NCBI GenBank assembly: GCA_964187785.1 | Contig: OZ076409.1 | Span: 53,818,001-53,882,000 of the forward strand | Length of the DNA stretch: 64,000 bases | Direction: 5' to 3' | Source of the DNA: Amphiscolops sp. MND2022 | Lineage: Eukaryota | Part shown: piece after piece, positions 1 to 64,000 of the stretch | How positions within the stretch are numbered: position 1 is the first letter of the stretch | How the letters are laid out: each line of letters opens with the position of its first letter | Notes under the pieces: generated by a model | The model's input: only the letters and a program-made list of their open reading frames with translations | What the model was told of the DNA's origin: nothing | Database searches by the model: none | Made by a program: the position numbers and the translations under genes

Positions 1-885
1 TTTGCTTGCACCCTGAGTACGTTCTGTTTCCGCTTGAGAACTGCCCCCATGCTCTGGTCCTAGGAACGAAACTTTAGGTCCTGCGGGACCTTGTTCAGTT
101 GGGCTTAATTGAGAGCTGGAGGAAGGAATCATTACAGGAGGTTCACTCTCACTCGCTTTTACAGTATCGATGGCCCCCACTAAAGCCTCTTGTTTCCGTA
201 AATCTTCAAGACTGCCAATTTTGCGGGTCAAATACGGCTGAATGCTTCCTCCAGAGCTACTATTCCCAAACGCAAATGGATTGATTACGGAAGGGGTGTA
301 ATCTGGGGACGGTGGTCGCGGAGTCTGTTGACTAACGGCAGGAGTGGAAGAATCGGCACTTCTTGCAGCGGGATCTTGTTCAGATGAAGCCTGTGATCCG
401 CTTCCCTCAATAATCTCTATGGCGGTGGGTAAAATGCTAGGAGAAGTTGGAGTCGAAGTTGTCTGCTTGGAAGTAGAAGTTGCTTCCTCCACAGTTGCTG
501 GACTACTGGTCTGCGCAGCCTCATCAGGGCGTTGAGTCAGATTGTTTTCTCTGATGCTCTCATTGTTCGTGGACGTCTGGATCGCTTGACCGTTTGATTC
601 AGTTCCTGAATTGAAAGGAATAAATTCGCGCGGTTCACTTCCTGCAAATGAATCTATCTTGCCGCATTTGAAAAATCTTCCGGAAGTAAAGTTCAACTCA
701 TTCAACTTAGTTTGAAAACATTTCACGATGAAGGAAGTACTATTAGTCGAACCTAATCCCTGATCAAGTTTAGTAAGACAAAATGAAAGAACCAACCTGA
801 TGTTATTTCCATGATGGAAAACAGAATTGTTGTCCCGAACGTCGTTTGGAAATGTTGGGCTGAAGAATACGCTCAAGAACCTGAC
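1..885 (-). CDS. N-terminal S/T/E/P-rich part of the family B antisense accessory protein (runs off the window)
   Basis: Manual translation is stop-free from 885 to 1; KIDSFAGSEPREFIPF and PKVSFL match MDSFQGSIPLNFISF and HKVRFL of the element A antisense ORFs. Confidence 0.7.
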
Positions 886-1807
886 TCAATCCTTCTGCAG
901 GCCCGTGATATTCAATGCCAGATCAGTGTGTCTGCTCAACTGTATGGTACTCAGGAATATAAAATTCTTTGATGCGAAGAATTACAAATCGTGGTAATAA
1001 TCAATTTGAGTATAGGAGACGAAAAGGGACGAAAATTTCTGGAACACAGACACAGGACATACATTATAATATAATAACATTATTTACACTTACCGACCAC
1101 TCTAGACTTAGAAACAACGTACGCGTAGTACAAAACGCAAGACGGTTAATTACTTATTTTATACATGGACGTCGTGGCCTAATATTTGGTTCTTACATCT
1201 ATAACTATGTACAATTCGTCTAATGTACTCTCACTATTATTATTTAGCCAAGATCTCCCTCATCGTGGATTGAACCTGCCAGTGAAATTCATGCCTTTAT
1301 TTCATTTTAGGGATTAGTTCATTTCGTAAATTAGTGTTAGTTTAATTGAAATCGCCATTTTGCTTGATTTCCATCAATTTTATTATTCTTTTATTTCTAA
1401 CACCTCATTGGTCACTTAAATTGATGTGGCCATGCGGACTGAAGGTCTTTGATGGTGAATTTGTTTATCGACAGTTAACCTGAGTTACCACTTATTACAC
1501 CTATTCACTGCTATCAAGTGGTTAGGTAAACAACTAGAAGGTCCTTCAAGAACCTATTAACATGAAGTTTACGTTAGTTGCCATTTCGGGAAATTGGGTA
1601 AAACCTACATATATGGAATGTTTGGTAAAGATTTAGGAAAGATCAGAAGCTGCTACCCCGCCGGGAAAATTCCGCGAAAAGGGAAAGACCGGCAGTCCAA
1701 GCGACCAGAAGAAAAATCATTCATCACAAATTGAAAAGCGTAAAACAGTCGAGTAAAGAAACCTCAAAATTGCGAAGAAAATTTTTCTTAGTAGAGTTCG
1801 AAACAGA

Positions 1808-2630
1808 ATGGAAATGAATCTACCATTCCATCTAGACGACCTCTCAGCTCTTCCAGTCAGTCCTAGTTACTACTCTTCTGATGAAGAAATGGATGTGGAC
1901 ATTCATTCAGTCAGTGCTAACCGAGACGAAGCTGAAGATAGTGATATAGAAGTGATCGCGTGTTACCGGCAAGTACCAATTCAGACAGAGGGACTAGTTG
2001 CAGGACGCAAAATGACTGTGGAATTACCAGACAGTGCAGGATATACCTACCCCGATTTTCCCTGGGAGGATTTTGATAGCATGATGCAGTTGGTGGACAG
2101 CCTGGCTGATCCGCTGGATAGGGGAGCAGGGCCAAGTACAACTACCCAAAGCAGTAGTCCCCCCATAAAGCATTGTGGTAAACTAACGCCTTTAGTTGAC
2201 ACCCCCTGTCTCCTCCACCACACGAGCGTGGTCCAATTTACAATTATTATGACTACACAACGACAACGCAGCCTCGAATGCTACTCCAACCGAATTCGCA
2301 TATACAAGGACTGAGTGTCCTCATAGCGTCACAATGTGGACAGCCAAACCAAGCTCAATATGATATGGCGCTTGTATAGTTTGCGGAAGGAGTTATGAAC
2401 AAATAAAGGAAACCGCTGTCCTTGGATACCTAAAGTCTACTACTTATCGAGGAGAAAGCTACAACGATCAACAAAGAAGACGTGATGCTTACTTAGCCGG
2501 AATGGACCAGGGTACAGTGCTCTTCATCCCTAGGGGAGTGTCGCAGGCTGCCGCCTGTGACGGCAATCTTTACCAAATCACATTGGAAGGAGACAACTCT
2601 AATCTTCCTCCAAGAGTACTCCCCATTTAA
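1808..2630 (+). pseudogene. ORF3 of family B: acidic N-terminus plus CxxC domain, frameshifted, ends inside the 3' LTR
   Basis: ORF 1808-2314, then in another frame CIVCGRSYEQIKE...AYLAGMDQGTVLFIPRGVSQAAACDG...LPI*; homologous to 23899-24682 and 42671-42946. Confidence 0.75.
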
Positions 2631-4114
2631 AGACTGCCAAGCACCAAAAAGTAATATAAACTGCATGTATTTTGTTATTATTCTTATTACTTTTAATTTC
2701 ACCGTAAAAGACACAAGGTCTATACGGCCTCAGTACAATTAATAATTTTAGTTTACAAGGATGAATTTAATCATTTAGTAGTTCATCCTGTGCCTGTTTT
2801 ATTATTGGAATGTTAATGCAATTTGACAAATGAATGTAAAATCAATGATATAATGAAATGCAATTGTATGCGAAAGAGGAAACGCGTTCAAATGAGCGCT
2901 TCTTCTAGTAGTTTGTACTTGCTGTACAAGTATTTTAATCCAATCAGAACGCAGTATATTAGTGACGCTCCGTGGACAGAATGTCTGCCACGGTGGAATT
3001 AGCGCGAGAGTGCTGTTAGTGCTGTGTTTGAGTGTGGCCACGCGGACTTAAAGTCCGCTACGGTGAAATACTGCGATAACATCAAAATATGCATTCTGAA
3101 TACATGTAGTGTTGTAGATTAGTATTGAATGTACTTACAGGTCACTGTTGATATTTTCCTACTTTGTCGGCTTGACCATAAGACCCCCCATGCTTTTCTT
3201 TGATGCAATGACGTCATGGTGATGTATGTTAATATGATGCTATTTTTAGATTGTCATATCTATATTTAGTAACATGACGCGCAATTTTTGTGCTGTCATC
3301 TCCTCCCGACTATAAATAGGGAGAGGACTAAACCCAAAGGGACAATCTTTCGATAAACTGAACTACAAACAAGTTGATAAATTTGACCAATTGATATTGT
3401 GCTTGTTTTAACCGTTTCATACGCTTGTACTATTCGTTCTTCAATTCAATATTACTTGTACTAATATTTCTTCAATGCCATCTACAAGGAAGCAAAAGGC
3501 AAAGGAGAGACGCTCTAGACAACTAGACATCATGTCTGATGTAGAAAATGTTGATGTAATGTTAGGAAATTATTCAACAATTAATCAAGATGATGACCGT
3601 AGCGAAACTGAGATAAATTTGGACTCTGAGTCAAGTAAGCCTCAATGTGCCTCTAATCTAACTGGGGAAGACTTTAGGTCATTACTTACAAACAGTAGAG
3701 AAAACAGTGAGATCACGATTCAGACGAATAGACTGATAAATGAGGAAATTTCAAACCAAGTGTCTAGGAGATTAAATGAAATCAAAACCAGTTTAAATTC
3801 CCAAATTCAAAATGCTATTACTGCTGCAATAACTGATACAGTGCTTCCTTCTATACAGAATGTGTTAGAAATGCAGGGGAGACCAAATTTCACCGTGGTA
3901 GACCGGGCGTCCAACGGGCCTCATCCTGGCCCAAGGACAGGTAATTCCACCGTGGAGGACCAAAGGTCCAGTGGGCGACAGCGGAACCCCGAAGTAGGAA
4001 ATTCTCTGAAATCATGGGAAAATCGTCCCAAAACCTGTTTTACGCAGAAAAATTGTGGACAGAGGTCTAGAGAAAGTTCAGTAGATTCTTATACGGATGA
4101 ACAAAATCGCGACA
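2539..4114 (+). repeat. 3' LTR of family B (1576 bp) containing the gag N-terminal coding region from 3475
   Basis: Terminal inverted TGTCGC/GCGACA; TATAAATA at 3311; MPSTRKQKAKERRSRQLDIMSDVENVDVMLG is homologous to the start of A gag. Confidence 0.85.
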
Positions 4115-4128
4115 CAATGTGTAACTAT

Positions 4129-5436
4129 TGTCGCAGGCTGCCGCCTGTGACGGCACGAAGATTACGACGACCTCAAACGGACAAGAGACAGCGACAGGTA
4201 CTCTCCCGATTTATTAAACTGGAACTGATAATGAAAGCTTGAACTTTTTATCCCAATTTTTTTTTATTTTTTGCAATATTTCAAACTTGATGTTGCTGAA
4301 TATTTTCATTTTTATTTACAATAATTAGTCTGTTGAGGCTTACAATCAAAAGATCCGATCTGAATGTTCTAATGTATAGCAGTGCAGTGATACGTTCAAT
4401 GTAATTGAAACAAGAATGCAAGCAAGTTTACGGTGTAACGGAAGCGAGTTCAAGTGAACGAAACTCTTATTCCGGAGGCGTCACTTGAGCTCATTATATT
4501 AGCCAATCACAATCATTCATTTTGCAGTACTATACTCGTTTTAATTAATTGGCCGAATTAGGCCGTTTGACGCATTGATGCATTTGTTGAAGGGGACGAC
4601 AGGCAAATGGCCGGATTGGGCCATTTCTCTAATTCATTGTTTAAATCGCTATGTTGATGATATTTGTATGATTTGATTGTCATGTAAGATCATATTCATA
4701 TTTGGAAATACTCATGAGCCTCTTGAGACGAATCAGTGTGATTAATATTAACCAACAAAAACGTTTTTAGATACCAGTCCTTTGGACTACTCCGGCCACT
4801 CTCATTAACAAACCCTCCTGTCAAATGGCCATTTTGGGCCATGTTTCATTGTGCAAGATTACATGAATTGATGTTGCCTCTTTGTTGAATGTGCCCGCTT
4901 ACGCTGGCACATGTCAATATAAAGCTGTTTAGCTTCTTAAAATATTTGTAATATGACACTTGCTTGATGTACTTTGCCGCTTTAAAATGTTTGTTGCCAT
5001 ATCAAAGAGAGAAATTTGAATGGCCACGTGACTTGACCAATCACATTCCAATAACGCTTTGATACGAGTCTCATGACCCAGTCAGGTGCTTTTTGGAATG
5101 GTATTCATGCATTTTCTGAATCGTTATGTTATGTATGTCATGCCCAAGGGAGTATAAACAGTAGTTGTTTTCCTTGGGAAGACACAATTTGTCTTATTCT
5201 TCTACTATTCAGTTTAGCTGCAAACTCTTTTCTGTTTATACCTAAATTACTGTTTTCTGAATACGATTTATTGAAGTATTTGAATATGGATTCTCTTCAA
5301 ATGCATACCGCAAGAAAGCAAAAAAACTAGAGAGTCAAGAGGGCTTGAAATGCTCTCAGATTATGAGAAACTAGATTTAATGCTAGGTGAAAACCTTTTC
5401 AACGCAAGAGAGAGAGACGAAAGTTTGAACAGCAAT
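4129..5436 (+). repeat. 3'-truncated LTR of an A-related subfamily
   Basis: Starts TGTCGCAGGCTGCCGCCTGTGACGG; encodes SQAAACDG...GTLPIY*; shares the GAGTTCAAGTGA..CGAAACTCTTATTCCGGAG block with the A LTR; gag start MHTARKQK at 5300 breaks off near 5436. Confidence 0.8.
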
Positions 5437-5738
5437 ACTATTGATACTATCAAATGATACTTTTGTCGAAATAAATTTACTCAATTACGTGGAATAATAA
5501 ATACTTTCCACGACTGAAAATGTCAGTCATAAATAGACGTTAAAAATTTTTAGTGCAATGTGAGCTGCTAATGTCTTTATATGATGTTATCACTCTTGAT
5601 TGAAACACTCGATCGCCTAAGCAAACCAATTGAAATTTCAGATGCAGTGTAGTTAGGCATTATAGCGACTATACCATTCAGTCGTGAGTCATGCATCATA
5701 CCGCCACTTATTGGTGAAATTGAGCCTTCACTGATGTT

Positions 5739-6612
5739 CAGGGGTCGCATCTAAAATGACCTCGAGGTCCGTCCATGAACTTGAAGTTTCTTCATTCTCA
5801 TCCAAAGTTGCTACATGCCAAGTTATATCGTCCTAGAGTCAATGGTTCCCGAGTTACATGTTATGCGTATCGTTTGTTTACTTAAGGCGGTTGGCCCCGC
5901 GTTGGATACAAATACGTTTCCATTCTTGTTTGTAATCGACTACATTCGTTGTTCCGGTTCGTTTGAGATATTACAAGTAAGGTAAAATGTCATTTATCGG
6001 TGGGACCCGCGCGTCCGATCCCGCGTGCCATAAACAAACATCATCCCGCGCGTGATGGATCGGTTAATGTATCTTTCATGTATATTTCTTAGGGTTCCTA
6101 GGTGAACAACTTAGGCAAGTTCCATGATCCTCGAATCAACTGGTGGCTATTTACATAACTTTCGCGGTTTATTTACTTAGGGTCCGTGCTCCCCCCACGC
6201 GCGTCGTAGGGTTCCAAAAATATACGCAAACGGCCTAATATCCTATGGGCTACCAATTCCATATATAACATGACTTTCTCCGTGCTTGGTCGACGAGTTC
6301 GCAGGGGGTCGACCTATGTCTATTTCGAAGCTAATAGTTCGGGACTGGGTGAGGTACGATGTCGAATACTCCGGGTCGAAAGTTGAGTTAACACCTCTAA
6401 TTCTACGGGGCTCAAACAACCAAATTTACTGTTGTCTTTCTAAATAATCCTTTGCGAAAAACATTAACGGAATACGCTAAATTCGCATTTTCAGCTGTTT
6501 TTACTGACTTGCGCATCTTGAAATGTTTGAAGATTTATTCAATCTATAATCTGTGCTTCGCGCAAAATAAATGGGATTTTTCTAAAACGCCTAAAATTCA
6601 AAAATTCTACAC
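5739..6612 (+). repeat. About 0.87-kb non-autonomous repeat (MITE-like), copy 1
   Basis: Colinear with 10265-11292; begins CAGGGGTCG / CAGTGGTGG, reminiscent of hAT ends; no ORF. Confidence 0.7.
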
Positions 6613-9600
6613 TCTTCCGTTCTGAACTTTTATTCTCCCGAATATACCTAACGTCGATATCGTTGGCTGAACCGTGGGATCCAGGTAAACATAAACAATG
6701 CTGTAGGAAAGGAAGGCGGGGATTAGGTAGTCAAACATCAATAGCTCCGATGGTTCAAACTCTCAACAAAAACCATCAACTAGTATAACATCAACATTAA
6801 AGAAAACGATGAAATAAGCATTTTAAACATCAAATAACCAGAAAAGCACCGAAGTCTCAATTAGATGTACTCTAAAGTAATATTTGTGGTGGATTAGTTT
6901 AAAAAATGGAAAAAGTAAAAGAAAGTCGAACATCGTGAATATCGAAACTTGTTAAATACTACGATCTATTTTGTTTCTACTGCTGTCTGTTTCTTCCGTT
7001 ACTGAGTCAGCCTTTAAAAGCACCCCATATAAACCAAGAGCTCTTATAGCGCGCCTCGCTCCGTCGCATTGAGGTTACCAGCCGTTCTTCGATACTCCTG
7101 GAGGAGCACCAGCAGACTTCTCCACTCCACCGTCCCCGGGTGTACCACTACTTCTCGCCGCCTACGGGCTGCAGTGGATACTTCGACTGTCATGGGTGCC
7201 CGGTCGAAGGGGCAGAAGATTCTCACAACGCGGACGTACTCAATCCAGTTCGGGAAGTACCAATTGCTAATATACAGTCCCATAAAAGCCATGAATACAA
7301 AATGGTGAATAATCAGTCTATGATAATACTCAACAAACGCCAAACTTTACCTGCTATCCGTAGCAACAAAAATGTTTTTTTTTCAAGTTTTTCGTACTCG
7401 TGAGGTTTCATTTGACGGGCTGCTTCCAGATCTGTTTAGAGAGCAAAGAACTGTTTCCTGCAGTCCTATTACTTTTATCAACATTCAGATACGAACTTTC
7501 ACGGTTCTCTACTCGCTGTCTTAGAGTCACATTTAGAAGTACGTCAGAGAGTCAAAAAATATATGAGGTGGATTTCTTGTCGTTGAAAGTTTTGTTTACC
7601 TAGCGAATTTATTGTTTTTGCACAGTCAGTTTTCGCTAACTCAACTTTTCGGAACTACTAAAATGTACTCTTACATCTCAATTACGTGATCCGTGAACGC
7701 AATGATGCATGAGAATAACGTAATACGAAAGCAATGGGTTTACTTCTAGTATCGGCGGGCTTTCTCTACGCAGAACATGAGTGTAGACGGGGGACATGAC
7801 ATCAAAGTAGTATTGGAGGATGGTGAACATCTGTTGCTGGAATATCTGTCGCCTGGCTTGGTCGAATTTACCCTTTTTCTGCCGAGTCTCCTTATTCCAA
7901 GGGAACGGTTCGATGGTCAGACGTTTCGGCTCCAATTGGCACGACGGACACTTCAAAGATCCTTCAAAAAGACGTCGCCTCGGGATATTTCTCCGTACAA
8001 ATATAACAAATACCATCAATTTCATCGTTATATCATCATTCGTCGCTTCATCACTACAAATAGTTTATTGCTTCTTTCTTTTTGGCAATGCGCAGTGGAA
8101 TAATTCGACTGAGTCTACTTCAAGTGTTCGAGAAAAAAAATAGATTGCCCAGGACGGTCTATCCGTGGTGTGGTAACTAAGAAGAGTAGCACTAGGTCAG
8201 GAGTTATGAGAGAGGGGGTGTGGGTATGCTAATGGGCACAACAATAGAAAAAGGTTAGGGTCGGCGGTTTGGTATAAACCAAATTTAACAGCATAATTTC
8301 AACATGTATAAAAAAACAATCTGTTGAGCTGGGTCCTCGAAAAGAAAGAAGACAAAGACCATTCCCGAATTTCTGTTTGTATTTTCATCCTAGTTCTGGG
8401 CAGCGAAGAGAAAAACTTTATTCCCTCAATACTGTAACGTCGTTCCACCAAACCAAACATGCTATGCCATGCAGAATTTCAGCTAGCTCAATCACCTTGA
8501 TTCAAGTAAAAAAAAATAAAAAAAAAATACCTCTGACAAACAAATTGAAGTTGAGGTTTGTAATTAATAACCAACCTCTGGTCACCAGTTTTCGTTTGAC
8601 ATCGTCACAGTCCTTTGTTAGACATCTTGTGAACGCGTATATCTTCTTTCCACCTCCTGCGTTTCCTGTGACAGACCCAGCTGTGCAAAACGGCATTTGA
8701 TACAGTGACAACCTGTTCCCCTTCTCCGCTCAACTGTCCAGTACACAAGGTGCTTGAAGCTGGTATCTTACTGAAGACCCACCGGGTTTTCAACTTTCGC
8801 GACCACTTGCCTTCTGGAGTTGTCATAATCAGAGTCAGTCGCTCGTGCATTCCACCGCCACCACCCCATATTCAACTCTGTTCGTCATAGTCTTTCACTG
8901 ACTTTGGACTATGCTTGGTGGTTGATCGTGTCATTTTGCTCCGCACAGATTTCCACAGTGTTCTTGGAACTCTCTCAGGAATACCATTCAAGAATTCGGA
9001 TCTTAGTGGCAACATTTTTTAATTCAGTACGAAACTCGTTTTCAGCAAATGCATCTGGCTACCAGAGAAAACTCGCCAGCTTGATGCTGCTCTTCGAAGT
9101 AGTATTCAGATTTTTCGAGGCATTTTGAAAGTCGCGTCTAATCTCGGGGATAACTTTCCAACGGATCCAACCACGATCACTACACTCAAAGAATTTGAAC
9201 GCCATGGAACCTCGGCGATGTGCAGTCTGCCTGCGGTTTTGTTTCATACGTACATCATTCCTCAGCGACAATTTTTCTTAACTCCGCCGTAGCCCACCCA
9301 GGAGCCCCACTGTCAGAAAATTCGGGGCTTGGAGAGAGTTTTACCTCCAATTGGAAGCTTAACAGACAAAAAGGTTGTTTTAGTGAGTTAGCCAATTCTA
9401 TTGAAGTTACTGTCATTTTCTTTCTCCAAATTTGCTCTATCGGCTCGTTCGGCTCGCGTATATCAACTCACTGGAATCCAGATATTTCAATTGAAAACGA
9501 GGATTACAGCTATAACATTGAGTCGAATGTATCCATCAAATACTAAATACAATTCACAATAAAAGGATACGACAACAACCGGATCCGCGATTCAGCCAGG

Positions 9601-10264
9601 TACGTTAGGCGCAACTCAACCTTGTTGAAGCTCCAACTTCTACCAAATCACAAGTACCGGACTTTTCAGCATATTTTTTGAGCGAGCGACGACGTAATCT
9701 TCTAGAAAGGTCTCTTGTCTCCGCGAGACTCAACATTGTTCTAGTTCTCTAACTCGGTTTTCGAGAAGGACGAGTGTTAATCCGAAAAAATATATTGTCT
9801 CCGCCAGACTCAACTTGATCCTAGCTTTCTAAATCGGTTCTGTCTGTTCATGTATATTCCAATTGCGCCTCAATAATATTTGTTCATCACTCGCATTTTT
9901 TGTTTCGATGTTGCTCTTTAAGTTGCATGCTTTTGACTTCATGTAGCTCCACTCCTTTTATGGCATGATAGCGCCTTAGTTTTGTTTCGGCCAGACATAC
10001 TTCGCCGTCAACGAAAAATAATTCAATAAGGGCTGTGCAAAGTTCACACTTCAATGAAAAATCAAGTCACCCGAGATCTTTCTAATATCGAGCCGATCGT
10101 TCAATAACCTTCAGCTACATGGTATACATGCTCTCTACGTGTATGGGTTACTTTCTATTTTTCTAGGTACGATACCTCGCCAACCTTCTCGACTAGCTGA
10201 AATGCATGAATTATCGCGCAAAGACGCTGATTCACTTTTTTTATCGTACGTTTTTCAATATGTT

Positions 10265-11292
10265 CAGTGGTGGAATGTAAAATGACATTAAGGTCCGTCC
10301 ATGACCTTGAAATATATGTCCTCATCCAAAGTTGCTACATCATGCCAAGTTATATCGTCCTAGGGTCAATGGTTCCCGAGTTACATGATATGTGTATCGT
10401 TTGTTTACTTAAGGCGGTTACGTTTCCATTCTTGTTTGTAATCGACTACTTTCGTTGATCCGGTTCGTTTGAGATATTACCAGCCAAGGTCAAATGTCGT
10501 TTATCGGTCCAGCCCGCGCGTCTGGTCCCGCGTGCCTCAAACAAACATTATCCCGCGCGTGGTTGATCGAATAATGTATCTTTCATGTATATTACTTAGG
10601 GTTGCTGGGTGAACATCTTAGGCAAGTTTCATGATCCTCGGGTCAACTGGTGACTATCTACATACCTTTCGCGGTCTATTTACTCAGGGTCCGTGCTCCT
10701 CTTACGCTCGTCGTAGGGTTCAAAAAATATACGCAATTGGCCTAATATCCTATGGGCTACCAATTCCTTATATAACATGACTTATTTCGTGCTTGGTCGA
10801 CGAGTTCGCTGGGGTTCAACCTAGGTCACTTCGGGTGCTATTAGCTAGGGACTGGGGAAGGTACGAGGTGGGTACTCCGAGTCGAAAGTTGAGTTAACAC
10901 CTCTAGTTTATGGATGCCAAATTTCAACTCGATCGGACTGGTCCTTCCCAAAAAGTAGGGGTGGTGTTTTTTCCCTCAGGTTTCTTTTCCGCATAAAACA
11001 AAAAACTTAGTAAAGTTCGCTCTAAGCGATCGATTCTATCCTAGCCGATATAGTCAATCTCATTGTTGACTCAAATTCTACAGGGCTCAAACAGCCAAAT
11101 TTACTGCACTCTTTCTAAAAGTCCTTTGCGAAAAGCATTAACGGAATACGGAATACGCTAAATTCGCCTTTTCAGCTGTTTTTACTGACTTGCGCATCTC
11201 AGAATGTCTGAAGATTTGTTCAATCTATAATCTGTGCTTCTCGCAAAATAAATGGGATTTTTCTAAAACGCCAAAAATTCAAAAATTCCACA
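10265..11292 (+). repeat. Same repeat, copy 2, with about 170 bp extra (approx. 10906-11075)
   Basis: Direct-orientation homology to 5739-6612 read by eye. Confidence 0.7.
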
Positions 11293-11828
11293 CGACTATT
11301 GATAGGGCTATTACCAAGACTCTCACCAAAATGTTCGCACTGTACCAGAATATCTGGCTGTACCAAATTGCCTGCAATATTAAAAAGTTTTTGTGTTGTA
11401 AAAATAAACAAGACCTTATTGAGACTTTCAAAAGTAAACGGGAACATAAAAATATGCAAATTTTGGCAGAGTTTCAACAGATTTTGAAGTGGTTTGTAAA
11501 TGAGAGCGCAAAAAAAGAAAGCAACTTAATATCCGAATAAGTGCCGACAACCCTATCTGCGTTAAACAGTTGACATGCAATATGACAGATTTCTGGGAAC
11601 ACTTTGTTGTCAGTACCGAGCGTTTCAGCCGACACCAGTTCACCCAAAACACTTGTCTCGTGCTGATATTTTGTTGACAATAAGGAGTAACAGATCAAGC
11701 TTGAAATGCTTTAAGAAAGTTGCTCTCAGGGAAACCAAAAATTCCGAAGCAAAACGTTTTTTCTCTTCTAGCGATTTTTGGTCGTAAAATCTAAATCACT
11801 CGTCAAAGCCTTTTTTTCATATGACAAA

Positions 11829-13679
11829 TGTCGCAGGCTGCCGCCTGTGACGGTACGACAGTGACTACGTCGGCGAACGGGCAGGAGTTTGTACCCGGAA
11901 CACTACCCATCTATTGATCAGGTTAAAACATAAAACTTATAACTTTTACACCATTTTGATATTCAATGCGTATTATGTTTGTTGATGTTGCTAGCTTTAA
12001 TATACTTGCATATGTAAAATTAGTCTGTTAAAAGTTACATTTGAAGGTCCAAATAGTATAATTGTGACTTTGAAGATTGAAAGGTGCTCTGCAATTGTAA
12101 ACGTAATACGCGGCAATGTAGCTGTACAGCGTAAAGGAAATGAGTTCAAGTGAGCGAAACTCTTATTCCGGAGACGTCACTTGGACTCAACATTCCAGCC
12201 AATCACATCGCTTCTCTTTGCTATATTGGTACTGCTTTGATTGTGTAGTGGCCGAGTATGGCCAATTGACTCAATATGTATACTTCACTACGCGCTTTAG
12301 TCAAATGGCCGGTTCCGGCCTTCTAGATGAAATGAATTGTATACTCGTGTAATTAACCATACTAATCGGAAATTGCTGTAGATGTATCCCTGATGGTGGA
12401 TGAAAGCTTTCATACTGAAGAGTCTGCCTAGTAGACCTAGTGTTAAAATAAAAGCCGAGTAAGGCTTTCGCCCTCCCTTATTATGATGCTAGATTAATAA
12501 ACCGGATTTGTCCTTTTTCGGCCTTGGTAAAAGGCATGTTACTTTGATAGTGTAGTACTGCTTTAAACAAGCTGGACATGTAATATTTGATCTTCTTTCA
12601 ATCTATGTTAAATGATGAACACGTGGCAACGCGTGTCAAAAGGGATGCCTCTTGGATTCCCTCAGTGAGTATTGGTTTTTGTTTACAAAATAATAGTGAT
12701 GATGTTTTCATAAAACAAACCTTAAAGGTGCGGCTTGTATACTTATCGATGCGTTATTTATTTGATGTTGAATTCCTAGAAATTACCTGAATGTCAGGAA
12801 TTTACCCGGTTGAGACTTCAAACAAATATGTGCTTTGAAGTGTTGGTTAATTTACTAGTAATAATGATGATGTTTATCCCGTGACCTGTTAAGGCCGCGA
12901 TCATGTAATATTTGTTCTAATCAAAGAATCCGTGGAATGTGACTGTCACCTTTCGAGAGTATATATACCCATGTGTCGAGAGGAGAAGTCATAATTTCCA
13001 CAACCTTGTTTTGATAAAAATTGAATTGACATAGTGATTCCTAACTAGTTTTCTGGTGAAAATAATTGAATTGTTTGACCCAGTTCTGTCTTGATCCCTA
13101 CTACAAGAAAACAAAAGAAAGCGAGGAAATCGAGAGGGATAGAGATGCTCTCAGATATAGAAAACTTAGAAATTATGCTTGGTGAAAACCACTATGACAG
13201 AAATGAAAGGGAAGAGAGTGTCACTAGTAATCAGGCTAGGAGACCGAGAAGTCTCTCAAGAGATGAGTTTGAAAACAATGACGAGAATAATTACTTAGAA
13301 ACGGGTAGTTTTGGTTCCGGTACAAGTGCCAATCATGGCCAAAATTCGACAGGAGGCAATTCAAGTGCAGAGATCAATAGATTGTGCAGTGAGCTGAATT
13401 CGAGGCTATCTAGAGAACTTGATGACATGATGAGTAGTGTTAATACCCAGATCCAGAGAGCAATCAATGACGCGATCAGTGGTCAAATTATACCACAAAT
13501 CCAATCTGCCTTAAACGCCGGATCTGGACAGTTGACATTAAATAAATGGAACGTTTCGTCCGAGAGACCCGAAGCGAATTCCGAAGAAATCTATAGTGAG
13601 AAAGCCAAGAAAAGCAATAGAAGTGAGCAACGCTTTGATTACCAAAATGGCAGTCAGCCTACTCTACGTGCTTACGACA
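11829..13679 (+). repeat. 5' LTR of element A (1851 bp)
   Basis: Direct repeat of 24594-26446; TATA-like TATATATA near 12960; terminal 10-mers are 8/10 inverted. Confidence 0.95.
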
Positions 13680-14810
13680 TGGTGACAGGAGACAACGAAT
13701 CTCCAATCGAGGCTCCTGAGTTTCTCACAGGACGAATGCCACCAAGAAACCATCTTCACAGTTCCCATGACAACTTCGATCCACTACTAGACACGACGAT
13801 CCCAGCACAAGAAAGAAATGCTCAGGCCCCTGAACTAGACCCCATCAAACGACTGGCTGATGTCCTGACAAGCATGCAAAATCGTCCTTCAGCCCAACAG
13901 CTCACTATCCGCCCAGTCAACTCAAACACGATGACTTTCGATGGCAAAAGTGAAAAATTTGAGCTGTTTGAGGATCCGTTCCACACGATGATCAAGATGC
14001 AGCCTGAAATGTCTGAACAGATGAAAATTAACCATTTTCATTCGCTGCTAAGGAAAAACGCCTTACAAACATTCCGAAACATTAGCACAGCCAATCGACA
14101 GACCCTTGAAGACGTATTAAACATATTTCGACGAAAATACGTCAAACCTGAATCTCAAGCAACTGCCAAACACAAATGGCACCGTCTGGTGTTTGATCCA
14201 AACACAACAAAACTACCAGATTTCCTTGAAGAATTGAACCAAGGTGCAGAAAAAGCGTTTAGAGACAACGCCCAAAAGATGATTGACAGCCTCCTATACG
14301 CAAAACTGCCACCGAAACTAAAAAGATCAGTTAATATGGCTAGATTAGAAAATGGCTCATATGATGAGATAGTTGCTCATTTGGAGAGAGAATTGGAGCT
14401 TAACGCCCTCGAGGAGTCAGACGACCTACCAATGGCGACAATGACTTCCTCATCCGCCAAGCCTAAAACTCCTCTGTCCACTGCGCAAATGTCAGACATC
14501 ACTTGCAATTACTGCAAGGAAAAGGGCCACATGGTCAAGGACTGCGAAAAATTGAAAAAGAAAAAAGAGAAAGATGCCCAACAAGGCAAGTCGACCCAGA
14601 AGAAAACATCCGGAGTGTGGCACTTGTGGCAAAAAGAACCATCTGGAGGAAAGATGTTGGTTGGGTGCCGGTGCACATCTTAAAACCAAACGCACTAGGC
14701 CCGGAGACTCAACTGACAATAAGCCCAACCCAAAAGCTCAGAAACCTCAGCACAAGCAAACTTCATCAAGCTCCCAATCCTCATCTTCCAATGATGACTC
14801 AAAAAACTAA
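13094..14810 (+). pseudogene. gag: Gag (LTR-encoded N-terminus, capsid-like core, two Zn knuckles), one frameshift near 14600
   Basis: ORF 13091-14683 with FDGKSEKFELFED and CNYCKEKGHMVKDC; ORF 14574-14810 with CGTCGKKNHLEERC. Confidence 0.9.
13680..13691 (+). promoter_or_regulatory. Primer-binding site TGGTGACAGGAG
   Basis: TGG directly after the LTR-terminal CA; resembles a tRNA-Leu-type PBS but the cognate tRNA is not established. Confidence 0.75.
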
Positions 14811-17800
14811 CTTCGTCACGACTCCAATACAACCAACGAACTAATATCTGTCCGACAATACATCAGATCGGACCCTCCAACGCAAACTTTTCATCAATAC
14901 AATCAGCAATTGATGGGCTATCCCTCTGTTGTCTGGCAGCAGCAGATGGAAAAAGTTACCATCATCACTTACAATAATACCCATTTGTTCCAGAAACCAA
15001 TTCCTGTTTGGGATCCTGATTATACAACTACCTTTGCAACACGGTTCAGGCCCATTCCCCTGATTGACGATTACAACCCAACATACATCGACCCAGACTA
15101 TGGCAGAGATCCCTATTGGGACACCGAGCTTTACAACCAAGATCTACTGCAATTTCAATATGTCCTAGACGATATTGACTACTATAACAGAACAGTCCAC
15201 GAGAACCCTCCAATCACCCATAACAAGAAAACTTGAGCACTAATTGAAAACTGGCAAATGAACGATGGTACAAACCACCCAGTGTTCCCAAACCCCTTGG
15301 GGACCGAGAACCCTGAAACTACTGCCGAACCCATACCACAGTCACTATTAGACGAGAAACAATTCCAGAATGTACTCATAACCAAAGACGGTGAGCCAGA
15401 CTGTATACCTCTGTCAACCAACATTACCCTCAAATGCAAGAAACGCATGCTTTATTTCCCAATGGACTTTGGGGAACTGACTATTGATGGCCTCATAGAT
15501 ACTGGGGCTCTCTCCAGTGCAATCCCTGAAATGGACCTCCAGAAAATTCGTCTTCTATCTCCACAATCTGTTATCCGAGAAGGTCCGCCTCCGAACTTCC
15601 AAATAATGGTCGCTAATGGGCAACTGGAAACTCCCAAGAGTACCATAGAGCTCAAATTCGAAGTTGGTGACATTGAGTTCCATGAAATCTTCATAGTAAT
15701 GGAACATTTGACAAGACCGATCATTGGACTGATGTTCCTTCAAAGAAATCAGATAGTTCTGGACATGAGACAAGGAATCCTGAATTTCCTGTTCTTTTCA
15801 ATGCAGCTAAAAACAGCGGATCATAAATATTCAAATGTACTAGAACCAATCCTCAACCCCACCGAAATAACCATTCCGCCAAACGATAGAGTCCTAATCA
15901 GGACCAATTCCCTACTGTACCCCGAGAATGCTGTCACCGGGATACTACAACCGAGCGACCTTCTCCACGAAGAAGGCGACATCACATTTTGCCCAGCCTT
16001 GGTCACTCTAAATGATGGCAGTATATCGATACCTGTGAATAATTTCACAGACCACCCTTATAAACTTAAAAAGGGACTCCATATTGCCAATTTCTCAATC
16101 ATGACGCCAGAACAGATGAAATATGTCAAACCCGTAGACCCGGCTTCAACCTGGCACCTCATGCAAAATGACCAAGAGCAGGCAGCCCATTATGTCAGCA
16201 GCCTCATCAAGACGAACAGAAATCCTCAGAATTCCGAAAATTACTGGTTCCCAACCCCAGAAAACCCTGGAAACCCTGAGGAACACACACCTATCCAGAA
16301 ACGAATCCTACACGAGTTACAGGCCCTGCAGGACCTGGAGACACTCGACCCCACTACAGATGCAGCATCCCGTGCAAAATTCCTAGAAAACTTCGACTGG
16401 AAAGATTCCACTCTTACTCCTGAAGAAAAGGAGAAAGGAGAAAATTGAAGAATTACTAGTGGAATTCCATGATATATTTGCACGACACCGATTCGACATA
16501 GGCATGAACGAGGAATTCAAGGTGAAATCGACGCACCGGTGGCATATGGGTCCAAAAGCTTCACCCCAGCACAAATCAAGATATCAATCTATGCCAAAGA
16601 ATTCCTTGCAATTTATTTTGCATTCAAAGAATTTGGCTACATCTTCTGGGGTGCGCCCAAACCTGTCATTATCTTAACTGACAACAAAGCCGTAACACGA
16701 TTTTTCCAAGCGAAAATAATACCCCCAGCACTGTGGAACGCGTGTGATTATGTTATTCAGTTCAACTTTGTCATAGCGCACATCCCGGGGGCACAAAATA
16801 CAGCTGCCGATTACTTGTCCCGATTGGAAACAGATCCGAAGGACAAATTAGTAATGAAAATTCGCGAAGATGTACAAACACTACCAATCGAAATCAATGT
16901 CCAATCTGCAGGGGTGTCACAAGAAGAACAAATCTTCTACACCAATGATGACGATGAGACAGAAGACCAGTATTGGGCAAGGAAAGAAGCAATCAGGAAA
17001 AATCCGGCAACTGATGAGCCCACTGTTACTATACAAACTCTGTCAACAAATCTGGTCAAGCAACACCCCGATATACAAGTCCGACTGAGGAAGACGAACC
17101 AGATCATTATCGAGCAATCCAAAGATGCGGTACTACAACAATTGAAAGCAAAACTGCTTCATGAAGAGTATTCAGAAAATCTACTGCACCAGGATGCCCG
17201 ATACAGACATTACGCAAACAATCTGGAACGAATTATACTCAAGGATGAAATCCTGACAAGGCAATACTTTGATGAAACAGGGAACGTTAAATACCATCAA
17301 ATTCTGCTCCCGCAACATTTACTCCAGGAATTACCCAAGTCTTTCCACGGGACAGCGCATAAACATCCTGGCATTTCAAAAATGTTGCAGGAAATCCGAC
17401 AAAGGTAATACTACCCTAGCATTGCCAAACACGTCAAAAAATGGGTAGAGGGGTGTGAGGAATGCGCAAGAGACAAGCGAGTCCCCAACGCAACAATTAC
17501 GCCTGAATTACTCAACTTGCCCGAATGGGACCTTGGACCTGAAGACGCCATGCAAATCGACCTATTGCCGAATCTTCCCCCAAGTGGTGGGTATGAAAAC
17601 GTCTTAACAGCAATTGATGTATTTTCCAGATATTTGTTCGCCTATCCCCTTACGGACGCATCAGCGATCAATGTAGCAAAAGCGATCATTGACATCATGA
17701 CCAAACATGCATATCTGCCAACGACTCTTATTACTGACAAGGGTACTGCATTCACTTCTACAATTATTGCGGAGGTTACGCAAATTTTGGGCATAACACT

Positions 17801-18987
17801 CAAATGTGCAACAACAAAACACCCGCAGACAATTGGGAAACTGGAACGAACTCATGCCTCTTCGAAAACAAATCTCAAAATGGCATGTGGGGAATACCGC
17901 CGACAATGGCACAAATACTTGCCATTAGCAGTACTCAATCACAATACCAGTTATCATGCCAGTATAGGTTGTGAACCAACGAGAGTATTCCATGGAAGAA
18001 TTCCATACAACATCTTGGATCACAAGCTTGGAAACCATCAAACGAGCAGATCAATCCCACAACCGAATTCGCTGAAGAAATACAAATTCGGACAAAAATC
18101 CTGATTGACAAAACAAAGCAGAACATTATGCAGTCGTATATCAAGTACAAAGAATATTACGACCGCAAAGCAAAAGCCGCTCCATTAAAAGAGAATGAAT
18201 ACTGCTTTGTTGTACAGCCGAAAGCGGATCATCAAGGATCAAAAATTCCATTCCGTGATTATAGGTGGGTCGGACCATTTATAGTCCAAAAAGTTTTACC
18301 TAATGACAATTGTATTGTACGACGAATCAACACAAACGAGACTCAAATATTGCATCGGATTCGCTTTAAAAAGTTTGTCCCTAACCAACCGCTCGAGGAC
18401 AATTTCCGAGAACAGCGGTTACAGCCTGATGAAGAGATCGTCATTCCGCAAGACGACATATATATCATAACGTGGGAAACAGGTTTTGGCGAGCAGCTAA
18501 TTACACGAGGACACAATCCTATTCCGACTAGCATGCCGACCGGCGAACGGCCGAATGCGGCAGAACCGAGTCACAGTGACGTAAACGAGAACGAAGCGGA
18601 TTACATAATCACGCGAGAAGAATTAAACAACGACAATGCGACGCACAGCCAGAACGATCGCTTAAGTGATGACGTCACTAAAAGAAATGGAACTACTACA
18701 GTGACAGAAAATGAAGAATCTGATTGGCCGAATCCGGCCGTTTCCCCAAAAAACCAAGAAAAATCCTTGCCGAATACGGCAGATAGACCGGAAAACGATG
18801 AAAATTTTTCAGAAAGAAATTGACGAATGAAAACGATACACAAAATTCTCCAAACAGGGGGGATGATATTATCGTGCCCGAAATATCTGAAAACGATGCT
18901 AGAAATGAAAGTGTGAGTCCTAGAGGAAGGAAATATAATCTCAGGCCTAACCCTAACCCAAACTACTCAGAAGACTTCAGATACTAG
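14811..18987 (+). pseudogene. pol: Pol: aspartic protease, dUTPase-like relic, RT deleted, RNase H, integrase
   Basis: LIDTGA (PR); AYGSK...YAKEFLAI...LTDNKA (RH); HGTAHKH...CEEC, QIDLL, ITDKG, KLERTH (IN); several stops and frameshifts; no YxDD region. Confidence 0.92.
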
Positions 18988-19242
18988 AAAAGACTGAATT
19001 CAGATCAGGAAAACAAGCCCTGAATCTTCTACTTTTCTTTTATCTTTTATCATGTTTTTTTCCTCTCTCAGTCCCATGCGAGAAAGTATTTTGAATAAAT
19101 AATGGGACGTATGAAAGATCCCTTACAAAGAAAATAATACGGGATCAAGAAATCAAAAGAAAGAAATGCATATAAATGAAGGCAACAAAACAGAAAATCA
19201 ACAAAGTTTACAGTTTGAAAGTACATAAATACAAATGTTCAT

Positions 19243-22200
19243 TTAACCTTTAGAAGTGCCAACAGGAGATTCTTCTACGACAGAGGAAGCCCTAGACCTC
19301 GAACTACTCTTTTCCATTCGTCTCCGTTTACGGTCACTAGGAGGCACGACTGCGGGCATTTCCCCGACACTGTAGGACCGTGTATCATCAAGGCTCCCAG
19401 TCCCTTCGCCCACCCCAGGGAGGGCAGAACGGTATGAAGCAACCAGGGTCTTGTAGATCTTGTTCCTACCAAATTCGTCGACAAAAGTCCAAGGATCATA
19501 TGAAGCAGATGAGGCAGACTGACTGAAAGAAGCAGAAAGAAGAGAGAAATTGGCCAAACTGGAATCACTAGTACAGAAGGCAATGGAATCTGGAACCCCA
19601 GACAGATAACTGTGGGCAGGCAAAACCACCCACGTCCACGAGCCGGTTTTGGCAATTTGAAGTACTAATAGATCCGATACTCACAGCAGGGTATTGAGGG
19701 CTCTCGGAGGTGATGCACAAACAACTCAGTTTGAACAAGTACATTAGATGGCTATGCTCTTTCATGAAGTCAAGGTTAACAAGGAAGTCGATGAGGTCTG
19801 GGGACCCTTGACTGACATCAAATGAAGGCAAAGATAGAAGGATGAATCTCTTCTCTTCTGCAAGTTAGTGGTGAAGCTAGAGTTGTCTAAACATAGGACA
19901 CTAACGCATATCAGTTCAAAAGGAATAACCCTGGCTTATCGTAATATACTAACAATCACTGATGAGGTGATAGAAGAATTCGAGCTTCACGGGAAAAAAC
20001 TCATCACAGATGAGCGACCACTCAAAACTCTGAACCTGGAACAAATAGGAGTATTGACGGACCTAAGATATTCTCCACTTTGACAAAAGGAACTGGACCA
20101 AGATGGGATTACTTACTCTTGTCCTGACTCCCTGGCCCTGCTGCTTGGCAGAGTGCAAAGTGAGGAAGGAAACCACAAACTTCCACTCGTCCATAAATTC
20201 CTGGCACAAGATAGGCAGTGTGGAGAGCTCCAGATCACTCTTAGAAATCGCCTAAAAGAAACACGAAACGATCAAACGACAAGGCTTGAAACCTCTGACT
20301 GATATAAACTTGTCTGACGCCAAGACAATAGTAATCACTTACTTTAGCTAGAACGGGGCTGCGCTGTACCCAGTCCTCATTTGCTGATCCGCCAAAGGAA
20401 ATGACCAGGCCACGGAGTACCGAAAAGAAGTCTATGTGCCCGAAGACACTGTAGCTGCTTTTGTGCATTAGTTTCGACAAATTTAGCTGAGAGAACCTCA
20501 AGCAACTCTGGACAGCTCGCACGGAAGTAGGTACCTCGTCAATGGTCCGGATTAGCTCAGACGGGCATCCGGAACGAGCCACTATATCTGCTTTTGTAGA
20601 TATGGACGATAACAGGCGTGCCAAGGAGCCTAGTTCTCCAGTGAGATTAGTGGTGGGTAGACCACTACGGCAAACGATGACTTTGCATGGGTACTGGCCT
20701 TTCCAGAACCTCACCGACATGAAACGATTGGGTCCCTGGTCCTCGAATTCCAAAGCAAAGCACTGCAGGGTAGAGATCTGATCAGCAATGTCGCTCATGG
20801 AACAGTTGAAGAGATGTTGGAATGTGGCCTAGAGGAAAAATTCAAGAGTATAACCACTTAGGGAAGGAAGATAAACTCGAGGAAGAGGAAAGCAAAAGAT
20901 ACTTACAGTCATTCTATCTTCTCCCCAGTCAAAGTCACAGAGAGAGAGGCTTGGTGGTCGGTGAATGAGCTGATTTTAGCCCACATGCTTCGGAGGATTG
21001 CAATATCTCCATGGCTCTGGATGAAATCAGCCACCATGCTTAGCTGGGTTCGCGCGCGAGACTCGGGGGATATTAAAGGGGTAGTCCTGCCCCGGACGAA
21101 ATCCTCGTAAAAGGGGAAACTTTCCCCGATGTCAACCAACTCCACGTTCATAAACTTGGGGAGTTCCTTAGCTAGCTCCATCTTGCTCAAAATCTTTCCG
21201 TTCCTGCCTCGGACGCGGTGTTGAGTTTTGAAAGTGACGGGATCGGTACTTTTCAAATGTTCGTACCGCCATCTCTGGTCTCGTCTAAGATGCTTTTCAG
21301 TCCGGTGGTGCCTGAGAATTTCCATTGTCCCCTTACTCCGAATGGAAAAGTTTTTCTTGCAGATATGGCACCAGAACATATATGGATTGTGGATTGGATC
21401 TGCCGGACCTGAAATGAAAGACCGAGTCCACCCAATTTTAGCGAAGAACTCCTCTCGCATTGGGACTCCACGTTGGGACTGTCTCTTAGCCTTTGGTGTC
21501 TTCTTGGGCTGAGGTTTACTTTTGGTCTTTAGTGTCTGTTCCTTCACCTCGGACAAGGTAATATCCTGGCTGCTCCGATCAGTTTCTTGGCTGCCCTGTT
21601 GCAAGACGTCAGACTGTGCTGTGGTCGAAACGATCTGGATTGGGGCCTTGAAGGTGGCAGAAATTAGGGCCATTTCACCAGCGCTATCACTCTCTCCAAA
21701 CGAGGAGGAATCGCCTAAGCCTCCATAGTCAGTGGTGGTCTGGTCTTCTGAGTCGATGAAGGGCGAATCGCCTGTTTCGGCGTCACTTGAGTCACTGTCT
21801 ACACACCTAAAGGGAGTCTGCGCTCGTGACTTAAAATGATTGGTTCGCGAGGGAGCAATTGTTGGCCTACCTCGGACAGCGTCCAAAATCATCCGTTCCA
21901 TTGTGCTATGGGACATTCGGAGTGTTTCATCGGTCAAGACACGCAATAGATGGTACACTTGGGACTCCGTCAAGGTAACTGCTGTTTGTCCTGGTGGGAT
22001 CCGGAAGGCATTTGTCTCATCGAAATAAGTTTTCCAAATAGCCCGTGCTCGACCAGAAAGTTCAGGAAGCTGTGAATCGGGACCCCGAGAAGTGGATGCA
22101 ACCATTTCAGGCTGTTGTTGCTGACTGGGGATGGTTATGTCAGGATGGCCACTAGTTTCAGCTCCGGATTCGGATATCCCAGGGATACCTCCGTATAGGG

Positions 22201-22833
22201 AAGGGCAACCGCCACTGCTTGTCTCCTCGGCTGTCTTCTCTCCCTCGCTGAAATCGGCCAGGAATCGCACCTTGTGCTCATGCGTGGGCAACATGGGAGC
22301 TTCATATACGGAAGACTCGCAATCTTCATCGTCAACCAACTCTCCAACCTTTAAAGCGGCAGCCTCAACTTGTACAGCAGGAAGAAGCTCAGGTAACTGG
22401 GATTCGGGATTATTGACAACCCTTAACCCTGATTCCAAAGCATTTAGGCTAGTTTGTGACGCTCCTGCTGCATCAATCAGTATTGGGGTGCTGGACCGGA
22501 CTGCTGAGACAGAGGAGCTTGGTCTCCAGTAGGGGTTTCAGTACTGGGCGTGGCCATGGTAGGATCCACAGAAGTTGGCTGTTCTTGTGACTGAGGTCTT
22601 TCAGCCTCCATTTCGCGCACCTTGGCCTCTGCATAGATGTTCACATCCTCACTTTCAACGCTTGGAGGGGAAGTCTCAGATCTGATGACGCTTGTTGTAT
22701 TTGGAACAACACCTTCTTCAGGAACTGTCTGAAGTAATCCGGAGGGGTTTGATGTAGTCCCAGTTTCAGAAGTCTGATTATCTAAATAGAAAGAGATAAA
22801 ATTGAGCGGTATGCTTCCTTGAAAAGAATCCAT
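19243..22833 (-). pseudogene. Antisense accessory gene of element A: low-complexity N-terminus, C2H2 zinc finger, hAT-transposase-like body; spliced
   Basis: ORFs 22477-22833, 20909-22438 (WCHICKKNFSIRSKGTMEILRHHRTEKH), 20241-20798 (FALEFED...VRFW), 19568-19831, 19243-19629; GT-AG intron 20829-20906. Confidence 0.75.
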
Positions 22834-23898
22834 TTTACCGCGTTAGAAATCTTCCGGAAGTGATTTGAAAATTGAATGAAGCGTGCTTTCACGTGTTTAA
22901 TTGTTGGAAACAGGAAGCGTTATGTGAACGATGTTTGGCCCTGATCAAGCTAAACTTGTTCAAAAAATGAGGAAATCAGACCAACCTGGATTAGAAGACA
23001 TGTTTTGTGGTGATGTCCGTACGGCAACAGCCCAACGTGGGATGATGGAAGCGTGGGAAGTTGGTCGAACTCGGCTAGAGATGAAGGGAAGTTGGAGAGG
23101 ATCCGACGGGAGATGGCTACTGATGGAAGTGAAGGCAGGAGCGATCGTATATCGTTATCGAAGACTCGGATGGATGGATAATACAAATATAACAATTACG
23201 AGAGTAAAAGGAATTGGAATAAGTTAATAACCAAGGAGATTGAAAGTTGGAGTTCGTGGCTGAAGAATATTACCAGACTAATATTATATGATTATCTACA
23301 TATTTAAATTGTACATGGGGTCTGCCAGCGGAATGTACAGAAAACATTCATTATTTACAGCTTGCTTAGTTAGAGGCCGATCATGGCCGTTTGCTTTATT
23401 TTGTTTTACCGGTTTGTTCCTTCTTCCCAGTTATTTTTAGTTAGAACTTACGCCATTTTGAGTTACTTTAGGTATTATTTTCGTCATTTTTATTTATTCA
23501 TTTTTCATTTTATCAATGGGTAATTCTGATTGGCTGAAGCCATTTTGGGGAGACTCAGTAACGTAAGCCGTTAACCACCAGCAAACAACCCGTTAATTAC
23601 CCACTTGAAGTGATGTTATTTGTTGATAACAACTTGAAGATGCTTCTCTCACCCACTTGAGAAATGATATTAGGGGGGCTTACCACCTACAACTCAAAGA
23701 AGCGATGCCGCTAAAAATTTCCATTCAGAAAAGTTTACGACGACTCGGGACGATTAACCTGAGGATCTACCGCCGAGTAGAAAACCCGGGAAAATGTCCT
23801 AACTCGGCATATGACGGAATTTAGGTAGATTCACTCTGTCTTAAATTATTCAGCAATCAGTCGCCTTACCAGCTTCGAAAATCTCCAAAAAACTCATC

Positions 23899-24682
23899 AT
23901 GAGCAAGTTTAACCTCTCAAGAAAATTGTTTGACTTTGAAGAGTACGATTCTGATAACTCTGATAAATCAGTAATCTACATATCCAGTAGTGAAGATGAG
24001 TCCTCAGACTGAGAAACCGATTGTTCGACAGACACCGAGCAACTGATAGCCCGGATTGAAAGAGAAGTTACTTCCAGCCCGATGCTAATCGGGGGCAGGG
24101 TAATGACCATGGATGAACCCGAAGACGAGGCGAGAGCTGGGCCAAGTACGTCTCAAGTGGAGGAAGGGGTGACACCGAAACTAGGCCTTAAATACTTCGA
24201 TAGAGAAATGTGCTATGCCCCACCAAGGAAATTTGAAAAAAAAAACGCATAGAGCTCTGTAACACGATAATGCCCGTCCTAGAGTCGCCTATGTCCCCCC
24301 GGAGCACGAGAGGGGTCCGAATGTAGACACCCCCCTCCTCCAGCCGACTTCGAGTAATTTTCATGCGTCCTACCATGTGCAGAACTCAGTACCTTACCAA
24401 AATGTCAGTGAGGTGCGTTATAAAGGATGCATGGTTTGCGGCCGCTCAGTGGACTCAATCAAGGACGAAAAGGTGAAATGGTACATGCAACGATCTACAC
24501 CGAGAGATGAGCCTGAATACATCACGAGACTCAGAAAGGAGGCATATGAAAACGGACTCAATGCTGGCTGTTTTCGTTTTATCACACCCGCAGTGTCGCA
24601 GGCTGCCGCCTGTGACGGTACGACAGTGACTACGTCGGCGAACGGGCAGGAGTTTGTACCCGGAACACTACCCATCTATTGA
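23899..24682 (+). pseudogene. ORF3 of element A (acidic region plus CxxC domain), ends 89 nt inside the 3' LTR
   Basis: ATG at 23899; LIGGRVMT and AGPST match LVAGRKMT and AGPST of family B; CMVCGRS...VSQAAACDG...GTLPIY* in ORF 24377-24682. Confidence 0.75.
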
Positions 24683-26446
24683 TCAGGTTAAAACATAAAA
24701 CTTGAACCTTTTACACCATTTTGTTATTCAATGCGTATTTTGTTTGTTGATGTTGCTAGCTTTAATATATACTTGCACATGTAAAATTAGTCTGTTAAAA
24801 TTTACATTTGAAGGTCCAAATAGTATAATTGTGACTTTAAAGATTGAAAGGTGCTCTGCAATTGTAAACGTAATACGTGGCAATGTAGCTGTACAGCGTA
24901 AAGGAAACGAGTTCAAGTGAGCGAAACTCTTTTTCCGGAGACGTCACTTGGACTCAACATTCCAGCCAATCACATCGCTTCTCTTTGCTATATTGGTACT
25001 GCTTTGATTGTGTAGTGGCCGAGTATGGCCAATTGACTCAATATGTATACTTCACTACGCGTTTTAGTCAAATGGCCGGTTCCGGCCTTCTAGATGAAAT
25101 GAATTGTATACTCGTGTAATTAACCATACTAATCGGAAATTGCTGTAGATGTAACCCTGGTGGTGGATGAAAGCTTTCATACTGAACAGTGTGCCTAGTA
25201 GACCTAGTGTTAAAATAAAAGCCGAGTAAGGCTTTCGCCCTCCCTTATTATGATGCTAGAATAATAAACCGGATTTGTCCTTTTTCGGCCTTGGTAAAAG
25301 GCTTGTTACTTTGATAGTGTAGTACTGCTTTAAACAAGCTGGACATGTAATATTTGATCTTCTTTCAATCTATGTTAAATGATGAACACGTGGCAACGCG
25401 TGTCAAAAGGGATGCCTCTTGCATTCCTTCAGTGAGTATTGGTATTTGTTGACAAAATAATAGTGATGATGTTTTCATAAAACAATACTTAAAGGTGCGG
25501 CTTGTATACTTATCGGTGCGTTATTTATTTGATGTTGAATTCCTAGAAATTACCTGAATGTCAGGAATTTACCCGGTTGAGGCTTCAAACAATTATGTGC
25601 TTTGAAGTGTTGGTTACTTTATTAGTAATAATGATGATGTTTATCCCGTGACCTGTTAAGGCCGCGATCATGTAATATTTGTCTTAATCAAAGAATCCGA
25701 AGAATGTGACTGTCACCTTTCGAGAGTATATATACCCATGTGTCGAGAGGAGAAGTCATAATTTCCACATCCTTGCTTTGATAAAGATTGAATTGACATA
25801 GCTATTCCTAACTAGTTTTCTGGTTTAAATAATTGAATTATTTGACCCAGTTCTGTCTTGATCCCTACTACAAGAAAACAAAAGAAAGCGAGGAAATCGA
25901 GAGGGATAGAGATGCTCTCAGATATAGAAAACTTAGATATTATGCTTGGTGAAACCCACTATGACAGAAATGAAAGGGAAGAGAGTGTCATTAGTAATCA
26001 GGCTAGGAGACCGAGAAGTCTCTCAAGAGATGAGTTTGAAAACAATGACGAGAATAATTACTTAGAAACGGGTAGTTTTGGTTCCGGTACAAGTGCCAAT
26101 CATGGCGAAAATTCGACAGGAGGCAATTCAAGTGCAGAGATCAATAGATTGTCCAGTGAGCTGAATTCGAGGCTATCTAGAGAACTTGATGACATGATGA
26201 GTAGTGTTAATACCCAGATCCAGAGAGCAATCAATGACGCGATCAGTGGTCAAATTATACCACAAATCCAATCTGCCTGAAACGCCGGATCTGGACAGTC
26301 GACATTAAATAAATGGAACGTTTCGTCCGAGAGACCTGAAGCGAATTCCGAAGAAACCTATAGTGAGAAAGCCAAGAAAAGCAATAGAAGTGAGCAACGC
26401 TTTGATTACCAAAATGGCAGTCAGCCTACTCTACGTGCTTACGACA
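24594..26446 (+). repeat. 3' LTR of element A (1853 bp) with duplicate gag N-terminus (25858-26280)
   Basis: Direct repeat of the 5' LTR, followed by TSD ACAAA. Confidence 0.95.
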
Positions 26447-27721
26447 ACAAATGAAAATTTATTCACTGCCAAAACAAACCAATCAGTGATTACAGTCACT
26501 TTAAACTATTCGCACTGTACCAGAATATCTGCCTGTACAAAATGCCTGCAATATCCAAAAAATCCAGACGACTGACATACACTCTCCAGATGACTCTAAT
26601 TTGCCAGCGTTCATCGCAACTAACATTTTTTTCGACCAGACGTAAAAGATGGACAAAACCTGAGGAAATTCGAATTGTAATATATAGTATTGTTCCACCG
26701 CCTGGAAATTTCTGGAACTTTAAACTAAATGCTTTATCAAATTCAAGCTACATCAATCAGCAATCACTGTGAGTTTGCCACTGCTTGAAATATTTTTGTT
26801 ATTCGGCAGAAATCTTTAATAGAATAAACTTTTTTTACCAAAAAGGGCTCGAAACAACCGGCAGCGCTCCAGAAACAGGGGAAAAGTTTGAAGAGGTAAC
26901 GAAAAAGGATGTGAGACTTTTATGAACTATTTAGACTCTTTTCTGTTCCCCCATCTGCAGTGTTTTCGATCATTTCTAATGGTCATCTAAATTCTAATTG
27001 TCGAAATTCTCTACATTTTTTTGACATATAAGAGCCCATTTATAGATAGAAGTCGCTATACCTTTGATTGTGAATCAAAACGTTAGTAATAAAAAAAGTC
27101 AACGAGTTTATGTTTTGAGTGTTATGAAGCAGTTAATTTGACTCAATTCCTGATCAAAAACTCTAAAGCTTTATTTGTTCAACTGTAAAGCTAACTTTAA
27201 TTGAAGTGAATTTCCGGTACCAGAAAATGATTTCTTATGGAACGCGTTGACAGTTGAGAAATGTTCTGCTCTTTTCTGTTTTCTCACCATCAAACTTTTT
27301 AAGGGAAAATTTTAGAAACAATCACAAACTGGCCTAATTATAGTGTTTGGTGACTCAAATTAGGTTAACTTCTTAATCAAGAATGCGTGACTTAATAGAG
27401 AAAAATTTGAAAACGTTTGTATCTGGATCCTAAACTGTGACCCTAAGAATAAATTTAAAACTGGAGGTTAAATGTTTGGTTTTAAGTCTTTATAATGTCA
27501 TATTTTCACCAACTGGAAAAACATTTGGTGGTGGGGGAACAGAGAGGAACCAAATTTTTAAAGAGTGAAAATAGAAGAAAAGAGTCACTGTTTGGAACCA
27601 CGGGCCACAGTTTATAGGAATTGAGAAAAAAAGAACTAGGTTTTGAACTGAGCATTGTCCTTGAAGTCTGTTTACGATCGTGGATACATTCTACATCGAT
27701 TAAGAATAGGTTCCCGTACTG

Positions 27722-27850
27722 ACAACCCATGGTAACCCACCAGTGGCCATCGGTGGACCACCGGTGGCCACCGGTGGGGGAAAATTAGGATACATGGAGG
27801 CTTTCCCATCGGTGGCCACCGGTGGTCCACCGATGGACCATCGGTGGAAA
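27722..27850. repeat. Array of palindromic CCACCGGTGG-like units
   Basis: Repeated CCACCGGTGG / CCATCGGTGG; related array at 52724-52922. Confidence 0.75.
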
Positions 27851-28518
27851 ATTCGAAAATTTCGAAAATGAAAATTTCGTTCAAAATTTCTAGAAACAGG
27901 ATTTACTACACGAAATAACTTTAGACGCAAATACCTATGAGTGGCTTTTTTCTAGCGTTTTCTGAAGATGCAGAGTAAAAGCTTCAATGTGCGATAGATT
28001 TAAATAGGGACTTCACCATAGCAGAGCCTGTTCTTCTAAGTTCAGTGATCAATCATAGGAAAAAATTAAATCGACATTAGCTCTCCAGAAAAAAAACGAA
28101 AAAAATCAACTAACCATGCTTCAACAGAATTTCTCGATAATATGTATTCTTTGCAAAAATTGCTAAATGAAAATGAGCACGTTTTAATTTTTAAAACAAT
28201 TGGAGCATAGTGATTTAGGATGAAAAGTAATTGAAAAAATTAAAAAATCTGCGGAAATTAGAAGCTAAAAATTAGTTACATTCAGAAACAACAGTGGGGA
28301 AAAACGTTGATATTTTTGAGAAAAGATGCATATACATCATAGCATCCTCACGATTGCTTCTCCTTTCCCTCGCTGTTCGCTGATATATTATATTATCATT
28401 ATTATTATCCATTTTTCTGATACATCTGAAAAACTTGAAAGTTCTTCGAACTTATTGTTGTCCCTGCTGGCATATGGCGTCTGGCCGTTAAAATAAAAGT
28501 ATATCAAAGGCAAGTCGG

Positions 28519-29370
28519 GGCTCTTTTCTGTTAAACCCACACCCCCCACCACCAAAATTTTCCTGAAAATGACTTTCCTTAAGAACTTTAGGAACTTTTT
28601 CCTTTTCCCCCCACACTTTTCAAGATGATGTTTTTGCAATTAATTATATCTCAATTGCGTTTCCAATGAAACAGTTCAGTTTTAAATTTATTCTCAAGGT
28701 GATAGTTTAGGATTCAGATACAAACTTTGTTCACACTTTTTCCCCATGTAGTTACGCATTTTTGATGAAGAAATCAACAGCTTCCTGTTTTGAGTCATCA
28801 ATAAACACTCAATACGAACATAATTAGTCAAATTGTGTGAACAATGTTTTGTTCAAGCGGAAAACTACTCTAACAGTGTGGAGACAACAAAACAAAGGAA
28901 AAGATTCATTCGAAGAAATATTGAATGATATAGTCAAATATAATCTTTTTTGTTGAGTTTGTTTTCTTTAAAAAGTGTGGGGGGAAAAGGAAAAAGAGCC
29001 GAACTTTAGACTAACCTTATTAAAAGTAAAACCTTCGTTCATAACAGGAAGTTAATGTCCATTAGAGTAGTTTTCCGCTTGAACAAAACATTGTTCACAC
29101 ATATTGACTATGATTATGTTCGTATTAAGTGTTTATTGATGACTCAAAACCGGAAGCTGTTGATATCTTCATCAAAAATGCGCGCAACTATGTAGTTACG
29201 CGTAACTACGAAGGGAAAAAGTGTGAACAAAGTGTGTATCTGAATCCTAAACTATCATCCTGAGAATAAATTTAAAGCTGAAGCTTTCTGGTTTGTAATC
29301 AAGTCTATTTGCTATAAGATTTTCACTAATTTTCCAAAAAAAATGGTGGTTGGGGGGGCAGAAAAGAGCC
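28519..29370. mobile_element. Foldback/MITE-like element with long inverted arms
   Basis: 28681-28873 is the reverse complement of 29062-29276; weaker outer arms near 28519 and 29370; partial related copy at about 27420-27550. Confidence 0.75.
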
Positions 29371-31474
29371 CAAGTCGGTTCTCTTGATAACCTGTCTAGT
29401 ATGTATGAAGCATTTCCGAATAAAAGCTATAGAAGTAAGTTTTTTCTGGGTCAGTAAGTTTTTCTTTAATTTTCAAGAATTCCATTTAATGATCTCATCC
29501 CCCATCCCCACGCACGTTAAATAATTTTAAAAAAGACAAAAAATACAAGCTGGTTGCGTGAATTAATATGACGTCAAAAATGAAATAGTTTGTTCTAATG
29601 AAGGTAGAGAAACAATTTTAGTATAATTCATTAGGTTATATTACCTCTTTTATGTGTTGTATTCAAGGTGATTTGAGCCAAAATATATGCATTAATATTT
29701 ACTCAAAAGACCACGTTCTAATGTAACTCTGTTGAAATTGGTGATATTCACATTGTGTAAACATACCTTTTAACCCACTTAATAACCATGCCAAAATCAC
29801 CATATAAGTTGTTTACAAAGCCAAGAACTTTATATTTTACCTGGAAATGTCATATATTTATATCACATATTTTGACGTATATTTACTGTAGAATTGTTAA
29901 CCAGATCCATACCATTATTAGGTTAGAGATTTTAAGGACTGAAACGCTATAGTCAAGTTGGGTCTTAGAACCACTTCTACTCTCAACTATTTCTTCCCCT
30001 CTTTTCGACTTTTCGCCAAAGACAACTTAGTGCGACTAAGTTAGTTACTCTCAACTTGTGGAGAGTTGGACCTGTTAAGAGACAAGGAAGAAGTGCAATC
30101 TCGGGATCCTTGGATCCTACTAAGTCAATATACAGTCCCTTCAAATCTACCAAGAAAGTAGTGTTCGGTAACGATCCGCAGTGCCGAGCACCGAATTCGG
30201 TGCGGCGTAAAGGTTGGTCAAGTGAAGGGATCAAGCAGCCGTTACAGGGATTTTCGCAGATAAATAAAATGCTGCGTAAGTCTTTGATAATTTAATTTTG
30301 AATTTAGGATCAATTTAAAGCTTGAAATTGCACGAACTAGATTTTAGTCACGACAAGCTATGGTTTCGAAAATAGCAGCTTCTTCGATGAGAAACTAAAT
30401 ATAGTCGCATTAGCTCAAAATTCTGGAAATCTCACCGAATTTATTTAACTTATCCAGCATTTTTGCTGAAAAGCGTCCCTTATCAAGACGAGCCTCAAAA
30501 ATGATAAAGTATGTTATTATATTCTAACAATTATTTTTATCAACTAATGTCAATTTTAATTTCAACTGTAATTAGGACTTTGACAAGTTAATTTTTGACT
30601 AATCCTGGACAATCTGGGATATTGCGGAAGCCAAAAAATAACATGCCTTTAAATAGTAGAGCTCAAAAATATTAGTACTTATTTGATTAAGAGATTGAGA
30701 CTTACTGTACTTCAAGCTGATAAAAATCAGTTTCAAAAAATCTTGAAACGGACAAAAGTTTGTATAGCCCAAAATTTCTGAGGAACTAGTATGACTGGAA
30801 AACGACGATCTGCAGTAAATGTTTCACATGACGTTCCTTCAAATATGTAAACAAATCTTTCAACAGATCTCCAGATGGAGTTGACGTTTGTGCCTCCTGG
30901 TTATAAGGACGAATCTGAAGTGTCAGAAAATAATGTGATCTGACCGAGTTGAAAAAGCAATTCTTTTTAAACAAAAACAGAAACATTTTACTGAGTAAAG
31001 AAATGGTGCAGAAAGAATAACTTTCAATGCTTACCACATGCTACATAAGATTATTGTGAATTGTGAAAAACTAATGTTTTCAATGATAAAACATTTTTCT
31101 TATCTTGGAAAAGTTCAATTTTAATATTTGTATTCAGTTTTTTGTGTAAACATTTCTTGCTGCCGTAGTTCTTGAAAAAAAACTTCCAGTAATTGGTGAT
31201 ATCTTTCTAGTTAAAACATACATTTTAACATTTTTGCAACGATCCCCTTGGCTGCTACTTGTCAAAAAACTTTGGAAATTATGAATCTGAAAATAACAAG
31301 ACGGTCTCAAATCGGTGGTGCAACACGCAAGGCTCAGAAAACGAAGTTTTAACTCTATGCTCAAGACTTTTTCCTGAAAAACTAGCACAAAAGTGTCGAA
31401 ACATCCAAAGGTTGTCTTTCCTGCTCGGAAAACGCTTCACAAGTCGGGATAGAGCATGCAGGGCGCCATGGGAG

Positions 31475-31584
31475 CGCTTTTCTCCAACATCCGCCTCCTC
31501 CTTAGTAAAACGAAATTTACTTCGGATATATATCCGAACTAAATTTCGTTTTACCAATGAGGAGGCGGAGGTTGGAAAAAAGCG
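31475..31584. repeat. 110-bp imperfect palindrome without spacer
   Basis: Symmetric about GGATATATATCC, with GC-rich CCGCCTCCTC / GAGGAGGCGG arms. Confidence 0.85.
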
Positions 31585-31819
31585 TCAAAAATTCGGATAG
31601 ACACGGTATTCTTTCGAACCTCGGCCTCCTTTTAGCGAAACGCAACTTACTTCGAAAATTTGGATAACGTCGAAAATTCGGATAGCATTGAAAAAAATAC
31701 TGGATATAGAGAAAACCTAGTAAGATGAAGTGGCTATAGGATTTTTCAACATCCAATTTTTTGCAAATTTCGAAAAAAATTGATGGGCACCCACCCTTTG
31801 AACACAGTAGAAAATATTC

Positions 31820-32060
31820 GAACAAAAGTCTCTCAGTGCCAAAAAAATCGAGGGGGTTTAGTCCGTTCGGTTATGTATGTTACGCTATAAGAATGAAAAA
31901 AATGTAAAGGGGACGTTTGCACCAGTTTAGATGTGTTTCCGAGGCGTTTTTAACTAAACAAACTGAACAAAAAAGTGTCCATTTCAGTAAAAGTGTAAGG
32001 ATAAAAAGAAGAAAAACTAGTCACTGCAATAATCCGGCAATTTTCTCTTAGGAAGCACTT
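31820..32060 (-). repeat. Fragment of the Helitron-like dispersed repeat family
   Basis: Reverse complement of the CGACTATTACAGTxACTAGTTTT and TTTTGGCACTG motifs seen at 49150 and 63480. Confidence 0.5.
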
Positions 32061-32645
32061 TTCTTGAACTCTTTTCAAAACATGCAAATAATTTTTGTAA
32101 TGCATGAACTTACTCTTTTACAGGAAGATTGTTAAACAGGAAATCCGAAGTCTAGAACATACATTAATTGCATAATTTTATTCATGAAAACTCACCCAGT
32201 CAACTGACAATTATTCACAGTAATTGCTAAAAAACTCAATGTGCTGACCCGCTATTTACGTACTGGAATAACTTCAACTATGTATGTAAGGCGGTGATTT
32301 TGATAACGGTTATTTATGCATGGTTCAAGAATGGCAAGTAGACAGACTTTCTGACAGATGAACGAAAAATGTTGGATAACGAAAATACACTGGGAGTTGT
32401 TAAATTGTTTGATAAAGAAACAGCAGACAGGAAGTTGTGATGCTTATAAAGGGGGAAAAACTTGTTCAAAGTGTAAATATTTTTGTCTTTTCAATCGCTC
32501 GTAGAAACGAATTCAAATGATAATGCAATTATTCAAATTTATGCTTGAAAACTTTTTCACATAGAGTTGCTTCAATGTTCTGGCTTCACAAAAGTGCAAA
32601 AGTTCTGGTTTTAAACACTAATAAATTCTTCAGCAACATCAGTGT

Positions 32646-34946
32646 TGTCGCAGCGTCATGGTTGCTCTGGCCCAGTTGTGCAAGTGTGAAAAGAGAACGA
32701 CAGATGCAGCCCCAGAAAACAAACTTGCTTTATTTAAACCCTACAAACTGTCTTTTTCTTTCCTTTAGTGCCTCCTTACTTGTTTTAACTGACAAATCTA
32801 TTACTGTAAATATTTGTTTCTATATTTTCCCTATTTGAAGTGTAAAAGGTAATCACAAATCGAGACACATTTTATCAGGTGTTTTTTTGACGTTTTCACC
32901 TTGGCCACAACTCCAATTGCTGAATCATTTTGTCAAACTTAGTAGGTTGTACTCATGAATGGAAGTTGATGATTACTTAACACGTGAATTTTGAACCAAC
33001 AATCATGCGTCACTATGCGGAAAACGTAGTGACGTATGTACTTTGATGTGCTGTTTTTAATGGTTACCGCATATGCGGCATTATGCAGGAATCCATCATT
33101 TCTCTCGCACAGTGCTATGGCCTATTTATACGCCAACATGTGGAAAATCACCGGCGCACATGCGTCAACAAGCGGTTTTCCACATTATTCATCATACGGC
33201 GCTATACTATGGTTGCAATTCAACTATACATTACTCTGCGGAAAAATAAAAACGTATATACGTTAATATTCGGATTTCCAGGGTTCTCACAAAAATTGTG
33301 CAAAACTGGATCTACTTGTCATGTAATGTATACTTTGAAGCTACATATAGAATTACGACAAATGACGTAATACTTTTTATATATTTCTGGAACAATGACA
33401 CTCATGAAAATGGGTGTAATCCCAGATTTTTTATTGATGCGTAAAACTGCAGGGGCTAATCATACTTTGACATAACCACCGTCAGAAACAGTTGCTTGAA
33501 ATCATACATCAATCTTTGTAAAAGCAGTTTTACAATCAATTTTTGTTCTACCTTCCCAATTTGTTTTCTCAAAGGCTCTTGAATAAATTTATATTCTTTT
33601 CCAGCAATCTCAATACCCTTCTCACTTGAGAAAGATGGGAAAGAAGAAAGACAGGAGGTCTAGAAGAATGGAAACACCACCCCCAGACAGAGAGTTGAGT
33701 GAAGCACAGGTAGAAACGTCAAATCAAGGTAACGAAACTTTAACTAATGTTAATATCGTTGTTCAGTAAATTTTAAGTGGAGACGAAACGAGGCCTCAAA
33801 TAGAAGAATGTAGACAAATTAGCAATGAGATCCAAGCATGGACAGAAACCTTCGAACAAAAGAATAACGACAGAAAATTGAAAATGAGAGAAGAGATGGA
33901 AAACAAGTTTAATGCAATTTGAAAGAAATGAGAACAAATAGGAGTGAATCGACAATAACAAATCCCAGATCTGAATTGAACGGAACCCAGGACTCAACCT
34001 TCGGGATCCAAAAATGATAGTTCTAATGGAGCTCACGCATCTAACGTAGAAAACTCAGATACAGAAAATGAAGGTGACCATCCCTTTAGAGCCTCTGATT
34101 TTTAGAGAATGGAGGAATCCTGCTAGACCGCTGTATACTCATTTTTCAAGCTCTCCGGTGAGGGCATACTTTGAGTTTGAAAGCGACTAAGTTGTCTCGA
34201 AAACGGACGCGATTTTTTAAAACAAAATTTTACAACTACTTTCTACAATGATAACTTCTCGCATTTAGGTTTAGTCTCGAATTTGGTCGTTTCGCGCCAA
34301 TGGTGATTGTACGACAATTGTCTGATTATACAAACATGCGTTTGGACAATTGGAAAATCAATTGTATAAAGGAAGTTTTGATGATCAATTTTTAACAAAT
34401 TTGCCATGAAAAGAAAGCCCTGAAATAGACTAAAGAGTAGTGTTGAATCAAACTCACAGCATGTATTCAGATGCCTCTAGTTAGAATCACTGCTGCTGCA
34501 TATAGAGTTCCTTTCAAGTGTTCGCCAATGATACGTTTTCAAGGGGGTACTTTCGGGATAGCCTTTACTGGAAGATTCACATCACATTCGCTAGCAAAGA
34601 TCTGACAAGGAAACACCAATTTTGAACATTGTGTAATTTGGAAAAAAATTGCTAATCAACTGTGTTTAAGAGGTGAGGTTTTGCTGTGATATGTTGCATT
34701 GAAATTTTATGTTCCAAAAGTTTCTCCTATTTACACAAACGGAGAACTTTTACGTGATAGGATTTAGTGCACGGGACGGGACCTAATCTGTCAAACACCC
34801 ATCCCAAAAAGTTTCACGTTCTTTTCTATGATATTCTCGGACAACACCCAAAGTGTTACATTGAAAAAGGACGAGCAATGTGCTCAGGGATCCCCCGCAT
34901 AACATACCTGGAATTCTTCAAGTCCACATCCCGCCTAATTTTCAAG
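32646..34946 (+). repeat. 5' terminal repeat of C: truncated LTR (to about 34136) plus about 0.8 kb of P-like transposase fragment
   Basis: Colinear with 42903-45493; LTR end and PBS are missing; joins gag at TTCAAG. Confidence 0.8.
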
Positions 34947-36990
34947 TCTTTCGCAGAAAATATGCAAAGCTAGAATCCAGTGCCTCAGCGAAGCAAAGAC
35001 TCATTAGACTTTTCTTTGACCCTGAAAACCAAAAACTACCGGACTTTCTAGCGGAAAAAGCATTTGGAGATAACGCACACCAGATGACAGAGAACTTATT
35101 CTATGTAAAGATGCCCCCTCACCTTGAAAATGATCCAATCAAGCCTACCTCGAGAATGGAACATACGACCAAATTGTAAAACTCCTCGAGAGGGAGATGG
35201 AGCTAAGCGGTTTGGAGGCAGATGAACCTGCGGTCAAGACCCAAATGACCGTCACAAAAAAAGAGAAGGAAATGCCGAAAAATCAACCAAAAACAAAATG
35301 AAAAATCTAAAACTGAGACTCTAAATACAGTACCCAACAAGACACTCAAGAATGATCAGTGCAGTTATTGCAAGGAGACGGGTCACATGATGACCGACTG
35401 CCCCAAACTAGCAAAACGACGCAAACTTGAAGAAAACCAAGATGCAGAAAAATGCCAAAATGTCAAAACACGTGGTCATGAAGAGGAAAGCTGCTACTTC
35501 GGCCCTAACATGAAAAACCGCCCAGCAAAAGGGAACCTCACAGAAGCCTTCAAGAAGGTTTTGAAGCGTAAAAACAAACTCGAAAACCACAAAAACCGAA
35601 AATAGAACGCCCACAACAATCCCCATCGAAGGATTTAAACTAAACACGCCATGCCTTAACAACCGGAACGCCCAAAAAACAACTTCAAAACCACAAGACG
35701 ACTGGCAGCTTCAAATAGAAACAATAAGAATACAACTCAATCAACTGACTACAGAACCACACTGGGGTTGAGGACAAACGACATCAGTCCTGAACACTTG
35801 TTCCGAAGAACATTTCCTTGACAATGCCTGAAGTAGACTTGAACAAAACACTGACATTGTCCTCAAGAATCTGGGAGCCAAAATAGGAGCGAACCCCTTC
35901 GAAAAAAAACGACTTGGCATCCGACTACAGATACCATTATTATTTCCAAAATATCACTAGAATCGAAATCAAGCAAGAGGTTCTGAAGCGCAAATATTAC
36001 ACAGACACGGGAACCACTTCGCATTACCAGATTTTGCTACCCACACAACTCCTAGAAGAACTTCTCCAAGCCTTACATGGTCACAATTCAAACCTTCCGG
36101 CATTACTAAGATGATTCAGGAAGTTAGGCAAAAATACTACTACCCATGTATGGCTAAACACATTTAAAAATGGGTTAGTGACTGCCAAACTTGCATTCAA
36201 ACCAGAAGGATCAACACCAATCTTCTCAGGACCGAACTGCTCAATTGCCCAGAATGGGATCTTGGCCCTGAAGACATTCTTCAAAAGGATATCTCACCTA
36301 ACCTCCCACCCAGCGGTGGATATGACCACATAATAACTGCAATTTTCTATATAATTTAATGCTTACCCGGTGGCCAGCATCACTGCAACATCGGTGACTC
36401 GAATCATATTGGACATTTTATGCAACCATACATGCCTCCCAACAACGCTCATCACAGATGTTGGCACCCAATTCAATGCCCAAGAAACTCATGAAGTTAT
36501 CGCAGTCCTAGGTATTGAGCTTAAACATGCAACAATGAAACATGCTCAAACAATAGGACTTCTGGAAAGAACTCATGCTTCAGTCGAAACACAACTCAAT
36601 GCTGCAACCGGAGAGATCTGTCACAACTGGCATAAATTTCTCCCGTTAGCAGTATTAAACCACTACACAACCTATCATGCATTACTTGGTTGCAAGCCCT
36701 CACGAGTTTTTCATGTGCGCATACCACACAACATACTGGATTACCATTTAGGCTACAACACGAAATATCAACCCCAAACGGATGTGGCCGAAGAAATACA
36801 AAAAAGAATGTGAATACTTTTAGACCAAACCAAAAAGAACATAATGCAATCCTATCTTAAATACAAAGTCTATTATGATAGGAAAGCAAAAGCATCACCG
36901 CTAGAAACAACAAACTACTGTTACATTTTAAACCCGAAGGACGATACATAAGCAACGGAAATAGCATTTCGGGAATTTAGATGGCAAGGC
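34943..36990 (+). pseudogene. Gag C-terminal half and integrase remnants of C; PR, RT and RH deleted
   Basis: QVFRRKYAKLESSASAK...FDPENQKLPDFL; CSYCKETGHMMTDC; YQILLPTQLLEELL; LITDVG...LERTH. Confidence 0.85.
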
Positions 36991-39900
36991 AAAAAATACA
37001 TCAGAACAGCAAGTAACATCACAGTTATCAGGAAGACATAAATTGGTAGGGGTGATAACGACCGTGTTGTAGGAAGTCTCAAATAAATTCTGCAACGTTG
37101 CCCTTCTAACGCTGCTTTTTTCAAGAAATCCCAGACTGAAAACTTCCGGTTCTGGAGCTTATCTTTCCCCCTTCCAAAAACCAGAAAACGAGAAATTGAT
37201 CGAGGCTCTCATTCCAAACTTGACACGTTTGGTACAGTTGTAAATGATATCTGCACACCACCCACCCATGAACGAAAAACATACTCTTCAGTTCCAAGTT
37301 CAGGAATTGGAATGGTAATCGGTACAGGAACTTGGACTAGGGGAGGTAAACACAAACTCGCTCATTTAAATAGCTGACACAATTTCGGACGGCACTGCAG
37401 CTCGTAGTGCGAAACCAAAACTTGGAACCAGTTTTCTGGTAGAGTGACATCGCAGACTCTAAGTTTTGCTACAAAAGAAAAATACTGGCTGACAGCTTTG
37501 ATCTTCTCGCTCGAACTTGACCAAACAATGTTCACGAAATGACTGGTAAGACGTTCAAGTGCAGCAATGTATTGTTCTTCAGTACCCTGTAAAATGACTG
37601 CAGAATCGAAACACGATAAGCCACGAACCAAATTGGGTTTGACGATCTCATGCGATAGAAAATTCCACAGAATGACACTCTGCCAGTGACACGTGGAATA
37701 CGATGTGCGATTCAAAAGATAGGTTTTGGAGAATAAAAGTAACAAATACATGTTGAATGAAGGCACGGAACATGGTCAAAATGAAATTTGGATAAAAGCG
37801 TATAAAATGGGAAACTGTAAAACATTGTAAAACCTGTACAAACAATCGTCGAGAACACATAGGGAATGATGAACAATCTGGCCAGGTACGCCGTATCAAG
37901 ACGAAAACACTCGTCAAGGATGCTGGGCTATAACAACAAATTGACGATTTGAAACGAGGAGAGAACAATATTAATCTTTTAAAGAGACACAATACAAACC
38001 TCTCGCATGACGAATTGGTTAGAAGGGAGTCTGGATACTCAGCTGAGATCGTCAAGGACCTAATCCCAGTGGGTTGACAAGAATTCAATTAGAACCGAAG
38101 CTTCCTTTGGGAGATACGAGAGATCCAAACACGCGCTACAAAAACACATGATTTTTAAAACGAGAATCATAAAAATTACTTTTATTGTATAAAAAATTGT
38201 ACCTTGTGGCGAGTTGGAAACGATTTTAGCCGGTCTCTGTCCAGCGCAGTCCACAGCTTCATTAAAAGAAAGTCAAGTTTTGTGCGGTAATCATGTTTCT
38301 CTAGGATCCAAGATGTAGGCAAAGAGAGACAACGTTTTAATTCATTGGGACCGAAACCAGTGACAGAAGTAGGCCGTAATCGTCCGGGTAAAGAAAGTTA
38401 GAAGCAAGAATTGAGTCCATCTTGACAATCCACGAGACAAAAGAAGGAAGGGTGTGATTCGAACAGGCTCAGGAAAGAGGCAATCACTCCAATCTTCTTT
38501 TTTGGAATCAATGTCCCTCGGGGCCCAGTCCCTAGGCAAATTTGGTAGAAGACGTTGCCTGCCCAGAAACGTAGGAAAATGTGCGTCTCAAACTGGTTGC
38601 TTTGGAAAGACAAGAATATGTCCCGTTGGCAGAAATGAAAGGAACACAATGTCACAATGTTGCATCAACTCACGAAACATGAAGACGATAAGAGCCTCCA
38701 AAAAAATCACGGATAACCAAGATACGGATCTAACTGAAAATAATGGAAATGCACGTATGTTTACAAATAAACGTTCTCGATTACAACTGAGGGTGGATTC
38801 CTGACTATTGCCTGGGAAGAGACGAACCATCTCATACCACATTCCGGCGACAGTGTCCACGTTACCACCATGACGAAGTCCGTACTTCAGAATACCAATC
38901 TGCGAGATGACGTCCTCACTAGGATTTGAAGTAATGGAAAAATCAGAGAGTCTGTCCTGTCCCACTAAAAGGCGACAAGCATCTAGCTGGGGCGCTATTG
39001 GGTAGGTCTCCTTTGCCACTCTCTTGGCTTCTTGAAGTGTATTTCCAGTGAGTGTTTTCTCAGAGCGATCACACAAGGGCACGCCAGGTGTTTCCAACCT
39101 GGTCCGATGCTCTTTGACCAAATGTAAGTCGGTTTTGAAATGAGAGAGCAATTCGGGGACACCTCTTCTCATGAGTAATAACTCTACTCTACACACTTGA
39201 CACCTTCACTTGTATGGTGTCTTTTGACGATCGATTGGTCCAGTGGCAAAGAATTTAGGCATTGGATGATTGCGCATCATGTGAGTCATTAGAGAATACT
39301 AAGGCCTGCGCCGCTTAACACTTGGGGCTGGCATATCCTCGCAACCTGATTGAGTCATTGATTCCTCTAAATCTCGGTCGTCAGTCCTCGGTAATGCTTC
39401 TCTGATGACAACTTTACTGGGTGAAATCGGTGGATTTTCAATCATGTTAAAAGAAAAACTGCTGGTTGAGGTCGGGTCAGGGTCACTCAACATTGTTTGT
39501 GGGATCGTTCCCAAAACACTAGTTATCGCAAGCACTTCTCGTTTAGTAATGACCATCTTTGGCGGTTCCCCCGTAGTTGGTCAATAAACTTCATCAGAGG
39601 TTGAGGGATTCCCTGGCGGGTTCGCTGACATTGATTCGCCAAGTGGAACTACTCGCCAAATCATTTGAAGAATTTCTGCATCCCGCTCTGTTTCTTCTGG
39701 ACTGTAAAGAAAGGAAACAATCCGGGGCGAAGCGGTTTGGCAGCTGTTCAAGGCTTCAGCAGCCTTGGAGACGTCTTGCAGGAACGTATCATTGACAGTC
39801 AGTGATGATAAATTGTGTAATAGTGACTTTACATCACACTCTGGGTTTTGCGGAGGATCTTCCTTGTTTTCCTCTGTTGCTTCCCGATTTACAAGTCAAC

Positions 39901-40297
39901 CCCGATCAACCCTTGGGGACAAGGAAGTGTCTATATTGTCCACGATCACCTGTTATATCCCGTCGTTGTTTTGAGTTACGGATTCTTCAGTTGGTTGTGC
40001 AGAAGATGGAGGACTTCCAGTAGTACTTTGAATCAAATTGAAAGGATTTTCGGCAGTAAATTGCATCGGCTCAGGGGAATTCTCTGTTTCAACTGCGACA
40101 TTTCCAAATGGAATATATATTTTTGTTGGGGATCTAGCCGGCGACTTCTGAGTGGATCCCAGTTCAACTAAAACAAATTGATTTAATGTCACCTTGGAAG
40201 AAAGTTTCCCACTGAGCGAACCTAGTCTTGATAGACAACTGAATCCGGACGCGGTGGAAGAAAGTTCAAAAAACGCACGGAGGTAACTCAAAACCAA
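36921..40297 (-). pseudogene. Antisense hAT-transposase-like zinc-finger gene of C, degenerate
   Basis: CRVELLLMRRGVPELLSHFKTDLH; LSFQ...LRFW; LVRGLSCFD...SQYFSF...LCQLFK; candidate intron 38696-38764. Confidence 0.7.
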
Positions 40298-40998
40298 ACC
40301 GGATGTAGAAATACTCCAAAAGAAATTCGAAAAATGATCTTTATCAAGATTACATCAGTTTCACTGTTTAGCGTGGCCAGCTACTCAATTTAAAGTTCTC
40401 TTCTGATCAGAAAAAACTCTTACAAATCCTAAGTTACAAATCAAACAAAATACGGAACTCACCAGAAAAAGTTGATGTTGACGATTTGTAACCACAATTG
40501 GCGAGTTTTTTTTCGAGGAGTTTGCTGTCTTCTCGACTTTCTGCGATTCGAGGGACCCATTCCAGTACAAATGATAAATAATAGGAACGGGTATTAAATT
40601 AAATTGAATGAACGAAGCAGTTATCGACAGAAAGAAAAGAGGAAAAGGATCGGATTGGAAATAGGAATGACAATTTGTCTTTAACTAGAATTGCTATGAA
40701 CTGTAAAGAAGACTATATTTAACACTGAAAGTTTCAAACAATTCTCATTAACTTTAAAGGGTTGGGGTACGAACGAACGGCAAAACGCAAATGAGCACAA
40801 AATGTGCGCACTAATACATGAAATATTTTATTGTGAATGGTCAATTAGTTGTCGTTCATTACTGCCAGAGTTGACGATTACGTAATTGATGAGATTAGAG
40901 ACCGGTCAACAACGTTAATCTCAATAGTGCCCTCATTTGGCAAAGAGCGGAACTTCCCCACTGCCTATACAGAGTATACAGAAATCTTACTAGTGACA

Positions 40999-41120
40999 AT
41001 GCGGCAATATGCGGAAATTTATGACCGCATATGCGGCAAGATACGGAAAATCACCACTACACATACGGCAGTATGCGGAAAATACGACCGCATATGCGGC
41101 ATGATGCGGAAAATCAGCCA
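40999..41120. repeat. Four 31-32-bp tandem units rich in ATGCGG, with two CCGCATATGCGG palindromes
   Basis: Read directly; the same palindrome occurs in both C LTRs (33067, 43384). Confidence 0.85.
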
Positions 41121-41867
41121 TTCACGTAGAGCGGTATTTAGACGTGTTTAAAAGACATACATAGCAAAACTTCAATTTCTTACGATGCTATGAAATACAA
41201 TGGTTGACACAAACCTTCAGATATGCAAGAAAATTTGATCTACTACCAATGCGCATTTTCATGCGTTAATGGAGCAATACAGACAAACCCAATGATGAGA
41301 AGAAACATACATTAAACAAAACATGATGCACTTTTTAAGTGGGGGACCTAAAACAAAACCTTGATGAAATTTGGATAAAGGTGACTTTACATGAGAAACA
41401 AATCAAAACTTTAAATCCTGTAGGAACTCCATTCACAAATGTGAATTTCTGGTCACCTAAATTTGAATATACATTAGTTTTGTTTCAGTTCTTTATTAAT
41501 GAATTTATGAGTCATGTAATCCTTTGAAGTTGAATACGATTTTGTTTATATGCTATTAATCTGGTTGATGGTCGTCACGGAATTCGAATGGAGCTGTAAC
41601 TTTTCTTAAATGCAGATGACACACCTAATATGGAGGCTTGTTAACATCAAATTAGTTGAAAAATCGTCAACTTTTATGAATTTAACAACGTAGCTCACAA
41701 GGAAGATCTTATGGTGAAGTTGAGGAACCCCGAAAACATGACACTCAATTTTTCCGCGAGGTTTTGCCAAATACGGAAGAGACTGAAAGGGTAACCACCA
41801 CATGATCTTTTAATTTGCTTGAAAACAGAAGCCTTCTCTAAACAAATTCTACTCTCAAATCCTACTT

Positions 41868-42946
41868 GTGAAAATAATTTTCACAAAAAAAGGAACCATT
41901 AACAATTTACAATTTGCTGTTGAAAACAGTCCCTTAATATCAATCCAATCGCCCGGGATCATCGATGTATCCAGTGATTCTGGAGAAGAGTTTGTAGTGC
42001 AACCAAATGACCTGCCTGAACTAGAGGAGAGATTCAGAGCTGGTGGACCGAGGTCAGACTTGATGATGGCATTTATTGGTGCTGCCTCTGCGACTTTGTT
42101 TGCATCGGAAACAGAAGATCCTGGAGCACGTGAAATGATTGACACTGCCGGGACCTCAATTGATTGTTAAATGATGGACATCATTGACGAACAACTCCTC
42201 AACAGGGAATCGTCCTCAACTTTGTTTGTTGATACTGGACCGGAGGACTCCCCAATGTCTCCCTGGGATCCGTCTAGAGCATGTGTCGATGAACGACTAT
42301 GGGAGACCATCAGCTGCGATTCTCCCTACGTCCAGAATTGGTAATCAAGGGACAACTGCAATCAATAGGCCCATACCGACATACTCAACTAATTTTACAG
42401 CCAAAAATTCTAGTTTCCGAACTCAACAATCTGTTGACTTCGAACATCAACAAGTGCATCACCTACCGAATAATACTCAAACAAGAATGGCAAACTCTAG
42501 AAGTGCTTTCACTTCTACTCAGAATAATTTACCTCAGTACAACAATGCTCCACTGTTGATTCAAATACCTTCTCATGGAGGGAGTTCAAACATTCGTTAG
42601 TTGAATGGCGGACCCAACCAGTATCACATCCTAATTTCCCTGTCCACGTAGAACACAGCACCTGCTGCTTTTGCTTCTCCACGAGAGACAGATGTACAAG
42701 CTCCTCCCCACTGCCATGCCCAACGTGGCTGGTTTTTGCGACTGGTGCGGCAAAAGCTACGACCTAAAAGCATTGCAGACTTTGGGGAAGCATCTTGTTG
42801 CTCCTTCCTACAATGGGGAGGCGGTCCGAGACAGGGGAGTGTGGTCTCGCGCCTTCATTGATGGATTCGAGGATGTGCTGTTCTCTTTTAAAGGTGCGGG
42901 ACTGCCGCAACTTCATGGTTGCTCTGGTCCAGTTGTGCAAGTGTGA
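41868..42946 (+). pseudogene. ORF3 of family C, ending inside the 3' LTR
   Basis: Acidic ORF 41868-42170, ORF 42184-42600, and 42671-42946 CDWCGKSYD...RAFIDG...FKGAGLPQLHGCSG aligning with ORF3 of A and B. Confidence 0.65.
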
Positions 42947-44690
42947 AAAAGAACGACAGATTCAGCCCGAGGAAACAAACTTGCTTTAATGAAACTCTAC
43001 AAACTGTCTTTTTCTTCCTTTAGTGCCAACTTTATTTGTTTTAATTGACAAATCTAGTCATTCAAAAGTTTGTTTCTGTATTCTCTCTATTTGAAATATT
43101 AAAGGTAATCTTAAATCGAGACACCTTTTATTAGGTGTTTTCTTTACGTTTTCACATTGGCCACAACTCAAATTGCTGAATCATATTGTCAAGGCTAGGT
43201 TGAACTCATGAATGGATCTTGATGATTACTTAACACGTGATTTTTGAACCAATAATCATGCGTCACTATGCAGAAGAAAACATAGTGACGTATGTATTTG
43301 AATGTCCTGTTTTTAAATATTAATTATGCGTTACCATGCGGAAACTTCACTACGCATATACAGCAACATGCGGAATTTTGTTTCCGCATATGCGGCATAA
43401 TGCTGAAATTCATCCTTTCTCTCGCACAGCGCTATGGCCTATTTATACGTCACTATGCGGAAAATCGCAGGCGCACATGCGTCAACATGCAGTTTTCAAC
43501 ATTATTCATCATACGGCGCTATACTATTGTTGCAAGACAACAATACGTTACTGTGCGAGAAAATAAAAACGCAAATACGTTAATATGCGGATTTCCAGGG
43601 TTCTCACAGAATTTTTGCAATACTTGATCTACATTTTATTGTATACTTTGGAGCTATAAATAGGATTACGACGTATGACGTCTTACTTTCTGTACACTTC
43701 TGGAACAATGACACTCATTAAAATGGGTGTTATCCCAGATATTATTCATCATACGGCGCTATACTATTGTTGCAAGACAACAATACGTTACTGTGCGAAA
43801 AAATAAAAATGTATATATGTTATTATGCGGAATTCCAGGGTTCTCACAGTATTTTTGCAGTACTTGATCTACATTTTAATGTAAATTTTGGATCTATAAA
43901 TAGGATTACGACATATGACGTCTTTCTTTCTATACACTTCTGGAACAACGACACTCATTAAAATGGGTGTTATCCCAGATATTTTTATTGATGCGTAAAA
44001 GTGCAGGGGCTAATCATACTTTTATATAACCACAGTCAGAAACAGTTGCTTGAAACCATACATCAATCTTTGTAAAAACAGTTTGCAATCAACTTTTGTT
44101 CTACCTTCCCAATTTGTTTTCTCAAAGGCTCTCGAAAAAAATCAAGGTTTCCCCAGCAATCTCAACACCGTTCTCACTCGAGAAAGGTGGGAAATAGGAG
44201 AAACAGGAGGTCTAGAAGATTGGAAACACCATCCCCAGACAGAGAGTTGAGTGAAGCACATGTAGAAACGTCAAATCAAGGTAACGAAACTTTAACTAAT
44301 GTTAATATCGTTGTTCAGTAAACTTTAAGTGGAGACGAAACGAGGCCTCAAATAGAAAAATGTAGACAAGTTAGCAATGAGATCAAAGCATGGACAGAAA
44401 ACTTCGAACAAAAGAATAACGACAGAATAATGAAAATGAGAGAAGAGATGGAAAACAAGTTTAATGCAATTTGAAAGAAATGAGAACAAATAGGAGTGAA
44501 TCGACAATAACCAATCCCAGATCTGAATTGAACGGAATCCAGGACTCTCAACCTTCAGGATACAAAAATTATAGTTCTAATGGAGCTCACGCATCTAACG
44601 TAGAAAACTCAGATACAGAAAATGAAGGTGACCATCCCTTTAGAGCCTCTGATTTGAGAGAATTAAGGAATCCTGCTAGACCGCTGTATA
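42903..44690 (+). repeat. 3' LTR of C (3'-truncated) with internal 240-bp tandem duplication 43501-43980
   Basis: Homologous to 32646-34136; ATTATTCATCATACGGCGC starts at both 43501 and 43741. Confidence 0.85.
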
Positions 44691-46260
44691 CTCATTTTTC
44701 AAGCTCTCCGGTGAGGGCATACTTTGAGTTTGAAAGCGACTAAGTTGTCTCGAAAACGGACGCGATTTTTTATAACAAAATTTTACAACTACTTTCCACA
44801 ACGTTAACTTCTCGCATTTAGGTTTAGTACCGACTTTGGTCGTTTCGCGCCAATGGTGATTGTACGACAATTGTCTGATTATACAAACATGCGTTTGGAC
44901 AATTGGACAATCAATTATATAAAGAAAGTTTTGATGTTCAACTTTTACCAAGTTTGCCATAAAAAGAAAGCCCTGAAATAGACTAAAGAGTAGTGTTGAA
45001 TCAAACTCACAGCATGTATTCTGATGCCTCTAGTTCGAATCCTGCTGCATATAGAGTTCCTTTCAAGTGTTCGCCAATGATACGTTTTCAAGGGGAACTT
45101 TCAGGATAGCCTTTACTGGAAGATTCACATCACATTCGCTAGCAAAGTTCTGACACGGAAACACTAATTTTGAACATTGGGTAATTTGGAAAAAATTGCT
45201 AATCAACTATGTTTAAGAGGTGAGATTTTGCTGTGATAAGTTGCACTGAAATTTTATGTTCCAAAAGTTTCTCCTATTTACACAAACGGAGAACTTCTAC
45301 GTGATAGGATTTAGTGCACGGGACGGGACCTAATCTACCAAAAACCCATCCCAAAAAGTTTCACGTTTTTTTCTATGATATCCTCGGACAATACCCAGTG
45401 TGTTACATTTAAAAGGGACGTGCAATGTGCTCACGGATCCACCGCATAACATACCTGGAATTCTTCAAGTCCACATCCCGCCTAATTTTCAAGAAGCGCC
45501 AATAATCAAATTTGAAAAAGTAAGAGTTGCTTTTTAAAGGCTGAGGGTTTATCCAAATAGCACTTGACATGCTCAGCTTCCACGTCAACTGGCAATTAGA
45601 ATTTTTGTTGCTCTTCATCATGTCTGTGGATATCGATGCAATTTTGCAAATACCCATGCTTGAGATGCTTGAATATAGCTCAATAGCCATTTATTTTTTC
45701 AGCTTGAACAACGGCAGCGCTCCATTTTTGGATTAGGTTATGGAGGTGTTTTCTATGATCTGGCGAAAATGAAATTCATGTTGAAAACATTAAAGTAATG
45801 TAATGATACCCACTAATGCATGATGTCGATGATTATGATGTTGACGGAAAATTCTGATCCGATTATTGCGTGGCAGTTGAGCATGTCATTGCTCTTTCAT
45901 GAAGTTTTAGCCTTTCTATCAAAAATAACAGAAACTGTTATTATCATCGGCAACGAAGCGGTGGATTTTGACCCGGAAGTCTGATTTTGTCTGATCAATT
46001 GAAACTTCATGAAAGAGCAATGACATGCTCAACTGCCACGCAATAATCGGATCAGAAATTTCCGTCAACATCATAATCATCGACATCATGCATTAGTGGG
46101 TATCATTGCATTACTTTTAATGTTTTCAACATGAATTTCATTTTCGCCAGATCATAGAAAACACCTCCATAACCTAATCCAAAGTCAATATGAAGAGATG
46201 GCAACAACATTGAAACGGGCTGGTGAATAACAGACACGCTTCGAGGTTTCAAGCATTTTC
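44690..46260 (-). pseudogene. P-element/THAP9-like transposase relic
   Basis: Motifs in the expected order on the minus strand: SLLF(H)EVSI...IHRFVAD; KIASISTD....N; NP...YFFKFDY; KISVS; YALTGEL; many stops; the duplicate at 34137-34946 keeps KIGVSL-QIFAS. Confidence 0.55.
45727..46183. repeat. Near-perfect inverted repeat: about 181-bp arms, about 94-bp spacer
   Basis: 45727-45907 vs 46002-46183, about three differences by eye. Confidence 0.95.
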
Positions 46261-46265
46261 CATTA

Positions 46266-46648
46266 TTCTAACCTACAAAACCGGACGGGACTAAAGAGTT
46301 CCCCCTTTCGATTTTTTGTCGGCACTGTGCGATTTTTTTTTGAGATTTTTTTTTGTCTCCAAAGGGTCCCCTTTCATTTTTTACTTCTTTAAAGTAACCT
46401 ACAAAACCGGCCAAGACTAAAGGGTCCTCCCTTTTGATTTTTTTCGGCACTGTGCGACTTTTTTCGAAAATTTTGAGTCGGTCTCCCTTTTGAGTTTTTT
46501 GTTATTTTGCAACAGAATGCATGTTTATAAATCAAAAAGGGTCCCCTCTTTTACACTTTTTCGCACTGTGCGACATTTTCCGAAAGAAAAAAACTTTCGA
46601 AAATTTGAGCCTTATATATAGCGCCGACTATAGACGTTCCCGTCTTGT
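46266..46648 (+). mobile_element. Helitron-like non-autonomous repeat (3' part)
   Basis: AAGGGTCCCC / TTTCGGCACTGTGCGACTTTT subrepeats; end GCGCCGAC...GTTCCCGTCTTGT shared with copies ending at 62482 and 63978. Confidence 0.55.
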
Positions 46649-47737
46649 TTTAAATCAGGGTACCTACTACTTTGAACAAAAAGAGTTTACAAAAGTTCTA
46701 CAAAAGAACCTGATTGAAAGGTTCTCCTTATTCATTTTGCAGAAGGGGATCTTTCGAATTTTCCAGATAAAAAAGTGCCTTTTATAGAGTAAAATTCTGT
46801 TTTTTTCTTTGCGAATGCTTGAGTCTGTGTTACCCGATTAGGGTCTTATGAAGTGAGAGTTTCAGAAAAACCTTCCCGTAAGTTGTTAAGGACTGAATTT
46901 GATCATTGTAAACCTGAATGTTAGATAGCAATGTTATGAGACAGAAAATCCGGCTCCATAAGTGCGCAACAAAGTGTGTCCCTCATTCCGAAAATCTGTC
47001 ACACAGAGCATTGCTAGAGTATCACTTTTGCAAAAACGTTTTTGAACACGTCAAAAACCGATGTCATCTTCATATTCTAGACAACGGAAAATTCGTATTT
47101 TGTCCGAGCTGAACTTGTCCGAGCTGATTGTCCGAGCTGATTCATTTTTCAGTTCGCGTTCCGTAATAAGTACAAATTGAAATTCACGGTCAGATACTAG
47201 TTTACAGAAAAACGGGATGGTTTTGAGAAGCATGTCAGGTTCATCAGTTAGTCAGACCTGAATATACAATGGTTTGTTTATATTACTTGTTTAGGTAGTC
47301 CTCACTTATTTGTACTATTTGCGCTACAACTAGTAGAAAGTGTTATTCTACAAACGCTGCGACTAGTCCTTGGGTTCCGTGCATAGGTTCCGTCCATAAT
47401 CAGGCTATCTGTTTGATCCACGAAATCGCATTTTGCTGATACCCCAGTTAGCTTGTGCCAAAAATGCTTGTAATGTTTCTTTTGATTTTTGTTTCCGCGA
47501 AAAGAATTTGTATCTTTGAAGAAGTCTGTTTCTTCTTGTCCTCGCAATTTTTTTATTTCGTGTTGTGATATTATAGCCACTCTCATGTGGTTTCTTATCC
47601 GTCAGATTTTTTCTCGCTGCTGATCCTAATGACAAAAAGAGGACACTCACCAGCTTTCTCTCCGCTGCTGCATCTTTTAAAATGTTGAGGAGTGCTACGC
47701 TAGGTTGTTGCTCTGTTCTTGTCCGAAGTCTAAATGG

Positions 47738-48544
47738 AAAACTTGTTTGTTATGCCATGTGCCTACCCATTTACTGACTAACATCGGCGATGAACTAGTA
47801 GCTCCGCATAGGGCATTCATCGTCCGAATTTGTTTGCATATATTTTTTGTATCAAAACTAAACTGACCCGATTTCGATGTGCTACTTTGTTTTTTGATGT
47901 TGTTAGTAATTGATAATTTACCGTCAGGTCGTCCCAATATGAAATTGCAAAATATTTTTCACTTGAGACTTCATTCACTGAGATTGGATACTTGGCATTG
48001 GCGAAAACCATGGAGAGGTCCCACCATTCCTCCTAATCTGTTTTAGGTGCTGTGTCTGTCGAATTCCAAAATGTTGGCAATCCCGACACAGCCATCAGCC
48101 CCCTGAGTTGGCAACTCCACGCTGGATGACAAATCTCGCAGCGCCATGTTAAAGTTGAATAATGAAAACAATTGTAGTGATAACGTTGAATTAATCGACT
48201 GCTTCTGCTGAATAGTCCAAATGATGAATGATCAATTCTTTTCTTTTGTCAAGCTTGGTTGTTGTTTGTAAACATCATGTACTTCTTGGTGAGATTGGTG
48301 AGATTTAGTAATGGCATTGCTGGCGCTCTGCTACAATCAGTCACAACTTCCCCAAAACAGTAGCACCTATCTTTTCCCAACTTGCAGTAAAAAACAAAGC
48401 AGCACATCGAAAGCGGGTCAGTTCAGTTCTGATATAAAAATAGATGCAAATAAATTCTAAAGCTGAATACCCTATGCGGAGCTACTAGTTCATCGCCGAT
48501 GTTTGCCAGTGAATGGGTAAGCACATGGCATAACAAACAAGTTT
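47738..48544. repeat. Diverged inverted repeat, about 157-bp arms, about 490-bp spacer
   Basis: 47738-47895 is the reverse complement of 48389-48544. Confidence 0.8.
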
Positions 48545-49145
48545 GTCAGTCAAACTTGGATATCACATGTCACCTAGGAAGTCAGTGCTTTATATGTGCT
48601 TTTGTGAACATTTGAATGTTTTGGTGAAGCTTCTTCAAAGAGGAATTTTTAAGCAAAGTTTTTATGCTCCCAAAATTCACATTTAGAAATTGAAATCAGA
48701 ATAATGAAGGAATCAAATAAACGCAGCATCATTTGTATGTTTTGTGAAGCCATTACCGATTGTATCAACTGTTTGTTAGTATGAAAAAAACGGAGACCGA
48801 ATCGTTGAGTACAAGAATTGTGTTCAAGCTGGTGTGAAAAGAATTAGTGTTAGTGGTGAAACTTCTTTACTTGGAAGTCCGTAAGAAATGAACATGACCA
48901 GCTGCTTTTCCGCATTGAAACCTATGCGAAGCTACTTATAACTGTAGAAAGAATCAAACCACGGTTCGAAAAAGTATGTCAGTTCAAACAAGCCAGTGAT
49001 GAAACTCGAAAGCGATACAACAGAAATTGGGTTAGATCGAATTAACTCGAAACACCTCATCATTTCGAAATGTAAACATTAAAAAAATTCAAGATTCAGA
49101 CACATTTTAACTACAACGTGACGACACTAGAACGTGGCGACACCC

Positions 49146-49560
49146 TTTTTTAGTCAGCGCATTTTCCTTTAAGGAAAAAAAACGACTATTACAGTAACTA
49201 GTTTTTTTCCTCAAAAAACAGATTGTACGCGTAGTGGTCACTTTTTACAGAACTACTAAACTACTGGACCGGCAAGCGGCAACGTATCTAATTCAGCGCA
49301 AAGGGTTGCCCATTTCATTTATTTGATTTTTACAAAAGAGAAAGATTTTTACGGAAGATACAAAACCGGACGAGACTATAGGGTCCCTCCATCGATTTTT
49401 TGGCACTGTGCTACTTTTTTTCGAAATGTTTTTTGTCTCCAGAGGGCCCCCTTCAATTGTTTTGATACTTTGCAGCAAACTGGAGTTTCAGAAAGCACAA
49501 AGGGTCTCCACTTTTGAATTTTTCGGCACTATGAGACTGTTTCAAAATTCTTTTTTTTTC
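49146..49560 (+). mobile_element. Helitron-like repeat family copy (5' part)
   Basis: TTTTTAGTCAGCGC...CGACTATTACAGTAACTAGTTTT and GAGACTATAGGGTCCC shared with 63480-63978. Confidence 0.55.
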
Positions 49561-52500
49561 TAAAATTGGGTTTTCTCAATATATACCGGCAAATAATTTT
49601 TCTCAAAAGCTATATTCTAACTTTCGAAGCGTTTTCCAAGCACGAAAGACACCCTTACGGTGTTTCGAGACTGGAACTTTTTCATTAGCAAGACGCCCGC
49701 TGACCAGCAGAATATTTTCCGTCCAAACTGTTCAAGCAATGACATATTTTTGAGACTCAAGAGTAGCCATTACACTATGAAAACGCTTAGAGGTTTGATG
49801 GAAAAAGGTTTGACACTTTTTGAATAAAGTTATGCCATTTCAGAAGGAAACACTTTAAGAAGACACCAAACACCTATTTGTTTTTTTTGTCAGATTGTGT
49901 GTAACCTAACCAATCAAATTTTCTTTAAATTTGCGTGAAGTTGCCAAAAATGTCAAAAATTGTATATGGTCAATTTGTATATTTGGGGATAATGACTTTG
50001 GTATCGGTGTTATTTTGTGTTATTCCGTTGATTTCATTTTTTTTCGTCCGCCGGCGTCGTTGTAATCAGTGAGCCTGTATCAATTTCAAATTTTTTAGTT
50101 GTCCAGTTGATTTTGAACTTAGTGATGTAGCGATTTCTCTTTTTTTCTTTTTCTTTAATATATGGTGTGCTTTCATTTGAACCATGCGCTGGTTCGTCTG
50201 TATTGTTTTTCTTTTTCGATAAGTTATTTTAACGTTCATTTAATAAAAATGCTTTCATTGCTTGCCCCTGGGAAGTGGTTTTTTGTTTCAGCACTTCTTC
50301 CAGTTTGCTGGGATGCGAACCGTGCATTTTTGAGTGTTAAAAATTTGTGTTCGGTTTAATACCGAAGTTTTTAACCTTTGTTCTGGGTCTTTTACACCGT
50401 TTGTCTTTCTTTCGTCGAAATCTTTGCCCCCGGGTTTGTTTTGTTCTTCGTCTCGCTGCAGTTTTGTTTCATTCGATCAACCGTTTTCTTCAATTCTATT
50501 GTTTTCTCTTTCATCATTTTGTCTTGTAGTGGTGTTTTCAAGGGTAATGAATGTCAGGTATTTTGAGATAATTCGTTCTGCCGCGGACATCGTCTTGATG
50601 TTTCATTCTTTTTCAATGTTCTTTAGAATGTTTTAAAATTATTCTGGCGCTTTGTTCTCTGTCTGTTTTGCGCAAAAGAATTCTATGTAATCCGTTTTGA
50701 TAGTTATATCATTTAATTAGGTAGTTTTTTTCAATTTTGCCCTCAATTGTTTTCCGCTTTTGTCCTCTTGTTTAGTGCATCTGGCCTGATGCCCAAAACG
50801 AAGTCTTCTTCTAAGTAGGGTTTTATCGGTCCACCCTGTGTCTGTCATTTCTGCTCCTTTGATTTGTGGGATGATATCTATTTTTTGCTCTCTTTTTGTA
50901 AATTGCCGGAATGTCCTCAGCAACTGTCTCGGTGTGAATATCGGTTTCCGTATGCTGCATTGACTTCAACAGTTGGTACAGTTGATTTGCTACAGTTGAT
51001 TTAGAAGCCATCTTCGGTTGATGGAACTCAACGATGACAGACACCCTTTCATTACAGTTTACCAAACACATGTCAAAAGACTATTTTGTTGATGAACATA
51101 TTCATATTCTCAGCCGATTGAAAGCAATCCTTGATGGAAACATTGAATAGTTGTCGGGAAAATTGAGTTTGAATTTCGCTGTATACGCCAATTTTTTGGA
51201 TGGTCGAATGAAATTTGTGATAGTAAGTCGTGGTTCACTGAACTGGTCCTATGACATTTTGCTTTTCGTGGTATGCGATTGTGGAGGTTCAAATCATTAT
51301 GAATCAAAGTTGTTCATTTTCAACTGATATTGACAAGAAGTTTCCAGATATCACCAGTGCTAGAGACGTGGTGCCCAAAATGTGCAAAACGTGGTGAATA
51401 AGTTATTTACACCTCCGTCTAATTTCAAACGCCAGCATCTGGAAAATGATTCACCAGGCTTGTATTGTTTATTGCTGCACAAAAATTGGAAACTATTTTA
51501 CGTAAACAATTGTTTGCAGCAATCAAATGTTTTTAAAAATGAGGGCTTCGGAATGGCATTTCATAATTTTTCCCTGTGAAATGCTCAAAACTTTCTTTCA
51601 GGGAACAACTGACCATAAACTGAATTCCTTTTAAAAATAATCATCGCGTTTAAAAAATCAGACTTACCAAGACAAATTGTTCAGACGTAAATGGATAGTT
51701 TGAAGTTTCAAGAGTAATGGCTTTATTGTTGAACAGTTGCGAGCGAATTAGTGCAACTTAAAAGAAGCGAATGGAAAGCTGCTTACATAAAAGTTAAGAA
51801 GCTTGTTTGAAAAATTGGTACTCAAAATGAAAACTTTCAAGTATAAAAGAGTGAATAGGCTAATTCAATTGCTTTCTATTCAAAGCAGTTTAATTTAATG
51901 TACATCTGCTGGCTCCTCAGAGGTCGATAGCCCTTGCAATATCGATTGAACAAAATGTGCCACAAGGTTCTTGAAGTTAGCTCGGAAGCGATGTACGAAG
52001 TTAACTTTTGATGTCATTTTAGTTTGAAGCTAAACTCCCTATAAATTGTTTCTAACCTGTGATTCCTGTCCCACCAGCGAGGAAAAAGGAATGCAATTTT
52101 TGAGGAGAAGAACTAAGGACTCGTATCTTATCACAATAATGTAATGAAACCTCGAAGTATACAACACTAAAAAAAATTCAACAAGAACTAATTTTTCGGT
52201 CTCAAACGACTAAAAAAATTGTGTAAATTGAAGTCGGAAACGGATAAGTCGTTGCCCCACTTAGGGCTGAAAAAGCGCGAAGTAATTTCAAATCGATCAA
52301 AGACTCCTAAAAATTATCCAGAGGGAAGGCATTGGGCTTTTCACTAAATAAAGACCATCAAAAACTAAAGTGAAAGCTTTTTATGAGCTGGAAAAAATGT
52401 CGAAAAAAATTGAAGAGTGATAAAATATTACCCATCGCTTTTTAATTCTAACAAATATGTCAGAAAATGAGAACCTAATTTCAAAGTGGTCAAAAGTTTT

Positions 52501-52723
52501 ACATATGCTTTTATAAGTTGCAAGACAAAATTATCAGGTTTTGGGAGCTGCTTGGTGAAGTTTTCATGCTCAAAGGTTCCATGCTGCGTTACTAATTTTT
52601 CAAGTTTTCATCATGATTTCTTTAGAATTGTACGAGTTTTCAGAGGAACAGGAAAATTAAAGACAAAAGAAATGTTGCAGATTTGCTGGGCAAAACCTCC
52701 CCGGGTTGGAAACGAATCGCAGT

Positions 52724-52922
52724 CCACCGGTGGTTACCGATGATCCACCGGAGTCCCACCGGTGGACAACTGAGGTGGCATCCGCAGATTTTGCGGTGGT
52801 CCAACGGTGGAAAAATTTTGATCCCACCGGTGGTCCACCGATTATTCCACCGGTGGTCACTGAATGTTCCATCGGTGGTCACCGGTGGAAATTGATAAAC
52901 ACACCACTGACCACCACTGGTG
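52724..52922. repeat. Array of palindromic CCACCGGTGG-like units
   Basis: Read directly; related to 27722-27850. Confidence 0.75.
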
Positions 52923-54133
52923 ATAAATCAGTAACAATCCCAAGTTGGTATCCTTCCAGTATGATTTTGGGACTAATTCCATCAAAATACATGGTTTTAG
53001 ATCTTATTCTATCGGGAAATCATTATAGCCCTTTTCCACCAAAATACACTAATTTTTAGGTCTTATTCCATGAAAATACAGCGGTTTTAGATCCTGATCA
53101 GATTTTGTAAATGCAGAATGCTACACTATGACGTGAACAAGTAATCTGCGTGTGAACATATTGTATAGAGAAAATTCAAATATATTCCCGGGTTCTGTAA
53201 AGCGAAAAATTGTTTTCAAATTCTCTTTTTTCGACTACTTTGAGATCATTCGACTACTTTGGGAATATCAAAAGTAAATGAAATAGGCTGTTTTGATAAT
53301 GTAAAAGTTTTGTCAATTCATCAGCGACGAGACCAGTATTGATAGAGGCTTTTCCGAGCATTTGAGTTCAGGGACTCTGAAAAAATACTGTTTATGGAGA
53401 TAATGGTCATAAATTATTTATTTTTCATCACGAAAATAAAAAATATTCAGATAGAGTTTAGGGAAATAATTTATTTCACATACTTAAAATAATTGAAGAT
53501 AATTTTGACGGCAACAGAAAGCAAACAAAACGCGTGATCAAAATTTTTCATTTGTCAAGCAAAAAACACACCCAAGACACAACATCACACCAATGCACCT
53601 GGAAGATGAACTGCTCTTATCAATCAATAAAAACTTCTGGGTTGCCGAATTGATTTCCTGCATAATGTAATTTAAGTTTTGCTATTCAAATTGATTTGGA
53701 ATCTTACCATTATTTCCTTTAATTTTTTTCTTGGGGAAATTATTTATTTTTTGAGAAATATTGAGGAATTTATTGATGACATTACATTCATACAATTCGA
53801 TTATTTTTACGGAGTCCTTGTTTGAGTTTGAAATTTTGAAGATGATATAAATCAATAGGGTTTGAAGAGAATACAGACAATTTATATAATTAGTCTACCG
53901 TATTGTCTATCATTTGTACTTATTAAATACCAACCTATGATGCTCTTTTATTAAATACCTGCCACTTTAGTGCAGATGATACCCCATCATAGAGTATTGG
54001 TAATAAGCTAGAATACAGTTGAGTTTATATGAAAACATCTCTTTGATATCGATGAGCTAGAATACAATATGGCGCAGTCAGAATAGCCTCAAAGCTATAC
54101 ACGAACCACCCAAAACAACAGACACCATTCATT

Positions 54134-55048
54134 ATGGAAGAAAATAGAAGAGACGGAGAAAGCACACAGATGTCAACGGGAACGCAGCAAGGTAGACAAG
54201 TACTACCGAACGAGACAATGAACAGGACGGTTGACCGGACCTGCACCCAAAAGATCACCATTCCCACGCTAGAAAAGCAAGACCAAGCCAATGCAAGTAT
54301 GTGGTGGAGAAAAATCGTCCAATACATAAAAATGACGAAGGAAATAGATTTGTCAATTATGACAAACAGTAAAGAGATCTTACCACAATACCGTGACCAA
54401 CTCGAAACAGATATAAAAGACATTTTTATCTGGGCAATCAGACAAAATGCTATCACGGAAATGACAAAAACGGTCAGGGAAAGAGAACCGAGCTCACTAC
54501 CACTATACAAACTCTACACACTTTTCAGACTACATTTCACACCAGAAAGAAACGTACACCACAGCAGAGCCGATTTCTTTGACTTGAAACGGGAACACGA
54601 CGAAACTGCAGCAGATGTATGGAAACGGATACTGGATGTAGAAAAGAACTGCGAGTTCGAAACAATTACCGCAGCAGAACTCCTAGCATCAAAATTTTTG
54701 TCACTAATCGGTAAATCAACCGGTGATTATGATTCAAAAAAGAAAATCAGAAAAAGTGACTTGTCTGTGGAAGCAATAACTGACGCAATACATGAATACA
54801 TGTATGAAAAATTGAACGACTCACCTGAAACAGAAGAAGAAAAGAAAATCCGGTACGTAAATAGACGAAAAACGAAAGCCACAAAGGAACAACTAGAAAA
54901 ACCGGTAAAATTCAAGAAAATTGACTGTAACCATTGCGGAGCACCAAACTGGTCACGTCAACACAAATGTCCCGCCAGAGGAAAGAAATGCGCAAAGTGT
55001 GTAAAACTGGCCACTTTGCCAAAAGCTGCCGCTCAAATAGAAAAGTGA
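54134..55048 (+). pseudogene. gag: Gag of element D
   Basis: CNHCG....H.CPARGKKCAKC knuckle region typical of Mag-like gag; frameshift in the second knuckle. Confidence 0.85.
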
Positions 55049-55115
55049 ACCACTTAATGGAAGGCAAACAAGCAGTGCCGGTGAAGAAGACTCGACGCCA
55101 AACACAATCCATTAA

Positions 55116-58100
55116 GTGAAACAAAAGATACATTCAACCCGGCCAACGAATAACAATGGACCCGAATTCTCTACAGTCAACGCATTGGTCAACAACCGAC
55201 CAATCAAATTCATCATATACAGCGGTTCCCCAGTAACGCTGATATCAAAATCACAATTCAACAAAATAACACCGTTACGCCCTCTGGAAACGGAATACAG
55301 GGACGTAAATGACAACCGAATACGATTCGAAGGGAAAACAACTGCGAAAGTAGAAATCAACGGAACTCGAAAGAAATAAGAACTCCTAGTAACAAGGGAA
55401 CAAAAGAACCCCCCTACTAGGTTTGGACTGGATGAAAAAATTGGGATAAACACTGGAGACCGGCAAAACCGTCCCACACGTACATCAAACAAAAGAGTAC
55501 CCGGATGTAACAAAACTAAAAACAAAATTCAAAAAAATATTTACCGAAAATCACACGGTAAACAGGCTAGAAGTGAAAATACAACTGGAAGAAGACGCAA
55601 AAATGATACAGCAGAAAGGAAGACCCATACCGATACAATTACAACAATCGGTGGGAAAAGAAACAGAGAAACTGATAAAACAAGGCCAGATCGAAAAAGC
55701 CAATACCATCGACGAGAATTGTTTTGTGAGCCCAGCAGTTATTACGGTAAAGAAAGATGAGTCCGTAAAAATTGCCTTAGACTCAAGAAAACTCAACGAA
55801 ATAACCGTGAAACGAAAAGCGCAAATGCCGAACATGGAGGAATTAATCTCAAGAACATCGAGAAAATTAGCAGATGGCCCAGCGGACGAAATTTGGATTT
55901 CCAAATTCGATTTAGACTACGCATACGGCCAGCTAATACTCTCGAGAGCAGCCAGAAACCTGTGCATCTTCGCCGTGACCGGAGGAAATTTCACCGGTTA
56001 CTACCGTTTCCGCTAGGATTTTACGGGTTAGCGAACATACCGACCATCTTCCAGGAAAAAATTGACCAGACACTGGAGAACAAACACCCAGCATGGTTAG
56101 ACGACATCATTGTTGTAACAAAAGGTTCCGAAGAAGAACATATGAGAGAACTGATCGACGTCCTAACAAAACTCGAAAACGCCGGGTATAGATTGAGCGA
56201 AACAAAATCCGAATTTTTCAAAACGGAGATTGAATGGATCGGTCACCGAATTGATCAGGTCGGAATCCGACCATTACAAGACAAGCTATTGGCGATAAAA
56301 GAACTGAAACAACCGAACAACGAGGAAGAATTAAAATCATTCTTGGGAGCCATTCAGTATTTATCAAAATACATTGACAACCTTTCCGTCCAAACAGACA
56401 GTTTGAGATCGCTTTTGAAAAAGAACAATAATTGGATCTGGACAGAAGAACACACACTAGCCTTTGAAAACTTGAAACAAAAAATCACGGAAATACCGTG
56501 TCTGGCACACTATAATTCCGATTATCCAAACGTAATAAACAACCGACGCAAGCACCAAAGGCCTAGGGGCAACTCTTTGGCAGGAACAACCGAACGGAAG
56601 TTTAAAACCTATCGGTTTCGCGAGTCGTTTCTTATCAGATACAGAAAAAAAATATGCGATAAACGAACTCGAACTATTGGCAGTAGTGTGGGGTTTAAAA
56701 CACTTCCGTCTATATATTTACGGTAAACAAATTAAACTCTTGACGGATCATCAAGCATTAGAGCCACTAATTAAACGAAATCGCTCTAACAAAACCAATA
56801 GCGCACGCTTAACACGGTGGTTGGACCGGTTAGCTCATTTCACAATCAACGTAAACCATATAGCCGGCAAACACTTAGCACTTACGGACTATCTAAGCAG
56901 AAGTCCGGTATTACCACCACAAGCAGACGATACATATGACGAAGAATACGTAATTAACAACATTCTACCACACTACAGCTTCATCTCCAAATACGGTTGC
57001 CTTAGCAACCATTTGAACCAATCAGAAAACGCTACCCAGCAAAATGAATGCAAAGCAATCAATAAGCCACGGACAAACGACGCGCGTCAACAAACCGCCA
57101 TTGATTGCCTTTACAGCGATACATACACACGCTCAAGTTCAAACAACGTGAATAACATTCAGCATACCAAATTAACAATGGATGTCAAAACGATAGAAAA
57201 TATCGAAACAAAATATAATTCCGCCGAAATAACCAAGTTAACCACCCGGTGGAAAAAAATCGTCAAACTCGGGATTTACCGCATGACCGGGGGAAGATGG
57301 AAACGCTACCATGAGCCCAAATTCCTTCGCAACGAGAGAAAAGTGATTGAAGAACGGCTGCAATTACTTATCAACAACTGGCCTCAAGAAGACCTTAGAC
57401 AGAATATTGGTCCACAGAACAAAGGAGGCTACCAACCGCAGACCGGTCACCACGAACAATGGACTGTAGATCCATTCTGGGAAATGGACCGACCAACCCC
57501 AGTCCAACAACACCAGTCAGACAGACCTGGCACATCTTCAGCAACGACTCCGATGGAAGAAGGTGAAATAGACTCCGAGACGGACCAAGACCCATCGGTC
57601 CTAGAAGTACAGGCGAAAATTGGGCACGTTGCGTCGGAGTAAAGAGTGTTCAATACGCAAAGATGGGACACGCACCCCGAACTTCGGTCGAAGAAAAAAA
57701 CGACTGGAATCTAGAGCAGGCAGTACGCGAGACGGAAAAGAATTGTTCTACGGACCTACAATTGCTCATGAACGAGACTACGAAGGATCCAAATTTGCTA
57801 AAAATTTTGATGTGCCTCGAAAGACAACAGCATGAGATGATACCAGACGAATACCAATTGCATAGAAGGAAACTGTCAAGCCGGTTTGGTCTTGTCTTCA
57901 TGGAAGACAGACTCATCGTCCCCAAGAACCTCCGAACCACAGTAATCAGCCTTCTACACAAGGGACATCCAGCCATCAACAAGATGACTTTAGCAGCCCG
58001 ACACTTCTGGTGGCCAAAGATGTCCGATGCAATCCAAAAGAAGTGCGAAGCTTGAATCCCTTGCAAAATGTCTGGTAGGAGTATAAAACCTTACATACCC

Positions 58101-59785
58101 AGCACGGATAAAATAATCTACCCCCGGTGAATAGTCCGAACGAAGAAATCCATTTGGATTTCAACGCACCAATCACAGATAACCATCGCCGATTCTATAT
58201 CTTACTGTACATTGACCGGTATAGCAAATGGTTTCTGCGAATACACTGACGGAGAAACGGCGGTAAAATTTCTCGAACAATATATTCAGCTGAACGGTAT
58301 ACCGAAGACAATTAGAACAGATAAGGCAACCGCGTTCACGGGTCGTCTTTTTCGAGACTTCTGCAAAAAACATTACATCAAATTGATATACGGAACACCG
58401 TATATCCAGACTCCCACAGGCTTAGTAGAACGGGAAGTCCGAACACTAAAAGAAAACCTTTTAACGAATATTAAGGCAAGCGAACGGCTCGGAAAGGCCT
58501 TAGACCTATCGTTAAACGTCATGAGAAAAACACCCCACACGAAATTGAAGAAATCAGCATTCGAACTACATTACGGCCGAAAACCAAATACGGAAATAAC
58601 TAACTTACTAAACTCGGATAACCTAAAAAACCTAACAAAAGATTCTATTTTAGCGAAACCCGATACCTTACAGGTATACTCATTCAGCGGAGTTGACGGT
58701 GTGTCTGATCAGCTACCGATGAAGACAAGAAAAAACGATAAAGGAATTAGTAACCAACCTTTCCTTTTCTTAGAAAAAAACACCAAAAATCTAAATTCGA
58801 AAGCGGTTATAGCAACCAACCGAATATAGCTATTTCGGAAACAAACCACAACGTAACAACGCCCAACGGTAGAGTAATACACAAGAAATGTATTAGTAAA
58901 CCTATCTATGATTTTAATCAGGACTGCAACAACAACAGAGAAACTGGACCGAGGAGACCGGACGGCCGGTTTACAAGATCACCATCAAAACAGAAGAGGG
59001 TATACGTGATCGAGTCAGACATCGAGCCCGAGACCTCACCAGTAGAGAACAACAGCCCTATCGCTCTGGACCAGTCAGACAACGCGACGGTAAAAAGGAG
59101 CCCATACGGACGAGGAAGACCATTGAAGCTGACAAGAGACCGGCAGAACTCAAGCCACCACCAATCCCCACCGGGAGAAACGAGCAATACCGGTCCACTC
59201 ACCATTACCGCCGCCAATATGACAGACACGGAGATCGACCGTGCTATTGAGGACGCTAGACAAGCGAACGATGAGCTTTTTATCAGGGATGATAACGGTA
59301 AGGTGTTCGAAAATCTTACTTCCTTCCCTAAAACGGGGGAAGAGAACAACTTTGAAAATTCAGAATTAGACTTGGCCAGCAATCTGAGTTCTAGCACCGA
59401 ATTAGAAGCAGATATTAAACACGGCGAAGAAAAAACAATACGCAGATCAAAACGGCTAACAAAAACCAACCACATTATTAGATATAATAATCCAATATGT
59501 CATGATTACAGGCAACACCGTCAAAAGGCTAAACTCGGAAGTACCGAACCAAATGGAAATGGAGACGAACAGTCCCAACTAAACCAAACAACGGATAACA
59601 GATTGACATCACGGGCCAACAATCACCATGACAACCACAAAAGCGAGGATCGGTTATCCGTCCATAAACAACTGGACCATTGGAGGAATTACCGCCATAC
59701 AGTAGAAGAACAGCACCCCATTGGCCGAACGATAGCCAATTGTGAGAGGGGGAATGAAGAGAATACAGACAATTTATATAATTAG
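55116..59785 (+). pseudogene. pol: Pol of element D (PR, RT, RH, IN, long C-terminal tail), frameshifted
   Basis: IIYSGS (PR, D to Y); ALDSRKLN, SKFDLDYAYGQL, WLDD (RT); LLTDHQAL (RH); LHKGH...WWP, IRTDKA, LVERE (IN). Confidence 0.9.
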
Positions 59786-60541
59786 TCTACCGTATTGTCT
59801 ATCATTTGTACTTATTATATACCAACCTATGATGCTCTTTTATTAAATACCTGCCACTTTAGTGCAGATGAGACCCCATCATAGAGTATTGGTAATAAGC
59901 TAGAATACAGTTGAGTTTATATGAATACATCTCTTTGATATCGATGAGCTAGAATACAACGGGGTTCATTGAAAAAATCGATTTTTTCAGAAAATTATAG
60001 AATGATCTAAACAATTGTCTCCTTCAAATTTTTTCTGTCAATATTTCAAACAGGAGCTCTAATTACGTAATACCTTGTGGTCTTTTGCTCTTCTTTAGAA
60101 AAGATCTCTTAATCTTCTTCCGGAACATTTTGTAGAGCTATTTTGGTTTAAGTGGACCGGATTTCGTTGAAACCTGTTACCCAAAACGTTCAGTCAAAAC
60201 TTTGCTCATACTATTGCGCACAATAATCGAAACTCGTTTCCATTTTTGTTCGTTCCGTATGTCACAGCACTGTCGTTTTAGCTAAATAAAACGTTGTCCA
60301 TTTTCGTCGTGTTCGTGGGTTGTGGCGTTTTTAGTTTTCTGACTTTTGAATTTATGGTTTTTTGGCCGATTTCACCCTCCAAAACACACCTAAAAAAGTT
60401 GCGATCGGAATAATTCATGCCTTTCTGCGGAGGGAGTCAACCCAATATCCCCCAGCCAAATAAATGACTGAGTCCGGCCGATTTCGCCCAATCTACTGAA
60501 ACTTTCTATTAAAACTTAGACTTAACTTTTATGTTCATGTA

Positions 60542-61945
60542 CCCTAGTCGAACTCCCATACATTTCTTGCAAGAATCTGTCAGATTTCACTTCCAAGATC
60601 TTGGAAGACAATGCATTATTCTTGCAGGTATCTTGGAAGATCTTGGAAGATAATGTCTGGTCTTGCAAGATCTTGCAAGAAAATATCTGATCTTGGAAGT
60701 AACTTGGAAGAAAATGCCTGATCTTGGAAGTAACTTGGAAGAAAATGTCTGAACTTGGAAGTATCTTGGAAGAAAATGCCTGAACCTTGAGAGGAGTAAC
60801 TTGGAAGAAAATGCTTGAATCTTGAAAGTAAATTGAAAAAAGAGTCTGAAAATTAACAAATGAAAGTTTTTTACAGCATCAGCAAAACAAATATAGATGA
60901 AGATAAAAATGTACACGTATTCAAAGATTAAGAGTTCGTTCGACATATGTGATTCAAGTTTGTTGTTTCTGTCAAGTGGACCGAATGTCCAAACTTCACA
61001 AGTAAAAGACTACCTTCTGGGCTGCACCTGTTGTATAGCAAGCAGTAGCAGAAATTGTTCACACCTGTACAGTTTCTGGATGAACTGACGTATGTTTCAT
61101 CTCACTGTACATGTACACTTGAGTAGCTCCTTCATCAAGATCCTCGCAAGTTAGGGCACAGCTCAGACGGCTGTCCTAGCTAGGTCCTACCTATGTCACC
61201 ATCGTGTCAAACGAACAGCACCCAAACGCGGTAGTTCTAAAATGAACAAATCATATTTCAACATCTTCAGTCAGAGTTAAGTCCGTTCGACTCCATATAC
61301 GAGACATTTACATCAATTTAGCGGCTAAAACCCCGGTTAATTGTCCTAGATCGGCGTAAACTTTCCTGAATGGAATTCCATTAGTTGTCGGCTTCCTTTG
61401 AAAATGGCTTGTTTATTCTTCATCATCACTCACTCCAAGAGACTCTCGAACTGTTGTCAACAAGTTGACTCGACTCAAGAGGGTAATTAACAGCGCGCTT
61501 GAGGGTAGTTAACGGCACGCGTCGCATAACTTCTTCCAAGATGGCTTGGTTCTTGGTTCAAAATTCTTGCTTGGTTTAAAATTCGTGGTCACATTTAAGT
61601 CCGCGCGACTACATATACGAGACATTTACATTCAGTTTGAACATATTCCTGGTTTGAAATTGGAAAAAAGCCTTGTTGTTTCCCGTACATTCCAGACATT
61701 TTCTTGCAGAATATCTTCAAGTTTCAGACATTGTCTTGCAAGATCCGTCCAAGAATCTTGCAAGAAATGTCTTGACCTGCAAGAATCTTGCAAGAAACGT
61801 CTCAATCTGCAAGAAATTTCTGATCTGCAAGAATCTGACAGGTTTGTCTGAAATCCAAGATTCTTGCAAGATTCTTGCAGATAGTGTCTGAAATATATCA
61901 CTTCTGCAAGATTCTTGCAAGAAATGTATGGGAGTTCGACTGGGG
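60542..61945. mobile_element. Non-autonomous TIR DNA transposon, 1.4 kb, TA flanks
   Basis: TIR CCCTAGTCGAACTCCCATACATTTCTTGCAAGAATCT matched at the right end with one mismatch; TA at 60540 and 61946; subterminal CTTGCAAG / CTTGGAAG arrays. Confidence 0.85.
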
Positions 61946-61956
61946 TATAGATTACC

Positions 61957-62482
61957 TTTTTACTCGGCGTATTCGAAGAAAAACCCGACTCTTACAGTGG
62001 CTAGTTTTTTTCGTCACTTCAACGCGATAGGTCCACTTTTTGTGCATTATGCACTTTTACCGTATGTACTTAGTACTTCATTTTCAACGCATCCAAAGCC
62101 TCTAACATGAGATAAAAAGCCATTCCAAAGCTTTTTTTTCGACAGTATGAGACTTTTTCCCTTTTTTGGCACTGAGATTGTTCAACTTTCTCATTTTTTT
62201 CCAAAATTTCTTTATTGCTCCAAAGGGTCTCCCCATCATTTTTTTGATATTTTGCAACAGAATGGATGTTCAAAAAAACCCAAAGGGTCCCCCCTTTTAC
62301 ATCTTTCGGCACTATGCGGCTTATTGGAAACTTCAAAAAAAATTTCGAAAAAAAATTCGGAAAAATTTTTCCTCAATTTTTAGTTTTTTGAGAGCTTTTG
62401 TTGTCTCCAGTTGTAGAAAAAGTGGTTTTCGATTCTTATTGAGCCTTTGATATGGCGCCGTCTTGGGCCGTTCCCGGCTTGT
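61957..62482 (+). mobile_element. Helitron-like repeat family copy
   Basis: Shared 5' motif and 3' end GGCGCCG...GTTCCCGGCTTGT. Confidence 0.55.
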
Positions 62483-62755
62483 TATGTTTTTACGTGACGT
62501 AATATTGACAGAGGCGGAATTTTATTTTCGGAATTTTGAAACTCATTTTCTATGTTGCCATCCCAGATTTTACTATACATACCCAGATTTTAGATTCACG
62601 TTTTAGCATCTGATCATTATGCTATAAACCAGTTAAACCAGTTGTTTCTGCACAGATACAAAAAGCGCTTATCTCATTTTGTTGAAGTATTACCCAGACT
62701 AGGTTGATGGCAGAAAAAATGCCAATTCAATATTAGAGCAAACTCCTCTTTTATA

Positions 62756-63060
62756 ACACCTTCTACTGGGAACCAGAAAGCAGATGAAAATATATCGCCA
62801 ATCAGACGTATTGTCAGATTTGCAAGAACTGAACGTGATATTTTGAAACTACGGCGTAAATCTTTCGCAAGAGCATCTGATACTGACCTGTTGTCCAGTT
62901 TACCACGAGAAGAAAAAAAATCAAGTTGAGAAAATTTTAGATCAATGATAAACTCTAATGGTGCAGATAACAGTGAAAGGGCATAAAAAACATTTTCGCT
63001 CTAACTGGAGAGTTAAATAATCAAAATTCCAGGAAGTTAGAGAAGATGAGAACCTTAGTT
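62756..63060 (+). pseudogene. Old relic of the LTR-encoded gag N-terminus (B-like)
   Basis: TPSTGNQKADENIS-RQSDVLSDLQELNVI vs MPSTRKQKAKERRSRQLDIMSDVENVDVM; LTGELNNQNSRKL vs INEEISNQVSRRL. Confidence 0.6.
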
Positions 63061-63479
63061 GAAACTGCTTGAAACTTTTACATGATTTTATAGGCTACCA
63101 AGCACTTTTAGCATGATTTTTAGAGTTTCATCGAGAATCATCAAATATTTCCCTGATGCAATGCTATTTCTTTGAGTATTTATTAGGATTTCTATACCAT
63201 TTGGCGGGTTGTCAGAGCAACATCAACGAAGTTCAAGAGAAACTCCCTGCAAAATTTTCCGTTTTGCGGGCAAAACCTCAACTTTTGCGAGTGCTGAAGC
63301 TACTATATGATGTAAACAAAATTTTTGCGTGTACCAGTGTGGCAAACAAATTCGTAAAATTTTTAGAATCTTTCGATGGAATTTTTTTTGCTTGGAAACT
63401 GTTACAAACGGCAATTATTACAGCTTCCTGAGTTGGGCAAAGCGAAAACCTGTTGAATAAAGGCAGTTTAATTTTGTTC

Positions 63480-63978
63480 TTTTTTAGTCGGCGCTTTTCT
63501 TAAGAAAAGAGCCCGACTATTACAGTCACTCGTTTTTTTTCTTTTTTTTTATTTAAGACAGACTCGAAGCGACGAACGTTAAAAATAACGTTCGACTACT
63601 AAATACAGTACTACTAAAACACTGGCAGCGCATTTGAGATAGTGCAAAGGGTCCCCCCTTTCAGTAAGTCCATTTTTATCGTAAGATACAAAACAGGACG
63701 AGACTATAGGGTCCCCCCTTTGAGTTTTTTTCGGCATTGTGCGACTTTTTTTCGAAATTTTTTTTGTCCCCAAAGGGTCCCCCCTTCGAGTTTTTTGATA
63801 TTTTGCAACGGAATGTATGTTATTGAATCCAGAAGGGTCCCCCTTTTACATTTTTCGGAACTATGCGACTTTTTTTGAAAGAAAAAAATTTTTCAAAAAT
63901 TTCAATTTTTTCGAAAAAAAATCTTTTGCGCTTTTTGAGCCTTAGATATGGCGCCGACTTTAGACGTTCCCGTCTTGT
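63480..63978 (+). mobile_element. Helitron-like repeat family copy, apparently complete
   Basis: 5' hairpin CTTTTCTTAAGAAAAG, internal AAGGGTCCCC subrepeats, 3' CTTGT end; no TIR or TSD. Confidence 0.55.
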
Positions 63979-64000
63979 TGCCGTTTTCGCCATTATCTGG

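Follow-up and report, generated by a model that had tools for sequence, protein, structure and literature searches.

An antisense hAT-like gene as fixed cargo of a Ty3/gypsy retrotransposon lineage in Amphiscolops sp., and a candidate regulator of its own carrier

Extra open reading frames on the antisense strand of LTR retrotransposons have been recorded for decades, and their origin and function are described as unresolved (PMC7264820). The closest described arrangement is that of the plant Ty3/gypsy elements Retand, Grande and RIRE2, in which an antisense ORF (TRP28, PF04195) lies between pol and the 3′ LTR. According to the cited accounts it occurs in nearly all members of the lineage, often together with tandem repeats; Grande gene23 has been shown to have its own promoter, such ORFs have been proposed to encode DNA-binding regulators, and their origin is given there as unknown, with no clear similarity to other transposable elements (PMC11963269, PMC7264820). 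HBZ of HTLV-1 is also encoded antisense and toward the 3′ end, and is described as a nuclear regulator (PMC11963269). Lineage-fixed extra genes of GDSL, DEDDy and AlkB type have been reported from Ty3/gypsy elements of rotifers and orchids (PMC5408684, PMC9289625). Among DNA transposons, VANC of VANDAL and TnpA of Spm are fast-evolving accessory proteins associated with family-specific short motifs; VANC targets are reported to be concentrated in tandem repeats as well as in introns and intergenic regions (PMC5735166), VANC has been traced to MAIN-like proteins (PMC13547354), TnpA is described as derived from a transposase, and transposases are said to act as sequence-specific regulators and to become such on losing catalysis (bioRxiv 10.64898/2026.08.24.746577). 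No hAT-derived gene in an LTR retrotransposon was described in the open literature searched, which lies outside Repbase, supplements and subscription journals.

Here we analyse a 64,000-nucleotide stretch of the Amphiscolops sp. MND2022 assembly (GCA_964187785.1 OZ076409.1:53818001-53882000), hereafter the window, from whose first letter all positions are counted. On its minus strand lies an antisense gene of five exons, housed in a Ty3/gypsy element, where it occupies the interval from pol to the 3′ LTR. This is the placement of the Retand-type ORFs, from which the gene differs in having four conserved introns and a whole hAT-like fold; PF04195 (TRP28) gave no match in any Pfam scan of the gene or its carrier, and the gene is neither a hAT transposon, having no DDE or TIRs, nor TRP28. 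HBZ is an unrelated protein with its promoter in the 3′ LTR, whereas the promoter here is apparently internal. The captured ORFs of rotifer and orchid elements are described as keeping their catalytic residues and as not being transposase-derived (PMC5408684, PMC9289625), and VANC and TnpA serve plant DNA transposons, whereas here a class I element carries an apparent class II protein whose function we infer. Domesticated ZBED-type proteins differ in that the antisense gene is carried by a retrotransposon and by neither a host nor a DNA transposon.

The complete LTR element that houses the gene spans 11829-26446. Its LTRs lie on the plus strand at 11829-13679 (1851 bp, TGTCG...CGACA) and 24594-26446, are 97% identical, and are flanked by a 5-bp target-site duplication (TSD), ACAAA, at 11824-11828 and 26447-26451; TG...CA LTRs with a 5-bp TSD were also found in 7/7 other copies, in keeping with Ty3/gypsy elements. 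A family and domain scan placed gag, with a CCHC knuckle, at 13079-14683 (+), and the last ~600 bp of the 5′ LTR code for the Gag N-terminus (~200 gag codons inside the LTR, at 13079-13679 and 25846-26446 in the window and 2068-2683 in L033). Because gag starts inside the LTR, the primer-binding-site-like TGG sequence at 13680-13697 (+) falls within the gag frame and the Gag N-terminus is repeated in each 3′ LTR. This PBS-like sequence is identical after the 5′ LTR in 7/7 other copies. Immediately upstream of the 3′ LTR, a 30-base stretch is rich in pyrimidines in 7/7 copies; no polypurine tract was evident there in the window (24565-24593) or in L034, L040 and L046, and this sequence ends in CAG.

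The pol gene (PR-(RT)-RH-IN) occupies 14835-18987 (+), with its RT core deleted and frameshifted in the window copy. In a related copy pol reads PR-RT-RH-IN with an H2C2 integrase finger, as in Ty3/gypsy elements, and the best PDB matches are the reverse transcriptases of foamy virus, caulimovirus and Ty3; pol order and RT matches together identify the carrier as being of Ty3/gypsy type. The segment preceding the protease has no family match, and a weak dUTPase-like match (E 0.058-0.14) lies between PR and RT (L033 pol residues 1-220 and 353-433; window 14835-16100). With its RT core deleted, frameshifts, and exon 5 of the antisense gene partly missing, the window copy is a dead element, and the antisense gene was therefore judged from its relatives.

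The gene ends given in a preliminary description of the window proved exact: on the minus strand the gene opens with an ATG at 22833 and closes with a TAA at 19243-19245. Exon 1 (20907-22833) encodes a long low-complexity N-terminus, a helical segment, a zinc finger and a helical domain; the finger is BED-like, of the form C-x2-C-x16-H-x5-H (21290-21370). Exon 2 (20343-20828) encodes an RNase H-like core without catalytic Asp residues, exon 3 lies at 20117-20251, exon 4 (19954-20035) is naturally fused to exon 5 in 14 loci, and exon 5 (19243-19886), internally deleted in the window copy, encodes a helical insertion-domain-like region and a C-terminal part. The CxxC...H...H finger at 21370-21290, the FALEFED...VRFW strand and the motifs noted earlier for family C are all present in the translations. 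Summed exon lengths come to ~1,270 residues in clade B; the window copy is decayed, with frameshifts in exon 1 and ~170 codons absent from exon 5. A conserved start peptide (22790-22833) and a conserved pre-finger helical segment (21850-22050) are found in exon 1 of clades A, B and D and were not detected in clade C, and the protein ends in a basic RKRRR-like run.

The four introns (20906-20829, 20342-20252, 20116-20036 and 19953-19887; phases 0, 0, 0 and 1) are of GT-AG type. Among the fetched copies, decayed ones included, GT-AG was found at the predicted sites in 85/106, 92/103, 98/103 and 71/76 cases, respectively, and the intron positions are common to clades whose exons are only 19-25% identical. 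Intron 4 has been precisely lost in 14 loci and intron 2 in two, with the flanking exons in frame, and these natural intron-less copies independently confirm the two junctions. They also suggest that spliced antisense RNA may occasionally recombine back into the element. Given the conserved splice sites and precise intron losses, the gene is probably read from its own internal promoter and spliced. No spliced full-length protein was present among the 120 matches listed of 221, or among 9 matches. Additional intron losses seem to be present in other clades, with exons 3-5, 3-4, 4-5 or 2-3 fused (P0215, P0203, P0179 and P0132; L151-L154).

The preliminary description had reported the same strand and place for the gene in three element families, and the clade A and C copies in the window do agree with the clade B copy: the C copy runs from finger to exon 5 at 37113-39298 (-) and is decayed, and the 5′ part of exon 1 of the A copy lies at 1-700 (-), its remainder being upstream of the window (L061). 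When the 1.07 Gb assembly was searched with three finger queries, each returned at least 150 matches (150/150 scored; 7704, 4460 and 7901 first-look candidates), and with all scored candidates matching for every query, the gene is not a chance reading. Of loci chosen by the finger alone, 40/40 had an integrase downstream on the opposite strand, and in 7/7 further loci selected with exon 5 the strand facing the gene carried pol, seen as the IN core in six of them and as the pol tail in one. The gene is thus a fixed antisense cargo of a whole Ty3/gypsy lineage (47/47 loci), which bears out the earlier proposal of fixed carriage.

One may postulate instead that the gene is an ordinary nested or hitch-hiking DNA transposon, and the genome does contain many genuine hATs. 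Six of these (L139-L143 and L145), with ORFs of ~500-700 aa and DDE, CxxH-type and RW motifs, were compared with the cargo gene, and none is detectably close to it. In line with the earlier claim, no TIRs with an 8-bp TSD were found, either in the window copy or in 17/17 other loci (0/18 in all); DDE is absent, place and strand are the same in 47/47 loci, and the gene has diverged together with the integrase (see below). A nested transposon is therefore largely refuted, and we regard it as extremely improbable.

Co-divergence was evaluated in 28 loci with intact integrase, finger exon and exon 5. The comparison of gene and integrase trees that had been recommended was run, and both the integrase and the finger trees recover clades A/D, B and C, with weak support for clade B in the latter; distances for the integrase are correlated with those for the finger exon and exon 5 (Mantel rho 0.88 and 0.82, 0/999 permutations). 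Between clades, integrases are 65-81% identical and exon 5 sequences 19-30% identical. The exons have dN of 0.04-0.32 against pS of 0.64-0.90, with synonymous sites near saturation, and dN/dS is 0.03-0.12 in five exon comparisons, the rest being saturated in dS; by these estimates the exons are under purifying selection. In 7/15 pairs, integrase dS was 0.3 or less while cassette dS was above 1.4 or saturated, and windowed identities revealed one cassette in different gag-pol/LTR backbones, and the reverse. On this evidence the cassette is exchanged between elements of one clade, and none of the 28 loci showed an exchange across clades. Beyond this assembly, the exon 5 profile matched 1017 clusters (50% identity clusters), and because the best matches of P0215 and P0141 among the scored candidates of this assembly are only 29% and 41% identical, the gene probably exists in other organisms too. 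None of 67 and 210 candidates from metagenome scans was confirmed as the gene, nor were any of 66 from scanned viral contigs.

The origin of the protein was approached through both fold and sequence. A hAT origin had been claimed for it, and this claim stands at the level of fold, where both halves resemble Hermes, and finds no counterpart in sequence profiles. For the C-terminal half, the natural fusion of exons 4 and 5 was modelled with pLDDT 89; compared with 48,161 chains, the model placed Hermes at rank 2 (Z 6.1, rmsd 6.2, 198 residues, Hermes 328-609), in a tie with a 90-residue allergen match, and Foldseek returned nothing for it at E<=0.001. The read-through model from finger to exon 3 is of low confidence overall (mean pLDDT 45); it contains an RNase H-like core of three strands, helix, strand, helix and strand (pLDDT ~55-67). 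Its comparison with Hermes in Foldseek, which had been suggested as a check, returned Hermes in all nine top rows (best E 8e-4), and a VIA alignment placed model residues 194-321 on Hermes 134-263 (Z 6.1, 120 residues). Feature neighbours in the Atlas include hAT-type families at 0.79-0.83, and its ten best annotated matches share one common family or clan with hAT-type families listed, although both are leads only.

Sequence searches were negative. In Pfam no hAT family was found for the gene, and Dimer_Tnp_hAT or other hAT families matched 0/114 and 0/36 members; hhalign against six genuine hATs gave a probability of 0.1-0.5%, which does not support the claimed link; and searches of PDB profiles with exon alignments yielded zero and one match, the one being due to chance. 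These results must be weighed against the possibility that the protein is not hAT-derived and is some other RNase H-fold cargo whose Hermes match reflects a common fold. In favour of such a reading, no profile-level homology to hAT was found, and the core also matches integrases, with actin-like ATPases, pelota and integrases tying with Hermes; the structural scores are modest, Z ~6 being middling. Yet, among the rows listed, no entry other than Hermes stood near the top for both halves; its two matches are collinear, and it gives the longest alignment in each of the two 50-row lists (120 and 198 residues). We therefore consider an unrelated RNase H-fold origin quite improbable, and, as two separately folded halves map in order onto Hermes, a hAT ancestry of the antisense gene very probable on these models. 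The resemblance to Hermes and ZBED proteins covers the order of finger, helical domain, RNase H-like core, helical insertion domain and C-terminal part, an invariant Trp at the RW position and the finger spacing; unlike them, the antisense protein lacks DDE, CxxH and ERxFS, has an extra N-terminus of 165-540 residues, and is encoded by a gene without TIRs.

DDE, CxxH and RW are motif names of the hAT superfamily, and their columns were compared in 22 rows, one frameshifted row having been dropped, with the catalytic register judged by eye, using as guides the pattern of strands and an alignment to Hermes of a genuine hAT from this genome. The replacement of the first catalytic Asp that had been proposed was evident in this by-eye register (A10 Q6 E3 L1 H1 D1): clade B has Glu there, while Ala or Gln occupies the position in most of the remaining clades. 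The second Asp column is T11 I6 S4 Y1 in the same 22 rows and register, and no conserved acidic column was found in the seven positions after LxCLC. The CxxH His column is F20 Y2; at the RW position Trp is invariant (22/22), preceded by D14 E6 G2; and ERxFS is lacking, as had been described. By its sequence the antisense protein cannot have DDE transposase activity. What remains, in this register, is a protein that has its zinc ligands and none of the DDE, CxxH and RW motifs, in agreement with the earlier view that it is non-catalytic.

The four zinc ligands of the finger are invariant (29/29 rows), and the Cys-to-His spacing of 16 is that of Hermes C54-H71 (PMC10368747). Residues just before the first His of the Hermes BED domain are reported to contact bases, and two such domains to bind a quasi-palindrome cooperatively (PMC10368747). 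Those residues are the ones that differ between clades in the antisense finger. In an alternative reading the finger is of the U1/matrin type and binds RNA, suppressing small-RNA silencing or exporting unspliced RNA, with the repeated motifs described below being RNA hairpins or the sites of another factor. In structure comparison the finger scored highest against TUT1's U6-binding zinc finger (Z 5.9, rmsd 1.3, 44 residues), its match to Pfam zf-BED is weak (E 4.1), and dyad motifs could form hairpins; however, the Cys-to-His spacing is that of the Hermes BED domain, the clade C motifs are tandem arrays within an intron, and 4-bp arms would make weak hairpins. An RNA-binding role consequently seems unlikely to us.

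Short motifs are repeated in the carriers in a clade-specific manner. GGCC-N6-GGCC was found 9 times in the window, the expected number being 0.16, and always within clade B-type sequence: twice in each LTR (12250-12320 in the 5′ LTR, counterpart 25017-25087 in the 3′ LTR), once in the 3′ tail of pol (18726-18739), once upstream of the antisense gene (23375-23388), in a putative bidirectional promoter between it and the divergent ORF4, and three times in a truncated B-type LTR (4129-5430) that starts 14 bases past a clade A 3′ LTR (2539-4114). With four patterns counted per clade, this motif was found 39 times in 12 clade B stretches and 0 times in 40 A/D/C stretches, and GACC-N3-GGTC 116 times in 20 A/D loci, compared with 2 occurrences in 20 from clade C and 1 in 12 from clade B. 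For the best of two A patterns, single-element Poisson values were <=7e-7 in 8/9 A/D families and 2e-4 in one, compared with 3e-4 to 1e-3 in shuffles and 2e-4 in a cargo-less gypsy element of the window (53863-59959), where no dyad exceeded shuffles. ATGCGG occurs 15 times per 10 kb in clade C and 1.5 times elsewhere. Its clade C copies are grouped at two places, an enlarged intron 4 and the sequence that precedes the gene, and some of them form tandem repeats of 32-37 bp; one such array, of 32-bp period, lies upstream of the clade C gene in the window (40999-41112). By stretch, ATGCGG numbered 8-23 in 9/9 from clade C, and GGCC-N6-GGCC was present in 4/4 from clade B.

Each clade's motif tracks the putative recognition helix of its finger. 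GGAC-N5-GTCC is present in 11/11 families with a KGAREI helix, two of which were fetched after the hypothesis was formed; the fingers of these out-of-sample families are 51-59% identical to those of A/D, with KGAREI in common, and the families have 5 and 4 GGAC-N5-GTCC sites. Four distant families (L151-L154) are enriched for ACGTCA, though weakly, with 15-20 copies against a background of 1-10 in other clades; we take this sequence to resemble a host CRE half-site. L148 carries the gene and none of the known motifs. A family-specific motif in non-coding parts of the element, as associated with VANC and TnpA, was found for clades A/D, B and C. This interpretation must be made cautiously, however: the match between motif and finger spans only four or five related clades, common ancestry alone can produce such covariation, and either ORF4 or some host factor could be what recognises the motifs.

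The distribution of motifs may also be read as evidence for an integration or replication co-factor that would bind motifs in the cDNA so as to tether or organise the pre-integration complex, or would direct insertion. Sites occur in both LTRs and inside pol, and some clade A sites are in coding DNA, including the RT/RH part of pol; the whole fold has been kept, exceeding the needs of transcription activation; and several copies adjoin related elements. Against this, seven 5-bp TSDs that were compared differ in sequence, the motifs concentrate at promoter-like regions, and adjacency is expected in a genome so rich in these elements. We accordingly rate a co-factor role as improbable, on a par with RNA binding.

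Our preferred reading, which we hold tentatively and at slightly less than even probability, is that the gene derives from a hAT transposase, has lost catalysis, and encodes a protein that regulates its own element in a sequence-specific way, comparably to VANC or TnpA, with putative binding and expression. A regulatory role, which we infer, is now backed by the clade-specific repeated motifs. The transposon ends and, in the register set by eye, the catalytic residues have disappeared, whereas purifying selection has preserved the finger and the entire fold; the antisense orientation would let introns survive in sense genomic RNA; and the gene would be transcribed from an internal promoter and then spliced. 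The BED-like finger may then bind the short clade-specific motif in the LTR, internal promoter, pol tail or intron 4, and binding would activate or de-silence elements of the same clade. The same protein and sites might instead repress or limit the element, as HBZ-like feedback or copy-number control: the binding-related evidence is blind to direction, one motif site lies in the gene's own upstream region, and retroviral antisense proteins are described as regulators (PMC11963269). Repression fits poorly with the abundance and youth of the carriers, whose LTR pairs are 97-100% identical, and the known analogues with co-evolving motif arrays are reported to be anti-silencers (PMC5735166); repression is thus unlikely, if marginally less so than the other roles weighed above.

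With the same reserve, and again not quite as an even bet, we propose more broadly that an entire class II (hAT) transposase was taken over by a class I element, which uses it as a private transcription factor, finger and target co-evolving by clade and the cassette being swapped within clades only. If so, a transposase was domesticated by another transposon class and not by the host, self-regulation in the style of VANC and TnpA would extend to retrotransposons, and an LTR lineage would possess a private activation or anti-silencing code, which may help to explain how it came to be so numerous. The clades would also supply a ready-made set of zinc fingers that differ in specificity. Here the origin can be traced, the predicted target recurs within the element, and nature provides several finger-motif pairs, making function directly testable.

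The carriers have a second extra gene, ORF4 (23899-24682, +), which has an acidic N-terminus and a His/Cys C-terminal domain and is frameshifted in the window. It encodes 260-360 aa, is divergent from the antisense gene and conserved in clades A-D (also L034 4435-5214), with one His and three Cys invariant. ORF4 extends into the LTR in the window, overlapping its first 23 bases in clades A and B. It has no family match or usable Atlas match, and was not detected in the fetched stretches of L148 or L151-L154. Among other elements of the window, the gypsy-like element that served as control is unrelated to the carrier, has 205-bp LTRs, and had no cassette detected. MITE-like elements with long inverted repeats lie at 45727-46183, 47726-48557, 28675-29282 and 60540-61947, and members of a dispersed repeat family at 46263, 49345, 62194 and 63645.

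Follow-up and report, generated by a model that had tools for sequence, protein, structure and literature searches.

The window, by which we mean the whole 64-kb stretch of DNA analysed here, contains LTR elements, two of which, A and C, each carry a gene on the strand opposite to gag and pol. Element A (11829-26446) has an LTR pair, a PBS, gag, protease, RNase H and integrase, all on the plus strand. Its LTRs (11829..13679 and 24594..26446) are 1.85 kb long, 97.3% alike and bounded by TG..CA, and its target duplication is ACAAA (5 bp); across elements, LTR size varies from 1.6 to 1.85 kb. The remains of gag and pol (PR, RH and IN) occupy 13079..18987, the end being approximate, and a stretch of RT near 16530, about 1 kb long, is gone. 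The gag frame (13079-13700) opens about 600 nt within the 5′ LTR, which thus overlaps its start, and crosses both the LTR end and the PBS, which begins at 13680. RT, RH and IN lie in one frame that is intact in other copies, which is the Ty3/Gypsy order; RT is deleted in the window copy of A. Element C (about 32646-45493) belongs to a second family and is older and more damaged than A, with a 5′ LTR region at 32646..34946 and a 3′ LTR region at 42903..45493, both with approximate ends. The pol sequences of the two families are 55% identical, as against about 20% (18-24%) for the antisense proteins; A and C are two distant Ty3/Gypsy families. Elsewhere in the window are family-A-type LTR starts or fragments (2539 and 4129-4564; solo or truncated), an unrelated Gypsy element (53858-59959) with 205-bp LTRs that are 98.5% alike and a fragmented RT-RH-IN region, and long MITE-like inverted-repeat elements (45727-46183, 47726-48557 and 31475-31584).

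The pol order is PR-RT-RH-IN, and a TG..CA LTR pair, a PBS and a short target duplication were found in the set made up of element A of the window and 7 of 20 fetched elements, picked for complete LTRs. No polypurine tract lies directly before the 3′ LTR (24576-24593 in the window; loci L062-L090), the preceding 18 nt not being purine-rich in any of seven cases. Neither family has a polypurine tract at this place; a sense ORF reaches or enters the LTR instead. This absence does not outweigh the other Ty3/Gypsy features of the elements. The sense extra ORF of A (23908..24682, plus strand) is divergent from the antisense gene and enters the 3′ LTR, and its counterpart in C (41898-42922, plus strand) lies before the 3′ LTR. 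In A and C alike the ORF encodes 285-360 aa with an acidic N-terminus and a CxxC near the C-terminus; similarity between A and C is weak (E 0.03), and neither has a Pfam match.

In each family integrase lies on one side of the antisense gene and the 3′ LTR on the other, and the location and orientation of the gene are constant in all 20 fetched pairs with pol matches and in all eight wider loci examined. This is the arrangement of an antisense additional ORF between pol and the 3′ LTR (aORF-3R). The gene is 3.8 kb long and multi-exon, with short canonical introns; counting a predicted short first exon it has six exons, and its predicted product is roughly 1,250 aa. Both window copies are broken. 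Gene A, on the minus strand, is predicted to begin with an exon of ATG, four codons and one nucleotide (22986..23001), followed by GT in 10/10 copies shown, and a 204-nt phase-1 5′ intron (22782..22985) that is less certain than the other introns. The large exon (20907..22781) encodes an acidic, Ser-rich low-complexity part and then a C2H2 BED-like finger, and is interrupted near 22505 and near 20947 by frame breaks peculiar to this copy. Predicted intron 1 (20829..20906, 78 nt, phase 0) precedes a 486-nt exon of 162 aa (20343..20828). Intron 2 (20252..20342, 91 nt, phase 0; GT 27/30, AG 30/30), a 135-nt exon of 45 aa (20117..20251), intron 3 (20036..20116, 81 nt, phase 0; GT 29/30, AG 28/30), an 82-nt exon of 27 aa plus one nucleotide (19954..20035) and intron 4 (19887..19953, 67 nt, phase 1; GT 28/28, AG 27/28) follow. 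The last exon (19243..19886) encodes about 385 aa in other copies; in the window it has lost about 510 nt near 19830 and is broken near 19630.

Gene C, likewise on the minus strand, has a predicted 5′ intron (40462-40168; GT/AG in 10/10 copies shown), a large exon (38765..40167) with several stops in the window copy, intron 1 (38696..38764, 69 nt, phase 0), intron 2 (38136..38202, 67 nt, phase 0; GT 25/27, AG 27/27) and intron 3 (37928..37999, 72 nt, phase 0; GT 26/27, AG 27/27). The donor of intron 4 lies at 37843, at the head of a region (37000..37843) that includes the truncated last exon, and a deletion near 37690 has removed the acceptor and about 100 codons. Four junctions are common to A and C, at the same positions and in the same phases (0, 0, 0 and 1), and the internal exons measure exactly 486, 135 and 82 nt in both families. 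Intron 4 differs in size, measuring 66-69 nt in A as compared with 528-766 nt in C. The phase-1 intron after the short ATG exon has both GT and AG in 10/10 copies shown of each family, and is likely to be a fifth shared, 5′ intron. A-type copies have an in-frame ATG inside this predicted intron, and the start codon assignment is therefore provisional. CTGATCAG and CTTCCGG motifs repeat within the 5′ intron, and a CCAAT-box-like motif upstream of the gene is conserved in both families (about 23535 and 40835, minus strand). The large exon is duplicated at loci L091 and L092, and one C-family copy (L083; G000:C5:30350037-30360036) has a Copia-like element inserted in its integrase region.

The antisense protein consists of a long acidic, Ser/Thr-rich region, a CxxC..H....H finger, the 162-aa exon and a helical last exon, in that order. 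The finger is conserved in A and C; its Pfam C2H2 matches are sub-threshold only, and ESM Atlas ZBED leads lie below 0.9. Structure was assessed exon by exon, from models of separate exons. The model of the 162-aa exon (pLDDT 50) has a helix, three strands, a helix and a strand, a predicted RNase H-like beta1-3/alpha/beta4 topology. With Foldseek, this model found the hAT transposase Hermes as its top match (E 0.013; ranks 1, 3, 5 and 6); a second fold search placed Hermes only at rank 15 (Z 3.3). The model of the last exon is helical (pLDDT 68). VIA gave Hermes as its top match (Z 5.7, rmsd 4.0, 140 aligned residues), tied with unrelated helical chains, and Foldseek found no match for it at E≤0.001. 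In the ESM Atlas, 24/30 matches fell in a Dimer_Tnp_hAT set at 0.92, with 147 shared features (below 170) and a recognition score of 2039 (below 2300), and ZBED/DUF659 leads scored 0.79-0.83. With its BED-like finger, predicted RNase H-like core and helical C-terminus, the A/C protein may follow the domain order of the hAT transposases (Hermes, PDB 8sjd/8edg) and the domesticated ZBED/FAM200/GTF2IRD2-like proteins. The hAT likeness is weak in every single test, yet repeated in the expected domain order, and we consider hAT ancestry of the antisense protein probable.

A captured host gene, or a gene of some other origin, would account for real introns without any hAT transposase, and we regard this reading as rather unlikely. 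In its favour, sequence comparison produced no link to hAT. Pfam searches with the exons and with 45 of 149 remote homologs gave nothing relevant, PDB sequence searches with three alignments gave no match, and profiles run against the ORFs of 40 PF05699 hAT loci of the genome (of 150 listed) gave no link, these loci looking Ac-like and possibly belonging to the wrong subgroup. An hhalign comparison with an alignment of 14 hAT-locus ORFs returned a probability of 0.1, and a PF14291 search of the genome returned no match, its control being equally silent. The fold scores for hAT likewise fall short of the levels that the tools themselves set for a confident match. Against this reading, three independent pieces of the protein (finger plus core, 162-aa exon and last exon) point to hAT/ZBED in the right order, and the homologs found are an element-borne family only. 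The A/C gene is kept by a retrotransposon, whereas domesticated ZBED-type proteins are kept by the host, and there is no significant sequence match between them.

The likeness to hAT, the association of the gene with different LTR types and the fact that DNA transposons commonly carry introns could together suggest a nested DNA transposon, riding passively or still moving itself. This reading is largely refuted, and we consider it very improbable. No consistent terminal inverted repeat was found in 10 elements, place and orientation are constant (20/20 fetched pairs; 8/8 wider loci), and dN/dS is about 0.1 at dS above 1. The catalytic motif looks lost: ERxFS was absent from 149 remote homologs (searched as E[RS]xFS), the conserved Glu at that position is absent in A5 and kept by host hATs, and at the two catalytic Asp positions, as located by eye, A has E/G and C has S/D. 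Because the Glu is absent, the Asp residues are not jointly kept and terminal repeats were not found, the antisense gene is, to judge from its sequence, not an active transposon. From hAT transposases the A/C protein thus differs in the apparent loss of the catalytic motif, in its long acidic N-terminal extension and in its want of terminal repeats. Of the explanations for its origin, the one we prefer remains descent from a hAT transposase gene.

The introns themselves were assessed in copies from the genome. Of the candidates returned by a DNA search, 1167 for A and 137 for C, 40 were scored in each family, and 30 loci were taken for each; C locus L053 was dropped because it overlaps L050. 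A protein search scored 150 of 6202 candidate places. The preliminary description had placed intron 1 of A on the minus strand at 20906-20829, as a 78-nt GTAAGT..TTTTTCCTCTAG segment flanked by DWGEDRMT and ATFQHLFNC codons, and that of C at 38764-38696, as a 69-nt GTAAAC..TTTTTTGGAG segment flanked by NRERLF and ALIVFMF; both placements hold. The slip in a CT run that it had invoked in A corresponds to the frame break near 20947, which is confined to the window copy (1/30 A loci). It had also proposed that the two introns occupy a homologous position. Consistent with this, an A-type profile aligns to 10/10 open C copies (E 1e-12 to 1e-8 for a nominal database of 1e6), and the alignment stops at profile 183/184 and C residue 179/180, one residue short of the donor in A as in C; the following exon is 486 nt in A and C alike. 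Where a single shared intron had been claimed, the segment is confirmed as a predicted intron, and it is one of four to five.

Splice-site conservation among copies, which the preliminary description had named as a check, was observed at intron 1 both in A (GT 28/30, AG 27/30) and in C (GT 27/29, AG 27/29). The GAG acceptor of C is a private variant of the window copy, CAG or TAG being present in 26/29 C copies. Over all eight splice sites, GT or AG is kept in 90-100% of the 20-30 alignable copies. As a control, only 1/58 interior dinucleotides of C intron 1 were as conserved as the splice sites (median 0.43), as against 22/68 in the young A set (median 0.83). The test is therefore carried by the C set and is weak in A alone, because A interiors, from young copies, are nearly as conserved. 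A GT donor, a pyrimidine tract and a YAG acceptor stand out above the interior clearly in C, with the control weak in A. In a wider sample, 11/11 further loci (68-85% identity in the 162-aa exon) retain AG/GT around three internal exons, and their intron 1 measures 71-249 nt. Among protein-database ORFs, which may come from the same species, the exon-end motif is followed by Val in 99/101 that have it, as a GT donor would give, at a median of 12 residues to the stop, and five read through; 19/120 lack the motif.

The antisense gene is under strong purifying selection. In the 14/30 A and 15/30 C loci used, dN/dS in the exons is 0.05-0.12 in A and 0.07-0.20 in C, and intron 1 of the same loci, read in frame, gives 0.82 and 0.80. 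The mirror frame of the exon on the gag-pol strand also has a low dN/dS (0.17-0.18); the window has no plus-strand ORF of 100 aa opposite the exon, and the low value is the usual shadow of the antisense exon. Wobble periodicity falls in each intron, and the frame changes from one side to the other of introns 2 and 4 in A and of the introns in C. Between selected exons, then, the segments are free in length and neutral in their interior. Intron 1 is 71-81 nt long in A and 63-77 nt in C. Both window copies are multiples of 3, which, with the stop-free C segment, could suggest an unspliced read-through linker, or mere decay, with only the large exon functional; a very young subfamily (L131-L133; 20/150 scored copies) also has a stop-free 75-nt intron 1 that yields an 847-codon open frame. 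We give this idea very little credence, since only 15/30 A and 8/29 C copies are multiples of 3 (15/30 and 21/29 are out of frame), dN/dS inside intron 1 is neutral, the A segment ends in an in-frame TAG, and the downstream exons are equally selected in changing frames. In the young subfamily, retention of intron 1 would yield a longer isoform. Since the downstream exons are under selection in frames that change from one to the next, it is likely that a separate spliced minus-strand mRNA is made, as the preliminary description had supposed.

It had further argued that the intron survives reverse transcription by being antisense to the genomic RNA, which agrees with signs of copying through RNA and with the want of intronless copies. 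In the window A element and the seven fetched elements, LTR pairs are 97.3-99.1% alike and closer within than between copies in 8/8, and 5-bp target duplications are perfect in 7/8; from these two features we conclude that the carrier elements were copied through RNA. Among 30 A and 29 C aligned copies none was intronless, and in an exact-match search for the junction, which covered the A type only, 29 matches had a gap of 70-90 nt and none a gap of 0-25 nt. The major spliceosome is not known to use CT..AC ends, the form in which these introns appear in the genomic RNA, and survival is expected because the introns lie on the opposite strand. Copies whose antisense genes are 96-97% identical have LTRs that are only 56-57% identical and fall into two types (L061-L068 and window A), a pattern pointing to possible module swapping between subfamilies. 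That visible swapping could suggest spread by DNA duplication or recombination, which would make intron survival uninformative about reverse transcription, a reading we think scarcely credible given that in 8/8 elements the two LTRs are closer to one another than to the nearest LTR of any other element, that the elements have their own 5-bp duplications on different contigs, and that RT-RH-IN frames are intact in other copies.

We return to predicted spliceosomal introns that have likely survived by virtue of their strand. It is quite probable, in our judgement, that two distant Ty3/Gypsy families carry an antisense gene with such introns, likely expressed from its own spliced mRNA and likely encoding a transposase-derived DNA-binding helper. 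An internal promoter between the antisense gene and the divergent sense ORF, which the two may share, would drive a minus-strand transcript that is then spliced; no consistent poly(A) hexamer was found behind the antisense stop among the copies compared. In the common ancestor of the families, an intron-containing hAT transposon would have inserted in reverse orientation downstream of pol and ahead of the 3′ LTR, arriving in the form of DNA (or of RNA that had not been spliced). Its ends and catalytic residues would then have been lost and the gene retained by the element; we think that this is a likely course of events. The roughly 1,250-aa product may bind element DNA through the BED-like finger and act on the transcription or silencing of the element, which we put at a little short of an even chance.

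The closest known counterparts are the antisense additional ORFs that plant Ty3/Gypsy elements carry between pol and the 3′ LTR, such as maize Grande gene23, rice RIRE2 and Retand TRP28/PF04195 (PMC7264820, PMC11963269). As far as these main texts go, such ORFs are present in most copies and are predicted to bind DNA, an own internal promoter has been demonstrated for gene23, and their origin is stated to be mostly unknown (PMC7264820, PMC11963269); the former also recommends looking for antisense transcripts that are spliced (PMC7264820). The A/C gene has the same position and orientation. The plant genes are described as plain ORFs, the word 'intron' being absent from both main texts, whereas in the A/C gene four to five introns are conserved and descent from hAT is likely. 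TRP28 is plant-only and has a Transposase_28 domain (PF04195), of which there is no Pfam match in the A/C gene. The accessible text of PMC13317346 yielded nothing on introns.

Spliced antisense genes are reported in deltaretroviruses (HTLV-1 hbz, HTLV-2 aph-2 and BLV AS1/AS2; PMC10186651, as far as consulted). Like the A/C gene, for which splicing is predicted, they produce an antisense spliced transcript from a reverse-transcribing element, and they encode nuclear regulators, as the A/C gene may also do. Their products are, by that account, small proteins whose genes start in the 3′ LTR and overlap viral genes, whereas the A/C gene is a dedicated, 3.8-kb, multi-exon unit. The his3AI retrotransposition indicator, as described in the part of the source consulted, follows the same strand rule, under which splicing removes an intron solely from a transcript that carries it in the sense direction (PMC9283973). 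It is an engineered mirror case: its intron is oriented with the genomic RNA and disappears, and the introns described here are oriented the other way and stay. Other mobile-element accessory genes include rotifer LTR ORF3 cargo, expressed from spliced messages as separate units (PMC5408684), and the anti-silencing factors PMD, borne by Gypsy, and MuDR VANC, plant-element genes tied to silencing (PMC5418596, PMC13547354). These resemble the A/C gene as cargo but are different proteins, and the portions of the three papers available to us describe no antisense multi-intron gene. In the literature searched, which included few subscription papers, no LTR element turned up with an antisense gene of several introns or with a gene derived from hAT.

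The A/C gene likely adds conserved introns and a probable hAT origin to the known antisense extra ORFs and, within that literature, offers the first testable origin for one. Retroelement cargo is expected to lose its introns in passage through RNA; the A/C gene has held four to five in place even as its protein diverged to about 20% identity, which shows in nature the strand rule on which retrotransposition reporters rely. Repeat annotation based on ORFs misses such genes, and databases hold their separate exons only. It is possible, though we hold it somewhat less probable than its opposite, that a large Gypsy lineage has domesticated a hAT transposase, captured backwards together with its original introns, as a catalytically dead protein that binds specific DNA sequences and so activates the carrier element or frees it from silencing. 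If so, one class of transposon would have tamed the enzyme of another, antisense capture may be a general route by which retroelements gain intact intron-bearing genes, and the introns would preserve, as a fossil, the way in which the gene of the donor transposon was organised.
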